A program made the translations under genes and the position numbers. A stretch of 54,986 nt of DNA from a virus (taxonomy: Duplodnaviria; Caudoviricetes). Where the stretch lies: the IMG/VR virus record IMGVR_UViG_3300044795_000115, positions 1 through 54,986 of that record; one strand, 5' to 3'. The notes below the pieces were generated by a model, which searched no databases, had not been told where the DNA came from, and saw only the letters and a list, made by a program, of their open reading frames with translations. Shown here piece after piece: positions 1-54,986 of this stretch (positions are counted from its first letter, which is position 1; every line of letters starts with the position of its first letter).

Positions 1-127
1 CCGGGAAAATCCCGGGAAAGGAGTTTGGCGCGCATATTGCTTCGATAGAAGCCGGGCTTATTTTTGAGATCAGGGCTTCCGAGGCCGACGTTATAGACGA
101 GGGCGGTGAGGGCGTCGAGCTGGTTGG
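1..127. repeat. Terminal direct repeat, copy 1 (circularisation overlap)
   Basis: 1-127 is identical to 54860-54986, and an ORF reads in frame across the join. Confidence 0.97.
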
Positions 128-359
128 AGGCGAGGTGGACGTGTGGGAGCAACTCGACGATGGCGTCTGACAGGTAGTCCAGCTTATCGACGAGCCAGCG
201 GTGTTCATGGGCGAAGGTAGTAGTTTCGCCCTGGTAGGCGCCTTCGGTGCGGCCCCAGCCGATGGTAGGGCGGGACCAGCCGTAGCCGGGGTCGGGGTAG
301 GCGGCAGGGTGGAAGGATTCCATTAGTTTGATGTGGCGGAGGAGCCAATCAGAGGGCAT
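1..359 (-). CDS. Endolysin, GH24 phage lysozyme, 5' part (155 aa in total, continues at 54859-54751)
   Basis: Manual translation MPSDWLLRHIKLMESFHPAAYPDPGYGWSRPTIGWGRT...NQLDALTALVYNVG; E-x8-D...T catalytic pattern, TIGWG and ALxxLxYNxG lysozyme motifs. Confidence 0.92.
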   Translation of the reverse strand, partial: MPSDWLLRHIKLMESFHPAAYPDPGYGWSRPTIGWGRTEGAYQGETTTFAHEHRWLVDKLDYLSDAIVELLPHVHLASNQLDALTALVYNVGLGSPDLKNKPGFYRSNMRAKLLSRDFP

Positions 360-446
360 AATAAGAACCGAAAAAGGCGCGAAGGAGAAGACGACTTGGA
401 CAACGTAAGGGTATACCAGCGGAGCACGGGGGAGAGTGGAGGGGGG

Positions 447-719
447 ATGAAGCAGGAGGAGGTAGCGCGGTCGGAGCCGAACCAGATGCCGCCGAAGGCG
501 AGTTACAGTGTGCCGGCGGAGGTAGAGGTAGTGAAGGTAGAGGTAGTAGCGGGGTACGGGAACGTGGATGTAGTGATCCACACGGCGAAGCGGGAAGAGG
601 GAGAGGGGAGCGAAGAGGGAGAAGGGGACGAAGAGGAAGAGGGAGAGGGAGAAGACGGGCAGGATGATGACGACGACGAAAAAGAAGGGGAAGAAGGCGG
701 CCACCCCGAAGCCGCTTAG
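447..719 (+). CDS. Hypothetical protein with very acidic C-terminal tail
   Basis: ATG at 447 after a purine-rich SD-like run; EEGEG/DDDDDE tail; overlaps the next ORF. Confidence 0.45.
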   Translation: MKQEEVARSEPNQMPPKASYSVPAEVEVVKVEVVAGYGNVDVVIHTAKREEGEGSEEGEGDEEEEGEGEDGQDDDDDEKEGEEGGHPEAA

Positions 720-876
720 CCAGGAGGTACGTCACTATCTGCACGAGGTAGGGACGAAGGGTGGGGAGCAGCGGTCGGCGCGGAAGGCGGCGGCGGTGCG
801 GGAGAACGCGGCGAAGGGGCGGGCGGCGATACAGCGCTACCGTCAGGATCCAAGCTCGAGGCCCCAGAAGCAGTAA
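664..876 (+). CDS. Small basic KGG-motif protein
   Basis: YLHEVGTKGGEQRSARKAAAVRENAAKGR resembles widespread phage GxKGG..SxxKxxAxRxNxxKG proteins. Confidence 0.7.
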   Translation: MMTTTKKKGKKAATPKPLSQEVRHYLHEVGTKGGEQRSARKAAAVRENAAKGRAAIQRYRQDPSSRPQKQ

Positions 877-896
877 GAGGGAACGAACGAGCGCTA

Positions 897-1169
897 ATGA
901 CACGGATCATTCAATCGAAGCGGGTAGAGCAGATACAGTCGTTTGGGGACCGGTGCGGGCGCTGTGGGGGGACGGGGGTAATTAACTCCCTGGGGGCAGG
1001 TGAGGGGCCGTGTCCGGTATGCTGGGACCGTCAGACGGGGTTATCGACGGGGATCGCGCAGGTATTTGAGACGTTCGGCGCGAGGCATTCGGATCTCAAT
1101 GTCAGGCGCAGCTATGCTGACGGGGTAGAAGTGATGGAACTTAGAAGTCAGAGAAGAACCAGTAAATGA
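897..1169 (+). CDS. Zinc-finger protein
   Basis: CGRCGGTG...CPVC. Confidence 0.7.
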   Translation: MTRIIQSKRVEQIQSFGDRCGRCGGTGVINSLGAGEGPCPVCWDRQTGLSTGIAQVFETFGARHSDLNVRRSYADGVEVMELRSQRRTSK

Positions 1170-2350
1170 GTCATGCCGAAATTCAGGAAGCCGTATTCCC
1201 CGACGCCTCAGAAGCAGAAGCCGAAAGCGAAGCCCGAACCCACCCCACCAGAACCACCGAAAGAAAAAGAGAGAGAGAAGAAAGAGGAGGAGCGGAAAAT
1301 GCCGGACACGATGGAGCAGGACGAGAAGCAGGAGCAATCTTCTTCGTCCCCGCAGGCGGCGGGGCAGTCGAATGGCGAGGAGGAGAAGCCCAAGACGCCG
1401 GAGCTAGACAAGATGGAGAAGGCGCAGCAGGAGCAGGCGAAGAAGGACGCGGAGGAGGAGAAGAAGAAGCTCGAGGAAAAGCAAAAAGAGGCGAAGGAAG
1501 AGATCGTGTGTCCGGGGTGCGGGGGCTCAGGAACGCGGACCTCTATGGGCGTAACTGGCGGGATAACGGACTTCGGCGAATGTATGGTTTGCCAGGGCAA
1601 GGGCAAGGTCAAGCGGGGAAAGGTACAAGAGCCGGAGGCGGCACCCAAGCAGTATCCTGGGGAGATGGCGCCGAATCCGATTCCCCCCGCGATGCGGCTT
1701 GCTTTAGAAGAGGTCCTCGAGGAAGAAAAGGCGAAGCGCGAGCAATTGAAGAAATCGAGCGCGTCTGGCGGGAACGGCGGAAAAGGGGAGAAACCCAGTG
1801 GGCAAGAGACTCCGGCCGCATCCCAATACTGAAGCAGAGCCGGGACGCCTTTTTGGATCCTGACCGCAGGGGCATTCCGCAATCCAAGTGCGCTTCTTGT
1901 CGGCGCTGGTTTCTACCGCACGAGCTGGCCCGGTTGAAGGATCGGGTGCGCTGCTATCAGTGCAATAACAGATTCTGCCGCATTGATAGGGTCCGCTATT
2001 TCCTGACTCATCCCCATAGGCCCTGCCAGGTGCCCGGCTGCCCACTCTACGCCCACGCCCGGGCCACGGTTTGTCTTCATCATGCGTTTGAACGGTTGGA
2101 ACAACAGGCTGCCCTGAAATATGGTTGCTATATCCAGCAATATGCTGAGCGCTGCGGGGTACGCCGCGCCTTCATGAATGCCTGGGCTCTGGATCCCAAC
2201 CGCTCACTCACCCTGCCGCTTTACCGGGAATACAATCTCAGCGATCCCAGGGGCCGCCGCTCCTGGGGCTTCGCTTTGCGCTCGCGTAAAGCGATGAAAG
2301 CCCGCTACCGCAACCAGCTTCTCTCATCCTGGGAGTCTGACGATGTCTGA
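1166..2350 (+). CDS. Cys/His-rich protein, start uncertain (protein-like part about 1830-2350)
   Basis: CASC, CYQC and CQVPGC...CLHH motifs; the only upstream ATGs lie inside the overlap with 1173-1832. Confidence 0.55.
   Translation: MSHAEIQEAVFPDASEAEAESEARTHPTRTTERKREREERGGAENAGHDGAGREAGAIFFVPAGGGAVEWRGGEAQDAGARQDGEGAAGAGEEGRGGGEEEARGKAKRGEGRDRVSGVRGLRNADLYGRNWRDNGLRRMYGLPGQGQGQAGKGTRAGGGTQAVSWGDGAESDSPRDAACFRRGPRGRKGEARAIEEIERVWRERRKRGETQWARDSGRIPILKQSRDAFLDPDRRGIPQSKCASCRRWFLPHELARLKDRVRCYQCNNRFCRIDRVRYFLTHPHRPCQVPGCPLYAHARATVCLHHAFERLEQQAALKYGCYIQQYAERCGVRRAFMNAWALDPNRSLTLPLYREYNLSDPRGRRSWGFALRSRKAMKARYRNQLLSSWESDDV
1173..1832 (+). CDS. K/E-rich protein with DnaJ-like zinc finger
   Basis: CPGCGGSG...CMVCQGKG; charged helical composition. 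Confidence 0.75.
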   Translation: MPKFRKPYSPTPQKQKPKAKPEPTPPEPPKEKEREKKEEERKMPDTMEQDEKQEQSSSSPQAAGQSNGEEEKPKTPELDKMEKAQQEQAKKDAEEEKKKLEEKQKEAKEEIVCPGCGGSGTRTSMGVTGGITDFGECMVCQGKGKVKRGKVQEPEAAPKQYPGEMAPNPIPPAMRLALEEVLEEEKAKREQLKKSSASGGNGGKGEKPSGQETPAASQY

Positions 2351-2585
2351 TATCCCGCACTGTCCGAGCTGCTCGATCGAGCTCTACCTGAAGGCGGAGA
2401 ACGACCGCCACTGGGCCTTCTGCTGTAAGCGCTGTCCGTTTGTCCGCATCCTCTCCAAACCCACGCTGCAAGGCGCCTCGCGGCTGGAGGTCGCGCTCGA
2501 GCGCCAGGAGGAGCGCAGACGAAGAGAGCGCGCGTGGGAAGCCCGGCCCAGATACTTCATACCGGCGAAGGTTGGTCAACCATGA
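2343..2585 (+). CDS. Zinc-ribbon protein
   Basis: CPSC...CKRC; overlaps its neighbours. Confidence 0.7.
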   Translation: MSDIPHCPSCSIELYLKAENDRHWAFCCKRCPFVRILSKPTLQGASRLEVALERQEERRRRERAWEARPRYFIPAKVGQP

Positions 2586-2803
2586 CCAATCAGCAAAAGG
2601 CGTTACGCACTGTCGCCAAATATCTCTGGCTCATATCCCAAGGCCATACAGGCATTACTCCCGAGCAGGCCAAACAGATGTCTGATATGTGCTGGCTGGC
2701 TTTGCCCATGAAGTATCGAATGACCAAATCAGAGATGGCTGAGGGCAGGGAGTTGATTCGTTACCAGTCGTTGGGGAATGAATTGTCAGGGAAACCACAA
2801 TGA
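2582..2803 (+). CDS. Hypothetical protein
   Basis: ATGA-coupled to both neighbours. Confidence 0.65.
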   Translation: MTNQQKALRTVAKYLWLISQGHTGITPEQAKQMSDMCWLALPMKYRMTKSEMAEGRELIRYQSLGNELSGKPQ

Positions 2804-3171
2804 CCAAGCCGACCAACCACGCCCCCAGCCGCTCGCAGCAGCGGGAGGCCATCAAGGCGCGCTATGAGCGCCAGCGTCAGCTGAAGGATGACTGGGAGCG
2901 CATGAGCCTGGAGCAGGCGCTCAGGACTTTGGCCGACATGCGCGCCGACATGCAGCAGGGCGCGCAGATCATCGAGCAGCGGTTGTCGAAACAGAAAGCC
3001 GAGCAGGTATGCGTGGTATGCAACAAGCCGATTCCCGGCAACCCGACCAGTATCGAGACGGTGCGCGATCCCGAGACCGCCATCATGTATAACCGCTTCT
3101 ACTGCTCCGCCGAATGCGTGGCCCGCAAGAACCAGTCGCAATACGGCATCCTCTCGCTGGCTAAAACATGA
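2800..3171 (+). CDS. Coiled-coil protein with TRASH/MYM-like zinc finger
   Basis: CVVC...FYCSAEC. Confidence 0.7.
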   Translation: MTKPTNHAPSRSQQREAIKARYERQRQLKDDWERMSLEQALRTLADMRADMQQGAQIIEQRLSKQKAEQVCVVCNKPIPGNPTSIETVRDPETAIMYNRFYCSAECVARKNQSQYGILSLAKT

Positions 3172-3254
3172 CCGGGTTGAGCATTGCCATCGTCATCGTT
3201 GTCGGACTGTTCGTCTGGCTGGTGTTCTTCAAGAAGCAGGATCCGAAACTCTGA
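3168..3254 (+). CDS. 28-aa single-TM microprotein
   Basis: MTGLSIAIVIVVGLFVWLVFFKKQDPKL; ATGA overlap upstream and TGATG overlap with the TerL start. Confidence 0.65.
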   Translation: MTGLSIAIVIVVGLFVWLVFFKKQDPKL

Positions 3255-5029
3255 TGCTCGACCTCGAAACCGTCCCGTCATTCCTCGCGAAGCTGCCTAT
3301 CAGAGACCGCTTCTCGCGGCGCCTGGTGCCCTTCAAGCTCAACTACAACCAGACCGCGGTGCATAGCAAGCTCGTCGAGCTGCAGCAGAAACGCCAATTG
3401 CTCAGGCTCATCGTGGTCAAGGCCAGAAGAGTCGGCATCAGTAGTTACGCTGACGCTCTCGGGCTCTGCCAGACGCTCTCGCGCGACGGCGCCAAGGGCC
3501 TGATCGTTGCCCACCAGTTCAAGTCCTCAAAAGGTTTGTTCGAGGTGCCGCTGAACCTGGTCAACCGCCACCTGCCACATTGTCAGAGTCTCGCGGCGAT
3601 GCTGAATATGCCGCCGCATACCCAGCATTTGATCACCGTGCCGCACGCGGATGGCGAGTCGCAGCTCGAGATCTCTACCGCCGGCTCGGTCGAAGGCGGC
3701 CGCGGCCTGGGCATGAGTTTCCTCCACATGTCGGAAGCCGCCTACTATCCAAGCCTGGAGTCGTTCTCGTCGCTTCTGCCGATGGTGCCCCGCGATCTCA
3801 ATTCCATCATCATCATCGAGTCGACAGCCCAGGGCCGTGTCGGGCCCGGCGAGCACTTCTACGATTACTGGTCGAACGCGGTTGAGGGCCGCTCCGAATA
3901 CGTTCCGGTTTTCCTGCCCTGGATGGATGACCCGCTCTGCACCGCCGACCCGCGCAGGGCCGAGGACGCGCCCATTGACGATGAAGAGCGCGAGCTGATC
4001 ACGCGCTTCAACTGCACCAAGGGGCAGCTGGCATGGCGCCGGCTGACCATCGAAACCGAGTGCAAAGGCCTGGTCTCCTTGTTTCATCAGGAGTACCCCT
4101 CGACCGCGGAGGAGGCCTTCGTCTCAACCGGCGATCCGGTGTTCGAAGACCATGAGCTCAAATATTGTGATACGACAATTCAGAAGCCGATGATGGTCGG
4201 CACCATCCGCCGCGATGTCGATGGCATGCGCTTTATCCCGGGAGAATTCGAACATGACGTCACCCGCGAATACATCAAGCTCCACGTCTGGGAACTCCCA
4301 CAAGAAAAAAACTGGTACTACATCGGTGCCGATGCTGCGCGTGGTCTCCGCGCTCCTGGCGAGGCAGTCGACGCCGACGAGCTGGGCGATTTCGCTTCGG
4401 TGGTCGTGTGGAACGGAAGTACGGGTAACCAAACAGCCCGGGTGTGCGCGCGTATCAATCCAGAAACGCTCGCGGACTGGCTGGACCGACTGGGAAGAGC
4501 TTATAACACCGCGATGGTTTCAATCGAACTTACCGGCAATCTTGGCCTGTGGGCTCAGACCGTGCTGCGCGACCGTTACCACTATGGAAACCTATATCGA
4601 TGGCGCAATAAAGACGACAAAGTCCGGCCTGCCAAAGCCCCCGTCGCCCTCGGCTGGGAAACTACCATGCGTACCAGACCCATGATGATGGACGCTTTTC
4701 GCTCCGCCATCCGCGAACGCCGCGTCTTCGTGCGCGACGAGGCTCTGGTTCGCCAGATGGATGCCTGCGAACGCTCCGACGACTTCCGCTGGCAGGTCAA
4801 GCGCGGTCACGACGACATCCTTATATCCGCCCTGGTGGGATGGATCTGCTGCGAGCAGTGGGCCCCGCCCCGTGCTCTTGAGACCAAGAACCTGCTGGCC
4901 GATGAAACCCAGATCGATGTGCCCATGCGCTATAAAGACGACGTCGATCAGGCGCTCATCCAGCATCACCAGAAAATCATGGCTTCCATCAAACAGAAGA
5001 TCTCGCGCGACCGCTTGGAGGGCATCTGA
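3254..5029 (+). CDS. terL: Terminase large subunit
   Basis: LIVVKARRVGISS (Walker A-like), FLHMSEAAY (Walker B), IIESTAQG, nuclease motifs YIGADAA and GHDD. Confidence 0.95.
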   Translation: MLDLETVPSFLAKLPIRDRFSRRLVPFKLNYNQTAVHSKLVELQQKRQLLRLIVVKARRVGISSYADALGLCQTLSRDGAKGLIVAHQFKSSKGLFEVPLNLVNRHLPHCQSLAAMLNMPPHTQHLITVPHADGESQLEISTAGSVEGGRGLGMSFLHMSEAAYYPSLESFSSLLPMVPRDLNSIIIIESTAQGRVGPGEHFYDYWSNAVEGRSEYVPVFLPWMDDPLCTADPRRAEDAPIDDEERELITRFNCTKGQLAWRRLTIETECKGLVSLFHQEYPSTAEEAFVSTGDPVFEDHELKYCDTTIQKPMMVGTIRRDVDGMRFIPGEFEHDVTREYIKLHVWELPQEKNWYYIGADAARGLRAPGEAVDADELGDFASVVVWNGSTGNQTARVCARINPETLADWLDRLGRAYNTAMVSIELTGNLGLWAQTVLRDRYHYGNLYRWRNKDDKVRPAKAPVALGWETTMRTRPMMMDAFRSAIRERRVFVRDEALVRQMDACERSDDFRWQVKRGHDDILISALVGWICCEQWAPPRALETKNLLADETQIDVPMRYKDDVDQALIQHHQKIMASIKQKISRDRLEGI

Positions 5030-5032
5030 AAC

Positions 5033-5473
5033 ATGAAACCCACCAGTAAAGACCAGTTCAAAGAGCAATTCCTCCGCCGCCCCCTCAACGATCAGGTGCA
5101 ATCCTATCTCTGCGCCCTTGCCGCCCGTAACGGCGGCGTGCTGGAGTTCGAGTTTGACGAGGTCATGAACGTTCAGGATGGCGATACTTGCGTTGTCTTT
5201 GTCGATGGCAATAAACTCCTGCTCAAGTATTCGCCTGAGATGACGTTGATCTATAGCGTGCGCCGCGGGGAGCAACAGCAATGGGCCGAACAGCACCAAA
5301 GCCAGACAATGGCTCAACAGCATCAGATCCACTCCGACGAGACCCTGGCGGAACTGGAACGCCGCAAAGCCGAGCAGGAACGACTGCGGGAGCAGGCCCG
5401 CAAGATGCGCGAGGAAGTCGAGCCCCTGACCGGAGCGACCAGGCTGAGGACCAGCCGCAACTCACCGGTCTAA
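5033..5473 (+). CDS. Hypothetical protein
   Basis: 146-aa ORF directly after terL. Confidence 0.75.
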   Translation: MKPTSKDQFKEQFLRRPLNDQVQSYLCALAARNGGVLEFEFDEVMNVQDGDTCVVFVDGNKLLLKYSPEMTLIYSVRRGEQQQWAEQHQSQTMAQQHQIHSDETLAELERRKAEQERLREQARKMREEVEPLTGATRLRTSRNSPV

Positions 5474-5493
5474 CGAAAGTACTCTGGCGGCTG

Positions 5494-5751
5494 ATGGGAA
5501 ACTTCCATCGCCAGCAGAAAAAGAATCGCTCCCAGGCCTGGCGCGGCTTTATGGATGACCTCTCCAATCCCCAGAACTCTGTCCCCCTGATCACCTCTCA
5601 CTTCGTCGCCTTCGAAAACGTCATCGAAACGCTGCGCAAAACCGATCTCCACCTCCAAGGCAGAATCGATGACCAGGGCCACACCGCGCTCGAGGAGGTG
5701 CAGCGCATGTTGAGTGGTCAACTCGCAGAACCCAAAGAGAAGGTGAATTGA
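5494..5751 (+). CDS. Hypothetical protein
   Basis: ATG at 5494; TGATG coupling to the next gene. Confidence 0.65.
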   Translation: MGNFHRQQKKNRSQAWRGFMDDLSNPQNSVPLITSHFVAFENVIETLRKTDLHLQGRIDDQGHTALEEVQRMLSGQLAEPKEKVN

Positions 5752-5900
5752 TGACACCAGAAGAAGCTTATGAAGGAATTACCAGCGGGCACGATGAGCC
5801 CGACGTCATCATCGATCCGAATGGCATTCTGACCTCGGAAGGCCTGATTCCATGGGATAAGGTAGATCGAGATAAAGATGAGGACGAAGATGACGCATGA
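5751..5900 (+). CDS. Small acidic protein (49 aa)
   Basis: MTPEEAYEGITSGHDEPDVIIDPNG...; coupled start; below the ORF-track cutoff. Confidence 0.55.
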   Translation: MTPEEAYEGITSGHDEPDVIIDPNGILTSEGLIPWDKVDRDKDEDEDDA

Positions 5901-6054
5901 AGCCATTGCCCAGTTCGCCACCCAGTGGGTCGAAGAGCATCCCCAGATCGCCGAGCACACGCCCCTGCCCCAGATCCTCGCGATGTTTGGCTTTGAGCTG
6001 CAAAAGGAAGTCATGGGGGAAATAGGTGAGATTGTCCTCGGTGAGGCAACCTAA
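5890..6054 (+). CDS. Small hypothetical protein (54 aa)
   Basis: MTHEAIAQFATQWVEEHP...; stop abuts the portal start. Confidence 0.55.
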   Translation: MTHEAIAQFATQWVEEHPQIAEHTPLPQILAMFGFELQKEVMGEIGEIVLGEAT

Positions 6055-7761
6055 GTGCCCGTCGTTCGCCGCAATACCCGCCGCTCCGTCTCCGATCAGG
6101 GATCCAATTACCTGATCCGCCAGCTGGACGAGCTGCAGAGAATTGCCGGCGATTATCGTCGAACTTTTCTGGGCGACGAATTCTTTAACGATGCCCGCGA
6201 TTTTTATAACCTCACCGTCAACCAGTCCTCGCGCGCGCCTTCCTTCCGCCCCCGGCTCGAGATCCCGCAATTGCAGATGAACATGTGTACCGAGGCCTCC
6301 GACCTCGCCGATTCCGAGCCCGTCATCTATATCACCCAGGAACAGAATGGCAAGGCGGTGCGCGACGAGAAACGGGAGAAGGTTTTTCAGAATACCTGGC
6401 GCGACGGCTTCTTCAATATCCAGATCATGTACGCCTCGCTGTGGTCGCTCTTGGCCGGCAACGGTTATCTCCAGGCCGGCTACGACCGGCTGGCCAATTC
6501 CGGCCGCGGCAAGGTCTGGCTCAAGTCACGTGACCCCGAGACCGTCTACGCCGATCCCGCCGCCACCGATGACCAGGATTGGTACTTCGTTCAAATCGTC
6601 GATCGCCTCTACCCGAACCAGATCCGCGATCTCTACCCCCAGCGCGGCTTCCTGGTCGATGCTCCGCCTCCTTCGCTGATCGAAGAAGCCAAACCAACCA
6701 CGACTTTATCTCCGCACCTGATCATGCCGCCCGGTCCTATGTCTGCCGCCGGCACCATGCCGGAAGAGAAAATCGGTATCGGCGATGGCCGCCTTAAGCT
6801 GCGTACCACGTTTATCTTTGATCCCACTTTGCAGGATGTGGTGAAACAGTACGGGGGAAATGGGAATGGGGTCGACAAGATAGTTCCCGCCAAGTTTGAG
6901 AAGAAGTACCCCAACGGACGTATGATTGTCGACGCCGACGAGCTCACCCTGTTCGATGGCGATAATCCATATCCGCGAAAGAAATTCCCGCTGACCCGCG
7001 TCTGCGGGTTGCCACCACTCAACAGTTTTTACGCCCCCCCGCCAATTCGCGTTTCGAAGAATCTCCAGGAAACTGCTCAGCGCATGCTCGTCCAGGCCTT
7101 TGAAAATGCGGTAAGGCTCAATAACGGCGTGTGGTTCATCGACGCCTCCACCGGCATTACAGCGGAAGATTTTGGCGGGTTGCCAGGCGAGCTGCGGATC
7201 ATAAACGCAAATGCTCGCTACCCCCAGCTCACCCTGCCGAAGCCCTTTCCCCCGCAGTTTATCGAGTACCCCAAGTTCCTGCTGCAGCTGCAGCAGCAGC
7301 TCCAGGGCTTTCCCGATTCCCGTCAGGGGAAACAAGGGTCCGGCAACGTCTCCGTCGATCTGTATAGCGAAGCCATTTTCCATGCCCAGAGTCTTACCCG
7401 CTTGCGCGCTAAACTGCTAGCCGAATCCGTCTATAAATGTGCTGACCAATTGTTCGTCCTGATGGCCCACTTCAACCCCGGCCACTATGCTCCTGACTAT
7501 TCCGGCGAATTTCAATTGATTCCCTGGGAACGCATCGACAAAGCCGATGAGTGGCAGCTCTGGCTCGATCCTGGATCGATTCAGCCGATAAGCCAGATGG
7601 CTTTGAACAAACTGGCTCTGGCCCTCAAAGACAAACACATGGTCGATGACAGAACCGCCTTGGAGTGGATGCGCGTGCCGCACTCCAATGAAATCGCCGA
7701 TCGTCTGGAAAGCGAGCGCTCGCTTGAAGCCATGGCCCGAGTCCGCCGCGGTGGCCGATAA
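6055..7761 (+). CDS. Portal protein (P22/podovirus-like)
   Basis: 568 aa downstream of terL; SLLAGNGYL, DPETVYADPAA and DGDNPY patterns typical of portals. Confidence 0.88.
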   Translation: MPVVRRNTRRSVSDQGSNYLIRQLDELQRIAGDYRRTFLGDEFFNDARDFYNLTVNQSSRAPSFRPRLEIPQLQMNMCTEASDLADSEPVIYITQEQNGKAVRDEKREKVFQNTWRDGFFNIQIMYASLWSLLAGNGYLQAGYDRLANSGRGKVWLKSRDPETVYADPAATDDQDWYFVQIVDRLYPNQIRDLYPQRGFLVDAPPPSLIEEAKPTTTLSPHLIMPPGPMSAAGTMPEEKIGIGDGRLKLRTTFIFDPTLQDVVKQYGGNGNGVDKIVPAKFEKKYPNGRMIVDADELTLFDGDNPYPRKKFPLTRVCGLPPLNSFYAPPPIRVSKNLQETAQRMLVQAFENAVRLNNGVWFIDASTGITAEDFGGLPGELRIINANARYPQLTLPKPFPPQFIEYPKFLLQLQQQLQGFPDSRQGKQGSGNVSVDLYSEAIFHAQSLTRLRAKLLAESVYKCADQLFVLMAHFNPGHYAPDYSGEFQLIPWERIDKADEWQLWLDPGSIQPISQMALNKLALALKDKHMVDDRTALEWMRVPHSNEIADRLESERSLEAMARVRRGGR

Positions 7762-7945
7762 AATCGAGCCCTGGTTGCTCGATCCCTTATCCTGGCTCAC
7801 CGTCGCCGAGTTCGCCCGCCGCATCGAACGGCCACGTCCTACCGTGTTGCGCTGGTGCAAGGATGGCACCTTCACCGCCTTCGGCATTACCACCTGGCAG
7901 AGCTCTCACGGTCGACGCTTGTGGTGGATCAAACTCAATGCCTGA
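7751..7945 (+). CDS. Excisionase/MerR-like HTH protein
   Basis: WLTVAEFARRIERPRPTVLRWCKDG. Confidence 0.75.
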   Translation: MADKIEPWLLDPLSWLTVAEFARRIERPRPTVLRWCKDGTFTAFGITTWQSSHGRRLWWIKLNA

Positions 7946-8402
7946 TGCCTTGGCCAGAACCCTCGCCGGAACCCAAAACCAGGATCTCTACGCCCCGGCT
8001 ACCTCTCCCTTCTTTCCCGGTCAAACCACACAAATTCAGCCGGCGGTAGGATCCATGGTCCGCCAGTTCGTGCCCCCGGCTCCGCCTTACCCTGGAACCA
8101 TCGGCCTCTTGACGCGCGGTAATTTGAATCCCTACGAGCGCCGCATCATGCACAATATGCCCGGCCCGGAAGGCGCGATCTCCACTTTGCGTACCACTAT
8201 CCTGGGAACCGACAAAGGCTATCTGCTCCTGCCTTCGGTGACGCCCGACGGACGCTTGTTACAGAATTCGCAAGAAATCATGGACCAGTATCGCAAAACC
8301 GGTCAGCATCTCGGCATCTTCGATTCTGCAGAAAACGCTGATGCTTATGACCGTATGCTCCATCAGAATCTTCGCCCGCCTACATTGGGTCGTACGCCGT
8401 AA
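7938..8402 (+). CDS. Conserved phage protein (domain recalled from large virion-associated proteins)
   Basis: GNLNPYER...ISTLRT...LLPSVTPDG...QYRKTGQHLGIFDSAENADAY pattern. Confidence 0.65.
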   Translation: MPDALARTLAGTQNQDLYAPATSPFFPGQTTQIQPAVGSMVRQFVPPAPPYPGTIGLLTRGNLNPYERRIMHNMPGPEGAISTLRTTILGTDKGYLLLPSVTPDGRLLQNSQEIMDQYRKTGQHLGIFDSAENADAYDRMLHQNLRPPTLGRTP

Positions 8403-8459
8403 CCTCATCACTCCATCATTGACAATGACTTAGCGAACGTCCCACGCTGTAGGGCAGCG

Positions 8460-8669
8460 ATGTGTCTGGAGTTCCTCAAGGATCGCGGCTTCGGAATCAA
8501 GGAAGGTGAGTGGCGCATAGTCAATGTTGCCCTCGACGGCCACAAGGTGGAGTTTTCTATCCACGAGAGTGATTGGCGCCGTTTCGAGGGTACTGACCGT
8601 TTTGTTCCCTTTCTCACCAACCAAGCCGCGAGCATCCTGGAACAAGAGGCATATAGCTCACGGGCGTGA
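8460..8669 (+). CDS. Hypothetical protein
   Basis: 69-aa ORF; TTGACA at 8419 upstream. Confidence 0.6.
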   Translation: MCLEFLKDRGFGIKEGEWRIVNVALDGHKVEFSIHESDWRRFEGTDRFVPFLTNQAASILEQEAYSSRA

Positions 8670-8738
8670 CGTACCTGCTTCCCTTCGGAACCGCCTGCGA
8701 ATGTTCCAGCTTGAGGGTTGGGGAAGGGAGTGTGAACC

Positions 8739-8807
8739 ATGCTTTATAACGAAGAAATTAAGAACCGTGGCGGGCGTCGTGGCCGCCGCCGTAGCCGCCG
8801 TAAGTAG
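8739..8807 (+). CDS. Arg-rich microprotein (22 aa)
   Basis: MLYNEEIKNRGGRRGRRRSRRK with SD-like GGGAG. Confidence 0.65.
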   Translation: MLYNEEIKNRGGRRGRRRSRRK

Positions 8808-8820
8808 GGTTTTTCCGAAC

Positions 8821-8866
8821 CGGGGGATCCGCGTCTGGTGGCGCGTTCGCGGGTCTTCCGTTTTTC
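8821..8866 (+). terminator. Intrinsic terminator-like hairpin
   Basis: CGGGGGATCCGCG/CGCGGGTCTTCCG 13-bp stem with GU pairs, followed by TTTTT. Confidence 0.6.
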
Positions 8867-8878
8867 CTTGGAGGTTTC

Positions 8879-9076
8879 ATGGCACGTAGAACACGCTCGG
8901 AAAGAACTCGCACCAAGTCCACCTTCGATGCCGATTTCATTACCCCGCTTACCGAACCCAAGCAGGGCCCCAATGTCGGCCCCGACGTCTTCAATCCCCC
9001 GGAATTCGCTCCCGCTGACCCGCTCGGCTACTGCCCTGGCGGCAATGCTCCTGGCTCCATCCGAGGTGACGATTAA
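8879..9076 (+). CDS. Small protein with basic N-terminus
   Basis: GGAGG SD; TAATG coupling to the next gene. Confidence 0.75.
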   Translation: MARRTRSERTRTKSTFDADFITPLTEPKQGPNVGPDVFNPPEFAPADPLGYCPGGNAPGSIRGDD

Positions 9077-9585
9077 TGGCGGCTATGCCGATGCCATTCC
9101 CGGGTGGTATGCCCCCGCCTGGTCCTGGCGGTGCCGGCGATCCCATGGCCGGTGCTATGGCGCGCGGCATCATCGATCAGCTCGCCGGCCGCGGAGCCTC
9201 CCCCATGCAGCAAGGCGGCATTACCGGCGGGCAGGCCCAGAACCCGCAACTGGTCTCGCAGCTGCTTGGCTCCCGCCTGGCTGAGCTTGGCGGCGCCGAT
9301 CCTGGCGCCATCGGACGGATGATCTCGGAGATGAAACAGAAGCTGGTCACCATCGTTCCGCATATCGCCATGGTGATTCCCAACACCACCAAGCACATCT
9401 CGGCCATGGTCACTGCCGCAGACAAGCTGCTTGAGGAAATCAACAATGCCTCGCAGACGCAGAATGCGGTGCAGTCTACGCCTATTGGGGGATCCATTGC
9501 TGCACTGCAACCGGGCACTGGTGCCGGGCAAGGCATGTTCCCCGGCCAGCCGCCTCAGGGCGCCATGCCGCCGTGGACGATGTAG
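9076..9585 (+). CDS. P/G/Q-rich head-module protein
   Basis: Lies between portal and scaffold; low-complexity ends with a helical core. Confidence 0.75.
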   Translation: MAAMPMPFPGGMPPPGPGGAGDPMAGAMARGIIDQLAGRGASPMQQGGITGGQAQNPQLVSQLLGSRLAELGGADPGAIGRMISEMKQKLVTIVPHIAMVIPNTTKHISAMVTAADKLLEEINNASQTQNAVQSTPIGGSIAALQPGTGAGQGMFPGQPPQGAMPPWTM

Positions 9586-9593
9586 GAGATTGA

Positions 9594-10472
9594 ATGCCTG
9601 AGAAACAACAAAAAGCCGATTGGGCCAAGATCCTGAAAGACACCAAGAATTACTCCGATGAGATGGCGATCCCCTTGGCCGATGGCTCGACCATGCTTCT
9701 CGGCGATATCCGCGCCTATAACGCGGCCACCGAAAACTCCGTCCAGAAGCAGTTGCAGGACATCGCCCAGCGCGAGCACTCGACCAAAGTGGCCGAGACT
9801 ACGGTTGCCCAGAACTACCTCACGCTCGAGCAGCAGCGCAAGGATTTTGAGCAGCAGAAAGCCTTGTGGGAACAGCAGTTCAAGCAGGGAAAACCCCCGC
9901 GCGAGAACCGTGATGCCATCGAGGATGTGCTCGAGTCCGACCCTGTCTACCAGCGCCTGTCCAAATCGCAAAAAGACATCTTGGACAAGTTCGATCAGTA
10001 CCAGAAAGCCATGGACGAGCGCCTGCAGAAGATCAATGAGACCTTCAACACCATGGGCTCAACTTATCTGGGCGACACCTACCAGCGCACGACGGCTGAC
10101 ATCAAGGCCCGCAATGATCCTTGGGCACCCAAGGACATGACTGCCGAGACGCTCTACAAATACGCTGCCGACAACCGCATTGCCCGCCCTAACGGCATCC
10201 TCGATCTCAACCGCGCCTACGACCAGATGACCACGCCGGCGCGGCTGGAGTATGAGACCAAGCAGGCCTATGACAAAGGCAAGACCGACGCACTCAAGGA
10301 GCGCGATGCGGCCGCCATGATGCCGCGGCCCGGCGGAGCCTTTGATATTCCTGGCCTCGACAATGCGCGCCTCGACAAGCTGATGAACGGTGTGCAGCGG
10401 GCCAAGACCTTGGACGAAGCCTTTGCGGCGGCCTCGAGAGATCCTAGCATGTTTCATGCGGGAGAAGTTTAG
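9594..10472 (+). CDS. Putative capsid scaffolding protein
   Basis: Coiled-coil-like, directly upstream of the MCP, AGGAG SD. Confidence 0.7.
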   Translation: MPEKQQKADWAKILKDTKNYSDEMAIPLADGSTMLLGDIRAYNAATENSVQKQLQDIAQREHSTKVAETTVAQNYLTLEQQRKDFEQQKALWEQQFKQGKPPRENRDAIEDVLESDPVYQRLSKSQKDILDKFDQYQKAMDERLQKINETFNTMGSTYLGDTYQRTTADIKARNDPWAPKDMTAETLYKYAADNRIARPNGILDLNRAYDQMTTPARLEYETKQAYDKGKTDALKERDAAAMMPRPGGAFDIPGLDNARLDKLMNGVQRAKTLDEAFAAASRDPSMFHAGEV

Positions 10473-10510
10473 TACCACATTGTGGTAGTCCCACAGAGTA
10501 GGAGTTAACT

Positions 10511-11506
10511 ATGCCGGTCTCACCAAGTGGTGCGCAGGGAACTGGACTACAACAACCGCCGGTTGCATTGCTGAACACCGCCAATGCCATAACTACAAAA
10601 TATCTCATCCCGATCTTGGGCGACCAGGTACTGGTACCTAGCCCCACATTGTGGGCCATGACGAGGAATGGCAAGAAGTTCTCGGGCGGCGAGCTGGTGT
10701 ACGCCTTGCTCACCATGGAGGAGATGACCGGCGGCGCCTACTGGGGCAACCAGCTGCTCGACACCACCATCGTCGATTCCGTGCAGCCGGCCAACCAGTT
10801 ATGGAAATTCTATCGCCAGTCAATCGCCATCCCGATCACCGATGTGGTGCTGAACCGCGGCGGCGCTGGTGCCCTCGATCTGATTCGCTCGAAATATCAG
10901 ATCGCCACTGGCTCGTTCATGATGAAGTTGTCGCGCGCGCTGTGGCATACCGCTCCGCAGAATACTTCGCTCGATGTGGACGACATTGACAGCTGGGTAG
11001 GCCAGACCACCAACACCATCGCAGGCATCTCGCGGGCTCTCGCTGCTAACTCCTGGTGGCTGCCGGCTGCTCCGGTTTCTGCCAATAACGTTGCCCTCAC
11101 CGCCAACATTGCCGAGCAGGCCTATCAGAGTGTGGTCTATGGCTACGATGAGCCGGACTTGCTGGTCATGGACAACACCCGCTTCGCCAATTTTAAAAAC
11201 AACTTTACTCAGCTGATCCGCTTTGTCGATTTAGAGCAGGACGAAACCGCCCTGCAGACCGGCTTCCGCTACCACTTCATGTACAACAACGCCATCGTGA
11301 TGGCCGACCGTTTTACCCCGGCTAACACGGCGTATTTGCTAAACACAAAGTACATCTTCCCCACGTTTCATGAATTGGACTACTTCTCGGTGGAACCGTT
11401 TATCAAACCCACGAATCAGCGCACCATTGTCTCGACGATGTATCTGACTTGGAACGTCGTCAATCTTTCACCGCGCATGTCGGTCAAGCTGACCAATCTT
11501 ACGTAG
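10511..11506 (+). CDS. Major capsid protein
   Basis: 331 aa, AGGAG SD; GGELV, IAGISR...WW and PDLLVM patterns of HK97-fold capsids; synteny. Confidence 0.9.
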   Translation: MPVSPSGAQGTGLQQPPVALLNTANAITTKYLIPILGDQVLVPSPTLWAMTRNGKKFSGGELVYALLTMEEMTGGAYWGNQLLDTTIVDSVQPANQLWKFYRQSIAIPITDVVLNRGGAGALDLIRSKYQIATGSFMMKLSRALWHTAPQNTSLDVDDIDSWVGQTTNTIAGISRALAANSWWLPAAPVSANNVALTANIAEQAYQSVVYGYDEPDLLVMDNTRFANFKNNFTQLIRFVDLEQDETALQTGFRYHFMYNNAIVMADRFTPANTAYLLNTKYIFPTFHELDYFSVEPFIKPTNQRTIVSTMYLTWNVVNLSPRMSVKLTNLT

Positions 11507-11519
11507 GAGGCAATCACTC

Positions 11520-11897
11520 ATGGCATGGCTTCGTTCATTAAGGGATCAGGTTCCTGGCATCGGTGCGGCCAACTACTATGCCAACAGCTTGACGGCGACC
11601 GGGAGCTCGGTCGCCTCAGGTGCCGTGCGTGTACCCAACGGCACTGCTAACTTGCAGCCTACGGCTTCACGCGGCAGGATCCGCATCAAGATCACGGGCG
11701 CGGGCGGCGCCATTACCTCCGTCACCGGCACCGACGGCACGAATACGGTTAACCTGCTTGGTTCGGTTACGTTTCCCGCTACCGGCGATTCAGAACGCCT
11801 GTTCGAGTTTATGACCGACCTGTATCTGACGTCGATCACCGCCAATACAACCGGCGGAACGGCGACCGACGTTGAGTTGGTTTACGCTGTGGGATGA
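11520..11897 (+). CDS. Putative capsid cement/decoration protein
   Basis: G/T/A-rich protein right after the MCP, AGGAGG SD, followed by a terminator. Confidence 0.65.
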   Translation: MAWLRSLRDQVPGIGAANYYANSLTATGSSVASGAVRVPNGTANLQPTASRGRIRIKITGAGGAITSVTGTDGTNTVNLLGSVTFPATGDSERLFEFMTDLYLTSITANTTGGTATDVELVYAVG

Positions 11898-11924
11898 GAC
11901 GTTGCTTCCTTGGCGAGCACAACT

Positions 11925-11957
11925 GCCGGGCCGGCTATCCTTCCGGCTCGGCTTTTT
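11925..11957 (+). terminator. Rho-independent terminator
   Basis: GCCGGGCCGG-ctatcctt-CCGGCTCGGC-TTTTT. Confidence 0.85.
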
Positions 11958-11971
11958 AGTAAGGAGGCGTG

Positions 11972-12145
11972 ATGATGTGGGGGGTTTTCAATACCGAGGA
12001 TCCTTACCTGGTTCATGTGGCGCCTTGTAACCGGGTTGGCAACATCGGAGAAGGTCATGTGCTCAAGTTGGAATGCCCCTGCACCTGGCACGTCGAGGTG
12101 TCAGAGCTGGGTGTGCGCATCATAGTGCATGAGGAAGCGAATTAG
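11972..12145 (+). CDS. Small His/Cys putative metal-binding protein (57 aa)
   Basis: AAGGAGG SD; HVAP...GH...CPC...IIVH; not in the ORF track. Confidence 0.7.
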   Translation: MMWGVFNTEDPYLVHVAPCNRVGNIGEGHVLKLECPCTWHVEVSELGVRIIVHEEAN

Positions 12146-12147
12146 CC

Positions 12148-12354
12148 ATGGCGAAGAAGGAGTTCTTCTTGCAGCGTGCCCGCGCTTCCATGAAACGGCG
12201 AGGCACCGAAGGCGCCTTTGGAAAAGCGACTTCGAAGAAGGTCTCCCGCGGATTGAAGTCACGGTCGCTTACGAAAGTCAGGCGCGCTGCCTTTGCCAAA
12301 GCCATGAGAACCATCGCAGCCCGCCGCCGGCGTCGCGGTGGTCGGAGGAGTTGA
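12148..12354 (+). CDS. Arg/Lys-rich microprotein
   Basis: MAKKEFFLQRAR...RRAAFAKAMRTIAARRRRRGGRRS. Confidence 0.8.
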   Translation: MAKKEFFLQRARASMKRRGTEGAFGKATSKKVSRGLKSRSLTKVRRAAFAKAMRTIAARRRRRGGRRS

Positions 12355-12488
12355 TGGCCAGAATGTCGAAGTTCCGCTTTCGTGGCGTGATGCATCCCCG
12401 CATGCGTCAACGCCAGGGCATCAAAACCGTGGGCCCGGATTATCGTGCCGGACGCAAGCCCAGCCGCCGCCCAGGAAGGAGATTGTGA
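12354..12488 (+). CDS. Arg-rich microprotein (44 aa)
   Basis: MARMSKFRFRG...RKPSRRPGRRL; TGATG overlaps at both ends. Confidence 0.75.
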   Translation: MARMSKFRFRGVMHPRMRQRQGIKTVGPDYRAGRKPSRRPGRRL

Positions 12489-12655
12489 TGGCACGTCGCA
12501 CGATAGATTCGCTCGAGGAAAATCAGACTGAACCCGCCTATGTGAGAGAAGAAAAACGGCCGGAAGAACGTATGCTGGGTATACGCGGTGGGCGGCGCGG
12601 TCGTCGCGCCAAAGCCAAGCGTGCTAGCCGGGCCAGAGGAAAGAGAGCTGCGTAA
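12488..12655 (+). CDS. Microprotein with Arg-rich tail (55 aa)
   Basis: MARRTIDSLEE...RGGRRGRRAKAKRASRARGKRAA; AAGGAG SD; coupled to the adaptor gene. Confidence 0.75.
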   Translation: MARRTIDSLEENQTEPAYVREEKRPEERMLGIRGGRRGRRAKAKRASRARGKRAA

Positions 12656-14016
12656 TGCCGTATGTAGGTGATGTGATAATGAGTGCCCGTGAGGCAATCC
12701 CTGACCCTCCTCAGGTGCTGCCTCCTCCTGGACTAGGGGCGGTAACCGCAGCGGCGGGGGGCACCTTCAACCCCAACACCTACTATCTAGTTCTTACCAT
12801 GCTGACGCCATGGGGTGAGACTCTACCATCCAACGAGGTCTCGGTAACCCTTACCCCGGGCAACCAGACCATGGTGATCAACTGGGGCCCACCCTCTTAC
12901 GGAACCAACTTCAGCTACGTCAGCCCCAAGTTAACCGTTCGCATCTACCTTGGCTGGCTGGGCAGCGGCCAGCAGGATTCCTACCTGGAGTTCAATAACG
13001 TTAGCAGTCCTATTGTCTTGTCAGGTGGTCAGGGACAGTTCTTGACTCCGGTACCTGGTGTTCCACCTCAGCGCTCCTCTGCCTACCTCCCCGATACCGA
13101 CGGCCGCCTGATCAACGCCTCGACGATGTTCCGCTGGCTGAACGAAGCCCTTAATCTGCTTGCGGTCAAAGCTGGCGGCATCCTGGATACCACCGGCGTA
13201 GCCACGGTAGGAGGCCAGGCTCACTACAACCTCCACCAGAAGTGGATCAAGGTCTCGAAGATCTGGTTTGATGGCTGGGAGATGCTCAAAGGCCAGCGCA
13301 CCGACATCTTCTACCGCAACGCCATCACTGCTATCTCCGCCCTCAGCGTGACTATGCGTCAGGCCGAGTACAGCGAGATCGAGATCTTCCCCCAACCCAA
13401 CCGCACCTCCGGTTCCTCGGTAACCACCGCCCCGATCGCCCTGTTCGACACCACCTTCACGGTCAACTCGACAGGGGGTTGGGTTCTGCCCTTTGGCCTC
13501 GCCCGCATCACCCCTCCCAGCACTGGTGGAGTCATGTGGCCAAACGGCAGCCAGGAAGAAGTGGTTGCCTACAGCGGCTTCAGCGGCAACACCTTCTACG
13601 GGGTCCGCCGCGGCCTGGGAGGCACCTACGTAGGGGGCAGCTGGATCTACTACGGCTCAAACGACCCCCGCATCAACGTGGGGTGGCCAGCCGGGTCAAC
13701 CGTTGAGGAGCTTAACGTCCGCATCAGCGGCTACCGCATGGCCAACACCTACGCTCCAGGTATGAGTAACATCACCCTTACCATCCCTGACGGCTGGGCG
13801 GAATGCCTGCCGATTTACATGGACGCGAAAGCGCTCGATTTCCAGGGCGCGAAATCCGATGCGGCGCAAAAGCGTAAAGAGTTCCTGGCCTACGCCGACG
13901 ACATGGCAAGACAGAATAAACCGCCTTTGCAGGGACCTGTGCAGGTCGGCTCCCGCGGCGGCATGAACAACGAGATTTACACGCCAGGGCTTGGCGGAGG
14001 GTGGATCATTCAATAG
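12655..14016 (+). CDS. Head-tail adaptor / tail tubular A-like protein with inserted beta domains
   Basis: VGDVIMSAR...MFRWLNEAL adaptor-like helices split by an insertion; position after the capsid genes. Confidence 0.7.
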   Translation: MPYVGDVIMSAREAIPDPPQVLPPPGLGAVTAAAGGTFNPNTYYLVLTMLTPWGETLPSNEVSVTLTPGNQTMVINWGPPSYGTNFSYVSPKLTVRIYLGWLGSGQQDSYLEFNNVSSPIVLSGGQGQFLTPVPGVPPQRSSAYLPDTDGRLINASTMFRWLNEALNLLAVKAGGILDTTGVATVGGQAHYNLHQKWIKVSKIWFDGWEMLKGQRTDIFYRNAITAISALSVTMRQAEYSEIEIFPQPNRTSGSSVTTAPIALFDTTFTVNSTGGWVLPFGLARITPPSTGGVMWPNGSQEEVVAYSGFSGNTFYGVRRGLGGTYVGGSWIYYGSNDPRINVGWPAGSTVEELNVRISGYRMANTYAPGMSNITLTIPDGWAECLPIYMDAKALDFQGAKSDAAQKRKEFLAYADDMARQNKPPLQGPVQVGSRGGMNNEIYTPGLGGGWIIQ

Positions 14017-14024
14017 GAGGAATT

Positions 14025-14171
14025 ATGGCAGTGAGACGTACTGGACGGCCCAGACAAGCAATGACCCGGCCATTCTCGGTTTCCGGTCGCAAGGCCGGCG
14101 GCAGGGCCCGCAACGTGGTCACGCATCAGCAACGCGCTACCACCCACGCGCACCGCAAAGGGCGGCGCTAA
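14025..14171 (+). CDS. Arg-rich microprotein (48 aa)
   Basis: AGGAGG SD; MAVRRTGRPRQ...HRKGRR; not in the ORF track. Confidence 0.75.
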   Translation: MAVRRTGRPRQAMTRPFSVSGRKAGGRARNVVTHQQRATTHAHRKGRR

Positions 14172-14183
14172 GGAGAATTGTGA

Positions 14184-17100
14184 GTGCCACTCACCCGGCA
14201 AGAGTTGCCGCTGGCATCGGTAGAACAGCGCAACTTCATTCGCGGTCTGAACGCTGCCTCGCCTATCGTGGCCCAGCCCAAAGGCACCATTCCCCGTGTC
14301 TCCAACCTCGTTCTGACCAAGCGTGGAGGCCTGCGTCTCTGCGATGGCAGCCTGATCCTCAGCAGCTATCTAGGCAATCCCCCTACCCCTGGCGTCCAGG
14401 GCCCCTGGCTCGACCTCTACCTCTACGCCCCTAACCAGGTCACCCGTTATCTTGTCGGCTTACAAACAGCCAAGGGTTCCACCTATCAGCTTAAGGACGT
14501 CAACCCGGCCACGGTTCAGATCAACGGGGTTCCCGGTGGAAACTTAGGTCTCCCTCTTTCCCTTGCCGCCTGGACTCCCAACACCGCCTACCAAGGCAGC
14601 AGTGGTCCTCTGGGCTTCCACTCCGTCATCCAACCTGCCGGGGTTGGCAGCTTACCCCCTACCGTCGCCGCCAACGTCACTCCTACACAGAACCTGTCCT
14701 CCGCCAGTCCTTGGACCATCGTAGCCGGGGTCACGAACAGCAGCTGGACGAGCAACTGGGCCCAGACCCTCTTCCACTCCTTCTGGCTCTACATGACCGG
14801 CTTCGGGTTCAACGTAGCTCCGTCGGCCAACATCAGCTACGTCACCGTCACCATCAACTACACCATCGTCCCGGCCTGGCCTCAAGGCGACACCACCAGC
14901 CTTCCTCAGATGTGGATCGGCTTCCTCAAGAACGGTCAACCCTTTGGCCCCCTGTTCTATGAGAGCACTCCATCCATCGGGATCTCTGGCAGCCGGACCT
15001 TTACCCAGACCACCGGCTGGAGCCCAGCCGACCTCAACAACGCCAACTTCGGCGTCTACATGGCCTGGGCCAACGGTGCCGATGTCTATCCATTCACCGA
15101 CCGCACCATCACCATCACCGGCGTCAGCGTCACCATCCCGGTGGGCACCTCTTACTTTGTCTGCATTCAGACCGGCGTCTCAGGCGCTACCCAGCCCAAC
15201 TGGGCATCCGCCGGTCAGGTAGGCGACGAGATCTCCGACGGCAGCGTGATCTGGGTCAACAGCTACCCTCCTCTGGAGTACTTCTGGATCATCACCGTTG
15301 TTGACGCCTTTGGTGGCCAAACTTCTGGCATCAGCATCCGTCCTCCCGACTTCACCCCACCCAACGGTCCCCCAGCCAACTGGCATCCTGGCAACCTAGC
15401 GCAACTTTCCTGGGCCCCAGTAGGGGGAGCAGCCGGATACAACGTCTGGCGGTGTCGGGCTGGGGGCAACTTCGCCCAATTCGCAGGCTCAACCAATGTT
15501 CCCAGCTTCACCGACAACGTACCGGACAGCCAGCTGGGGGTCATCCACTTCACCTCAAATCCTAATACCTCAAGCTACGCCACGGTTTTCTGGAAAATTC
15601 CCGAAGGCTCCTACACTGACCAAGGCAGCCCCAATGACGTGTTAAATATCTTTCCTCCTGCCTATCTGCCACCGCTGGGCTGGTCGCTCGGCCAAGGTGG
15701 CGGCTCCACGGGGGCCGGTGGAGCAGGAGCCGGGGTCACGTCCTGTGGCGGCATCCTAGGTGCAGTGGGTCCGCTGCCCCAGATGCTTCAATTCACCAAC
15801 CAGATCGTCATGTGTCTCGGGAACGGGATCGCTCCCTACAGTTATCCTGATCCTTCTCTCTTCGTTCCTTTCCCCCCTGGGGGAACGGTCCCGCCTATCG
15901 ATTTAACCCTCAACAACGGGCCAATTGAAAACAACTTTGTACCTGCTTACCCAGCTTGGGGAGCCCAGATTAGTTACTCTGTAGGAGACATCGTCCAACC
16001 AGCTGTTGGAGGTAACCCTAGTGTCCCCGGTTCGGGCAACCCTGGTAACTACGCCTTTACCGTAGTCCAGTCAGGCATCTCCGCTCAAACCGACCCTGAC
16101 TGGAATAATGCCCAAGTTATCGGTCGCCGGATCAACGACGCTAACGTGATCTGGCAAAACACGGGTGTCCCCAGTGTTCTTGCTCCCCGTGGAGCCGCTC
16201 ACGGCGTCGTCTACGCAGGATCCCTCTGGCTGGCCAACACCTATCCCTACACCACTGCTGACAACCAGGACGGCCCCACTGTCCTCAAGATGAGTGACGT
16301 TAATACCCTCCTCAGCTGGAACCCTCTTAACGTTGCCTTTGTCGGCAGGGACGATGGCACCCAGATCACCGGCCTGGCTACCTACTCCATCGCCGAATCC
16401 GGCATAGCTCCCATCGGCTCCCTCGTCGTCTTCAAGGAATTTGAAACCTACCAGGTAATCGGGGTGTTTGGTGCATTGGACTTCAGTATTCAAAAAGCTC
16501 AGACCGATATGGGTTGTGTGGCTCCTCGAAGCATTCAATTTCTCCCCGGCTACGGACTGGCCAGACTCACACATCTGGGAATAGCGATATTCGACGGCGT
16601 AAGAGACCGGGTGATCTCGGAGGAAATCAGGCCTTACCTGTTTGGCGGCGAGCCAGACATAGCTCAAGTGGACTGGTCGTTCGCTTATCTGTCGAAGGGA
16701 ACGCAGACCGCCACCCCACCCATGTACGTTCTAGCCGTTCCCCGTATGGAACAGGGATCCCCGCCGCCGGTCAGCTTCACAGCTCCCAGCGTAGTCTATA
16801 ACACCAACGTCACGTCTCCCCTCGGTTCTGGCACCTACTGGTTCATTTACACCGCTGTGGTCAACGGCCAAGATGTAGCTGTTTCCGCCGAGACTACCCT
16901 CACCATTCCAACACAGTGGAACAAACTCTTCACCCTAACGGTCACCGTCAACATCTTCGAGATTGTTACCATCCCGGGAGTCACTGCCTGGCGGGTCTAC
17001 TGGGGCAGTGCCCAGGGAGCCGAGAACCAATACGTCGAGGTTACAATCATCGCTGATGGCAATACCGCTGTCACGATCACGCAATTCGGCACTCCGGGTG

Positions 17101-17675
17101 CTCCTGGTACGCAACATGGGGGCCTCACCCGCATCCTGGCTTACGACTTGGTACTCAAAGGCTGGACCGTTATCGATCTCCCGTGGCCGGTTGAGGTTGT
17201 TAAACAAGTCCGCGCTATCTCGTCTCCTCCGGTCACCATAACTGGCGGCTTCAACGATGGCAGTGTCCGGCGCATCCAGGCCGGCGATCCTGACTGGGAC
17301 GGCCTACCCATCAGCTTCAGCGTTCGCACCCCTGAGGTCTATGGCAAAACGGCGAATCAGCCAGTCTTCTACCGCCGGCTCAGCATTCGTGGACAATTCT
17401 TGAACTACAGCTCCAACATGCCGCCCTATCCGCCACCAAACTTCGCCATCAACTTAGTCATTAACTACGATGGTTCGAACCGGCAGCAGCTGCCTGGGCA
17501 GTTCTTCATGCTGGGTGGCGGCAACTTCGAGCTGCGGCTCGAGCTCGGCGATCTTCGCCGCACCGCACACATCGACCTCACCGGCATCGCCAGTCATATC
17601 AACCTTCCGGTCGAGATCCACGAATTCAGCTGGGAAGTCCAGCCTCGCGCGCAGGGGACGCCGCCATGGATCTAG
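14184..17675 (+). CDS. Tail nozzle / DNA-stabilisation protein (P22 gp10 or T7 gp12-like) with inserted CBM-like modules
   Basis: GLN...NLVLTKRGGL N-terminus; DGTQITGL, LVVFKE and GCVAPRSI beta-propeller-type patterns; repeated W...Y / SG..P.W...D..V.W modules. Confidence 0.8.
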   Translation: MPLTRQELPLASVEQRNFIRGLNAASPIVAQPKGTIPRVSNLVLTKRGGLRLCDGSLILSSYLGNPPTPGVQGPWLDLYLYAPNQVTRYLVGLQTAKGSTYQLKDVNPATVQINGVPGGNLGLPLSLAAWTPNTAYQGSSGPLGFHSVIQPAGVGSLPPTVAANVTPTQNLSSASPWTIVAGVTNSSWTSNWAQTLFHSFWLYMTGFGFNVAPSANISYVTVTINYTIVPAWPQGDTTSLPQMWIGFLKNGQPFGPLFYESTPSIGISGSRTFTQTTGWSPADLNNANFGVYMAWANGADVYPFTDRTITITGVSVTIPVGTSYFVCIQTGVSGATQPNWASAGQVGDEISDGSVIWVNSYPPLEYFWIITVVDAFGGQTSGISIRPPDFTPPNGPPANWHPGNLAQLSWAPVGGAAGYNVWRCRAGGNFAQFAGSTNVPSFTDNVPDSQLGVIHFTSNPNTSSYATVFWKIPEGSYTDQGSPNDVLNIFPPAYLPPLGWSLGQGGGSTGAGGAGAGVTSCGGILGAVGPLPQMLQFTNQIVMCLGNGIAPYSYPDPSLFVPFPPGGTVPPIDLTLNNGPIENNFVPAYPAWGAQISYSVGDIVQPAVGGNPSVPGSGNPGNYAFTVVQSGISAQTDPDWNNAQVIGRRINDANVIWQNTGVPSVLAPRGAAHGVVYAGSLWLANTYPYTTADNQDGPTVLKMSDVNTLLSWNPLNVAFVGRDDGTQITGLATYSIAESGIAPIGSLVVFKEFETYQVIGVFGALDFSIQKAQTDMGCVAPRSIQFLPGYGLARLTHLGIAIFDGVRDRVISEEIRPYLFGGEPDIAQVDWSFAYLSKGTQTATPPMYVLAVPRMEQGSPPPVSFTAPSVVYNTNVTSPLGSGTYWFIYTAVVNGQDVAVSAETTLTIPTQWNKLFTLTVTVNIFEIVTIPGVTAWRVYWGSAQGAENQYVEVTIIADGNTAVTITQFGTPGAPGTQHGGLTRILAYDLVLKGWTVIDLPWPVEVVKQVRAISSPPVTITGGFNDGSVRRIQAGDPDWDGLPISFSVRTPEVYGKTANQPVFYRRLSIRGQFLNYSSNMPPYPPPNFAINLVINYDGSNRQQLPGQFFMLGGGNFELRLELGDLRRTAHIDLTGIASHINLPVEIHEFSWEVQPRAQGTPPWI

Positions 17676-18079
17676 CGGTTGAAAGCACCCTCCGAGTACG
17701 GCATTACCATCCCTCGGACTTCGTGCGTCACCTCTTGCCGGAATTCGTGAGCCTGGAGCTCGATCCCAAACTGACTTGGGTGGTCGAGGAAGATGGCATG
17801 ATCAAGGCCGCGTTGCTCGCGGCATACGGTAGCCAGACTGCCTGCTTCCTGCGCCTGGCGGCGACCTCTGATGCTCCGCATAACTGGATGGTATCGCTTC
17901 TCCGCGCAGTAATACGTGACCTCGAAGAGATGAATGCCAAGGTCATCATGGTCTGCCTGTCAGCCGAACGCTGGCAGGAGTTGAAGCTTCTGCGCCTCAT
18001 CCAGCGTGCTGGCGGAATTATGAATCCGCTGGCCGGCTACATCGTCGCCATTCCTGTGGAACAGGCGAGGAGGTGGTAG
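17666..18079 (+). CDS. GNAT-fold-like virion protein (T7 gp13 position)
   Basis: WVVEEDGMIKA strand pattern; synteny after the nozzle gene. Confidence 0.55.
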   Translation: MDLAVESTLRVRHYHPSDFVRHLLPEFVSLELDPKLTWVVEEDGMIKAALLAAYGSQTACFLRLAATSDAPHNWMVSLLRAVIRDLEEMNAKVIMVCLSAERWQELKLLRLIQRAGGIMNPLAGYIVAIPVEQARRW

Positions 18080-18601
18080 ATGCCGGCGGGAGGATTGGCA
18101 GCTCTGGTGCCGCTGTTCGAAGCCATCGCCGCAGCGGCTACGGTGGGTGGAACGGCCTATTCGATCATCGAGTCTAACCGCCAGGCCCAGCAACAAGCTG
18201 CCTACCTCCAGCAGCAGCAGCAGCAGCAACAACAGCAGCAGCAGACGGCGACACAGCAACAGCAAGCCCAGGCGGCGCAATTACGCCAGCAGCAAACCGC
18301 CGCAGTGGCGCGGCAACTGCCTAACGAGCAGGAGCAACTGGGTGGCGCGACGGCGCCTGATTACAACATCGAGCAGGCCCTGAATGCAATTGGTGCGCCT
18401 GGGCAATTGAACTTCGGCACCTCGGGCTGGCAACAAGCCATGGGCGATCGCTCGCTGACTACGCAGTCGTTATTCGGCCTGACTACGCCAGGAGCCACGT
18501 CGCCACAGACCGGCGCCTCGACCGCGCCAGGATTCTGGGAAGGCATTCAGCCGCGTTTTCAAGATCAGCAAGGGGAGCCACAGGTCACAGGAGCAGGATA
18601 A
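18080..18601 (+). CDS. Putative ejection/pilot protein with polyQ tract
   Basis: Hydrophobic AIAAAATVGGTAYS N-terminus; Q12 run. Confidence 0.7.
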   Translation: MPAGGLAALVPLFEAIAAAATVGGTAYSIIESNRQAQQQAAYLQQQQQQQQQQQQTATQQQQAQAAQLRQQQTAAVARQLPNEQEQLGGATAPDYNIEQALNAIGAPGQLNFGTSGWQQAMGDRSLTTQSLFGLTTPGATSPQTGASTAPGFWEGIQPRFQDQQGEPQVTGAG

Positions 18602-19408
18602 ATGGAACCGATTGCTCAAGCTTTAGGCTCGGTGTTTCAGCCGGTGGGCAGTGCCTTAGGCACCATTGGCCGCGATATTGGCGGCTTCTTTGGCGCCGGT
18701 GGTGCTCAGCCCTTACAGTCGGCTGCACAGCCGCTTAGCGGTTTTGAGAACTTGATGAAGGTGGTTAGCCGCATCATGGGAGCGGCCGGCGTGGCTAGCA
18801 ACATCATTCAGGGTATACGCAATTACAACTTGCAGTCGTCGGCCATCAACCAGGCCAACCAACTGGCAGCGCTTGCCAATAACCCAACCGCTCTCGCCGC
18901 CAGGATCCGCGCGCTGCAGCAGCCGTTAAGTACTGGCTTGGTTCAAGACGTCACCAATCAAGTGCAAGGCCAGTTGGCGGAACGTGGTTTGGCGCTTTCG
19001 CCTTCCATCATGAGTTCGGTGCTGGGGCAGACGCTTGCACCATATCAATTCGACGAGCAGCGGTTGGCGATGCAGGCGGCGTTTGATCCGTACAACCTGG
19101 CGTCAAATGCCTTGCGAACTGCAGGCAGCCTCTCGCCCGGGATGACTAACACTGCCCCCTTCTGGTCGCAGTGGGCACCTCAGCGAACTGCCGGCACTCC
19201 TGGGCAGAACTTTCCATCGCAGCCGACAGACATTAATACTCCTCCTTTGCTTCCGACTGGGGTTACGCCAGGAACATACACCTATCCACCCGGGGTGAAT
19301 GTTTCCGGTTACTCGCCTTACATACCGGCGCAAAACCCGGATTACAGTGTTGGCCAAATGCCTGATATTTTCAGCTCCTATCAGCCAACCATGCCAGGAG
19401 GAGGTTAG
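18602..19408 (+). CDS. Putative ejection protein
   Basis: G/A/Q-rich, LAERGL motif, synteny. Confidence 0.7.
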   Translation: MEPIAQALGSVFQPVGSALGTIGRDIGGFFGAGGAQPLQSAAQPLSGFENLMKVVSRIMGAAGVASNIIQGIRNYNLQSSAINQANQLAALANNPTALAARIRALQQPLSTGLVQDVTNQVQGQLAERGLALSPSIMSSVLGQTLAPYQFDEQRLAMQAAFDPYNLASNALRTAGSLSPGMTNTAPFWSQWAPQRTAGTPGQNFPSQPTDINTPPLLPTGVTPGTYTYPPGVNVSGYSPYIPAQNPDYSVGQMPDIFSSYQPTMPGGG

Positions 19409-19410
19409 TA

Positions 19411-20610
19411 ATGGGCTTCTGGAACGTACTTGGAGGCATCGGCCAGGAGGCCGGAAACGTCGGCCAGGGGCAGCAGCTCGCCATCGAGCGTGCCCGCCAG
19501 CGGCAGCAGGATCTCGAGACCTCTATGCGCAACGCGCTTGAGAACCGGCGCCTGCAGATGGAGATGCAGTACTACCCGCAGGAAATCGAGGAACGACAGC
19601 AGGAAATGAACTTGCGGCAGCAGGAGTTTCAGAATCGGTTGAAGCAACAAGGATTGATCCAGCCTGTTGGTGGCTTAGTTCGATCAGGAGGAAAGACCTG
19701 GCAGGGCTACTACAATCCGGCAACTGGGAAAATAACCTATGAGCCTGCCGGGATTCAGGAGGACAGCCCTGCCGAACAGAAGGTCGCCGATGACATGGAA
19801 ATCTTACGAAAGCATGGGCAGCCTTGGGACGGTAAGAGTGCCCTCACTCCGATTCAGGAACAGATTCTCGAAATGGCCGGAACCCATTTCCCGGCTGCCA
19901 AGGGCACCGACTTGCAGAAGTTCGAAGACCAGAAGGCCATGCTCAAGCTGACTCCACCACCCAAGGGCTTCAAATCATGGGACGAGCCTGGAGCCCAAGC
20001 AATATTGAACCAAAGGGCGCTGGAAAATGTGAACCGTACAGAGGCCGCCCGGGCTGGTATTTACTTCAGTCGTCCCCGAGCTGCCGGTGCCGGCGGCCCG
20101 GATACGAGTGGCTTAACCACGGCAGAGATGCGCGAGTACAAGGTCGCCATCGCTCCTATAGAGAGGCAAATCAACATTGCTGACGCCAGTAAAAAGATGG
20201 CCGATGCTCGAGCCTGGGCTGCCGGAACCAACCCCAATGTTGATCCGACTCAGGTGGCTGTGATAGTGGGTGCCGCCCAAGCCGAGTCTGCGCGCCAGCA
20301 GGCCACAATCGATGGATTACTCGGGCAGGAAGGGAAGATTCTCGAACAGATTAAGGGGCGCCGGCAACTGAAAGTTCCGGGTCCGACCAAGCCGCCAGTT
20401 CCGGTAGGAGCGGCAATTCGAGGGGACATCCCGCAAGACACGACGCAGTCCAACTATGGTGCCACTATTGACAAGGAAATAACGAGCAGGACACAGCAGC
20501 CTCCCCCTACCGGTGGCGTTAATGTGCTTGCTCCCGACGGCAAGACCATCTACACCTTCCCCACGATGGAAGCGGCGAACGCTTATATGCAGGCAGCGGG
20601 AATGAAGTAA
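19411..20610 (+). CDS. Putative ejection protein
   Basis: MGFWNVLGGIGQ followed by coiled coil; GGAGGAGG SD. Confidence 0.7.
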   Translation: MGFWNVLGGIGQEAGNVGQGQQLAIERARQRQQDLETSMRNALENRRLQMEMQYYPQEIEERQQEMNLRQQEFQNRLKQQGLIQPVGGLVRSGGKTWQGYYNPATGKITYEPAGIQEDSPAEQKVADDMEILRKHGQPWDGKSALTPIQEQILEMAGTHFPAAKGTDLQKFEDQKAMLKLTPPPKGFKSWDEPGAQAILNQRALENVNRTEAARAGIYFSRPRAAGAGGPDTSGLTTAEMREYKVAIAPIERQINIADASKKMADARAWAAGTNPNVDPTQVAVIVGAAQAESARQQATIDGLLGQEGKILEQIKGRRQLKVPGPTKPPVPVGAAIRGDIPQDTTQSNYGATIDKEITSRTQQPPPTGGVNVLAPDGKTIYTFPTMEAANAYMQAAGMK

Positions 20611-23600
20611 TGCCGAACGGCGCACAAACCGATCAGGACGCTCTGGCTGCGCAGTTTGGCGGGACGCGCTCCACTGCTGCTCCTCCTGCTGCTCCTCCTG
20701 GAACGGATCCCCATGCCATGGCCCGCCAGTATGGAGCAACCATAACGCCAGCCGGCGAAGCTCTCGCTGATCAAGGTGCGCTACCGCAGATCGAGCAAAC
20801 GCTCAAGAGCGTAGTCAAGTTCCCCTTCGAGGCAGCCAAGTCGCTTGTCAGCGCTGAGCCGGAGACCCCAGAGGAAGCTGGCGTCATGATTCCCGGTATG
20901 GGCGAGCTGGGCAGACACATCGCCCTGACGGCCAAACGTTACATCCTTGATCCTTCCGAGCGGGAGTTCGAACTGGCTCGAGCCGAGAAGCCAAAGCCCA
21001 CTGACGTCTGGTGGGAGAATGCCGAAGAACGCCGGCACATGCATGAAATCGCGGCCATGGTACCCGTGGTTGGCCCCATGGCGGGTGCCGTGGTCTCCCG
21101 TGCCTTGGCTGGGGATTTCTCTGGGGCAATGGGGCAGCTAGGCACCTTGGTAGCTACTGGTGCGATTACAGACATGGCTGCAGGGCCGATCATGCGCAGG
21201 CTGCAGCGTCTTGAGGGGCTCAGAACGCAAAGGGAAGCTCCGCCGGCATATGAGCCTCCAGCCCCGCCCAACCCATCGCCAGAAGCCCGTGCCCGCGATG
21301 CGCGTGTCGATCTCGAGCATTCCCATCTTGTTATCCGGCGCCTCGACGTCGAAAACAAGATTGGTCAGATTGATGCGCTGATGAACAGTCCGCGCTGGGC
21401 CGGGCGCAGTGCCAGGACTCAGGCTGGTGTCCTCAATCGGCTCGCGGAACTACAAGAGCAGCAAGCCGACCTGACTCGCAACTTGGATGAATTGACCGGA
21501 GCCATGCATACCAGCGCCTTTGGCTTGGACATGGCCTACAAAGCTGCCCAGCGTTTCTATGAACTCGACATTGCTCCCAGGCTCACAGCGGCCAAGGCTT
21601 CGTTCCCTACCGCCTTAGCTGAACTCCAGCATGCCATCATGCCGCGCAAAGGCGCCGCCATTGAGACCTTGGACAGCGTCATGAAGCTCTTGGGCGAACG
21701 GGAGAAGCAGGCGGCCACTCGCAAGTTGACTGTAGGCGTGATCCTGCGCAAGAGTCGCGATCTCTTTAAGTCCATGTCGCGCACCACCCAAACCGACTTC
21801 GTCGATCGCATGAAGCTAGGCCGACCGCAGGCAAAACCGTACCTCCAGGAACTGGCCGACTTTATGCGTCGGGTTGATGACGCCAAGGGAACGATGGCGC
21901 GGGGAAGCACCTACAGGGAACTGGCAGAAGCCCAAGTCGCCGTCATGGACGAGAGCGCGCAAAGGGCTTGGGCGAAGCTGTCAGAGACTGATAAGGTGCA
22001 GTTCCTCAAGCGCATTGGAACCTTCAAGGCTTCCCCCGAGCTGCTTGAGCCGGGACCACTAAAGGATCTTGTCGAGCGCATCCTGGCGTACAAGCAGGAT
22101 CACTATCAGGTTATCTGGAAAGTTAAGCCGCCGAGCGATGCGGAGATGGAGGCAGCCGAGGAGACCGGGGTCGAACCCACACCGCGCGAATTGCGCACTG
22201 GTGCCGTGGTTGGTCGTCGGCCACTGCGTGGCCCGAGAGGCTATCGCTACCGTTCGACCTTGGACACGATGTCAGAAGGCATTACGCGCGGCGGTGTGCC
22301 TCTCAGTTTCAACCCGATTGAGATGTTCGAACTGGCCCAGGCCATGCGCTGGCGCGAGATTACCGCGCTCCGCATGTGGAAAGAAGCCAAGGATCTAGGC
22401 GCCAGGGTCTTCGTTCGCCGCGGGCAGCAGGCGCCTGAGGGCTTTGCCAGGTTGGATGATTCCATGGCTCAGGTTCGCCACCTTATCGTGACCGATAAAG
22501 GACCGCGCGAGGTCGGCGGCGAATGGTACATGCGCGAAGACTATGCCAGGATGCTCAACAACTATCTGTCAACTGACATGATTAAGCGGCTCGCTCTGGG
22601 CCGCGGATTGATGTGGGCAAAGAACAATTTAACAGTTTGGCGCTTGGCGGTTCCATTTTTCCATGCGGTTACGGAAACCTTTCAGGCGGCGGTCACCGAA
22701 GCTGGCTTGGCGAAGGAGCAAATCTGGAACACAGGTATCAGGAACAGCGACATCGCATCGATCGGGCGTGGTGCCAAGACCTACATCAAGTCGCCCTTTG
22801 GCGCTATAACTCGCTACCGCGCTGGTACAAGTGCGATCAAGTATCTGGAAGACAAGAACACCTTTCTTAAGACCCTGCGTGGCCAATCTTTCGCCCGTGA
22901 ATTCCCGGAGATCGACGCCATGCTGGATCAGTTCTTCTGGTCGGGAGGAAAGATCGCTCTCCATGAGGACGAAGCACCCAGGGCCATCACCGGCTTCACG
23001 CAGGCACTGGCTGATGGTAACCCGTTTGGAGCGCTTCCGCGGGCGGCCTTTGCGGCAAATGAGTACCTCTTCCGGCCGCTCTTTGAGTATTTCATTCCCC
23101 GGGTCAAGCTGGGCGGGTTTCTGCGGGACTACGCTCAGAGTTTGCGCGACCGCGCCGAAGACCTTGACGCTGGTCGAGTGACGAGAGGGCAGCTTGGTCG
23201 CCGCGACTGGGACATGAATGAAAACCTCATGGGCCAAGTCAACTGGGACAAATTCTTTTGGAACCGTACTCTGAAGACCGCTGCGCAGTTCACATTCCGC
23301 GCCTTGCAGTGGACTTCGGGCTTTGGGCGCTTTGTCAATGACGCTATCCGCGGGCAAGCGCACGAGATGTTGCCCATGGCCGATTGGTTCAACGAGAGGA
23401 TGAACCCAAGTGCGGTGCGGCGAACGCCGGTTTCAGCCAAGATTATTCCTCGCCTTGATCCCAACTTTGCCAGGCTCGTGAGCTACGCCGAGGCCTACGT
23501 GGTGGTTAACGAGCTTCTTGGTCTTATGTTGACAAAGAAACTGACCACAGACTGGCGCGACACGATCTCGATTCGTACCGGGCGGCTTGACAACCAGGGC

Positions 23601-24248
23601 AAACCTGAGCGGGTGATGCTTGGCGGCCTGATCAAAGATGCCTTATCACTGTGGTTTATGGGGCCGTTTGACTACATCAAAAACCGGGAATCCGACCTGC
23701 TTACGGGGGTTGCTGATGTGATCCAGAATCGCGATTGGGCCAACAATCTGGTGCGCAACCCGGATGACAACTACTGGAAGCAGATTGAACAGTCTGCTGG
23801 TCACATCATCGGATTGCCCATGGGAGCTTCCGCATTCCAGAGGGAACGGCAAGCCGGCGCCGGCGTGGAAGCTGAGATCCTGGGAGCCTTGGGATTTACC
23901 CCGGCTCCACGCTTGAATTACACCAAAGCAGAAAACGCCGCTTACGACCTCTACCGTCGCCGGGCACCCTCGAGAACGCCGGAGGAAATCGGGCAGATCC
24001 AGGAATACATGGGTCGCAAAGCCGCCGGCCAACTGTCTGGGCGCGAGGCCGCGCAAGCCGCTAAAGCCGCCAGAAAGCCACTGATTGTCCACTACTTTGA
24101 GCGTGCCGTCCAGGAAGGTGCTACCTACGACGAACTCAAGCACGTTTACGATCAAGCCAGGCCAGAGGAACGTGTGTTGCTGAGAAAGATGATTTATGAC
24201 GCATACAAAAGGGAAGCCAAACGAGGGCGACAGGTGGCAGCACCATGA
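20610..24248 (+). CDS. Large internal virion/ejection protein
   Basis: 1212 aa, helical composition, last gene of the ejection cluster. Confidence 0.7.
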   Translation: MPNGAQTDQDALAAQFGGTRSTAAPPAAPPGTDPHAMARQYGATITPAGEALADQGALPQIEQTLKSVVKFPFEAAKSLVSAEPETPEEAGVMIPGMGELGRHIALTAKRYILDPSEREFELARAEKPKPTDVWWENAEERRHMHEIAAMVPVVGPMAGAVVSRALAGDFSGAMGQLGTLVATGAITDMAAGPIMRRLQRLEGLRTQREAPPAYEPPAPPNPSPEARARDARVDLEHSHLVIRRLDVENKIGQIDALMNSPRWAGRSARTQAGVLNRLAELQEQQADLTRNLDELTGAMHTSAFGLDMAYKAAQRFYELDIAPRLTAAKASFPTALAELQHAIMPRKGAAIETLDSVMKLLGEREKQAATRKLTVGVILRKSRDLFKSMSRTTQTDFVDRMKLGRPQAKPYLQELADFMRRVDDAKGTMARGSTYRELAEAQVAVMDESAQRAWAKLSETDKVQFLKRIGTFKASPELLEPGPLKDLVERILAYKQDHYQVIWKVKPPSDAEMEAAEETGVEPTPRELRTGAVVGRRPLRGPRGYRYRSTLDTMSEGITRGGVPLSFNPIEMFELAQAMRWREITALRMWKEAKDLGARVFVRRGQQAPEGFARLDDSMAQVRHLIVTDKGPREVGGEWYMREDYARMLNNYLSTDMIKRLALGRGLMWAKNNLTVWRLAVPFFHAVTETFQAAVTEAGLAKEQIWNTGIRNSDIASIGRGAKTYIKSPFGAITRYRAGTSAIKYLEDKNTFLKTLRGQSFAREFPEIDAMLDQFFWSGGKIALHEDEAPRAITGFTQALADGNPFGALPRAAFAANEYLFRPLFEYFIPRVKLGGFLRDYAQSLRDRAEDLDAGRVTRGQLGRRDWDMNENLMGQVNWDKFFWNRTLKTAAQFTFRALQWTSGFGRFVNDAIRGQAHEMLPMADWFNERMNPSAVRRTPVSAKIIPRLDPNFARLVSYAEAYVVVNELLGLMLTKKLTTDWRDTISIRTGRLDNQGKPERVMLGGLIKDALSLWFMGPFDYIKNRESDLLTGVADVIQNRDWANNLVRNPDDNYWKQIEQSAGHIIGLPMGASAFQRERQAGAGVEAEILGALGFTPAPRLNYTKAENAAYDLYRRRAPSRTPEEIGQIQEYMGRKAAGQLSGREAAQAAKAARKPLIVHYFERAVQEGATYDELKHVYDQARPEERVLLRKMIYDAYKREAKRGRQVAAP

Positions 24249-24418
24249 GCAAGAAGCGTAGCGCACAATCCGAGAAGATCAGCAAACTGGTTAGGGAGGG
24301 CTACCCACAGCGCCAAGCAGTTGCGATCAGTTACTCAATGAAGAGAGCTGGGAGACTTACACCAAGTGGCGGTTACCGCCGGGTGGGAAGAAAACGCCGG
24401 CGTGGCCGACGGTCGTGA
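24245..24418 (+). CDS. Basic microprotein (57 aa)
   Basis: KISKLVREGYPQRQAVAISYS motif plus RKRRRGRRS tail; ATGA-coupled; not in the ORF track. Confidence 0.8.
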   Translation: MSKKRSAQSEKISKLVREGYPQRQAVAISYSMKRAGRLTPSGGYRRVGRKRRRGRRS

Positions 24419-24419
24419 A

Positions 24420-24435
24420 TGTTCTACATGGAACA
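24420..24435. promoter_or_regulatory. parS-like palindrome
   Basis: TGTTCTACATGGAACA, 14/16 match to TGTTCCACGTGGAACA, intergenic. Confidence 0.45.
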
Positions 24436-24449
24436 ATTTAGGAGGAAAT

Positions 24450-24587
24450 ATGGCTGGAAGACGGGTAGGCAGGAAAATCGAGCGGCTGAAGGCCCGCGGC
24501 TTTGGCGGGCGCCAGGCTTTCGCTAAAGCTATGTCGATGGGCCGCCGCGGCCGGCTGTCGCCTCGCGGACGGTATCGGAGGGCATAG
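24450..24587 (+). CDS. Basic microprotein (45 aa), paralog of 24245-24418
   Basis: AGGAGG SD; KIERLKARGFGGRQAFAKAMSMGRRGRLSPRGRYRR. Confidence 0.8.
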   Translation: MAGRRVGRKIERLKARGFGGRQAFAKAMSMGRRGRLSPRGRYRRA

Positions 24588-24594
24588 ACGAAGC

Positions 24595-27500
24595 ATGCTT
24601 CGTTATCTCATTATCGTAGGGCTGCTGGTGTCGTCTGTCTGGGCTCAATACACCCAAGTCACGGCCAACGTGCATGATGCAAACGGCGTGCAGTACCAAG
24701 CCTGTACCTATAATGTATCGTTCGTCAACCAAAATACGACGCCAGGAGCACCGCCTCCGAACTTGAACGGTTCGACGTTTCAGACGCAGTTTGTTGGGGC
24801 AAAATGCGACGGCAATGGCAATCTCTCTCTCCGCATTGCCGACAACCAGGTAGTGCAGCCGCAGCCTTCCACCTGGAACTGGGCCGTCTGCGACCGAACC
24901 GGGGTCCACTGCTTCCAGGTCCAATGTTCGGCTACCGGGCCCAGCCAGGACATCACCGCTTGTCTGAGCTCAGCCCCACCACCGCTGCTGCCTGGCGGGG
25001 GAGGTGGAGGAGGGGGATCGCCCACGGGCCCAGCATCAGGAGATCTCTCGGGAACCTATCCCAGTCCTACGGTAGTGGGGCTGCTGGGCCGTCCTCTGCC
25101 TACCCTGCAGACAGGAGCCTTAAGCTGGAACGGCAACCAGTGGGTGCTGACGCCTGGTGCTGTGGGTGGCGGGATCCAGACCATCAACGGCAACAACAAC
25201 TCCGCCCAGTTGTTCCTGCAGGGAGCAGGTATCAGCGTTGTCTCGAGCGGCGGCACCACTACCATCAGCAATACCCAACCCTTCTTGGGTGGGATGCCTC
25301 TATCGAGCCTGCAACCCGCTACTGCTCCTAACACCATCCAGAACCTGGCCCAGCAGCAGAACTGGTACTGGATGCTGACTGCGCTTGGAGGAACGGAGAT
25401 AGGCCTGAACATCGGGGAAGCGGCCAACCAGGTCTCGACCAACACCCAGTCGACGATGTTGCAGACCTTCGTGCTGCAGAACTCCACTGCCAACGCCTTC
25501 AAGGCGGTAGCCGACGTCTCCCCAACCAACCCAGGGGGCACTGGCCTCCAAGTCAACAACCTCGGAGACATGCTTGGCCTGAACGGCAGTCATTTTATCG
25601 GCCTATTCAGGGCTAACAACATCACGGGCAGGAACCAATGTGTCCAGGCAGACGCCGCCGGTAACCTCATCGGGACGGGTCAAGTCTGTGGGGCAGGTGG
25701 TGGCGGAGGCGGTTTCACCTCACCCTTCGTAGTGCTGAGTGCCAACGCCGCCCAGAACCTGACCATCAACGTCCCCAACGTCGGCAACCCCTCGTTCACC
25801 ACCTCGACCGGCTACATCTCGATGGGCAGCCTGCTGGTCAACAACCTGTCCGGCCACGGCACCAATTGTTTGCAGGCGGACAACACCGGCCTAGTTACGA
25901 TCACTGGCCTGCCTTGCGGCACGGGCACTGGCGGCGGGGGCATCACCTCAATCAATACCTCGACGGTAGCTGCCCAGACGATCGTGGGAACCAACGGCAC
26001 CACGGTGGCGACCAACGTAGCCACGGGAGCCACCACGATCGACAGCAAAGTGGTCATGGCCACCGACGTCAGCAAGTTCGGGGTCAAGGCCGACGGCGTA
26101 TTAGCAGGCTGCAACACCACCGCCAACTCAACCACCATCTCCTGCTACAGCAATCCGCCAGCCGCGACCGACGTAGGCAAGCTCATCGTCCTCTACGGAG
26201 CCGGAAACAACACCGGACAGGTCACCGGCACTATCAACGTAGGTGCCTGTATCGGTACCTGTACCCCTGGCCCACCGAACACCGACCAGCCGGTAACCTT
26301 CAACGATCCTACCGACGGCTGCTCCATCACCCCGGTAGGTACCAGTACGTTGGCAGCAGCCATAGGTTATGGTGCTGGAACCATAACGTTGACCACTCCC
26401 TTTACCACCCCCATCAAGATTGGGGACATTCTAGTTATCTCCAACGGCACTAATACCGAATATCTAACGATTACCTCCGTTCAGGACCAAACCCACGTCA
26501 CTATCAACTTCAACCAGTACAGTTATCCTTTAGGGACTACAGTCACCGGCTCCATCAGCTACCGCAACATGGTCTACGGATGGATACATCTGGATGCCAA
26601 TGGTGTACCTACCAATGCCGTCTCTGATCCTAATAATTATCCAAATGGTGGTCTAAAGAGTAGCGGCAACTTCATAGGTGAAGGCTGTGTCCACCCTCCC
26701 ACCCAAGGCCAAATCATACCCGTGGGGAGCACCACCAGCATGGGTACCTTCGCCTTCACCGGCGGCACCATGGTAACCGGCGACTGGCCAACCACCTTGG
26801 TCACCGCCACAACCGTAGCCAACACTCCACCGACAACCGTCAGCAGCGGTGGTACTGCCGTCTACGGCACCGACGACGTAGCCGGATGGCAAGCAGCCTG
26901 CGACCAGAACGCTGCCGCTCCCAACTCAATTGGCTCGTTTACCTTCACCGGCACCTCCCTGATCTCCCACGGCATCAACTGCAGCGGAGCCGGTTTCAAG
27001 CTGGAGGGCACCGGCTACGGCAACGTAGGAGCCCCGGGAGCCTCCGTCCTGGTCTACGCAGGTCAGGGAACCCCACCCACCGGGGAGAAGCACGACTGGA
27101 TTCTCCAACTATCTCAGGGCTACGGTGTGGAGCTGAAGCGGTTCGGCATGCGGGGCAACAGCATGGCAAAGCCTTACGCTATCATGCCTTCCTTCGGCAA
27201 CCCAGCAGGCGCAGGCGGCAACCAGATAGCCCAGAACTACCACTACAAAGACCTTTGGATAGGCTGGCAATGGGGTGATAGTCCCATACCAGCTCCACCC
27301 TATAGAGGCTACGAGTTTCAGAGCTGCTTCCTTGCCAACGGCGTCATCGGCAACACCGACTTCGCCTCATTTGAAAACATATATTGTTATGGTGCAGAAG
27401 TCGGCTTCGACTCCGTCAACGATCAAGCCACCGCCTACGTCTTTAACAACATTCAAGTCGATAACAGCAACATCGGCTTTGCCTGCTGGGGAGGTATGCA

Positions 27501-30333
27501 GGTCAACGGTTATTACACCGAGCGGAACCGTGTTGACATCGAGGTAGCCAGTCCAACAGGCTCGAATGCTCCCTGTGTCGGTCTAAACATGACCTATGGT
27601 GGTGAGTCCTCCGCGAAGATGGTCGAGGAGTCTCCCACAAGTTCCATTGCCCCTGGCCTCAATATTAACGCTGGTGGCTTTGGCCTCCAGTATCACGCAG
27701 GGGTAGTCAACCCGGAAAACATTATGGTTGACTTCCGCTCCGTAAGCGTCCTCAACATGACTTGGAATGGCTACCTTTGTGGAGTCAGCGACGGCCTCTG
27801 CGCCACCATGAACATACCCTCGTGGTGTGGAGCCCCAGGCGACCTCGACATACAAGGTGTCTTCCCATCTCTTCTCGTTTGGAGTAGTGCCAACGATGCC
27901 AATGTCTGTAACAACCGCCAGAGTGGCCGACTTCACCTGCATGGTGTTCCCGGCCAGGCTGATGTAAATATCGACGTAATGACCAGCAATGCCGCAACTC
28001 CCAACATCGGTAATATCTCCAACCCCAAGACCATCAACAACTGGCTTACCTCAAGCCTGCAGAACGACTTTAACTACCTCAACACCATCGGCAGCATCAT
28101 GGTAACTTCTCCTAAAGGCCCAGGGGACACCAGTATCCTTCCCAATGGTGCTGGTGTTTACTGGGTCTACCCTCAGGCCTACCAAAGCGGCACCGCTTGT
28201 GGTAACCCCAACCAGCCAGCCTGTAGCGGTACCACCGTCTACAACTACCAATTCACTTGTACGGATGGAGGCGGCTTGGAGACTGCTCCTGCCTACGTTC
28301 CGCAGGGCAACTCAAACGGTTTGCCTTTGGATGCCAACAACCATGTCATTTTCCCGACGCCAGGATTTTCTCCCACTCTCTCAGCCACCAACTACATCCA
28401 GTTCCAGCTCGACTTCAACCGTGGCTGTGCTGCCGTCAACATCTACGGTGACAACGGTATCGGTGGGGTAATCGGCTACCTGACCACGGTCAAGGCTCGC
28501 GACATAACCGGAGGCGTCCCAGGCGGCTCCACCGGCCAGTTCTGGAACGACCTCGGCCAGTACACCAAGCTCACCACCCGGGTTCCCCCGATCACGACCC
28601 AGAGCGGCGGCATAGCAGCCGAGGGAACGATCGTCTCCGCCCAGTCCATGACTGCCCCGCAATTCATCGTAGGGAATCCAGTGGTTGGAGGCGGGACACC
28701 AGGGCCTGCTCCCCGTCCCCTGGCTTCCATCCATCTAGCCGACTTCTCTCCTACCGCTCCCTCCACTACTGGTCAGGTTCCAGTGTGGAACTCCGCCACC
28801 AACCGCTACGAGCCGGGCACAGTCGCAGGTACGGGAGGGGGCAACGTCACCGGTCCCGCCACCACCATCATCGGAAGGATGGCGACTTGGAACAACACCA
28901 CCGGCACTCTGCTGGCGAACGGCAACCCCCCACCCCAGGGGGCAGCGGTTACGGCCAACAACTTCCTGACCAACTTCAACGCTTCGACAGGAGCCTTCGG
29001 CATGGCACAGCCCAGCTTCTCGAACCTCTCGGGTTCGATCGCGGTCAGCCAGATCGCCGGGGGCACCAACGCCAGTGCCACTACCTTCCTGCGGGGGGAC
29101 AACACCTGGGCAGCTCCTGGTGCTGCCAGTGTTGCACTGAACAACATCACCGCAGCCACCGGCTCCAATACCACCCCCATCAACCACGGTGCCAACTACG
29201 TCAACTGGGCATGGAACTTCGTAGGTCAAAGCAATCTAGGCGTCTTTACCATGACCGATACCGGGGGAGCTGCCAACGGCACAGGAACTAACAACTACCT
29301 TCTAAACCTAACTACACAAGTAGGTTCTAGCGTCCAGCCCCTGCTGGCTCTGGCCCATGGCACAGGGACCGGAAGCAGTCCTCAGGGACTCCAAGTCGAT
29401 GGCGCAGGTAACGTCCACGTCACCGGCACCACCGCCCAGTTTAGCCTCGATAACATGCCCAGTGCCTTTTCCCTCACCACCAACACCACTGGTCAAGTAG
29501 TAGCAGGCATAACGCCTCCGGCCGGAGGATTCGCCTGTAACACCTCAACCGGCCCATCATCAACGGGCAACATCACTTCCGGCTTCGTGATCATTGGTGG
29601 GGGCCCCGCAAACTGTCCCAGCAGTTCCGGTTCCACGATGTCGGCAAGTTTCTTTGGTCTATCTACAAGTTCCGGGACTCAGGCTACCTACATACGCGGA
29701 CAGGCAGACGTTCAGGGTAATGCAGCTTCGGCTGGCTTCCTGATCCGGCAAGGGGACAACGTTGGTCCCGGTGTCAACGCGGCTGCGATTCACCAACCCA
29801 TGGTTATTCGGGCAGGCAACAATGCTGCCACCTCAGCCTTAGCCCAAGCTGGCTCTCTAGGACTGTTCCCAGGTATGGGGAACAGCGGACAAGCCCAGAA
29901 TGGCTACTTCCAGACGGGCATGACAGCTTTCCCCGGCACCCCTGCGCCGACGCTGTGGAGCATGGAATGCCAAAGCGGGGCAGACCAGACCGTAGTCGAT
30001 TGCCCAGCAACTCCAGCCTACATCATCGGGGTAGCCCAAATCGTAGGCACCAACTCCGTAACTATCATTACCGGTGGTGAAGTCCCCATCAACAGCAGCA
30101 ACGCCGCCGTCATCGGTCATACCGTCTGTGCCGGAGCAACTCCGGGGCGGGTAACCGACAGCGGCGGTACAGGCAGTTGCGGTACGGGTAACGGGTTTGT
30201 CGTGGGAGTGGTAAACCGCATTGCAGGAACCTACAACCTGCCTAATAACCAAAACTCTGCGGCCATTCAGACCGCCGTGCCGGTAACCTTAAGCTCCACC
30301 CTTCCCTCGATCATTCTGCTAGGTCGCAAATGA
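24595..30333 (+). CDS. Giant fibre/tailspike-like protein with N-terminal signal peptide (1912 aa)
   Basis: MLRYLIIVGLLVSSVWA-Q; SGDLSGTYPSPTV fibre motif; DVSKFGVKADG and TDDVAGWQAA beta-helix-entry motifs; many paired Cys. Confidence 0.8.
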   Translation: MLRYLIIVGLLVSSVWAQYTQVTANVHDANGVQYQACTYNVSFVNQNTTPGAPPPNLNGSTFQTQFVGAKCDGNGNLSLRIADNQVVQPQPSTWNWAVCDRTGVHCFQVQCSATGPSQDITACLSSAPPPLLPGGGGGGGGSPTGPASGDLSGTYPSPTVVGLLGRPLPTLQTGALSWNGNQWVLTPGAVGGGIQTINGNNNSAQLFLQGAGISVVSSGGTTTISNTQPFLGGMPLSSLQPATAPNTIQNLAQQQNWYWMLTALGGTEIGLNIGEAANQVSTNTQSTMLQTFVLQNSTANAFKAVADVSPTNPGGTGLQVNNLGDMLGLNGSHFIGLFRANNITGRNQCVQADAAGNLIGTGQVCGAGGGGGGFTSPFVVLSANAAQNLTINVPNVGNPSFTTSTGYISMGSLLVNNLSGHGTNCLQADNTGLVTITGLPCGTGTGGGGITSINTSTVAAQTIVGTNGTTVATNVATGATTIDSKVVMATDVSKFGVKADGVLAGCNTTANSTTISCYSNPPAATDVGKLIVLYGAGNNTGQVTGTINVGACIGTCTPGPPNTDQPVTFNDPTDGCSITPVGTSTLAAAIGYGAGTITLTTPFTTPIKIGDILVISNGTNTEYLTITSVQDQTHVTINFNQYSYPLGTTVTGSISYRNMVYGWIHLDANGVPTNAVSDPNNYPNGGLKSSGNFIGEGCVHPPTQGQIIPVGSTTSMGTFAFTGGTMVTGDWPTTLVTATTVANTPPTTVSSGGTAVYGTDDVAGWQAACDQNAAAPNSIGSFTFTGTSLISHGINCSGAGFKLEGTGYGNVGAPGASVLVYAGQGTPPTGEKHDWILQLSQGYGVELKRFGMRGNSMAKPYAIMPSFGNPAGAGGNQIAQNYHYKDLWIGWQWGDSPIPAPPYRGYEFQSCFLANGVIGNTDFASFENIYCYGAEVGFDSVNDQATAYVFNNIQVDNSNIGFACWGGMQVNGYYTERNRVDIEVASPTGSNAPCVGLNMTYGGESSAKMVEESPTSSIAPGLNINAGGFGLQYHAGVVNPENIMVDFRSVSVLNMTWNGYLCGVSDGLCATMNIPSWCGAPGDLDIQGVFPSLLVWSSANDANVCNNRQSGRLHLHGVPGQADVNIDVMTSNAATPNIGNISNPKTINNWLTSSLQNDFNYLNTIGSIMVTSPKGPGDTSILPNGAGVYWVYPQAYQSGTACGNPNQPACSGTTVYNYQFTCTDGGGLETAPAYVPQGNSNGLPLDANNHVIFPTPGFSPTLSATNYIQFQLDFNRGCAAVNIYGDNGIGGVIGYLTTVKARDITGGVPGGSTGQFWNDLGQYTKLTTRVPPITTQSGGIAAEGTIVSAQSMTAPQFIVGNPVVGGGTPGPAPRPLASIHLADFSPTAPSTTGQVPVWNSATNRYEPGTVAGTGGGNVTGPATTIIGRMATWNNTTGTLLANGNPPPQGAAVTANNFLTNFNASTGAFGMAQPSFSNLSGSIAVSQIAGGTNASATTFLRGDNTWAAPGAASVALNNITAATGSNTTPINHGANYVNWAWNFVGQSNLGVFTMTDTGGAANGTGTNNYLLNLTTQVGSSVQPLLALAHGTGTGSSPQGLQVDGAGNVHVTGTTAQFSLDNMPSAFSLTTNTTGQVVAGITPPAGGFACNTSTGPSSTGNITSGFVIIGGGPANCPSSSGSTMSASFFGLSTSSGTQATYIRGQADVQGNAASAGFLIRQGDNVGPGVNAAAIHQPMVIRAGNNAATSALAQAGSLGLFPGMGNSGQAQNGYFQTGMTAFPGTPAPTLWSMECQSGADQTVVDCPATPAYIIGVAQIVGTNSVTIITGGEVPINSSNAAVIGHTVCAGATPGRVTDSGGTGSCGTGNGFVVGVVNRIAGTYNLPNNQNSAAIQTAVPVTLSSTLPSIILLGRK

Positions 30334-33300
30334 AGTGGCTGCTCCTCATCGCAGTAACGGCTATAAGTTGTCTCGGGCAGGTAGGGAACATAGGGCCACA
30401 GATGCCCCCTGGCCCCGGGCTATCACAGAAGCCTCCCTCCGACCCTATCCTACCGGTCGGCTGTACCCTCTCTAACCTGGTTAGCTGTGTCCCTCTCTAC
30501 ACCGGGGACGAGCCCATGCAGACAGACTTCTCCCTGCCCTACAACTTCACCGCTGCCGACTGTACAAACTCCACCAGCGGCATGCCAGGGAACACCTTCA
30601 CCTACTCCGGCGATACCCAATACGTCTGGTGTCCAGCTACCTTCTCCCAGCTCCAGGGCATCCTTCTGGGCACTGCTTACAACGGAGTGACCTGGTCGCA
30701 GGGTGACATTATCGCCCTCCAGCCTCAAGGTCTGAATGGTGCTGTTGTCTACGCCACCACCAGCTCTATCGGCCAGAACCAGATGCTCTGCGGCTCGATC
30801 AACACCCAATGGCCACAATTCGGGTCACAGCGTCCAGGCTGTGATCTAGCCTTCCCTCAGAGCACGAATCCCAAGCACAAATACTCCTATGTCATAACCA
30901 TGAACTACGCCTTGCTGCCGCCTCCAGGGAACCGGATCTCGGTGCTGGACCATCTCAACATGGCCAAGATTTCCCTGACCCACTTCAACCTCGGCATCGG
31001 GATGGGTCCCCGGGTAAACCACTGGCGTTTTGTCGGCATCGAATTTGTCTCCAGCTCGACCAGCCAGCCGGTCGGCCAGGGTCAAGCTTCAGGGCCATGG
31101 ACTCTGGGCCAGGCTTACATCCTTATCTCTTCGGAAGGCTGGAACCGCTACTCTGGCAAGCGAGATCTGTTTGCAGCTAACGGGGGTAATAACCCTCAAA
31201 CCTGCATCCCCTATGGAACAAACGCTGCCACCAGCTATCCCATGCCTGCTTACTGTGAATACCTAGGAGGTGCCATCGAGGTAGGGGCCTGGGGCCAGGG
31301 TGCCATCCTCAGCGTTACCCCTCATACCATGGCGGTCAGCACTACGGGTAACGTCGTCATCACCACCCAGGACAGCCACATGTGTGACGACCTCAACGTC
31401 GGCTGTGCCACCATGGGTTCGGATGCTCCGACCTACAGCTCCTTCGGCTTCGGAGTGAAGGTCAATTCCAACACCGTAGCAAACGTCCCCTGCCCTGCCG
31501 TGGTCGCCAATCCGTCGAGCACCTGCCAGACCCTGACCGCCAACGTCACCGTCTACGACAACATCGGCGATGCCATGAAGTACCAGACATCGCAGAACTC
31601 CAAGCCCATCTCCCACATGCTGTTCCGTGCTCCCCTGGTCACGACCAAACGTGGAGCCCACGGCTACGTTGACGAAAACATGGTCCGGCCCGGCGGCCTG
31701 ATCCTGACCAGTCCAACCATCCCTATCATCGTCAGTGTCCAGAACACCACTCACAACAACTACCCGATCGTCCTGTTATCGAACATCCAAAACACCTACA
31801 ACGACGCCACCCTTAGCATCACCACCGCCAATACCACGATGACCACCGCCCCTGGTGGTATAACCACTGCCCAAGTCGGTATCACCAACGGTCCTACCAA
31901 CGTCACCCTCAGCAGTGCCACGGTGGTAGACAACACCCACATCAACGTCGGTGTCCACATGACCAATGCCGGCTTTGCTGCGGGTGGCCGCCTGAGCACG
32001 GGCATTATCCTAGGGGCAAACTCCATTCCGCCTTCCCCCACCTGTCAGCCACCCACCTGTGCTGGTCCGATCCCGGTAGCAGTTGATCCGTACAACTTCG
32101 ACGGCACCCTGTTCATGATCCCGGACACCAACCCCAACTCATGGATTCAATCTATCGACTGCTTTGCCGTGCTTGCCGGCGAGACTTACACCTGTCATGT
32201 TGTCGGGGCTCATACTAACTGGCAGCAGGGGCAGACCAACTTCACCTTCATGGGCCTGCCGCTGCCTCCGCCCACTGGCGGTCAGGACATCAATGTCACC
32301 TCGACCACCATCGTCGATACCACCCATGCCACCATAACCTTCAAGCTCGACCCGACCGCCTCCAACGGCTCCAGCTACATCATGTTCGACCGTTGCGACA
32401 TCCACGGCACCAACGTTCACATGATCAAGAACTGGCTGGACTTTACCACCCCATTCATCTGGCAACCCGATCCAGCAAGCAACGGCCAGAACATCCGTAC
32501 GGTGATGGAGTTCGGCGGCAAGTACATGGGTATCCGCGATTCCCTGATTCACGAATCAGCGATGTGTATCTACGTCCCCGCCGGGGCACTGCCGTCGAAG
32601 TGTTCATCCGCCATTGACAACAATCCCGTTACTCATGGAGCAGGCCCCGGGCCTCACTGGTACAACAACAACGAAGCCTGGAACGGTACTGAGCTGATGT
32701 TCAACGGTGGCACCGGGGCAGCGCAGATCTGGTCTACCAACCTCCTGACCTCCGACCAGGTCTACATCCACAACTACCTGCACGATCAGGACAACTTCCT
32801 CCCTGCCTCGATCATCCAGGTTATGCAGGACGACACCAGCCAACGTGCAGCGGTTACAAACTTCATAATTAACATCAACCCCTCGACCACCTGCTCGACC
32901 GGAACGCCACCAGTCAGCGGTACGGGAGTCATTACCGGGGTAGACGAAACCAACCAGCCCAGCGGTTGGACCTACTGCCCTGACCGTATCTTCGTTAACG
33001 GTGGCGGCGGGTCGAACGGCATGATCTCGTGCTCGGTCACGAACCCTGGCCCCAGCGGCAGGCTTCACTTCACCGTTACCAACCCTGGCTGCGGCTATTA
33101 CATCAATCCCAGCCTGGTCTACACCATCGAGCAACAAGGCTCGGTGAAGAACCTATTTGAGACCAAGCACCAGACAAGGGCCCTCTACTACGGAAACGTC
33201 GCCAGCAACGTCTGGTCTAACTCCTCCCTCAACCAATACGGCTACAACTTCCTGGTCAACGTCATCGCCGGTAACACAGACGGTCCGGTCATGGGCTACT

Positions 33301-36300
33301 ACGAAGACACCTACACCTACGGCAACTGGTTCGACATGGGCTGGCAGTCGATAGTGCTGGGCTCACCCGCCCCATGTACGGCCTCGGCAGGCTTTGCGGC
33401 GGCCCCAATAGCTTCGCAGCTGGCCGCTCCACAGAATTGTGTCACCCCTTTTGACCCGTATGCCGCCTGGCCCGTCCCGATTGGCAGTCAAGCCGGGAGC
33501 TACAGCCGGGGCACGGCTGGCGGCCTGCCAAACAATGTTCACTTCATCAACAACCTGATCACGCAGCGGGACATCGTTGATGACCGGGACATCATTCCCG
33601 ACGCCAACATCTGGAACGAAGAGACGGGTGGAGGCAGTGTCAGCGCCACTCTCAAGACCGGCAACATGTCGAACTTCGAGTTCACCCACAACACCATGGA
33701 TAAGAGGCCTAACTATGTCGAGACCAGTATCTATGGAGTCTACATTGTTCGTGGTTTGGCAGCCGGTCAGAACTGGTACACCCAGAGCGGGGCCTCTACC
33801 CTTTGGAACTCCTACGTCTGGGGCAACGTAATGCAGTGTCTGCCAACCGGCGATGGCACCGATGGCCTGGTATTTGCCCAACGCAACCTGGCCTGCCCAA
33901 CTCCCTACGGTGATACCACTCAGAACTGTCCGGCCACCGTTACAGGTGGTGGGTACGCTTGGGGACACCATTATTGGGGCAACGTCATGTTCGACGGCAA
34001 GCCCCCCGACTCAAGTGGTCGATGCTACTCCAGCCCGACCACCAGCTCCACCGGCACCCTGCCCAACGGGGACTGGACCTTCAACGGAGCTTCCAACAAC
34101 TTCGGCGGCACCACCAACCCAACCACCCAGGCAACCCAGTACGCCAACACCAGCCTGTACGTCAGTGGCCGCCGTCCCGGGGATTGGACTCTGGTAGCGC
34201 CAGCCGGAGCGGTAGGGCTGTGTACCGCTGCGGGAGCCTGCCAGGACACAGCGGTCCCGGGGATCAACAACGCCGCCCTGATGACAGCCATCGGCCAAGC
34301 CTCGGTGACCGCCATCCCTAACGTTGTCACCGGCCAGTGGACCCGAACCGTCTACAACATCCTGGGCAACGTGACGGGCAGCTACTCCGGCCACATGGAC
34401 ATGACCCTGAGTAACGGCCAGACCCTGACCACAGACGGCAACGGCAACTACGTCTTCGTTAACCTCGTCCCCGGTTCCTATACCATCACCCCTCAACCTC
34501 CTCAACCCGGCTGCACCTTCACCCCGCCTACCCAGTCGATCGCTATCAGCAACTCCGACCAGACCGCAGCTCAGTTCACGACCACCTGTCCCAACGCCAT
34601 CTTCTCGATCGCGGGCAACGTAAGCGGTTCAGCCTTCAACTGGACTTCCCTGACCGCCACCTCCGGCTCGGTATCAAAGACGGTAACCGCCAATTCTGCC
34701 GGCGCCTACAACTTTACGGTCCTGCACCCGGGCACCTATACCATCACTCCCAGCTTCTACGGTATCGTCTACACCCCCCAGTCCACCACCGTGGTGCTGG
34801 GCACCAACAACGCCTTCGGGCAGAACTTCACCGCCGCCAATATCACGGGAACCTACATGATCTCGGGGTCGGTCATTTCCCCAACCGGTCCCATTTCCAG
34901 CGACGGTTATGGGGTCACGATGAACATCATCGGGCCCCAGAATCGAACCGTAATAACCAACGGAAATGCCAATTACGTCGTAGCCGGGCTGAGCGGTGGC
35001 GGCTTGCAGTACACCGTAATACCCTCGAAGACCGGCTACACCTTCCAGCCTGCCTCCCAGGTCGTTACCCTCAGCACCATCAACGCATCCGGCATCAACT
35101 TCCGCTGGGTCAGGGCCTCGAACACCTTCAGCATCCGTGGCCAGGTACAGGGATCGCTTACGGCGGGACTGCGTCTGGATCTCTCAGGGGCGGGCACCAG
35201 CTCCGCGGTTACAGCCGCAGACGGCACCTACAACTTCAACGGCCTGGTGGCAGGAAACTACACGGTGACGCCTCAGCCCATTACCGGGATCACCTTCACC
35301 CCGGCCTCTCAGCCCGTGGTGATCTCGACCTCCACCATGACTGGAATCAACTTCACCACCACCGGCACCATCATCACCGGCTCGATCTCGGGCCAGATCA
35401 CCGGCACTTGTCCAACCACAAATTGCAGCGCGATAGCAGTTAGCTTGGGAGGCCAGTCAGGCGGAGCCACCACCACGGATGCCAACGGCAACTACTCCTT
35501 CACCGGCCTTCAGAGTGGCAACTACACGGTAGCGCCGTCCAGAACCGGCTACGTCTTCACTCCTCCCATAGCTCAGGTCAGCGTGAGTGGAAACAACGTA
35601 ACGCAGAACTTTTTCTCTGCCACAGCCCCACCAGCCTACAGCATAACGTCGAGGACCACCGATAACACCGGGGCCGTCATTATCGGCATTGTCATCAACA
35701 TCACCAACCAGGCCACCGGCACCCTGGTTGCCTCAGGGACTACCAGCGGCGGCAACGGCACTTGGGTATGGAACCAAGCCACCAACGGCACCTACGTTGT
35801 CACCCCGTCATCGACGACCTACACCTTCCAGCCAGCCTCGACCACCGTCACCATCAACAACGCCAACGCCACCTGGCAGCAATTCGTCGGCACCCCGATC
35901 CCCACGACCTTCACCATCAGCGGCACTATCACGGGCGGCAACAACAACAGCTCCGGCATCGAAGTGCAATTGGGCACGGGCGGCGGCGGTACGGTACAGA
36001 CCTTCACCGACTCGAACGGTAACTACTCCTTCGCCGGTCTGAACAACGGCTCCTACACGGTAACCCCGGTACTGGCGGGCTGGACCTTCACCCCACCCTC
36101 GTATGACGTGACCATCAACAACGCCAACGTGCCTAACCAGAACTTCCAAGCCTCCTTCATCGCCGCCTACACCATCTCGGGCACGATCACGGGGGCTCCC
36201 AACAACTCCTCCGCCATCCCGGTAACCCTGCTGAACAGCACAAACCCGCAGCAGGTAGTGGTGAACACCGACAGCTCGGGCAACTATGCCTTCCCAGGCC

Positions 36301-36776
36301 TCCAGCCAGGCAACTACACGGTGCTGCCCAACCTCCAAGGCTGGTCCTTCACCCCACCGTCGATCGCCGTCACCATAATCGCCAACGACGTGCCTGGTCA
36401 GAACTTCAGTGCTGCTGCCGGGACCACGCTGATCCGGTCTAACTTCAGCGGGGCGGTGACCCATGGTATAACCGTACTCATAACCAATGGGGTAGCCGTC
36501 TACCAATGCACCACCTCACCGATCACAGTCTTCTGTGATGTCCAGGTACCCTCCGGCACATGGTCAGTGACGCCCAACGCGATTCCCGGCTACGTGTTGA
36601 TCCCTGACACCCGGACGGTGACGAGGCCTGATCCCCATGCGGTGTGGCAGCAGTTCGTCACAGCTCCCCTGCCCCAGTGGAATGCCCAAGGAATCGGTCC
36701 TGGAACAGCCACCCCGGCAATCACTCCGCTGCCCGCCGGGCGGGCTCCCAAAAAGAAGGCGCCGGCGCCACGATGA
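30330..36776 (+). CDS. Giant secreted beta-helix plus Ig-like repeat adhesin/depolymerase-like protein (2148 aa)
   Basis: MKWLLLIAVTAISCLG-Q signal; FDRCDIHG and VKNLFETK beta-helix patterns; about nine C-terminal TDxNGNYxFxGLxxGxYTVTP repeats. Confidence 0.8.
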   Translation: MKWLLLIAVTAISCLGQVGNIGPQMPPGPGLSQKPPSDPILPVGCTLSNLVSCVPLYTGDEPMQTDFSLPYNFTAADCTNSTSGMPGNTFTYSGDTQYVWCPATFSQLQGILLGTAYNGVTWSQGDIIALQPQGLNGAVVYATTSSIGQNQMLCGSINTQWPQFGSQRPGCDLAFPQSTNPKHKYSYVITMNYALLPPPGNRISVLDHLNMAKISLTHFNLGIGMGPRVNHWRFVGIEFVSSSTSQPVGQGQASGPWTLGQAYILISSEGWNRYSGKRDLFAANGGNNPQTCIPYGTNAATSYPMPAYCEYLGGAIEVGAWGQGAILSVTPHTMAVSTTGNVVITTQDSHMCDDLNVGCATMGSDAPTYSSFGFGVKVNSNTVANVPCPAVVANPSSTCQTLTANVTVYDNIGDAMKYQTSQNSKPISHMLFRAPLVTTKRGAHGYVDENMVRPGGLILTSPTIPIIVSVQNTTHNNYPIVLLSNIQNTYNDATLSITTANTTMTTAPGGITTAQVGITNGPTNVTLSSATVVDNTHINVGVHMTNAGFAAGGRLSTGIILGANSIPPSPTCQPPTCAGPIPVAVDPYNFDGTLFMIPDTNPNSWIQSIDCFAVLAGETYTCHVVGAHTNWQQGQTNFTFMGLPLPPPTGGQDINVTSTTIVDTTHATITFKLDPTASNGSSYIMFDRCDIHGTNVHMIKNWLDFTTPFIWQPDPASNGQNIRTVMEFGGKYMGIRDSLIHESAMCIYVPAGALPSKCSSAIDNNPVTHGAGPGPHWYNNNEAWNGTELMFNGGTGAAQIWSTNLLTSDQVYIHNYLHDQDNFLPASIIQVMQDDTSQRAAVTNFIININPSTTCSTGTPPVSGTGVITGVDETNQPSGWTYCPDRIFVNGGGGSNGMISCSVTNPGPSGRLHFTVTNPGCGYYINPSLVYTIEQQGSVKNLFETKHQTRALYYGNVASNVWSNSSLNQYGYNFLVNVIAGNTDGPVMGYYEDTYTYGNWFDMGWQSIVLGSPAPCTASAGFAAAPIASQLAAPQNCVTPFDPYAAWPVPIGSQAGSYSRGTAGGLPNNVHFINNLITQRDIVDDRDIIPDANIWNEETGGGSVSATLKTGNMSNFEFTHNTMDKRPNYVETSIYGVYIVRGLAAGQNWYTQSGASTLWNSYVWGNVMQCLPTGDGTDGLVFAQRNLACPTPYGDTTQNCPATVTGGGYAWGHHYWGNVMFDGKPPDSSGRCYSSPTTSSTGTLPNGDWTFNGASNNFGGTTNPTTQATQYANTSLYVSGRRPGDWTLVAPAGAVGLCTAAGACQDTAVPGINNAALMTAIGQASVTAIPNVVTGQWTRTVYNILGNVTGSYSGHMDMTLSNGQTLTTDGNGNYVFVNLVPGSYTITPQPPQPGCTFTPPTQSIAISNSDQTAAQFTTTCPNAIFSIAGNVSGSAFNWTSLTATSGSVSKTVTANSAGAYNFTVLHPGTYTITPSFYGIVYTPQSTTVVLGTNNAFGQNFTAANITGTYMISGSVISPTGPISSDGYGVTMNIIGPQNRTVITNGNANYVVAGLSGGGLQYTVIPSKTGYTFQPASQVVTLSTINASGINFRWVRASNTFSIRGQVQGSLTAGLRLDLSGAGTSSAVTAADGTYNFNGLVAGNYTVTPQPITGITFTPASQPVVISTSTMTGINFTTTGTIITGSISGQITGTCPTTNCSAIAVSLGGQSGGATTTDANGNYSFTGLQSGNYTVAPSRTGYVFTPPIAQVSVSGNNVTQNFFSATAPPAYSITSRTTDNTGAVIIGIVINITNQATGTLVASGTTSGGNGTWVWNQATNGTYVVTPSSTTYTFQPASTTVTINNANATWQQFVGTPIPTTFTISGTITGGNNNSSGIEVQLGTGGGGTVQTFTDSNGNYSFAGLNNGSYTVTPVLAGWTFTPPSYDVTINNANVPNQNFQASFIAAYTISGTITGAPNNSSAIPVTLLNSTNPQQVVVNTDSSGNYAFPGLQPGNYTVLPNLQGWSFTPPSIAVTIIANDVPGQNFSAAAGTTLIRSNFSGAVTHGITVLITNGVAVYQCTTSPITVFCDVQVPSGTWSVTPNAIPGYVLIPDTRTVTRPDPHAVWQQFVTAPLPQWNAQGIGPGTATPAITPLPAGRAPKKKAPAPR
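34345..36665 (+). repeat. About nine tandem carboxypeptidase-regulatory/SdrD-B-like domains (roughly 85 aa each)
   Basis: Repeated ISGxIxG...TDSNGNYSFxGL..GxYTVTP...GxTFxPxS..V.I.....QNF. Confidence 0.85.
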
Positions 36777-36961
36777 ATCTCAAGACGGTAGTGATCTGGA
36801 TGGTAGCCTGGCCGCTGACCCTCGTGCTGTTGCTGTTTGTGCCGCTGCTGGTACTCTTAGGCTATCTCAGGCTCATCCCCCGCAGGTCGTATCCATCGGA
36901 GGAGGAGATCATCGCGCGACACGTCTCGCGGGCAATGAATGAAAGCGAGGAACTCGAATGA
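36773..36961 (+). CDS. Small membrane protein
   Basis: Long hydrophobic N-terminal segment; ATGA-coupled. Confidence 0.75.
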   Translation: MNLKTVVIWMVAWPLTLVLLLFVPLLVLLGYLRLIPRRSYPSEEEIIARHVSRAMNESEELE

Positions 36962-37179
36962 TCTCCCTACTGTTAGCTCTGTACCTCGGGCAGGCTAAGC
37001 CGGTGAAGCCAAAGCCAGCTCCCAGGCCCCCGGTAGCTACCACGCAGCCAGCACCCCCACGAGGCCGGGCCACAACGCCTCAGCAGCGTCAAACCCATCC
37101 CGCCATCATCAGGACGGTACAGACGGCTAACCACATCACCACATTAAGGCGTCAGGCGGCCTCTGGTTTCCCCAAATGA
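36958..37179 (+). CDS. Small exported Pro/basic protein
   Basis: MISLLLALYLG-Q leader; ATGA-coupled. Confidence 0.7.
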   Translation: MISLLLALYLGQAKPVKPKPAPRPPVATTQPAPPRGRATTPQQRQTHPAIIRTVQTANHITTLRRQAASGFPK

Positions 37180-37580
37180 TCTCCCTCGTATTGGCCTTGT
37201 TTCTGTGGCAGGCCTATCCGTCACCACCGCCGCCAGAGCTCACCCACCAGACGATTAAGAAGCAGCTCGGACTGAAGCCCGAGCAGGAGGGCCCGCTGTT
37301 CCAAGTCCTGGACGGTGAGGTGACGAGGGTCAACCAGATTATCGATGGGCCGGGAACGGCCGCGGAGAAGATCCAGAAGCTCGACGCCCTGCACAACGCC
37401 GATGCGGCCAAGCTGAAGCAGCCGCTCGATCCCGCGCAGTACACGAAGCTGCGCACGCTGCTCCAGAGCTACGAGGCGATGGCAGTAGCTCACCAATCCC
37501 AGCAGGCTGCCCAGCCGCAGCTCACACCTCAGCCGGCGGCGCCAGCCCAGGCAAAGCCGAAGTCGAAACCTCCACAATAA
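37176..37580 (+). CDS. Spy/CpxP (LTxxQ)-like periplasmic protein
   Basis: Hydrophobic leader, then KQLGLKPEQ ... QPLDPAQY, two LTxxQ-like motifs flanking helices. Confidence 0.65.
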   Translation: MISLVLALFLWQAYPSPPPPELTHQTIKKQLGLKPEQEGPLFQVLDGEVTRVNQIIDGPGTAAEKIQKLDALHNADAAKLKQPLDPAQYTKLRTLLQSYEAMAVAHQSQQAAQPQLTPQPAAPAQAKPKSKPPQ

Positions 37581-37585
37581 GGGCT

Positions 37586-37614
37586 TTGACAGTTTATCCA
37601 TCGTGGGATACCAT
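37586..37614 (+). promoter_or_regulatory. Sigma70-type promoter of the recombination module, with a palindrome in the spacer
   Basis: TTGACA-N17-TACCAT; TATCC-N6-GGATA inside. Confidence 0.75.
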
Positions 37615-37622
37615 TGATGGAC

Positions 37623-37784
37623 ATGAAACTGATTGAAGTGGCTTTGTGCCACTGCCAAAAGTGTGGTTACGAGTGGCAGGCGAAGACCCGAGAACCACCG
37701 CCGCGTTGCGCCAATCCAAAATGCAGAAGTCCCTACTGGCGAGGGAAGAGGAAGCGCAATGAACGAGATGTTCGTAATACTTGA
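37623..37784 (+). CDS. Zinc-finger protein (53 aa), probably leaderless
   Basis: CQKCGYEW...PPRCANPKCRSPYW; not in the ORF track. Confidence 0.8.
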   Translation: MKLIEVALCHCQKCGYEWQAKTREPPPRCANPKCRSPYWRGKRKRNERDVRNT

Positions 37785-37911
37785 AAACGCTTTGGAGTCG
37801 GTTTTGGATGATCCCTGGCATGCGGTGCTGGCACACGAGACGCTGGAGAAGGTGAAGCGGGCGCTCAGGCAGGTGAAGGAAGAGCGCAGGAGGGACGAAG
37901 GGAATGACTGA
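37759..37911 (+). CDS. Small hypothetical protein
   Basis: MNEMFVILENAL...; purine-rich SD. Confidence 0.55.
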   Translation: MNEMFVILENALESVLDDPWHAVLAHETLEKVKRALRQVKEERRRDEGND

Positions 37912-38010
37912 TCAACAAGCGATCGCGATCATGGCTGCGATTATCTGGACCGAAATCAGAGTCCCCGATCCACTCAAGGAGCAAGCGGCAGTCGACATTG
38001 CTGAAGAGCT

Positions 38011-39078
38011 ATGGAAAAAGACCATGAAGCGTGTTGGGAGTTATCAACCATGACAATGGAAACGATTGACAAGCAGTTGACCATTGGCGGCTCTGAGGTC
38101 TACGAGTTGTTGAATGAGCCAACCTACGGCAAAGGTTGCCGGCGTGCGCTGGCCTACCGCAAGCTCGGCTACGAGCCAGACTTCCCGCGGGAGCCTGGCT
38201 CATACGCGATACTCGAGCGCGGCATCCGCATGGAGCGCATCGCGGCCGAGATCTACGAGGAGAAAACCGGGCGCAAGCTGGTGAGGCGGAAGACTCAAAC
38301 CCACAAACAGTTTCCCTGGGCCCGGGTCTCGACCGACCGGCTCATCCGCCGGCAGAATGGCATGCCGACCGGGGACCTTGAGATCAAGACCCGCGGTGAG
38401 GGCCCGTTCTATAAGATTCTGCGTGACGGCCCGTTGAAGGCAGATATGCTGCAACTCGAATGGTCGTTGTGGATCACGGGGCACCGCTGGGGCGCGCTGG
38501 CCGAGCTGGGCGTGTTCTCGGAGTTGCCCATGAAGATCTTCGAGTTCGAAGCTGATCACGAGATGTTCGTAATTTTTGAGAACGAGGGCCGCCGCTTTAA
38601 TGAGGAAGTGTTCGTTAATCGTCAGCTACCTGCTCCTCCATTTGCGGATACGGATGAGCGTTGCAAGACGTGCAGTTTCCGCTTGCAGTGCCGTGGCGAG
38701 GCTGTTGATCCTACAGCGTTCGAGATGCACAAGAAGATCGAAGCTAGTAAAAAGCATCTGGTTCAGATAGAAGATCCTGACCTGGTGACTACACTGAACG
38801 ATGTTGATCTTATGGAAGCTGAAGAGGAAGCGCTGAAAGAGAGTATCAAGGTTGCGAAGCAGACTATTCTCGACCGCTTGATTGGCGCGGATGGTGCTGT
38901 AGTCAAGGGTTTTGGCACAGTCTATAGGTTGCCGGTAATAGCCGCGCACCTTGATACCAAGCTTCTGAAGGATGAGAACCGGGAGATCTATGACCGGTAC
39001 TATAGAAAGTACGATACCGGGAACTATAAATTGTTGCGTTATCCGTTCGTAAAGGAGAAGGAAGGAGAAGATGCCTAA
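38011..39078 (+). CDS. YqaJ/lambda-Exo-like PD-(D/E)xK exonuclease with Cas4-like Cys cluster
   Basis: IGGSE, GxxxE, STDR, LEIKT; N-terminal Cys plus CKTCSFRLQC. Confidence 0.88.
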   Translation: MEKDHEACWELSTMTMETIDKQLTIGGSEVYELLNEPTYGKGCRRALAYRKLGYEPDFPREPGSYAILERGIRMERIAAEIYEEKTGRKLVRRKTQTHKQFPWARVSTDRLIRRQNGMPTGDLEIKTRGEGPFYKILRDGPLKADMLQLEWSLWITGHRWGALAELGVFSELPMKIFEFEADHEMFVIFENEGRRFNEEVFVNRQLPAPPFADTDERCKTCSFRLQCRGEAVDPTAFEMHKKIEASKKHLVQIEDPDLVTTLNDVDLMEAEEEALKESIKVAKQTILDRLIGADGAVVKGFGTVYRLPVIAAHLDTKLLKDENREIYDRYYRKYDTGNYKLLRYPFVKEKEGEDA

Positions 39079-39541
39079 AGGAGTCTTTCAGCGCGGTCTA
39101 ACGCCCATACAACGTGCGTTGGTTGCGTTGTTGAATCATCCTCCTGATTCCGTATCTTCTTGTTGGTTATGGGATGGATATCTTAGCAGTAACGGGTATG
39201 CGATGCTAGGCGGGAAAAAGGGAAAGAAAGGCATAAGGGTCCATCGCCTGATGTTCGAGCATTTCTTTCGCAAGGTTCCAGAGGGGATGGAGTTAGATCA
39301 TCTATGTCGTGTACGCCGCTGCGTTAATCCGACGCATCTAGAAATCGTAACTCACAAAGAAAATATGCGTCGAGGATTCAATGGACGCAAAACGCATTGC
39401 CTTCGCGGTCATCCGCTTACCGGGGATAATCTACGGATTATTCGTAGTACTGGTGCTCGGCAATGTCTTACGTGCAAACGAGAAAGGGAAGGAAAATGCC
39501 GACAAACGGAGAGGAAATCAAAAAGGACGCCTTGCTGGTAG
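39071..39541 (+). CDS. HNH homing endonuclease
   Basis: CWLWDG, RVHRL, LDHLCRVRRCVNPTHLEIVTHKEN, KTHCLRGH. Confidence 0.93.
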   Translation: MPKGVFQRGLTPIQRALVALLNHPPDSVSSCWLWDGYLSSNGYAMLGGKKGKKGIRVHRLMFEHFFRKVPEGMELDHLCRVRRCVNPTHLEIVTHKENMRRGFNGRKTHCLRGHPLTGDNLRIIRSTGARQCLTCKREREGKCRQTERKSKRTPCW

Positions 39542-40365
39542 CGCCCGAAAAGAACACAGAGACGCAGCACTTTGAATATCTTCAGCGAATGGCGAAATTG
39601 TTCGCCGTGAGTGGTTTGTTCGCTGACATCAAAGGGGTTTCTGAAACCCAAGCGATTGCCCAAGCGTTCACTAAGATCACGTTGGGAGAAGGAATGGGGT
39701 TGACGCCGGCTGAAAGTATGACAGGTCTTTCGATTATACAAGGACGCATTGCAGTAAACGCGGAGATTCGCGGAGCTAGGATGCAACGTTCTGGGCTATC
39801 GTGGGACATTCTCAACCTTGACGATACAGGTTGCTGGTTAGTTTTGAAAAAGGATGACAAGGTAGTTACGACCCGGGTCAAGGACAAGGAAGGCAGGGAG
39901 TACGATCAGCCCGCAATCGCATCGTTCACCGCTGACGAAGCGAAGACAGCAGGTTTGTTGGGGAAAGAGAATTATATCAAATGGCGCCAGGATATGTACT
40001 TCGCTCGTGCTCTGACCCGGCTGCAGCGGCGCTATGCGCCGGGCGTGCTTGGACTGAGCATGCTGTCGCGGGAGGAAGTTGAGTCCGATCCGGCATTGCA
40101 CGTTCCGGTGGTGGTGCAGAAGCCTACCGTCCAGGAGAAGGCGGTTAAGGCGCTGGCCGAGGTGCGGGAGAAGTATCGTAAGGCGAAGCCCGAGCCGGCG
40201 GCAGAGGCGGCGACACCCGAACGGCCGGAGGCGGAAGAGCGGGTCAAAAAATCCAATCAGCGGGATGAAGGAACCCCTCAACCGTCCCCGGCCTCCAGTA
40301 AAGCGAAGACCCAAGCGGAGGCGAAGCCGCCGGAGAAGCTGTTCGAAGACGAGGAGGGATTCTGA
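39496..40365 (+). CDS. RecT-like single-strand annealing protein
   Basis: GEGMGLTP...IIQGR, FTADEAKTAGL, DMYFARALTR; next to the exonuclease; acidic C-terminus. Confidence 0.8.
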   Translation: MPTNGEEIKKDALLVAPEKNTETQHFEYLQRMAKLFAVSGLFADIKGVSETQAIAQAFTKITLGEGMGLTPAESMTGLSIIQGRIAVNAEIRGARMQRSGLSWDILNLDDTGCWLVLKKDDKVVTTRVKDKEGREYDQPAIASFTADEAKTAGLLGKENYIKWRQDMYFARALTRLQRRYAPGVLGLSMLSREEVESDPALHVPVVVQKPTVQEKAVKALAEVREKYRKAKPEPAAEAATPERPEAEERVKKSNQRDEGTPQPSPASSKAKTQAEAKPPEKLFEDEEGF

Positions 40366-40619
40366 TGAATATTGCGGTCATGTGTCCGGGGTGTTCGATG
40401 AAAATCAAATCGCTTGAGCTTATTGGGGGGAACTACCCCGCTGACGTGGTGGTGCTGGTGTGCTCGAAATGCGCAGCCATCCTGGCGCTCAATGATGACG
40501 GTGGCGTAATGCGGCTTGCTCTGGAAGAGTTCTTTGAGCTGAGCGACGAAACCCAGGAAGCCGTCGTAGAGGCTTGGCACACGGTGCGGATGCGGCTCGT
40601 GGCGGAGCAGGCGGTATGA
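40365..40619 (+). CDS. Zinc-ribbon protein
   Basis: CPGC...CSKC. Confidence 0.7.
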   Translation: MNIAVMCPGCSMKIKSLELIGGNYPADVVVLVCSKCAAILALNDDGGVMRLALEEFFELSDETQEAVVEAWHTVRMRLVAEQAV

Positions 40620-40855
40620 AAACCGATCCAGTTAACGGCGACTATTTCCAGTGGGAATATCGTGGTCTGAAATTTCGCGTGTATCCAAAGCCAGCGACCG
40701 ATGCGAAAGAAATCGTTGCCATCTTTGACGAGGACAACGGAAACCACACTCAGACCTACGGCGGTTATCAGGTGTGTGGAAAGCAATATAGCCGTCAGGA
40801 AGCTGCGGATCGAGCTTTGGCGTTTTATAGAGGCCGTGATGCGCGGACCCCATAA
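40616..40855 (+). CDS. Hypothetical protein
   Basis: MKTDPVNG...; ATGA-coupled. Confidence 0.6.
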   Translation: MKTDPVNGDYFQWEYRGLKFRVYPKPATDAKEIVAIFDEDNGNHTQTYGGYQVCGKQYSRQEAADRALAFYRGRDARTP

Positions 40856-41066
40856 GCCGAAGGTGGTCGAGATCCTGCCCGAGGAGGTCGACCGCCTCGG
40901 GGCCGGCCACTCCCTGGCCGACGTCGTTCCGCACGGTCGCGGCCCCGGGGATCCGCGGCGCCGGCGGCGGACGCCGATCACCACCTCGATCGACTGCATA
41001 AAGGGCGTTCACTGGCACTGCTACAAGCAGAACTGCGTCTGCGATTGTCACAAGCGAGGGGCATGA
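40839..41066 (+). CDS. Small Cys/His protein
   Basis: CIKGVHWHCYKQNCVCDCH. Confidence 0.6.
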   Translation: MRGPHKPKVVEILPEEVDRLGAGHSLADVVPHGRGPGDPRRRRRTPITTSIDCIKGVHWHCYKQNCVCDCHKRGA

Positions 41067-41557
41067 CCAACCACGGCAAGTGGTCGCTTGAAGGAGTGCC
41101 GCATCGCGGATGGGAATGTATCGGTTTCGCTGATCTCGGATATCCTGCCGCTACTTGTGAGATGTGCGAAGCGCAAGAGATCCGTTACGTTCACACCATG
41201 TCTCATCCCGATTATCAGGAGCCGCTGGACTGCGGTTGCATCTGTGCTTCGAACATGGAATCGGATCGAGCGGCGGCACCTGAACGCGAACGCCAGGCCA
41301 GGAACCAACAGGCGCGCCGGCAGGGCTGGCTAAAACGCCAGTGGAAGATCTCGGAAAAAGGCAATGAGTATTTGAACGTAGACGGTTGTAACGTAGTGGT
41401 CTTTCCTGTCGGCGACAAATGGCGAGCCCGGATTGCCCAGCAACTGGGAGATCATAGCCGGTTGTCCAAACGGCTTTATCCCTCCAACGCGGCGGCGAAG
41501 TTGGCCGCCTATGATGCCCTGCCGTTGCTCCTCGCGTACTGGGCGAAGCGTCAATGA
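41063..41557 (+). CDS. Zinc-binding hypothetical protein
   Basis: VPHRGW...CEMC...IRYVH...GCICA. Confidence 0.8.
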   Translation: MTNHGKWSLEGVPHRGWECIGFADLGYPAATCEMCEAQEIRYVHTMSHPDYQEPLDCGCICASNMESDRAAAPERERQARNQQARRQGWLKRQWKISEKGNEYLNVDGCNVVVFPVGDKWRARIAQQLGDHSRLSKRLYPSNAAAKLAAYDALPLLLAYWAKRQ

Positions 41558-41563
41558 CATCGA

Positions 41564-41950
41564 ATGGAGCGAATGATGAGCAAAGAGAAGTCACAGATAC
41601 ACTTTCTCCTGGGCGATGAACAGGAAATCGTAGAAATGATTGAATCCCGCAAGTGGTGGATTCTCGTAGGCAGTGATTCTGTCTACGACGAGTTCGAAGC
41701 CAAGTTTTATCCGCGCGCGGTCGAAGATCTGAGTTTTATCACCGTGTTCGGCCCACCACCCGGCGATTTCGCTAAGCACTTCGGTGGCTTAATGGTTTTG
41801 CACTTTGCGCGTAAAGACAAGCTTGATATCCGGCAGCTGATCGAGTTCTTCAATCAGCATCCTGATCGCCAAGGGTTGCCGCCGATGCTGCTACCTGACG
41901 CCGACAAAGACATAATCTTTCTGTTGCGCGAAGGTGGGTTGAGTACGTAA
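41564..41950 (+). CDS. Hypothetical protein
   Basis: 128-aa ORF in operon context. Confidence 0.65.
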   Translation: MERMMSKEKSQIHFLLGDEQEIVEMIESRKWWILVGSDSVYDEFEAKFYPRAVEDLSFITVFGPPPGDFAKHFGGLMVLHFARKDKLDIRQLIEFFNQHPDRQGLPPMLLPDADKDIIFLLREGGLST

Positions 41951-41996
41951 AGTGACCGCAAGTTGAGCGAACCACGCCACAAGAACGGGAGAAAGT

Positions 41997-42212
41997 ATGA
42001 GCGTTTTTGAGAAGGATCACGAATATGCCTTGCAGGCTCAGGTAGCAGGAGCACCTACGGCCTATATTCCGCCGACCCGTCGTCAGCAATTGGAAATGGA
42101 ACGAGACAAACTCCAATCTATGCTGGCGAAAATAGAAGCGGCCCTGAATGCCTTGGATAAACACCCCGAACTGGAGGAGTTTATTGACACACTCCAAAAA
42201 GCCGGAATCTAG
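41997..42212 (+). CDS. Small coiled-coil protein
   Basis: GGGAG SD; heptad pattern. Confidence 0.7.
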   Translation: MSVFEKDHEYALQAQVAGAPTAYIPPTRRQQLEMERDKLQSMLAKIEAALNALDKHPELEEFIDTLQKAGI

Positions 42213-42287
42213 TTCGGGCCGAGCGTTCATAGAGCACCATGCCCCCAAGAACGCGAACTGACCCTAAGTTTGTGTAAATAATCGTCG

Positions 42288-42429
42288 TTGACAATTCCGT
42301 AAAGAAGCATATCGTGGCTTGATCGGGATTCCGGCCGGGATTCCGGTTGACTGGGTCTGGCTCGGGCTGGCGGCTCCAAAACGTTAGCCCGACAGGCTTC
42401 ACGCCATCGCGTCTTTGGAGGGCGTGTCG
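42288..42429 (+). promoter_or_regulatory. Promoter and structured 5' leader of the replication operon
   Basis: TTGACA-N16-TATCGT; three hairpins; loop CTCCAAA complementary to TTTGGAG. Confidence 0.6.
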
Positions 42430-42513
42430 ATGCAGCGTACCCGCGAAGAGCAAGAGTTTTACGACCGCATGGAGCAGACCGGCGCCATATTGCACCTATG
42501 GCGCTATCCCTAA
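42430..42513 (+). CDS. Putative leader peptide (27 aa)
   Basis: GGAGG SD; MQRTREEQEFYDRMEQTGAILHLWRYP. Confidence 0.55.
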   Translation: MQRTREEQEFYDRMEQTGAILHLWRYP

Positions 42514-42529
42514 CCCCCAGGAACCAACC

Positions 42530-42811
42530 ATGGTGCGGGCCTTTGCCGGCCCCCGCCCCTCCACCGTCCAACGCTGGCTCACCGAGTGGACCAAGGAGGA
42601 AATCGAGGCGGCGATATGGACGGTCGAACACAAGCGCCCGGAATACAAGCTGGTTCACCCGATCGAGGTTCACCAGACGGAGGACCTCATACCTGGCGAG
42701 GCTGTAGGAATCGTCAAGGTTCACGATTACAACCTGCTGATGGCTCAGTGTCTGCAGGTTGAGATGGACATAGAGCGGGAACGCAGGTTACTCGATGAAT
42801 TACTACGGTAA
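42530..42811 (+). CDS. Hypothetical protein
   Basis: MVRAFAGPRP...; overlaps the helicase start. Confidence 0.65.
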   Translation: MVRAFAGPRPSTVQRWLTEWTKEEIEAAIWTVEHKRPEYKLVHPIEVHQTEDLIPGEAVGIVKVHDYNLLMAQCLQVEMDIERERRLLDELLR

Positions 42812-44324
42812 ACCGAATGGCAACGCCCAGTTCATTACCGATTACCTGGAGCGGCAGGAGAAGACCATCCTGGCGACGGCGCTTTATAACCCGAAGCTGG
42901 TGTTCACCAATACGGTGCTCAAAAAACTCGCTCCCCAGGTTTTCGCTGACCAGGATCGCGCTCGGCTGTGGATACTGCTCAGAAAACTTTATCGATCTGG
43001 TGGTAGCTATGATCTGACCATGGTGTCGCATGAGTTCACCGCCCTGAGCGGAGCCCAGGCGGTCACCATCATTCCGGGTGAGCGTGTCGCCTACCTGATC
43101 GATCTCGAACCCTGGAAGCTCGGACATGTTGGCACCCTGGAGCGGCATGCCGAGGAGTTAAACCGCTATGCCCTGCTGCGCACGCTCCTCGAGAGTTGTG
43201 AACGCGGAGTGGCCGCGGCCTGTTCCTCGCCCTACGCCGATCCCAGAATGATCAAAGCGGCTTTCGATCAGGAATGGGAGCTGGCAGAACACGCCTATAG
43301 CAACAATGGCAAGTATGACCCGCGGGCGGATCTGGTCTGGCTGAACGGCGTTGATCCCAAAGACGTGGAATGGCTGTGGTACCCGTACCTGCCACTCGGA
43401 ATGATATCGTTGCTGACCGGCGATCCTGATGTCGGTAAGACCTACATCGCACTGAGTATCGCTTCCGCCGTTACCACCGGGCGCATTCCTACTGAGGCCG
43501 AGGGCTCGCGCGAACCCGCCAACGTGATTTATTTCTACTCAGCGGAGAACCCGGAGGAATACGTCTTACGTCCGCGGTTCGATAACGTTGAGGGTGATTC
43601 CAAACGTCTGGCGGTGCTGCATGGATCGATCATCGGAGAAGGCGATCAGGCTTATCGCGAGATGATTCACTTGGAAGACCTCTCCATCTTGGATAATGCC
43701 CTTGAGCAAACCAATGCCAGGCTGATCATCGGAGATCCGCTGCAGAGCTATCTGGGCTCCGAGGTCGACGCCTACCGCGCCAATGAGACCCGGCCGATCC
43801 TCGACAAGCTGGCCAGAATGGCCCAGAAACGTAAATGTGTATTGCTGATCCTGCGGCACCCGACAAAGGGCAGTGACAACAAAAAGGCCATCCACCGCGG
43901 CATGGGATCCATCGACTTCTCCGCCGCAGCCCGGTCGGAACTGTTTGCCGGCATGGTTGAAGACCAGCGCGCCATCGTCCACATCAAGAACAACGTCGGC
44001 ATTAGGGGACCGGTACTCGGATATGAGATCGACAGTGACAATCAGTTCAGCTGGGTACCAACATCCTTGACGGCGGAGCAGGTATTCACTCCTGAGCCTG
44101 ACGAAGAGGAACGCTCATGTTTAGGTGAGGCCTTAGACTTTCTGCGTCAGCAGCTGGAAGATGAACCACAGCCTCAGAAAGCATTAGTCATAGAAGCACG
44201 GAAGCATGGCATCTCCTGGGCCACCGTCAGGCGGGCAAAGGACAAGCTGAAGGTTCAATCCAGACGGCAAGACGCTAATAGCCCTTGGTTCTGGGAGCTG
44301 CCGCCACCGATCAACAGCTTGTAG
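42795..44324 (+). CDS. Replicative helicase/initiator: DnaB-N-like domain, AAA_25 (RepA-like SF4) core, C-terminal HTH
   Basis: GDPDVGKT Walker A, SAE, LIIGDP Walker B, RHPTK, GSIDFSAAARS, HIKNN; ISWATVRRAK HTH. Confidence 0.88.
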   Translation: MNYYGKPNGNAQFITDYLERQEKTILATALYNPKLVFTNTVLKKLAPQVFADQDRARLWILLRKLYRSGGSYDLTMVSHEFTALSGAQAVTIIPGERVAYLIDLEPWKLGHVGTLERHAEELNRYALLRTLLESCERGVAAACSSPYADPRMIKAAFDQEWELAEHAYSNNGKYDPRADLVWLNGVDPKDVEWLWYPYLPLGMISLLTGDPDVGKTYIALSIASAVTTGRIPTEAEGSREPANVIYFYSAENPEEYVLRPRFDNVEGDSKRLAVLHGSIIGEGDQAYREMIHLEDLSILDNALEQTNARLIIGDPLQSYLGSEVDAYRANETRPILDKLARMAQKRKCVLLILRHPTKGSDNKKAIHRGMGSIDFSAAARSELFAGMVEDQRAIVHIKNNVGIRGPVLGYEIDSDNQFSWVPTSLTAEQVFTPEPDEEERSCLGEALDFLRQQLEDEPQPQKALVIEARKHGISWATVRRAKDKLKVQSRRQDANSPWFWELPPPINSL

Positions 44325-44381
44325 CCTGAATTCGCTAACTAGGCTTGCATTGATAGTAACATCGGTAGTAGTAGTCCAACA

Positions 44382-44646
44382 TTTTACCCCCCCTCTGTAC
44401 ATCCTCAAATGAGCACCTAGAGCACCTAAGGCTTAAGTCGTTTATTTTCAGTTAGGTGCTCAAGCTCATTCTTAGGTGCTCAATGAGCATCTAAGGTGGT
44501 ACATTGGTGGTGAGTCAGTGGCACCTTGGTGGTGTCTTAGGTGCTCAATGAGCACCTAATGAGCATCTATAGTATATATAAGTAATATATACTACTTAGT
44601 CTTAGATGCTCTAGATGCTCAAGGAAGCGCATAAGGGGGGGTAAAA
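44382..44646. repeat. Putative replication origin with ten GAGCAYCTA iterons in both orientations
   Basis: Forward at 44411, 44420, 44485, 44550, 44561; reverse at 44453, 44473, 44538, 44603, 44612; 13-bp outer inverted repeat; AT-rich hairpin 44570-44594. Confidence 0.85.
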
Positions 44647-44690
44647 GGTCGTAGAAGAGGTAGAATTTACACATTACTGCTGGTTACGTA

Positions 44691-44948
44691 ATGATAAATA
44701 TAGGTTACGAAAGTTCATACAAGAAGTTGCTATATGGACACATGAACCCTGAGGCCTACAGCGTCGGATATCAGCGGCTTTTCCGGCTCCTCGGATCGAA
44801 GGTTCGGACGCCGACGGGCGTGGGACGACTCGAGCAGGTTCTCGGCGAGGACTGTGTCCGGGTTACGCTCAAGAAGCAGCATGACCCCAATCACCCCCGC
44901 ATGACGACGTTTCATTGGACTGAAGTGAAGTCACTTAGGTGGGATTGA
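44691..44948 (+). CDS. Hypothetical protein
   Basis: LGSKVRTPTGVGRLEQV, SH3-like pattern. Confidence 0.6.
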   Translation: MINIGYESSYKKLLYGHMNPEAYSVGYQRLFRLLGSKVRTPTGVGRLEQVLGEDCVRVTLKKQHDPNHPRMTTFHWTEVKSLRWD

Positions 44949-44969
44949 CAAAGCCCTTATGATGGGGGC

Positions 44970-45212
44970 GTGGATGAAGTAGTCATGCCCGTCGCCGAGG
45001 TCCGTGCCTGGATCCTGGAGCTCATACATCGCGAACCGGAAAACCATTACCAAGACGCTTACCTCCTAGGCAGGTTTGACGCCCTCGCTGATGTTTATCG
45101 CATGTTCGGCCACCTGATCGGTGGCCGCATCTGCCACTGCCATGAAAAGCAAGACGAAACACCAGGGCCATCTGTGGAAGGACGGAGGCCGGCTCTTGAC
45201 CGACGAACGTGA
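44970..45212 (+). CDS. Hypothetical protein
   Basis: GTG-start ORF overlapping the HNH gene. Confidence 0.5.
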   Translation: MDEVVMPVAEVRAWILELIHREPENHYQDAYLLGRFDALADVYRMFGHLIGGRICHCHEKQDETPGPSVEGRRPALDRRT

Positions 45213-45687
45213 GTTTACCGAGATCTCCGGCTCGCGCTACAATGCCATGGCCGAGCGCGTCCAGAAGTATCGCTTCTGTCTCCCCTTCTCCAAAGATCAG
45301 TTCCGCGCCTGGCTCAAGTCCCGCTTCACCAACGACGGCACCACCGCCTGCGTCTATTGCTATCAACCTGTCGACCTCCTCAACTCGGAGATCGATCACA
45401 TGCGCCCCCTCAGCCGACTCGCCATCGCCGACGACCTCGCCATCTCCAACCTCACCATCTCCTGCCCCAGCTGCAACCAGATCAAGGGCGAGCTGACCGC
45501 GGAGGAGTTTCGCCTGCTGCGCGACTTCGTCCTGTCCCCGCAAAACTTTGCCCCTGAAGGCGTCAAGAGCATCTTCGGTCGCCTCCAGGGCTATCGCAAG
45601 CTGGTCGAGCGCAACAAGTCGCTCAACCGCGCCAACATGGGTAAGCGCTACTCGTTCAAAGAGAAAGCAACCGGTAAATTTCAGTGA
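45142..45687 (+). CDS. HNH endonuclease (CxxC type)
   Basis: CVYC...IDHMRPLS...NLTISCPSCNQIKG. Confidence 0.9.
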   Translation: MKSKTKHQGHLWKDGGRLLTDEREFTEISGSRYNAMAERVQKYRFCLPFSKDQFRAWLKSRFTNDGTTACVYCYQPVDLLNSEIDHMRPLSRLAIADDLAISNLTISCPSCNQIKGELTAEEFRLLRDFVLSPQNFAPEGVKSIFGRLQGYRKLVERNKSLNRANMGKRYSFKEKATGKFQ

Positions 45688-45698
45688 AGGAGGATTGT

Positions 45699-46469
45699 AT
45701 GGGCCCATTTACCAGAACGTTAAGCATAGCCACGGTCTTCGTGGCATCGAGTCTAGTCGCGCAGGTGTCAATCATCCCTGCCGTCGCGAAACAGGGGTAC
45801 GACCCTAAACATCCCAGCGGTGTTCACATCGTCGAAAGAGCTACCGGCGTGGACACCATCCTGACCCAGATCACGGTTCATAACTACACCACCAAAACCG
45901 TCAACCGAATCGATTACGGCTGGAAGATTACCAGCCCGAATACCTGTCCATACTCGATAGAACCTGTGATTGACGCCGGCACCGCGACAGTTGACCTTGA
46001 TCCCGCGAAGGAAGTCACGATTGACCTGCCCGAATCCCTGAGCGGGGCCGGAACGGCAAGTGCTCTGGGGAAACTGGCAGCCAAAACCAAGGCACCGGTT
46101 GTGCTCGTCGAGATCGGCTTGCTCCGCGTCCGGTTCGCTGACGGCTCGGAGTGGACCGACAAAGAGGCTATCGAACACGCTACCTACGACAACGGACTCG
46201 CCGAGGAGACCAACGGCTGTGCGATCCCGAAATCGCCAGCCGCAAAAAGTTGTGGGTTCGCTCCGATAAGCGATGGCATCCAGCCGCCCGACGTCACCAC
46301 CTGCGTCGGCAGATGGTGTAACCCGTGGATGATCTATCTCGGGAATTGCGAATACTTGCAATGCGACATCTACTGCCCACCCTGCACCTCTGATGGCTGT
46401 GGTGCATGTTACGGCAACTGCGATGCTTCCTATTGGCCCTGGAATTGTTCGTCGAACCGCGTCCAGTGA
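45699..46469 (+). CDS. Secreted protein with Cys-rich C-terminus
   Basis: AAGGAGG SD; signal ...VASSLVA-Q; VRFADGSEW; nine Cys in the last 55 or so residues. Confidence 0.8.
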   Translation: MGPFTRTLSIATVFVASSLVAQVSIIPAVAKQGYDPKHPSGVHIVERATGVDTILTQITVHNYTTKTVNRIDYGWKITSPNTCPYSIEPVIDAGTATVDLDPAKEVTIDLPESLSGAGTASALGKLAAKTKAPVVLVEIGLLRVRFADGSEWTDKEAIEHATYDNGLAEETNGCAIPKSPAAKSCGFAPISDGIQPPDVTTCVGRWCNPWMIYLGNCEYLQCDIYCPPCTSDGCGACYGNCDASYWPWNCSSNRVQ

Positions 46470-46567
46470 TACAATTCGCTCGGAACGATAACGGAATGTC
46501 CCGTGTGGCTGGCGGGGTGGCTTCGGTCTCCTTCCACTCAACCCTCTCCCGCCAGCCCCCCTCCGCG

Positions 46568-46717
46568 ATGCACACGCATGTATGCCCGGAATGCGGTGAC
46601 GAGTGGATCCACAGCGATCCCGATTGCGAAGGCCTCGACGACTACTACCAGCGCTGCGACGACTGCCTCGGCGGTATGTTGGAGGATTTTCAGTCAACGG
46701 ATTTTCAAGCTAACTGA
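46568..46717 (+). CDS. Small zinc-finger protein
   Basis: HTHVCPECGDEWIH...C...RCDDC. Confidence 0.55.
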   Translation: MHTHVCPECGDEWIHSDPDCEGLDDYYQRCDDCLGGMLEDFQSTDFQAN

Positions 46718-46760
46718 ATCGCTTCTTGTGATATGCTTCGGGCGGCCGAAGGAGGGTGTC

Positions 46761-47399
46761 GTGAAACGGGTCCTGCTACTCTCGCTCCCCTTGCTGATCG
46801 TCTCAGCCGCATTCGCCGATCAGATAACTTTTAACTTCACCTCGAGCCCCTTAACCGCACAAGCCTCAGGCTTGGCCTTCGGCCCCTCGACCATCATCCT
46901 CGTCCGCGACGACAACACCGGCAACTCGACCACCATCAGCGCCACGGCTTCAGGCACCACCGGCACAGCCACGAGCTTCATCGTTGGACCGCCCTTGGTG
47001 GCTTCGTTCTCCAATGGCGGGCCTGGCTCAATCATCATCGAGGACAGCATGGGCCATGTGTTCCTCGAGGGCAGCATCCTGGGCGCGTCGACGCTCGGAT
47101 CGAGCTACCCGGACGGCGTCGGGCACTTCGGTTCTAACATCACCGTGACCGAGGTGGCGCCAGGCGTGCTCGCGGCGCTGGGACTCGGAACCGGCTTCGA
47201 TTCCATGGGCTCGATATCGCTGACTTTGGGCAGCGCCGACTTTACTGGCGGGATTCTTACGGCTGAGGTTGGAGGCGGAACGGTGACGATCGAGACTCCC
47301 CCACCCGTTCCAGAAACCCTCACTCTCGTCCTCATGGGCAGCGGGTTGGTTATCCTGGCCAGGCGCCTGCGCCGGCTTGGAGTCCTTCGCCCCGCCTAG
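46761..47399 (+). CDS. PEP-CTERM-like sorting-domain protein
   Basis: AAGGAGG SD; signal ...SAAFA-D; C-terminal VPETLTLVLMGSGLVILARRLRR. Confidence 0.85.
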   Translation: MKRVLLLSLPLLIVSAAFADQITFNFTSSPLTAQASGLAFGPSTIILVRDDNTGNSTTISATASGTTGTATSFIVGPPLVASFSNGGPGSIIIEDSMGHVFLEGSILGASTLGSSYPDGVGHFGSNITVTEVAPGVLAALGLGTGFDSMGSISLTLGSADFTGGILTAEVGGGTVTIETPPPVPETLTLVLMGSGLVILARRLRRLGVLRPA

Positions 47400-47437
47400 C
47401 CAAGCTCTGGCCCTCAACCGGAATCAGGAGTATTTGA

Positions 47438-47620
47438 ATGGCGTACCAAGATCCAGCCAAGCATCAGGAGGGCGAGCACGAGGACCCGCAGAAGCAACAC
47501 GATCCATCAAAGGCGCACGAGGATGATCCCTCGAAACGACATCAGACCCCGGGAGGCGGGCCAGGCGGCGGTTCCGGGCCCCCAGATCCCGGTCGCCAGT
47601 CAGGCGGCGGACACGTATAA
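47438..47620 (+). CDS. Small hydrophilic protein with DPxK repeats
   Basis: AGGAG SD; DPAK, DPQK and DPSK twice. Confidence 0.7.
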   Translation: MAYQDPAKHQEGEHEDPQKQHDPSKAHEDDPSKRHQTPGGGPGGGSGPPDPGRQSGGGHV

Positions 47621-47665
47621 TCAACCGTTAGAGAGCACGAAAGAACGGACACAAATAAGCGCACT

Positions 47666-47699
47666 GGGGCAGTTTCACTAGGGAGCTGTCCCGATTTTT
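47666..47699 (+). terminator. Terminator-like hairpin
   Basis: GGGGCAGTTTC/GAGCTGTCCC stem with GU pairs, then GATTTTT. Confidence 0.45.
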
Positions 47700-47727
47700 C
47701 CCACTCTGGCTTGAGGTTCCCGCCCCA

Positions 47728-48267
47728 ATGGTCATCTCTCGCCGCCGATTCTTCCTGGCAGCCCTGACCCTCGCCGGCGCCGCCGGCCTCCTCAACTTCT
47801 CCAACTGCATGACCGAGTCGGGCGCGCTCAAGGCGCTGCGCCAAGTCTTGAACAAGCTCGAGTCGGCGCTGAAAACCCTCATGGCCATGGGCCTGGTCTC
47901 GGACTTGATCCAGGCTGCCGCGAAGTACCTCGAGTCGGTCTCCGCGTTCGTCCACCAAGCAGCCGAGGTGCTCGAGGATAACCTGCTGTCGGCTGCGGAA
48001 AAGGCTTCAAAGATCATCCAGCTCGGCGCCTCTGTGGTCCTGCCTAACATCCCCGACGCGAAGGTGCAGTCGATTCTCCAGAACGTGCAGGCGGCGGTGG
48101 CGCTGTTCCTCGCGCTGTTCGCGCCGCCTAAGCCCGCGGCGGTCGAGCTGACGGAGCATTCCCGCGAGGCGCTGCATCAGATCGAGGTTGACGCCTCGCG
48201 CGACCAGGCCGACGTGGTGAAGTGGGCGTCGGCGCCGCATCCCTCGCCGACAGGAGCACCCAAATGA
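47728..48267 (+). CDS. Twin-arginine-signal helical (lipo)protein
   Basis: MVISRRRFFLAALTLAGAAGLLNFSNC; amphipathic helices. Confidence 0.75.
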   Translation: MVISRRRFFLAALTLAGAAGLLNFSNCMTESGALKALRQVLNKLESALKTLMAMGLVSDLIQAAAKYLESVSAFVHQAAEVLEDNLLSAAEKASKIIQLGASVVLPNIPDAKVQSILQNVQAAVALFLALFAPPKPAAVELTEHSREALHQIEVDASRDQADVVKWASAPHPSPTGAPK

Positions 48268-48518
48268 ACAAGTCGATTGTGGTGATCATTAAAGCGCTGT
48301 TTGGGCCGCTGATCCTGATCATCTTGGCTTGGCTTGCGTATGTAACTATCAAAGGCGAGGTCACCGAGGCCAACTCTTTAGGCCTGGTGCGCCTCGAAGA
48401 CGCGCTGATCGCGCTGGCGGCCGCCTGGGCGTACTGGGCGTACAGAAAGAATGGCTCGGGAGCTACCAGTCCCGAGCCACAGAAGGCGCCGGCGCCGGCG
48501 CCGACCGCGAAGCCTTAG
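48264..48518 (+). CDS. Holin-like two-TM protein
   Basis: AGGAG SD; two hydrophobic segments and a hydrophilic tail; ATGA-coupled. Confidence 0.6.
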   Translation: MNKSIVVIIKALFGPLILIILAWLAYVTIKGEVTEANSLGLVRLEDALIALAAAWAYWAYRKNGSGATSPEPQKAPAPAPTAKP

Positions 48519-48663
48519 CGCCAGGCGTCGTAGAACTCGCAGCGCGGGCAGTTGCCGTCGTCATCAAGCAGCGCCTGGCAGCGCCAGCAGCGCCGGCGGG
48601 CTTCCTCCTCGAGCACCCGCTCCGCCTCCCGCACCATGGCTACGACGTCGTCGTCCTGCAATT

Positions 48664-48828
48664 TTAGCTTCCTGCTTGGAAGCGCCCTCCGCAATGCTCC
48701 ATGACCAGGACCCGGAGATCGTGGATCTGATGGCGCTGGCCCTGGATGACGGCTTCCTGAAAGCCCAGAGCCACGAGTGACAATAGCACAGCTACGAAGT
48801 AGGGGATCAGCCAAGTTTTGGTGGACAA
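48664..48828 (-). CDS. Small single-TM protein
   Basis: GGAGGAGG SD, TTG start, WLIPYFVAVLLSLVALGF. Confidence 0.55.
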   Translation of the reverse strand: MSTKTWLIPYFVAVLLSLVALGFQEAVIQGQRHQIHDLRVLVMEHCGGRFQAGS

Positions 48829-49001
48829 GCGAGGCCTCCTCCGTCGAGCGAGTGGTAGGCTTCCCAGGCGGCGCAGGACCAGCAGTCGCCGCACTTGCAG
48901 CTGCGCCCGAGGACGGCATCCTCCCTCAGCGCATCGCGCCCGCGGGCGGCGCAGGCGAAGAGCGCCTCGAGGAGCAGTTGGTCGTAAGTTTTTGGATTCA
49001 T
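48807..49001 (-). CDS. Small Cys-containing protein
   Basis: GGGAG SD; CKCGDCWSC. Confidence 0.6.
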   Translation of the reverse strand: MNPKTYDQLLLEALFACAARGRDALREDAVLGRSCKCGDCWSCAAWEAYHSLDGGGLACPPKLG

Positions 49002-49009
49002 TTTGGTCT

Positions 49010-49170
49010 CCCATTTTGGTGTACTCCTCGGGGGAAACGCTCGCGCTCAGCCGTTGCGTCCCGCCGGCCACCGGAGGGCCGCCCCTCAGGCAGTGAGAGC
49101 GGCTTTTTGTGTTTGCCGGCAGGAAGCGGAGTTGCGTTCCCCCCGAGCAGCACACCACTGGGTGCTGCTC
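49010..49170 (-). ncRNA. Candidate structured RNA (long rod hairpin with internal bubbles)
   Basis: About 23-bp closing stem plus two nested stems, GU-compatible on the minus strand, intergenic. Confidence 0.55.
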
Positions 49171-49188
49171 AGTTTCCCAACTAGGTGG

Positions 49189-49500
49189 TTAGCTCGATGG
49201 GCCTCCTTTCTCTCCCTTATCGTCGTCATCAGGGAACTTGAATTTGGCGTTTTCGGTGGCCAGGTCTTTGAGTTCCTTCTGCATGTCGTTCTGCTCGCGC
49301 AGCAGGCTATCGTACTGGGACTCGATGGAGATGGTGACGCGCTCGTCCAAGCCCCAAGCCTCGAGGTTCTGGATCTCGAGCAGGCGAAACAGATCGTTGA
49401 CGGTCTTCTGGCCGAGGACGAGGATGACGGCGTGGCTGACGCCATCCTCGGTGGCCGAGCGGCTCAACAGCGTGACGATTTTGCCTTCCAGTTTCAGCAT
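49189..49500 (-). CDS. Hypothetical protein
   Basis: AAGGAG SD; C-terminal coiled coil. Confidence 0.7.
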   Translation of the reverse strand: MLKLEGKIVTLLSRSATEDGVSHAVILVLGQKTVNDLFRLLEIQNLEAWGLDERVTISIESQYDSLLREQNDMQKELKDLATENAKFKFPDDDDKGEKGGPSS

Positions 49501-49634
49501 TGTGCTCCTTCCCTAAACGAGTTTAAAATTCCCGCGAAAACAAATTTCGCAGACTGCTTAGACTTCTAAGGGGAATCCGGGGGAGAGGTCTGTGCGCTTC
49601 CGCTGGCACAGTTCCTCCACCTCCTCCTGCCCCG

Positions 49635-49829
49635 TCACTTCTCCACCCCCCAGTGAATCATCCCCGTCGGATTCCCGCTTAAGTCCTCCCGCTTCTTCCC
49701 CCACCGCGCCGCCGCCGCCTTCCTCCCGTGCGCCGTCCGCGCTGCTTTCTCCACCCCAGCCCACCGCGCCTTCCCTCCCTTCCGCGCTTGCGAGGCGATC
49801 CACGCCCGCACCCCCTTCGTCAGCTTCAT
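49635..49829 (-). CDS. Small basic KGG-motif protein
   Basis: ARKGGKARW...GRKAAAARW. Confidence 0.75.
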   Translation of the reverse strand: MKLTKGVRAWIASQARKGGKARWAGVEKAARTAHGRKAAAARWGKKREDLSGNPTGMIHWGVEK

Positions 49830-50044
49830 CTCTCCTCCTCCTCCTCCAATAACTTCTTCAGTTCATCTCTGTCGATTTTGTAGTAGCCTACCTCTACAAC
49901 TTTCTCCCGCTCCGGTGGCCCCTGCCGCCGCATTGCCCTGAAGTAAACCCAATTCGCGTTGAGCTTCCTTTCGTCCTCCGGGTACCGCGTTATCGCCATG
50001 TGCCCCGGCCGCCCGGCACATCCTTCCGCAAACGTCTGCTTCAT
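49826..50044 (-). CDS. Hypothetical protein
   Basis: MKQTFAEG...; ATGA-coupled chain. Confidence 0.6.
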   Translation of the reverse strand: MKQTFAEGCAGRPGHMAITRYPEDERKLNANWVYFRAMRRQGPPEREKVVEVGYYKIDRDELKKLLEEEEER

Positions 50045-50214
50045 CTCTCCCTCGCCTCCTTCCACTGATTGCACCACTCACTCGCCTTTACCACGCCCTT
50101 CACGATCCCGCACCCGTGCCGCCACGGCTCGAAGTGCACGCACTCGTCACACCTGTCCCCACCAGCCTTCGCCGGCCCAAACTCTACTTCCCACTTCTCA
50201 AACTTCTCTTTCAT
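50041..50214 (-). CDS. HiPIP-like 4-Cys protein
   Basis: RCDECVHF...CGIVKGVV...WCNQW. Confidence 0.7.
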   Translation of the reverse strand: MKEKFEKWEVEFGPAKAGGDRCDECVHFEPWRHGCGIVKGVVKASEWCNQWKEARER

Positions 50215-50480
50215 CTCCCCCCACCCCGGCACCCCTTACACCGGCACAGCGGATAGTGCGGCAGCTTCAGCATTGCTGCCCCCACCACCAACCATACAAA
50301 TACCCCCGCAAACACCCCTACAATATACCAGCAAGCTTTGAGAAACAAGCCCATTTTTTCACCGCCTCACGAATAACCGGAATAACCGGAAGAAGGGGTA
50401 GACGACCACCCCTACCCCCGCCCTTACCAGCAGCCACACCCCTTCCCACCAGAGCCGCCCCAAGGTCAATATCTCTTCGT

Positions 50481-50750
50481 TCATCCCCACTCTTTCCCCC
50501 TCAATTCCGTCGCGCACTCCCCGCACAATACCCCCAACTCCATCGTCTCGACCTCTCCAGGCCATCGCCCGCACTCCCGGCACCATTGCACCTCACCAGC
50601 CTCCTCCTCGTCCCTCCTGGCGCATCCCAGGCCACAATACCGCCCATCGTACGTGCGCGGTCCAATCCCGCATACCACGCAACCGCCCTCGTCTTCGCCT
50701 TCCTCGAGCGCTTCTCTTCTTGCCCAGTACATCGCTTCTTCCACCGTCAT
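50481..50750 (-). CDS. Multi-CxxC zinc-finger protein
   Basis: CVVC, YCGLGC, CREC, CGEC. Confidence 0.65.
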   Translation of the reverse strand: MTVEEAMYWARREALEEGEDEGGCVVCGIGPRTYDGRYCGLGCARRDEEEAGEVQWCRECGRWPGEVETMELGVLCGECATELRGKEWG

Positions 50751-50986
50751 CGCCCTGCCCTCCCCTTCTTCCGCTCCGCCCTCGCCCTCTCCACACTTAC
50801 CCGCACCGCCAGGTTATATATCCCCGCCGGCGAGATCTCGTAGCCCGTCCGCATCCCCTTCAGCCTCACTTTCATTACGTATCCGTTCTCTGCCTCGAAG
50901 ATTACTTCCCGCAGTCGCCCCCGCTCCCGTACGCACTCGCTCGTCTCGAATACCAACCTCGACTTCCGCTTGTCGATCCGCGTCAT
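50747..50986 (-). CDS. Small basic phage protein
   Basis: VRLKGMRTGY pattern; GGAAGGAG SD. Confidence 0.7.
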   Translation of the reverse strand: MTRIDKRKSRLVFETSECVRERGRLREVIFEAENGYVMKVRLKGMRTGYEISPAGIYNLAVRVSVERARAERKKGRAGR

Positions 50987-51251
50987 TTCGACTCCTTCCG
51001 AAAGTCGTCAACCGCGATCGTCCACGCGTCAACCCGGTCAAACTGATAGCAAATACAGTGCAATCCGCCCACGTAGTAATCTTTGTGATTGCACGGTCCG
51101 ATACCAGTCACGTGTTCGTCTTTTGTGTGCCCGCACTTGCAAACGTCTGATTTCATTGTCGTCTCCAGTCTCCCGTTCTCATTGCCCTTACCTCCTCGGC
51201 GTAGTCACGCCCGACAGCGCACACTGTCACTGTGCGCCCTCAGTTCTCCGA

Positions 51252-51563
51252 CTACGCGTCCGGCAAGCCCTTGTCATGCTCCCGCATACACCATACGCAC
51301 CCTGCCAAGTGCTCGTCGGTCTCGGGATGCTCCTCCTCCTCCTCCTTCCCCTCTACCTCCACGATCTGCCGGTCATACCCCCACACCTCCTCGTGCCACG
51401 CACTCGCCTTCACCAACGCCCCGCGCTCGATCGTGTCCAGCAGCTTCCCGTCAAACCCCGGCTCCCCGTTCTTTACGTCTGCCTCCTTCCGCGTTACCCT
51501 CACCCGCCGCAGCTGCCCCCCAAACGTCCGGTACTTCACTACGTCCCCTACTCTGTAGTTCAT
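51252..51563 (-). CDS. SH3/KOW-like hypothetical protein
   Basis: YRVGDVVKYR...DVKNGEPGFDG...WGYDRQI; AGGAG SD. Confidence 0.7.
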   Translation of the reverse strand: MNYRVGDVVKYRTFGGQLRRVRVTRKEADVKNGEPGFDGKLLDTIERGALVKASAWHEEVWGYDRQIVEVEGKEEEEEHPETDEHLAGCVWCMREHDKGLPDA

Positions 51564-51632
51564 CTCCTATCCCTCCCGAGGTTAGCTACCTCAATCGGCG
51601 CTCGACTGTCACCCGAGCGCCCAATGCCGCAG

Positions 51633-51848
51633 CTACTCCTCCTCCTCCATCTCTCCCGCCTTCCCCTCCCACCCGCACCCGTCGCATATCACGTGCCCGT
51701 CCTCCTCCCACATCGTGTCCGATACCTGCTCCACTCCACTCTCCGTCAACCGCACCACCACCACCGCCTCTACCTTCAGCTCCCCCCCGCCCTTACAGCG
51801 CGGACATATTAGCCCCAAATGGTTACCGTAGTTTGCTGGTTTCGTCAT
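51633..51848 (-). CDS. Zinc-ribbon protein
   Basis: CPRC...CDGCGWEG. Confidence 0.7.
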   Translation of the reverse strand: MTKPANYGNHLGLICPRCKGGGELKVEAVVVVRLTESGVEQVSDTMWEEDGHVICDGCGWEGKAGEMEEEE

Positions 51849-51996
51849 TGCTCCCCCTCGCCTTCCTGGATAATTGTGTTCGTGGTTTCAAAGTGAATGT
51901 CGTCGGCTTTGGCGTCGATCATTCTCGCAACCCGTTCGTAAGCTATGTCTACGCTGTCCGCTTCCACGTAGAAAGTTACTTGCACTTCAATTCGTT

Positions 51997-52185
51997 TCAT
52001 TGTGTCCCCTTCCCTCCCTTCGCCATCATCTTCCGGTCCAGCCGCAACACCGTCAGCGCCCGCACCACCGCCGTGTATATCGACTCTTCGTCGTTCTGCG
52101 TGATCTCAGCGTACGGACTCAACGGCTCCATCCCTTCCTTCCACCACTCCGCTATCACTTCCAGCACTTCTTCGGCATCGTTCAT
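51997..52185 (-). CDS. Hypothetical protein
   Basis: 62-aa ORF in the minus-strand chain. Confidence 0.6.
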   Translation of the reverse strand: MNDAEEVLEVIAEWWKEGMEPLSPYAEITQNDEESIYTAVVRALTVLRLDRKMMAKGGKGTQ

Positions 52186-52516
52186 CTCGCTTACCTCTGG
52201 TCGGCGCCTACCGTCACTAGGCGCCCAACGCAGGTACTAGCGCTCCCTCTTCCCTACCATCTCCCCTACCAGCATCCCCCATAGCGGTGCCCCGTAGATC
52301 AGCACCACCACCACCGCCGCTATCCATCGCTCCGCTTCGTACATCACTTCCCCTCCATCTGCGCCGTTAACCACCCTGACTGATACCCCTGTGAGTACTC
52401 CTGCTTGTATTGTGGTTCCGCCGTCGACCAGCACCACGCGTAAAGACTGCGATACCCTAAGCGGTAGTCGTTCGTCCCGCCTCTGAATCCACGTTCGAAA
52501 GCTTCTGACTTTTCCA

Positions 52517-52945
52517 TCACTTCCCCTCCCTTATCTCGACCTCATATACCCGCAACACCCGCGCCCGCCGCTTCGGCTTCCCCCCATCGTGTATGTACCC
52601 CCCAATCATCGCCAGCGCGTGGTTCGTCGTCACGATGATGTACCGACCCCGCTTCATCCTCCCCGCGTAGTACACATCCTCCAACAACACCCGCTTCCGC
52701 ATCGCTACCGTCACCGGCGCCAGCTCTACCAGCGGAATCATCCTCACCTTCCGCCTCGCTATCTCACTCTGCCTGTCCATCCAGCTCGTGAATACCATCC
52801 CCCTCCCGTCTTTCCTCCCCGCCGCCTTCAACACCGCGTGCGCCTCCGCGTAAGGCAGGCTAAGTGCATACGTCATCGCCCGCACCGTGCAGTCATTCCG
52901 CTCCCCAGCTATCCGGTCAGTCGGTGTGCAGCAAATAGCCTTCAT
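52517..52945 (-). CDS. Papain-like (Cys-His-Asp) phage protein
   Basis: NDCTVRA...GRYI...HALAMIGGYIHD. Confidence 0.7.
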   Translation of the reverse strand: MKAICCTPTDRIAGERNDCTVRAMTYALSLPYAEAHAVLKAAGRKDGRGMVFTSWMDRQSEIARRKVRMIPLVELAPVTVAMRKRVLLEDVYYAGRMKRGRYIIVTTNHALAMIGGYIHDGGKPKRRARVLRVYEVEIREGK

Positions 52946-53190
52946 CGCCCACCTGCCACCGGTACTAGCGAGCCCACAAGTACCATGCCCAAAAATTGCT
53001 TCGTCTCGGGGTGCTCTACATAGCAGTGCCCGCAGTTCACCGTCCGCTTACTACCGCACCCAAACGGAGGCTTCCGTACCCGCACCAGCCACCCCTCCCG
53101 TATATCCGGCCGATACCCGCTCGACCACTTGTCCAGCCCCACCGCGTGGTACCGGTACACCCGCCCCGCTACTACTCTCGTGTTCGTCAT
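52942..53190 (-). CDS. Hypothetical protein
   Basis: AAGGAG SD; PFGC...GHCYV...FLGMVLVGSL. Confidence 0.7.
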   Translation of the reverse strand: MTNTRVVAGRVYRYHAVGLDKWSSGYRPDIREGWLVRVRKPPFGCGSKRTVNCGHCYVEHPETKQFLGMVLVGSLVPVAGGR

Positions 53191-53270
53191 TGCCTGTTCT
53201 CCTTCCCTCCGGTTTCTTTCCTTCCGCTAGTCGCGGAGTAGAGACTCACTGTCACTGAGCCCCTAGTTCG

Positions 53271-53978
53271 CTACTCCGAAAGCGCTATCGCTACCAACGC
53301 CGTCTTTACCTTCTTCGCCCCCTGCCCGTGCGCCGCGAACACTATCACTGCTCTATCCTTCAGCAGCCGCTTATCGTCCCAGCACAACTTGCATGTCGTG
53401 CAGTCTGCCGTCTTCCCCGTCTGCTCCGGGCACGGAATGTATTTCATCGGCCCGTCTCCCCCCGCTACCGTGTACGCCTTCGTCCGCCCAGCATGCGAGT
53501 CCACCACTATCGACGCCGCATACCCCTTCCGCATCGCCTCCGCACACTGCGCCGCCGTCTCACAACTCGCCAGCACCGATACTCCCCCCCAGTACTTCCG
53601 CAACACCTTCCGCCAGGCGTGTGTGTACGTCCACACTTTTTGCAGGTGCCTGCCGCTGTAACGTTTCGACGCTCGCGCAACTATCGAAGCGGCCTCGTTC
53701 GTCCGGCAATCCCCGAATTCGTGCAAGCGCATCGGCAATTTCCCCGATAGCATTCCAATGGCGTCGGCTTCCGCTTGCGCCAGCTCTTCAGGTGTGCTAC
53801 GCTTGGACTCGGATTGAAGCTTCGCGTTCTGCATGCCCGAGCGGAACTGCTGCCCATAGCAGCCTTCGTCCATAAACGGGCATGTCGGATCACAGCTGCC
53901 AGTAATACTTACTTTGGTAATGCTTATCCTCCCGACTTTTGAGTTCCCGGTAACCTCAACCGCCATTACGCCGTTCAT
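53271..53978 (-). CDS. Gp88-like Cys-rich (Fe-S / radical-SAM-like) protein
   Basis: NSKVG, SCDPTCPF..GCY, RLHEFGD, WTYTH, CPEQ...CTTCKLCW, FAAHG. Confidence 0.8.
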   Translation of the reverse strand: MNGVMAVEVTGNSKVGRISITKVSITGSCDPTCPFMDEGCYGQQFRSGMQNAKLQSESKRSTPEELAQAEADAIGMLSGKLPMRLHEFGDCRTNEAASIVARASKRYSGRHLQKVWTYTHAWRKVLRKYWGGVSVLASCETAAQCAEAMRKGYAASIVVDSHAGRTKAYTVAGGDGPMKYIPCPEQTGKTADCTTCKLCWDDKRLLKDRAVIVFAAHGQGAKKVKTALVAIALSE

Positions 53979-54100
53979 TACCAGTCCTCTCTTTCCCGCG
54001 ATTGCGTTGAGCGGTAAGCACTTAGCAGCATGCTAGCCGTGCCCTGTGACATGTAGCGGTGGTTGGTGATGAACCAGAACCAGAATGCTAGTTTTTTCAT
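53978..54100 (-). CDS. 40-aa microprotein
   Basis: MKKLAFWFWFITNHRY...; TAATG coupling to the Gp88-like gene. Confidence 0.5.
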   Translation of the reverse strand: MKKLAFWFWFITNHRYMSQGTASMLLSAYRSTQSREREDW

Positions 54101-54298
54101 TTAGTTCGCCCTCCAGAACGGCACACGCGAGAATTGCACTGTCGTGATTGCTTCCAACAGAATCCGTTCAGCATCCATTACCGCCATTGCCGTCTCGAAC
54201 GAATTCATCGTGACGTGAACATGGCCAATCGCCCGAAACAGCAGCCGGATTGCACATTCACGCTCGTAAGCCTCACTTGCCCTGTCCTGATAATTCAT
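54101..54298 (-). CDS. Hypothetical protein, first gene of the minus-strand early arm
   Basis: GGAGG SD; MNYQDRASEAYERE. Confidence 0.65.
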   Translation of the reverse strand: MNYQDRASEAYERECAIRLLFRAIGHVHVTMNSFETAMAVMDAERILLEAITTVQFSRVPFWRAN

Positions 54299-54750
54299 TT
54301 TCACCCTCCGGCCATGCGGCCTATTTGCTAACCTGGCTTGCATGACTTGGCCATCATGCGGCAGCTGCCTGCCGGACGTAAATCCCACAAAAGTCGTAGA
54401 TCTCTAAACTGAACAAACTGCGGCAGTTAACCGGCACAGCCGGCAATTTTGGCGGTTTTCCTGAAAAAGATTTGCACAGAATTTTCCACAGGCCGGCCGG
54501 CCTCTGGGCTCTCCTGTTGCGGTTATTACGATGTTCGTCGTAGCAAACGTAACAGCCGCAAGCCATTTGTTTTCAGCGGCCAGCCTGGCGCCAGGCGGCG
54601 CCGGCATCTCGAGCCGGCGATTCGGATCTCGACCCTATTTCCCGAGCCCCGGGCCCAGGACCCGCGCGGGACGTGCGGCTGAAAATCTGCCCCTGCCACA
54701 CAATTTCCTGCCCATTTTCTCTCTAACCCGCTTAGTGTAAGCCGGGGAGG

Positions 54751-54859
54751 TTAAGGGGAAGGGGTCAGAAAGCGTTCACGTTCGATGTGGCGGCGGGTAA
54801 CGAGGCCGGGCATAAGGATGCCGTTGGAGTAGACCCAGTCATCGAACTCGGTAGCGGCG
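54751..54859 (-). CDS. Endolysin, GH24, 3' part
   Basis: ...AATEFDDWVYSNGILMPGLVTRRHIERERFLTPSP*; GLxxRRxxE C-terminal lysozyme motif; in frame with 359-1 after circularisation (468 nt in total). Confidence 0.92.
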
Positions 54860-54986
54860 CCGGGAAAATCCCGGGAAAGGAGTTTGGCGCGCATATTGCT
54901 TCGATAGAAGCCGGGCTTATTTTTGAGATCAGGGCTTCCGAGGCCGACGTTATAGACGAGGGCGGTGAGGGCGTCGAGCTGGTTGG
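54860..54986. repeat. Terminal direct repeat, copy 2 (circularisation overlap)
   Basis: Exact 127-bp copy of the window start. Confidence 0.97.

Follow-up and report, generated by a model that had tools for sequence, protein, structure and literature searches.

The window, by which we mean the whole stretch of DNA analysed here (54,986 nucleotides), is a complete 55-kb podovirus genome, the virus record giving direct terminal repeats at its ends. It has a GC content of 58%. The phage hallmarks encoded in it are a large terminase and, both of the SU10 type, a capsid protein and an adaptor; the adaptor yielded no relatives in IMG/VR. The phage is uncultured and of soil type. All features described below lie on the plus strand (+). 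The late operon closes with five genes that are coupled by four ATGA start/stop overlaps, at positions 30330, 36773, 36958 and 37176. Two of them encode giant proteins, here called G1 (24595-30333, 1912 aa) and G2 (30330-36776, 2148 aa), and they are followed by three small ORFs, at 36773-36961 (62 aa), 36958-37179 (73 aa) and 37176-37580 (134 aa). The original prediction had described five ATGA-chained genes with hydrophobic N-termini, and the ORFs, the overlaps and the N-termini indeed read as it quoted them. Its estimate of about 13 kb, or a quarter of the genome, is also accurate, as the block takes up 12,986 of the 54,986 bases (23.6%).

Two small basic proteins are encoded just upstream of G1. 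The first (24245..24418, 57 aa) is a conserved neighbour of leader-bearing giants, since its homologues, at 72% and 55% identity, directly precede such giants in the related genomes G001 and G005. The second (24450..24587, 45 aa) is preceded by AGGAGG and was recognised by reading the sequence. The end of the late operon is marked by a sigma-70-like promoter match, TTGACA-17-TACCAT (37586..37614), which agrees at 10 of 12 positions and is followed by a gene for a RecE-like exonuclease.

Leaders and cysteines

The five highest N-terminal hydrophobicity scores among 58 candidate ORFs belong to exactly these five adjacent genes. The chance that the top five scores fall on five adjacent genes is about 1 in 85,000 (54 adjacent runs over C(58,5) sets). 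We assessed the leaders with the n/h/c-region and -3/-1 rules and read the cleavage sites by eye. The leader of G1 (24595..24645, 17 aa) consists of an n-region with Arg3, a hydrophobic core and the residues V-W-A, whereas that of G2 (30330..30377, 16 aa) has Lys2 in its n-region and ends in C-L-G. Both giants therefore display the charged n-region of a Sec/signal peptidase I signal peptide, together with an h-region of about 7-15 hydrophobic residues near the N-terminus and small or neutral residues at -3 and -1; in the relatives these are mostly A-x-A, S-x-A or similar. The leaders of the 73-aa and 134-aa proteins (MISLLLALYLG and MISLVLALFLW) are 11 residues each and carry zero charge before the hydrophobic run. 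As they are short and uncharged, the signal-peptide reading is weaker for both small proteins. In G1, G2 and both small leader proteins alike, the residue at +1 is Gln. The public gene calls for the giants begin 160 and 62 residues downstream and lack both leaders, which explains why the feature is missed by routine annotation. A lipoprotein reading of G2 was also considered, as Cys14 fits the lipobox pattern, but this Cys is missing from the homologues and the reading was rejected.

Homologues had been named as a place where the export reading could be checked, and they speak in its favour: leaders are kept at 27-50% identity while the domains behind them are reshuffled. In the G1 family a leader is present in five of six members (the window, P0007, P0008, an ORF of L002 and the orthologue in G001); the remaining one, P0009, begins without a leader at its called start, which was counted against the export reading. 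In the G2 family the leader is found in each of the three members whose start could be read (the window, P0012 and P0013, with Gln after the leader in the last two as well), and in P0011 the called start falls inside the leader. Across the clade we counted 30 leaders, of which 29 have Gln as the next residue. Among ORFs that share the N-terminal domain of G1 (see below), the leader sequences drift freely while the leader type is kept. Taken together, the leaders of the giants resemble true export signals that selection maintains, and export of G1 and G2 is strongly suggested by these features.

The cysteine content was then compared between leader proteins and other structural proteins. G1 contains 36 Cys and G2 contains 38 (1.8-1.9%), so that the cysteine richness claimed earlier for both giants stands. 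The motif C(V/L)QAD..G....TG..CG, which had been given as a repeated feature of that richness, occurs twice and in G1 only. The two copies, at 25639-25689 and 25867-25917 (together 25639..25917), are Cys-flanked hairpin motifs with a Cys spacing of 16 in both, and each is followed by a Gly run. Zero Cys is present in the capsid protein, in a 1212-aa protein and in five other structural proteins of the window. When four genomes were considered, leader proteins contained 287 Cys in 12,611 residues (2.28%) as compared to 97 in 19,275 (0.50%) for the other structural proteins, which makes Cys 4.5 times commoner in the former. In their mature forms, G2 contains 37 Cys and P0013 contains 35; these odd numbers were counted against the export and disulfide model.

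An alternative is that the hydrophobic N-termini do not serve export at all, and that folding of the giants and their attachment to the particle both follow the classical cytoplasmic route. The N-terminus would then tether the protein to a membrane, delay its folding or form a buried plug, or another protease would remove it. To our knowledge, all known cases of tailed-phage assembly are cytoplasmic, and the uncharged n-region of the two small leaders would also agree with such an alternative. On the other hand, the leaders of the giants follow the n/h/c-region and -3/-1 rules, the Gln that follows nearly all of them has been described in signal peptidase I substrates only, and their sequence drifts while their type is kept. 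Moreover, an excess of Cys of this size is unexpected for proteins that fold in the reducing cytoplasm. On this evidence, we regard cytoplasmic folding of the giants as quite improbable.

Architecture of the giants and their relatives

G1 (24595..30333) is a fibre/tailspike-like protein whose homologues are mosaic outside a conserved core. This core (residues 480-1345, 26032..28629) shares 36-45% identity and 14 invariant Cys with P0007-P0009. In the Atlas feature search, its nearest cluster was viral, with Beta_helix in 84% of the members (score 0.92, 190 shared features), and the second was a GH28-related/Pect-lyase cluster (0.87). As a lead, these clusters indicate that the core is probably a right-handed beta-helix such as those of phage tailspikes. 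G1 matched zero Pfam and zero PHROG families, the beta-helix and pectate-lyase profiles PF13229 and PF12708 included, and a profile of the core alignment retrieved nothing relevant from the PDB sequences. The AlphaFold models of the G1 core (5-row alignment, mean pLDDT 34.9) and of the N-terminal region of G2 (7 rows, mean pLDDT 37.6) were unusable, and the terms fibre and tailspike are therefore based on the position and size of the genes, on mosaicism and on a single Atlas lead.

G2 (30330..36776) is built differently. Its N-terminal region of about 1320 aa (30378..34350) belongs to a very rare family, with only six proteins at E<=1e-30, the window's own included, among 1.84 billion representatives. 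Residues 172-258 resemble cellular secreted proteins that also have a leader and then Gln. Further on, seven beta-sandwich repeats of the CarboxypepD_reg/SdrD_B (transthyretin-like) type were recognised (34416..36386): residues ~1350-2020 matched PF17210 at 124 bits and PF13620 at 117.5 bits, above the curated cut-off, with seven repeat matches of which three are individually above it. Outside the repeats, G2 gave no Pfam or PHROG match. Relatives of G1 and G2 were found neither in IMG/VR by single-protein search, nor among 50,697 cultured phage records (tblastn), nor in a one-genome-per-species set that was searched twice, and a JGI metagenome scan returned a single 1-kb contig. The original prediction had seen no other stand-alone fibre gene in this genome; in agreement with this, family searches and comparison with relatives revealed no leaderless fibre candidate.

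Straight after its leader, G1 carries a beta-rich domain of about 120 aa that ends in a Gly linker (24646..24999), shows weak Ig-like hints and is a candidate docking domain. This N-domain is present in 19 ORFs (18 distinct) of 245 to 2156 aa from 16 portal-related phage records, and in all 19 it is directly preceded by a leader and Gln. It was detected in 3 of 5 portal-related records in a first search and in 13 of 22 in a second one, where the nine misses were all records of 34% completeness or less and the domain was found in 6 of 6 records of at least 90% completeness. In G001, G004 and G005, a leader is found on every large non-core structural ORF. G1 shows a modular pattern, with a conserved N-domain and a variable distal part. 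G2 is devoid of the N-domain, and this was counted against a docking model based on it.

These observations bear on the possibility that the giants are exported but never become parts of the virion, and instead act within the infected cell's envelope or at its surface. They might possibly be free capsule or slime depolymerases that keep the progeny from being trapped, proteins that mask receptors or exclude superinfection, or adhesins displayed by the cell, and the virion's true receptor-binding protein would then belong to the leaderless tail proteins. A conserved tail protein of 1163 aa, which has a variable N-terminal third, could carry host specificity (PDB sequence searches with this protein and with the 1212-aa protein gave nothing meaningful), and the absence of the N-domain from G2 points in the same direction. 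However, a conserved N-domain with a variable distal part is the pattern known for virion-attached fibres. In G004 and G005 an N-domain protein is encoded between the capsid gene and the adaptor gene, and in the window the genes of the giants close the structural operon and are joined by ATGA coupling. In addition, 13 kb would be much DNA to carry for merely accessory functions. A Pfam scan of 50 window ORFs gave no integrase family, which speaks against a role in lysogenic conversion and was also counted against purely envelope-acting giants.

The three small genes

The first of the small genes (36773..36961, GC3 0.75) encodes a membrane protein of 62 aa that spans the bilayer once, ends in a charged tail and has no family match in Pfam, PHROG or NCBIfam. 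The second (36958..37179) is a Pro/Arg/Thr-rich ORF with a short uncharged leader. The evidence that it is coding is weak, and a GC signal at the third codon position is lacking (0.61/0.58/0.64). Over the first 20 residues, its product shares 65% identity with that of the following gene. The third (37176..37580, GC3 0.79) encodes a probably helical protein of 134 aa, also with a short uncharged leader.

The 134-aa protein had been labelled Spy/CpxP-like, a label that our results do not support. It is an orphan with no Pfam match at E<=0.01, no NCBIfam match at E<=1, no PDB chain at E<=10 and zero homologues among 5.8 billion proteins. Its motifs are LTHQ and LTPQ (LTxQ), with Gln one position too early for LTXXQ, a motif whose definition we take from the name of the Pfam family PF07813. 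The Atlas search gave a feature score of 0.82 to ZraP/LTXXQ clusters and a structural TM of 0.39-0.49 to LTXXQ/Metal_resist clusters, both below the tool's bars. Membership in the Spy, CpxP and ZraP chaperones (PF07813, PF13801) was rejected on these profile and motif failures.

In our best explanation, which is speculative as to their role, the three small genes would encode co-exported or membrane accessory factors, possibly helpers of fibre assembly. They might instead form a lysis cassette, made of a holin and spanin-like proteins, and not assist the giants. A long hydrophobic span followed by a charged C-terminal tail is seen in many holins, and the 62-aa protein, with one such span and a highly charged tail, is holin-like in shape only. 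Lysis genes also frequently close late operons, and no other lysis gene was recognised within the window: family searches gave no endolysin or holin across its whole length, and neither 40 further window ORFs nor the genes 3' of the giants in G004 and G005 matched an endolysin, holin or integrase family. The lack of an endolysin or holin match in the window was counted against the docking model set out below, which includes a lysis step. Nevertheless, the small genes show no holin or spanin match in PHROG, Pfam or NCBIfam, and no endolysin adjoins them. The 73-aa and 134-aa proteins contain no Cys, hence no lipobox for an outer-membrane spanin, and their hydrophobic run of about 10 residues is too short for the anchor of an inner-membrane spanin. 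Finally, in the Tunturiibacter phage Tunturi_1 a similar small gene (gp15), with an uncharged MITLILFLQLW-type start, lies among leader-bearing giants while the annotated endolysin is 5 kb off. Taking both sides together, we consider a lysis cassette unlikely.

Known systems and a possible two-compartment assembly

Among classical podovirus tailspikes and fibres, parallels to the giants are P22 gp9 and T7 gp17. Proteins of this kind dock through a conserved N-terminal domain, vary in their distal part and often have a beta-helix depolymerase as their body. Like G1 and G2 they are encoded by late-operon genes, and their products are added last to the particle. Unlike the giants they are leaderless and fold in the cytoplasm (for the P22 tailspike, a published legend states this as the expectation). 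In contrast to classical tailspikes, G1 matches no beta-helix family in Pfam.

Two cultured phages share the feature. In Cellulophaga phage phi10:1 (NC_021802), the adjacent tail-end genes gp091-gp095 each encode a Sec-type leader followed by Gln, and the products include proteins annotated as pectate lyase and tail fibre. The GenBank record labels gp091-gp094 as 'structural, experimental MS/MS' and does not comment on the leaders. This phage differs from the window in being a siphovirus of a Bacteroidota host, with leader proteins of 317-777 aa that contain 0-2 Cys, and tblastn revealed no sequence similarity to G1 or G2. Tunturi_1 (PP887698) is, like the window, a podovirus in which the giants encoded after a tail gene carry leaders (gp12, gp13, gp14, annotated as tail spike, gp16 and gp17; Gln follows in four of the five), and its host belongs to the Acidobacteriota. 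It is of another lineage, the terminase being the sole match (29%). The passages found of the Tunturi_1 paper mention neither signal peptides nor virion proteomics.

Gln right after the signal peptidase I cleavage site, the Q-rule, has been described as exclusive to Bacteroidetes (PMC5837995, PMC10653852). Nearly all leaders studied here have Gln directly after the predicted cleavage site, and the same Gln in the cultured Acidobacteria phage Tunturi_1 contrasts with this exclusivity. Besides the GC content of 58%, a further difference is that the Bacteroidota O-glycosylation sequon D[ST][AILVMT] is not enriched in the giants (one occurrence vs. 4.6 expected in G1, four vs. 6.1 in G2).

A cellular parallel is provided by the MAT fibres of Bdellovibrio bacteriovorus, whose architecture is matched by G1 and the 19 related ORFs; the likeness is one of layout, and no membership is claimed (PMC10769870). 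As described there, MAT fibres are adhesins that a predatory bacterium displays on its cells, and an S74 chaperone-protease forms the end of many of them; a Pfam scan of G1, by contrast, gave no S74 or other match. Since the same layout is used for display on a cell surface, the MAT fibres favour giants that act on the envelope, and so do the phages of P. gingivalis, which encode leader proteins obeying the Gln rule that their authors read as envelope modifiers. Against this, the notes of the phi10:1 record place the leader proteins of that phage in virions. Together with the operon position and the modular pattern discussed above, this leads us to consider a purely envelope-acting role rather improbable.

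Our best explanation, to which we give a probability of about 0.5, is that G1 and G2 are podovirus receptor-binding proteins of the tailspike/fibre type that are exported by Sec, fold in the periplasm and dock after the inner membrane is breached. Each giant would be made with a Sec-type leader and would enter the periplasm of a diderm host in unfolded form, where a cut by signal peptidase I would expose an N-terminal Gln and the protein would fold with disulfide bonds. Fibreless particles would be assembled in the cytoplasm. Once a breach of the holin type opens the inner membrane and lets the contents of both compartments mix, the exported proteins could dock to these particles through the conserved N-domain of G1, although when and where they would do so is speculative. 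Export, cleavage and disulfide formation are inferred, and that the exported giants become part of the virion is inferred only by analogy with the leader proteins of phi10:1. In a wider form, to which we give slightly less than even odds, the whole clade would mature its entire host-recognition apparatus in the periplasm by way of Sec, cleavage to an N-terminal Gln or pyroglutamate and disulfides, and the fibres would dock at lysis or after it, outside the cell.

Textbook assembly of tailed phages is wholly cytoplasmic, and our literature search found no paper describing leader-bearing giant host-recognition proteins of tailed phages. If true, the proposed route would represent a two-compartment assembly pathway for Caudoviricetes, with Tunturi_1 and phi10:1 as cultured phages that have the same feature. 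Assembly and infectivity could then depend on the Sec system, the signal peptidase and the disulfide enzymes of the host, and there would be an interval in which particles are complete yet non-infectious. The fibres could be stabilised by disulfides and by a blocked N-terminus, which may suit the harsh conditions of soil.

Leader genes at the end of the late operon

The five ORFs and their N-termini were found exactly as in the original prediction, with all four ATGA overlaps present: the giants G1 (24595-30333, 1912 aa) and G2 (30330-36776, 2148 aa) are followed by genes for proteins of 62, 73 and 134 aa (36773-36961, 36958-37179 and 37176-37580), all on the plus strand. Each of the 58 candidate ORFs of the window was scored by the nine consecutive residues near its N-terminus with the highest hydrophobicity, and the five adjacent genes took precisely the top five places; the observation is real and far above what chance would give. 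Since a sigma-70-like promoter match (TTGACA-17-TACCAT, 37586-37614) lies directly behind the last stop, the leader genes close the late operon. The richness of the giants in Cys was also borne out, with 36 residues in G1 and 38 in G2. By comparison, Cys is absent from the capsid protein, from the 1212-aa protein at 20610-24248 and from five further structural proteins.

In the public gene calls, G1 starts 160 and G2 62 residues late (omitting 24595-25074 and 30330-30515), and the deposited proteins therefore lack the leaders. Because homology reaches upstream of these called starts, the leader-bearing starts are the correct ones. Among 5.8 billion proteins searched, three were homologous to G1, at 36-45% identity. 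Two of them (P0007, P0008) have a textbook leader followed by Gln and no counterpart of the first 470 residues of G1, whereas P0009, available as protein sequence only, has no leader. The G1-like ORF of the single JGI contig found (L002) also opens with a leader and Gln. The N-terminal family of G2 has very few members (6 proteins at E<=1e-30 in 1.84 billion representatives, the window's own included); P0012 and P0013 both open with a leader and Gln, and the called start of P0011 (V-A-Q) falls within the leader. The leaders are kept although everything downstream of them is shuffled.

Within the five-gene observation, the 73-aa and 134-aa genes are the least secure: their leaders are uncharged and 11 residues long, and the 73-aa ORF has no third-position GC signal. 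The two proteins share 65% identity over the first 20 residues, which suggests that the leader was duplicated. The 62-aa protein combines a single long hydrophobic stretch with a charged tail, so that by the positive-inside rule its C-terminus would lie in the cytoplasm. The 134-aa protein had been predicted to be Spy/CpxP-like. We rejected this label, since the protein is an orphan (its sole match among 5.8 billion proteins is itself), has no Pfam, NCBIfam or PDB-sequence match, carries LTxQ motifs, and its Atlas leads to ZraP/LTXXQ clusters are all below threshold. Genes directly behind fibre genes often encode assembly helpers, and for this reason co-exported helpers are our preferred guess for the small genes, with a role in lysis as the rival. 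In Tunturi_1, a podovirus of Acidobacteriota, the small gene gp15 lies among leader giants and has a similar uncharged start.

Two further ORFs with leaders, both on the plus strand, were observed. The 179-aa ORF at 47728-48267, with a twin-arginine-type leader (SRRRFFLAALTLAGAAG), a helical-looking remainder and no family match, lies outside the late operon and apparently encodes one more phage protein that is exported. The 261-aa ORF at 45684-46469, also with no family match, has a hydrophobic leader ending in V-A and followed by Gln, and 14 Cys (5.4%), mostly within its last 60 residues.

Architecture of the giants and classification of the genome

In G1 the leader is followed by the conserved N-domain, for which hints of an Ig-like fold are no more than weak. 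Behind a Gly linker come two hairpin repeats flanked by Cys, then the core, which spans about 860 residues and has 14 invariant Cys, and finally a mosaic distal part. A conserved N-domain with a variable distal part is the known pattern of fibres and spikes that dock to the particle. The core gave no match in Pfam; the nearest Atlas clusters are viral with Beta_helix (score 0.92), then GH28-related/Pect-lyase (0.87), and the motif FGVKADG at its start is reminiscent of the opening strand in spikes of the pectate-lyase type. G2 has a leader, about 1320 residues of no recognised fold, seven transthyretin-like repeats and a short basic tail. Its residues 172-258 resemble cellular proteins, one of them on a 718-kb contig, and several of these, judged by eye, open with a leader and Gln. 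The AlphaFold models of both G1 and G2 failed, and the giants are putative fibres or tailspikes.

The 54,986 bases of the window form a complete IMG/VR virus record, which has direct terminal repeats. It encodes a large terminase (phrog_2), a capsid protein (phrog_9953 and a weak SU10_MCP match), an SU10-type adaptor (PF24175, 35.1 bits vs. a cut-off of 27), a RecE-like exonuclease and a DnaB/primase-type helicase. As no family matched the 568-aa protein at 6055-7761, it was named portal-position protein by gene place alone. Searches of the window for tRNA genes and, among its ORFs, for integrase families found none. The closest cultured capsid proteins, from Myxococcus phages Mx8 and Mx9, are only 26-27% identical, which makes the window a highly divergent podovirus.

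Leaders in related phages

The portal-position protein detected 39 related IMG/VR loci (29-69% identity), and three records, G001, G004 and G005, were examined whole. G001 has a capsid protein 86% identical to that of the window, and its G1 orthologue (1751 aa, 32 Cys) opens with a leader and Gln and is preceded, as in the window, by the same small basic protein. G004 and G005 are complete genomes with a portal-position protein 39% identical to the window's. Their giants at the G1/G2 position (1724, about 797, 1488, 762 and 804 aa) differ from those of the window, and all have leaders and 21-38 Cys each. Both genomes also contain an extra leader protein (727 or 506 aa) between the capsid and adaptor genes, and the only part it has in common with G1 is the 120 residues right behind the leader. 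This N-domain was found in 3/5 records in a first search and 13/22 in a second, where all 9 misses were fragments (completeness <=34%); in both searches together it was present in 6/6 records at least 90% complete. The ORFs bearing it range from 245 to 2156 aa, and each of the 19 (18 distinct) opens with a hydrophobic leader and Gln. Counted across homologues, relatives and N-domain ORFs, Gln stands right behind 29 of the 30 leaders of the clade. In the four genomes, Cys makes up 2.28% of the leader proteins (287/12,611 residues) vs. 0.50% of the other structural proteins (97/19,275).

Very basic small proteins (45-74 aa), which may be internal or DNA-binding, always lie directly upstream of leader giants (window 24245-24418 and 24450-24587; G001 43994-44191; G005 6448-6672); the first of the window is conserved at 55-72% identity. 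The protein before them varies widely in length (1212 aa in the window; 2179 aa in G001, 37464-44003; smaller in G004 and G005) and lacks Cys in all four genomes. A search for family matches to it found none, and it fits an internal or ejection protein. Outside the structural module, G005 (27593-27931, minus strand) encodes a 112-aa exported lipoprotein (lipobox LTGC) and G004 (15563-16690, minus strand) a 375-aa exported protein with a leader followed by Gln.

Known parallels, host and significance

Tunturi_1 matches the window in its terminase only. It has leaders on gp12, gp13, gp14 (annotated tail spike), gp16 and gp17 (L003 10371-23028), four of the five followed by Gln; the passages found of its paper mention neither signal peptides nor proteomics. 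A leader and Gln also open gp091-gp095 of Cellulophaga phage phi10:1, of which gp091-gp094 are structural by MS/MS according to GenBank notes. Bdellovibrio MAT fibres have the same layout as G1 but are cellular adhesins (PMC10769870). A full-text literature search found no paper describing Sec leaders on tailed-phage fibres as such; the usual expectation, in the legend of a 2026 preprint, is that P22 tailspike needs no signal peptide.

Gln at +1 (Q-rule) is described, in passages of two papers, as exclusive to Bacteroidetes (PMC5837995, PMC10653852), and a paper on P. gingivalis phages notes that it holds for five phage genes without a known function. This rule would favour a Bacteroidota host, against which stand the GC content of 58%, an O-glycosylation sequon that is not enriched and a Pfam search for a T9SS tail domain that found none. 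Acidobacteriota are favoured by the parallel with Tunturi_1 and by the Atlas neighbours, though weak, of the 134-aa protein, and we lean towards this phylum with somewhat better than even confidence. Gln stands behind the cleavage site in leaders of an Acidobacteriota phage (4/5) and of the clade (29/30), and the rule may hold in a further phylum or for phage proteins generally.

Export is the best explanation of the leader proteins, at a probability of about 0.5, with every step after translation inferred. Receptor-binding proteins of phages are known; what would be new here is secretion signals on them, and the question is directly testable in two cultured phages, Tunturi_1 and phi10:1.
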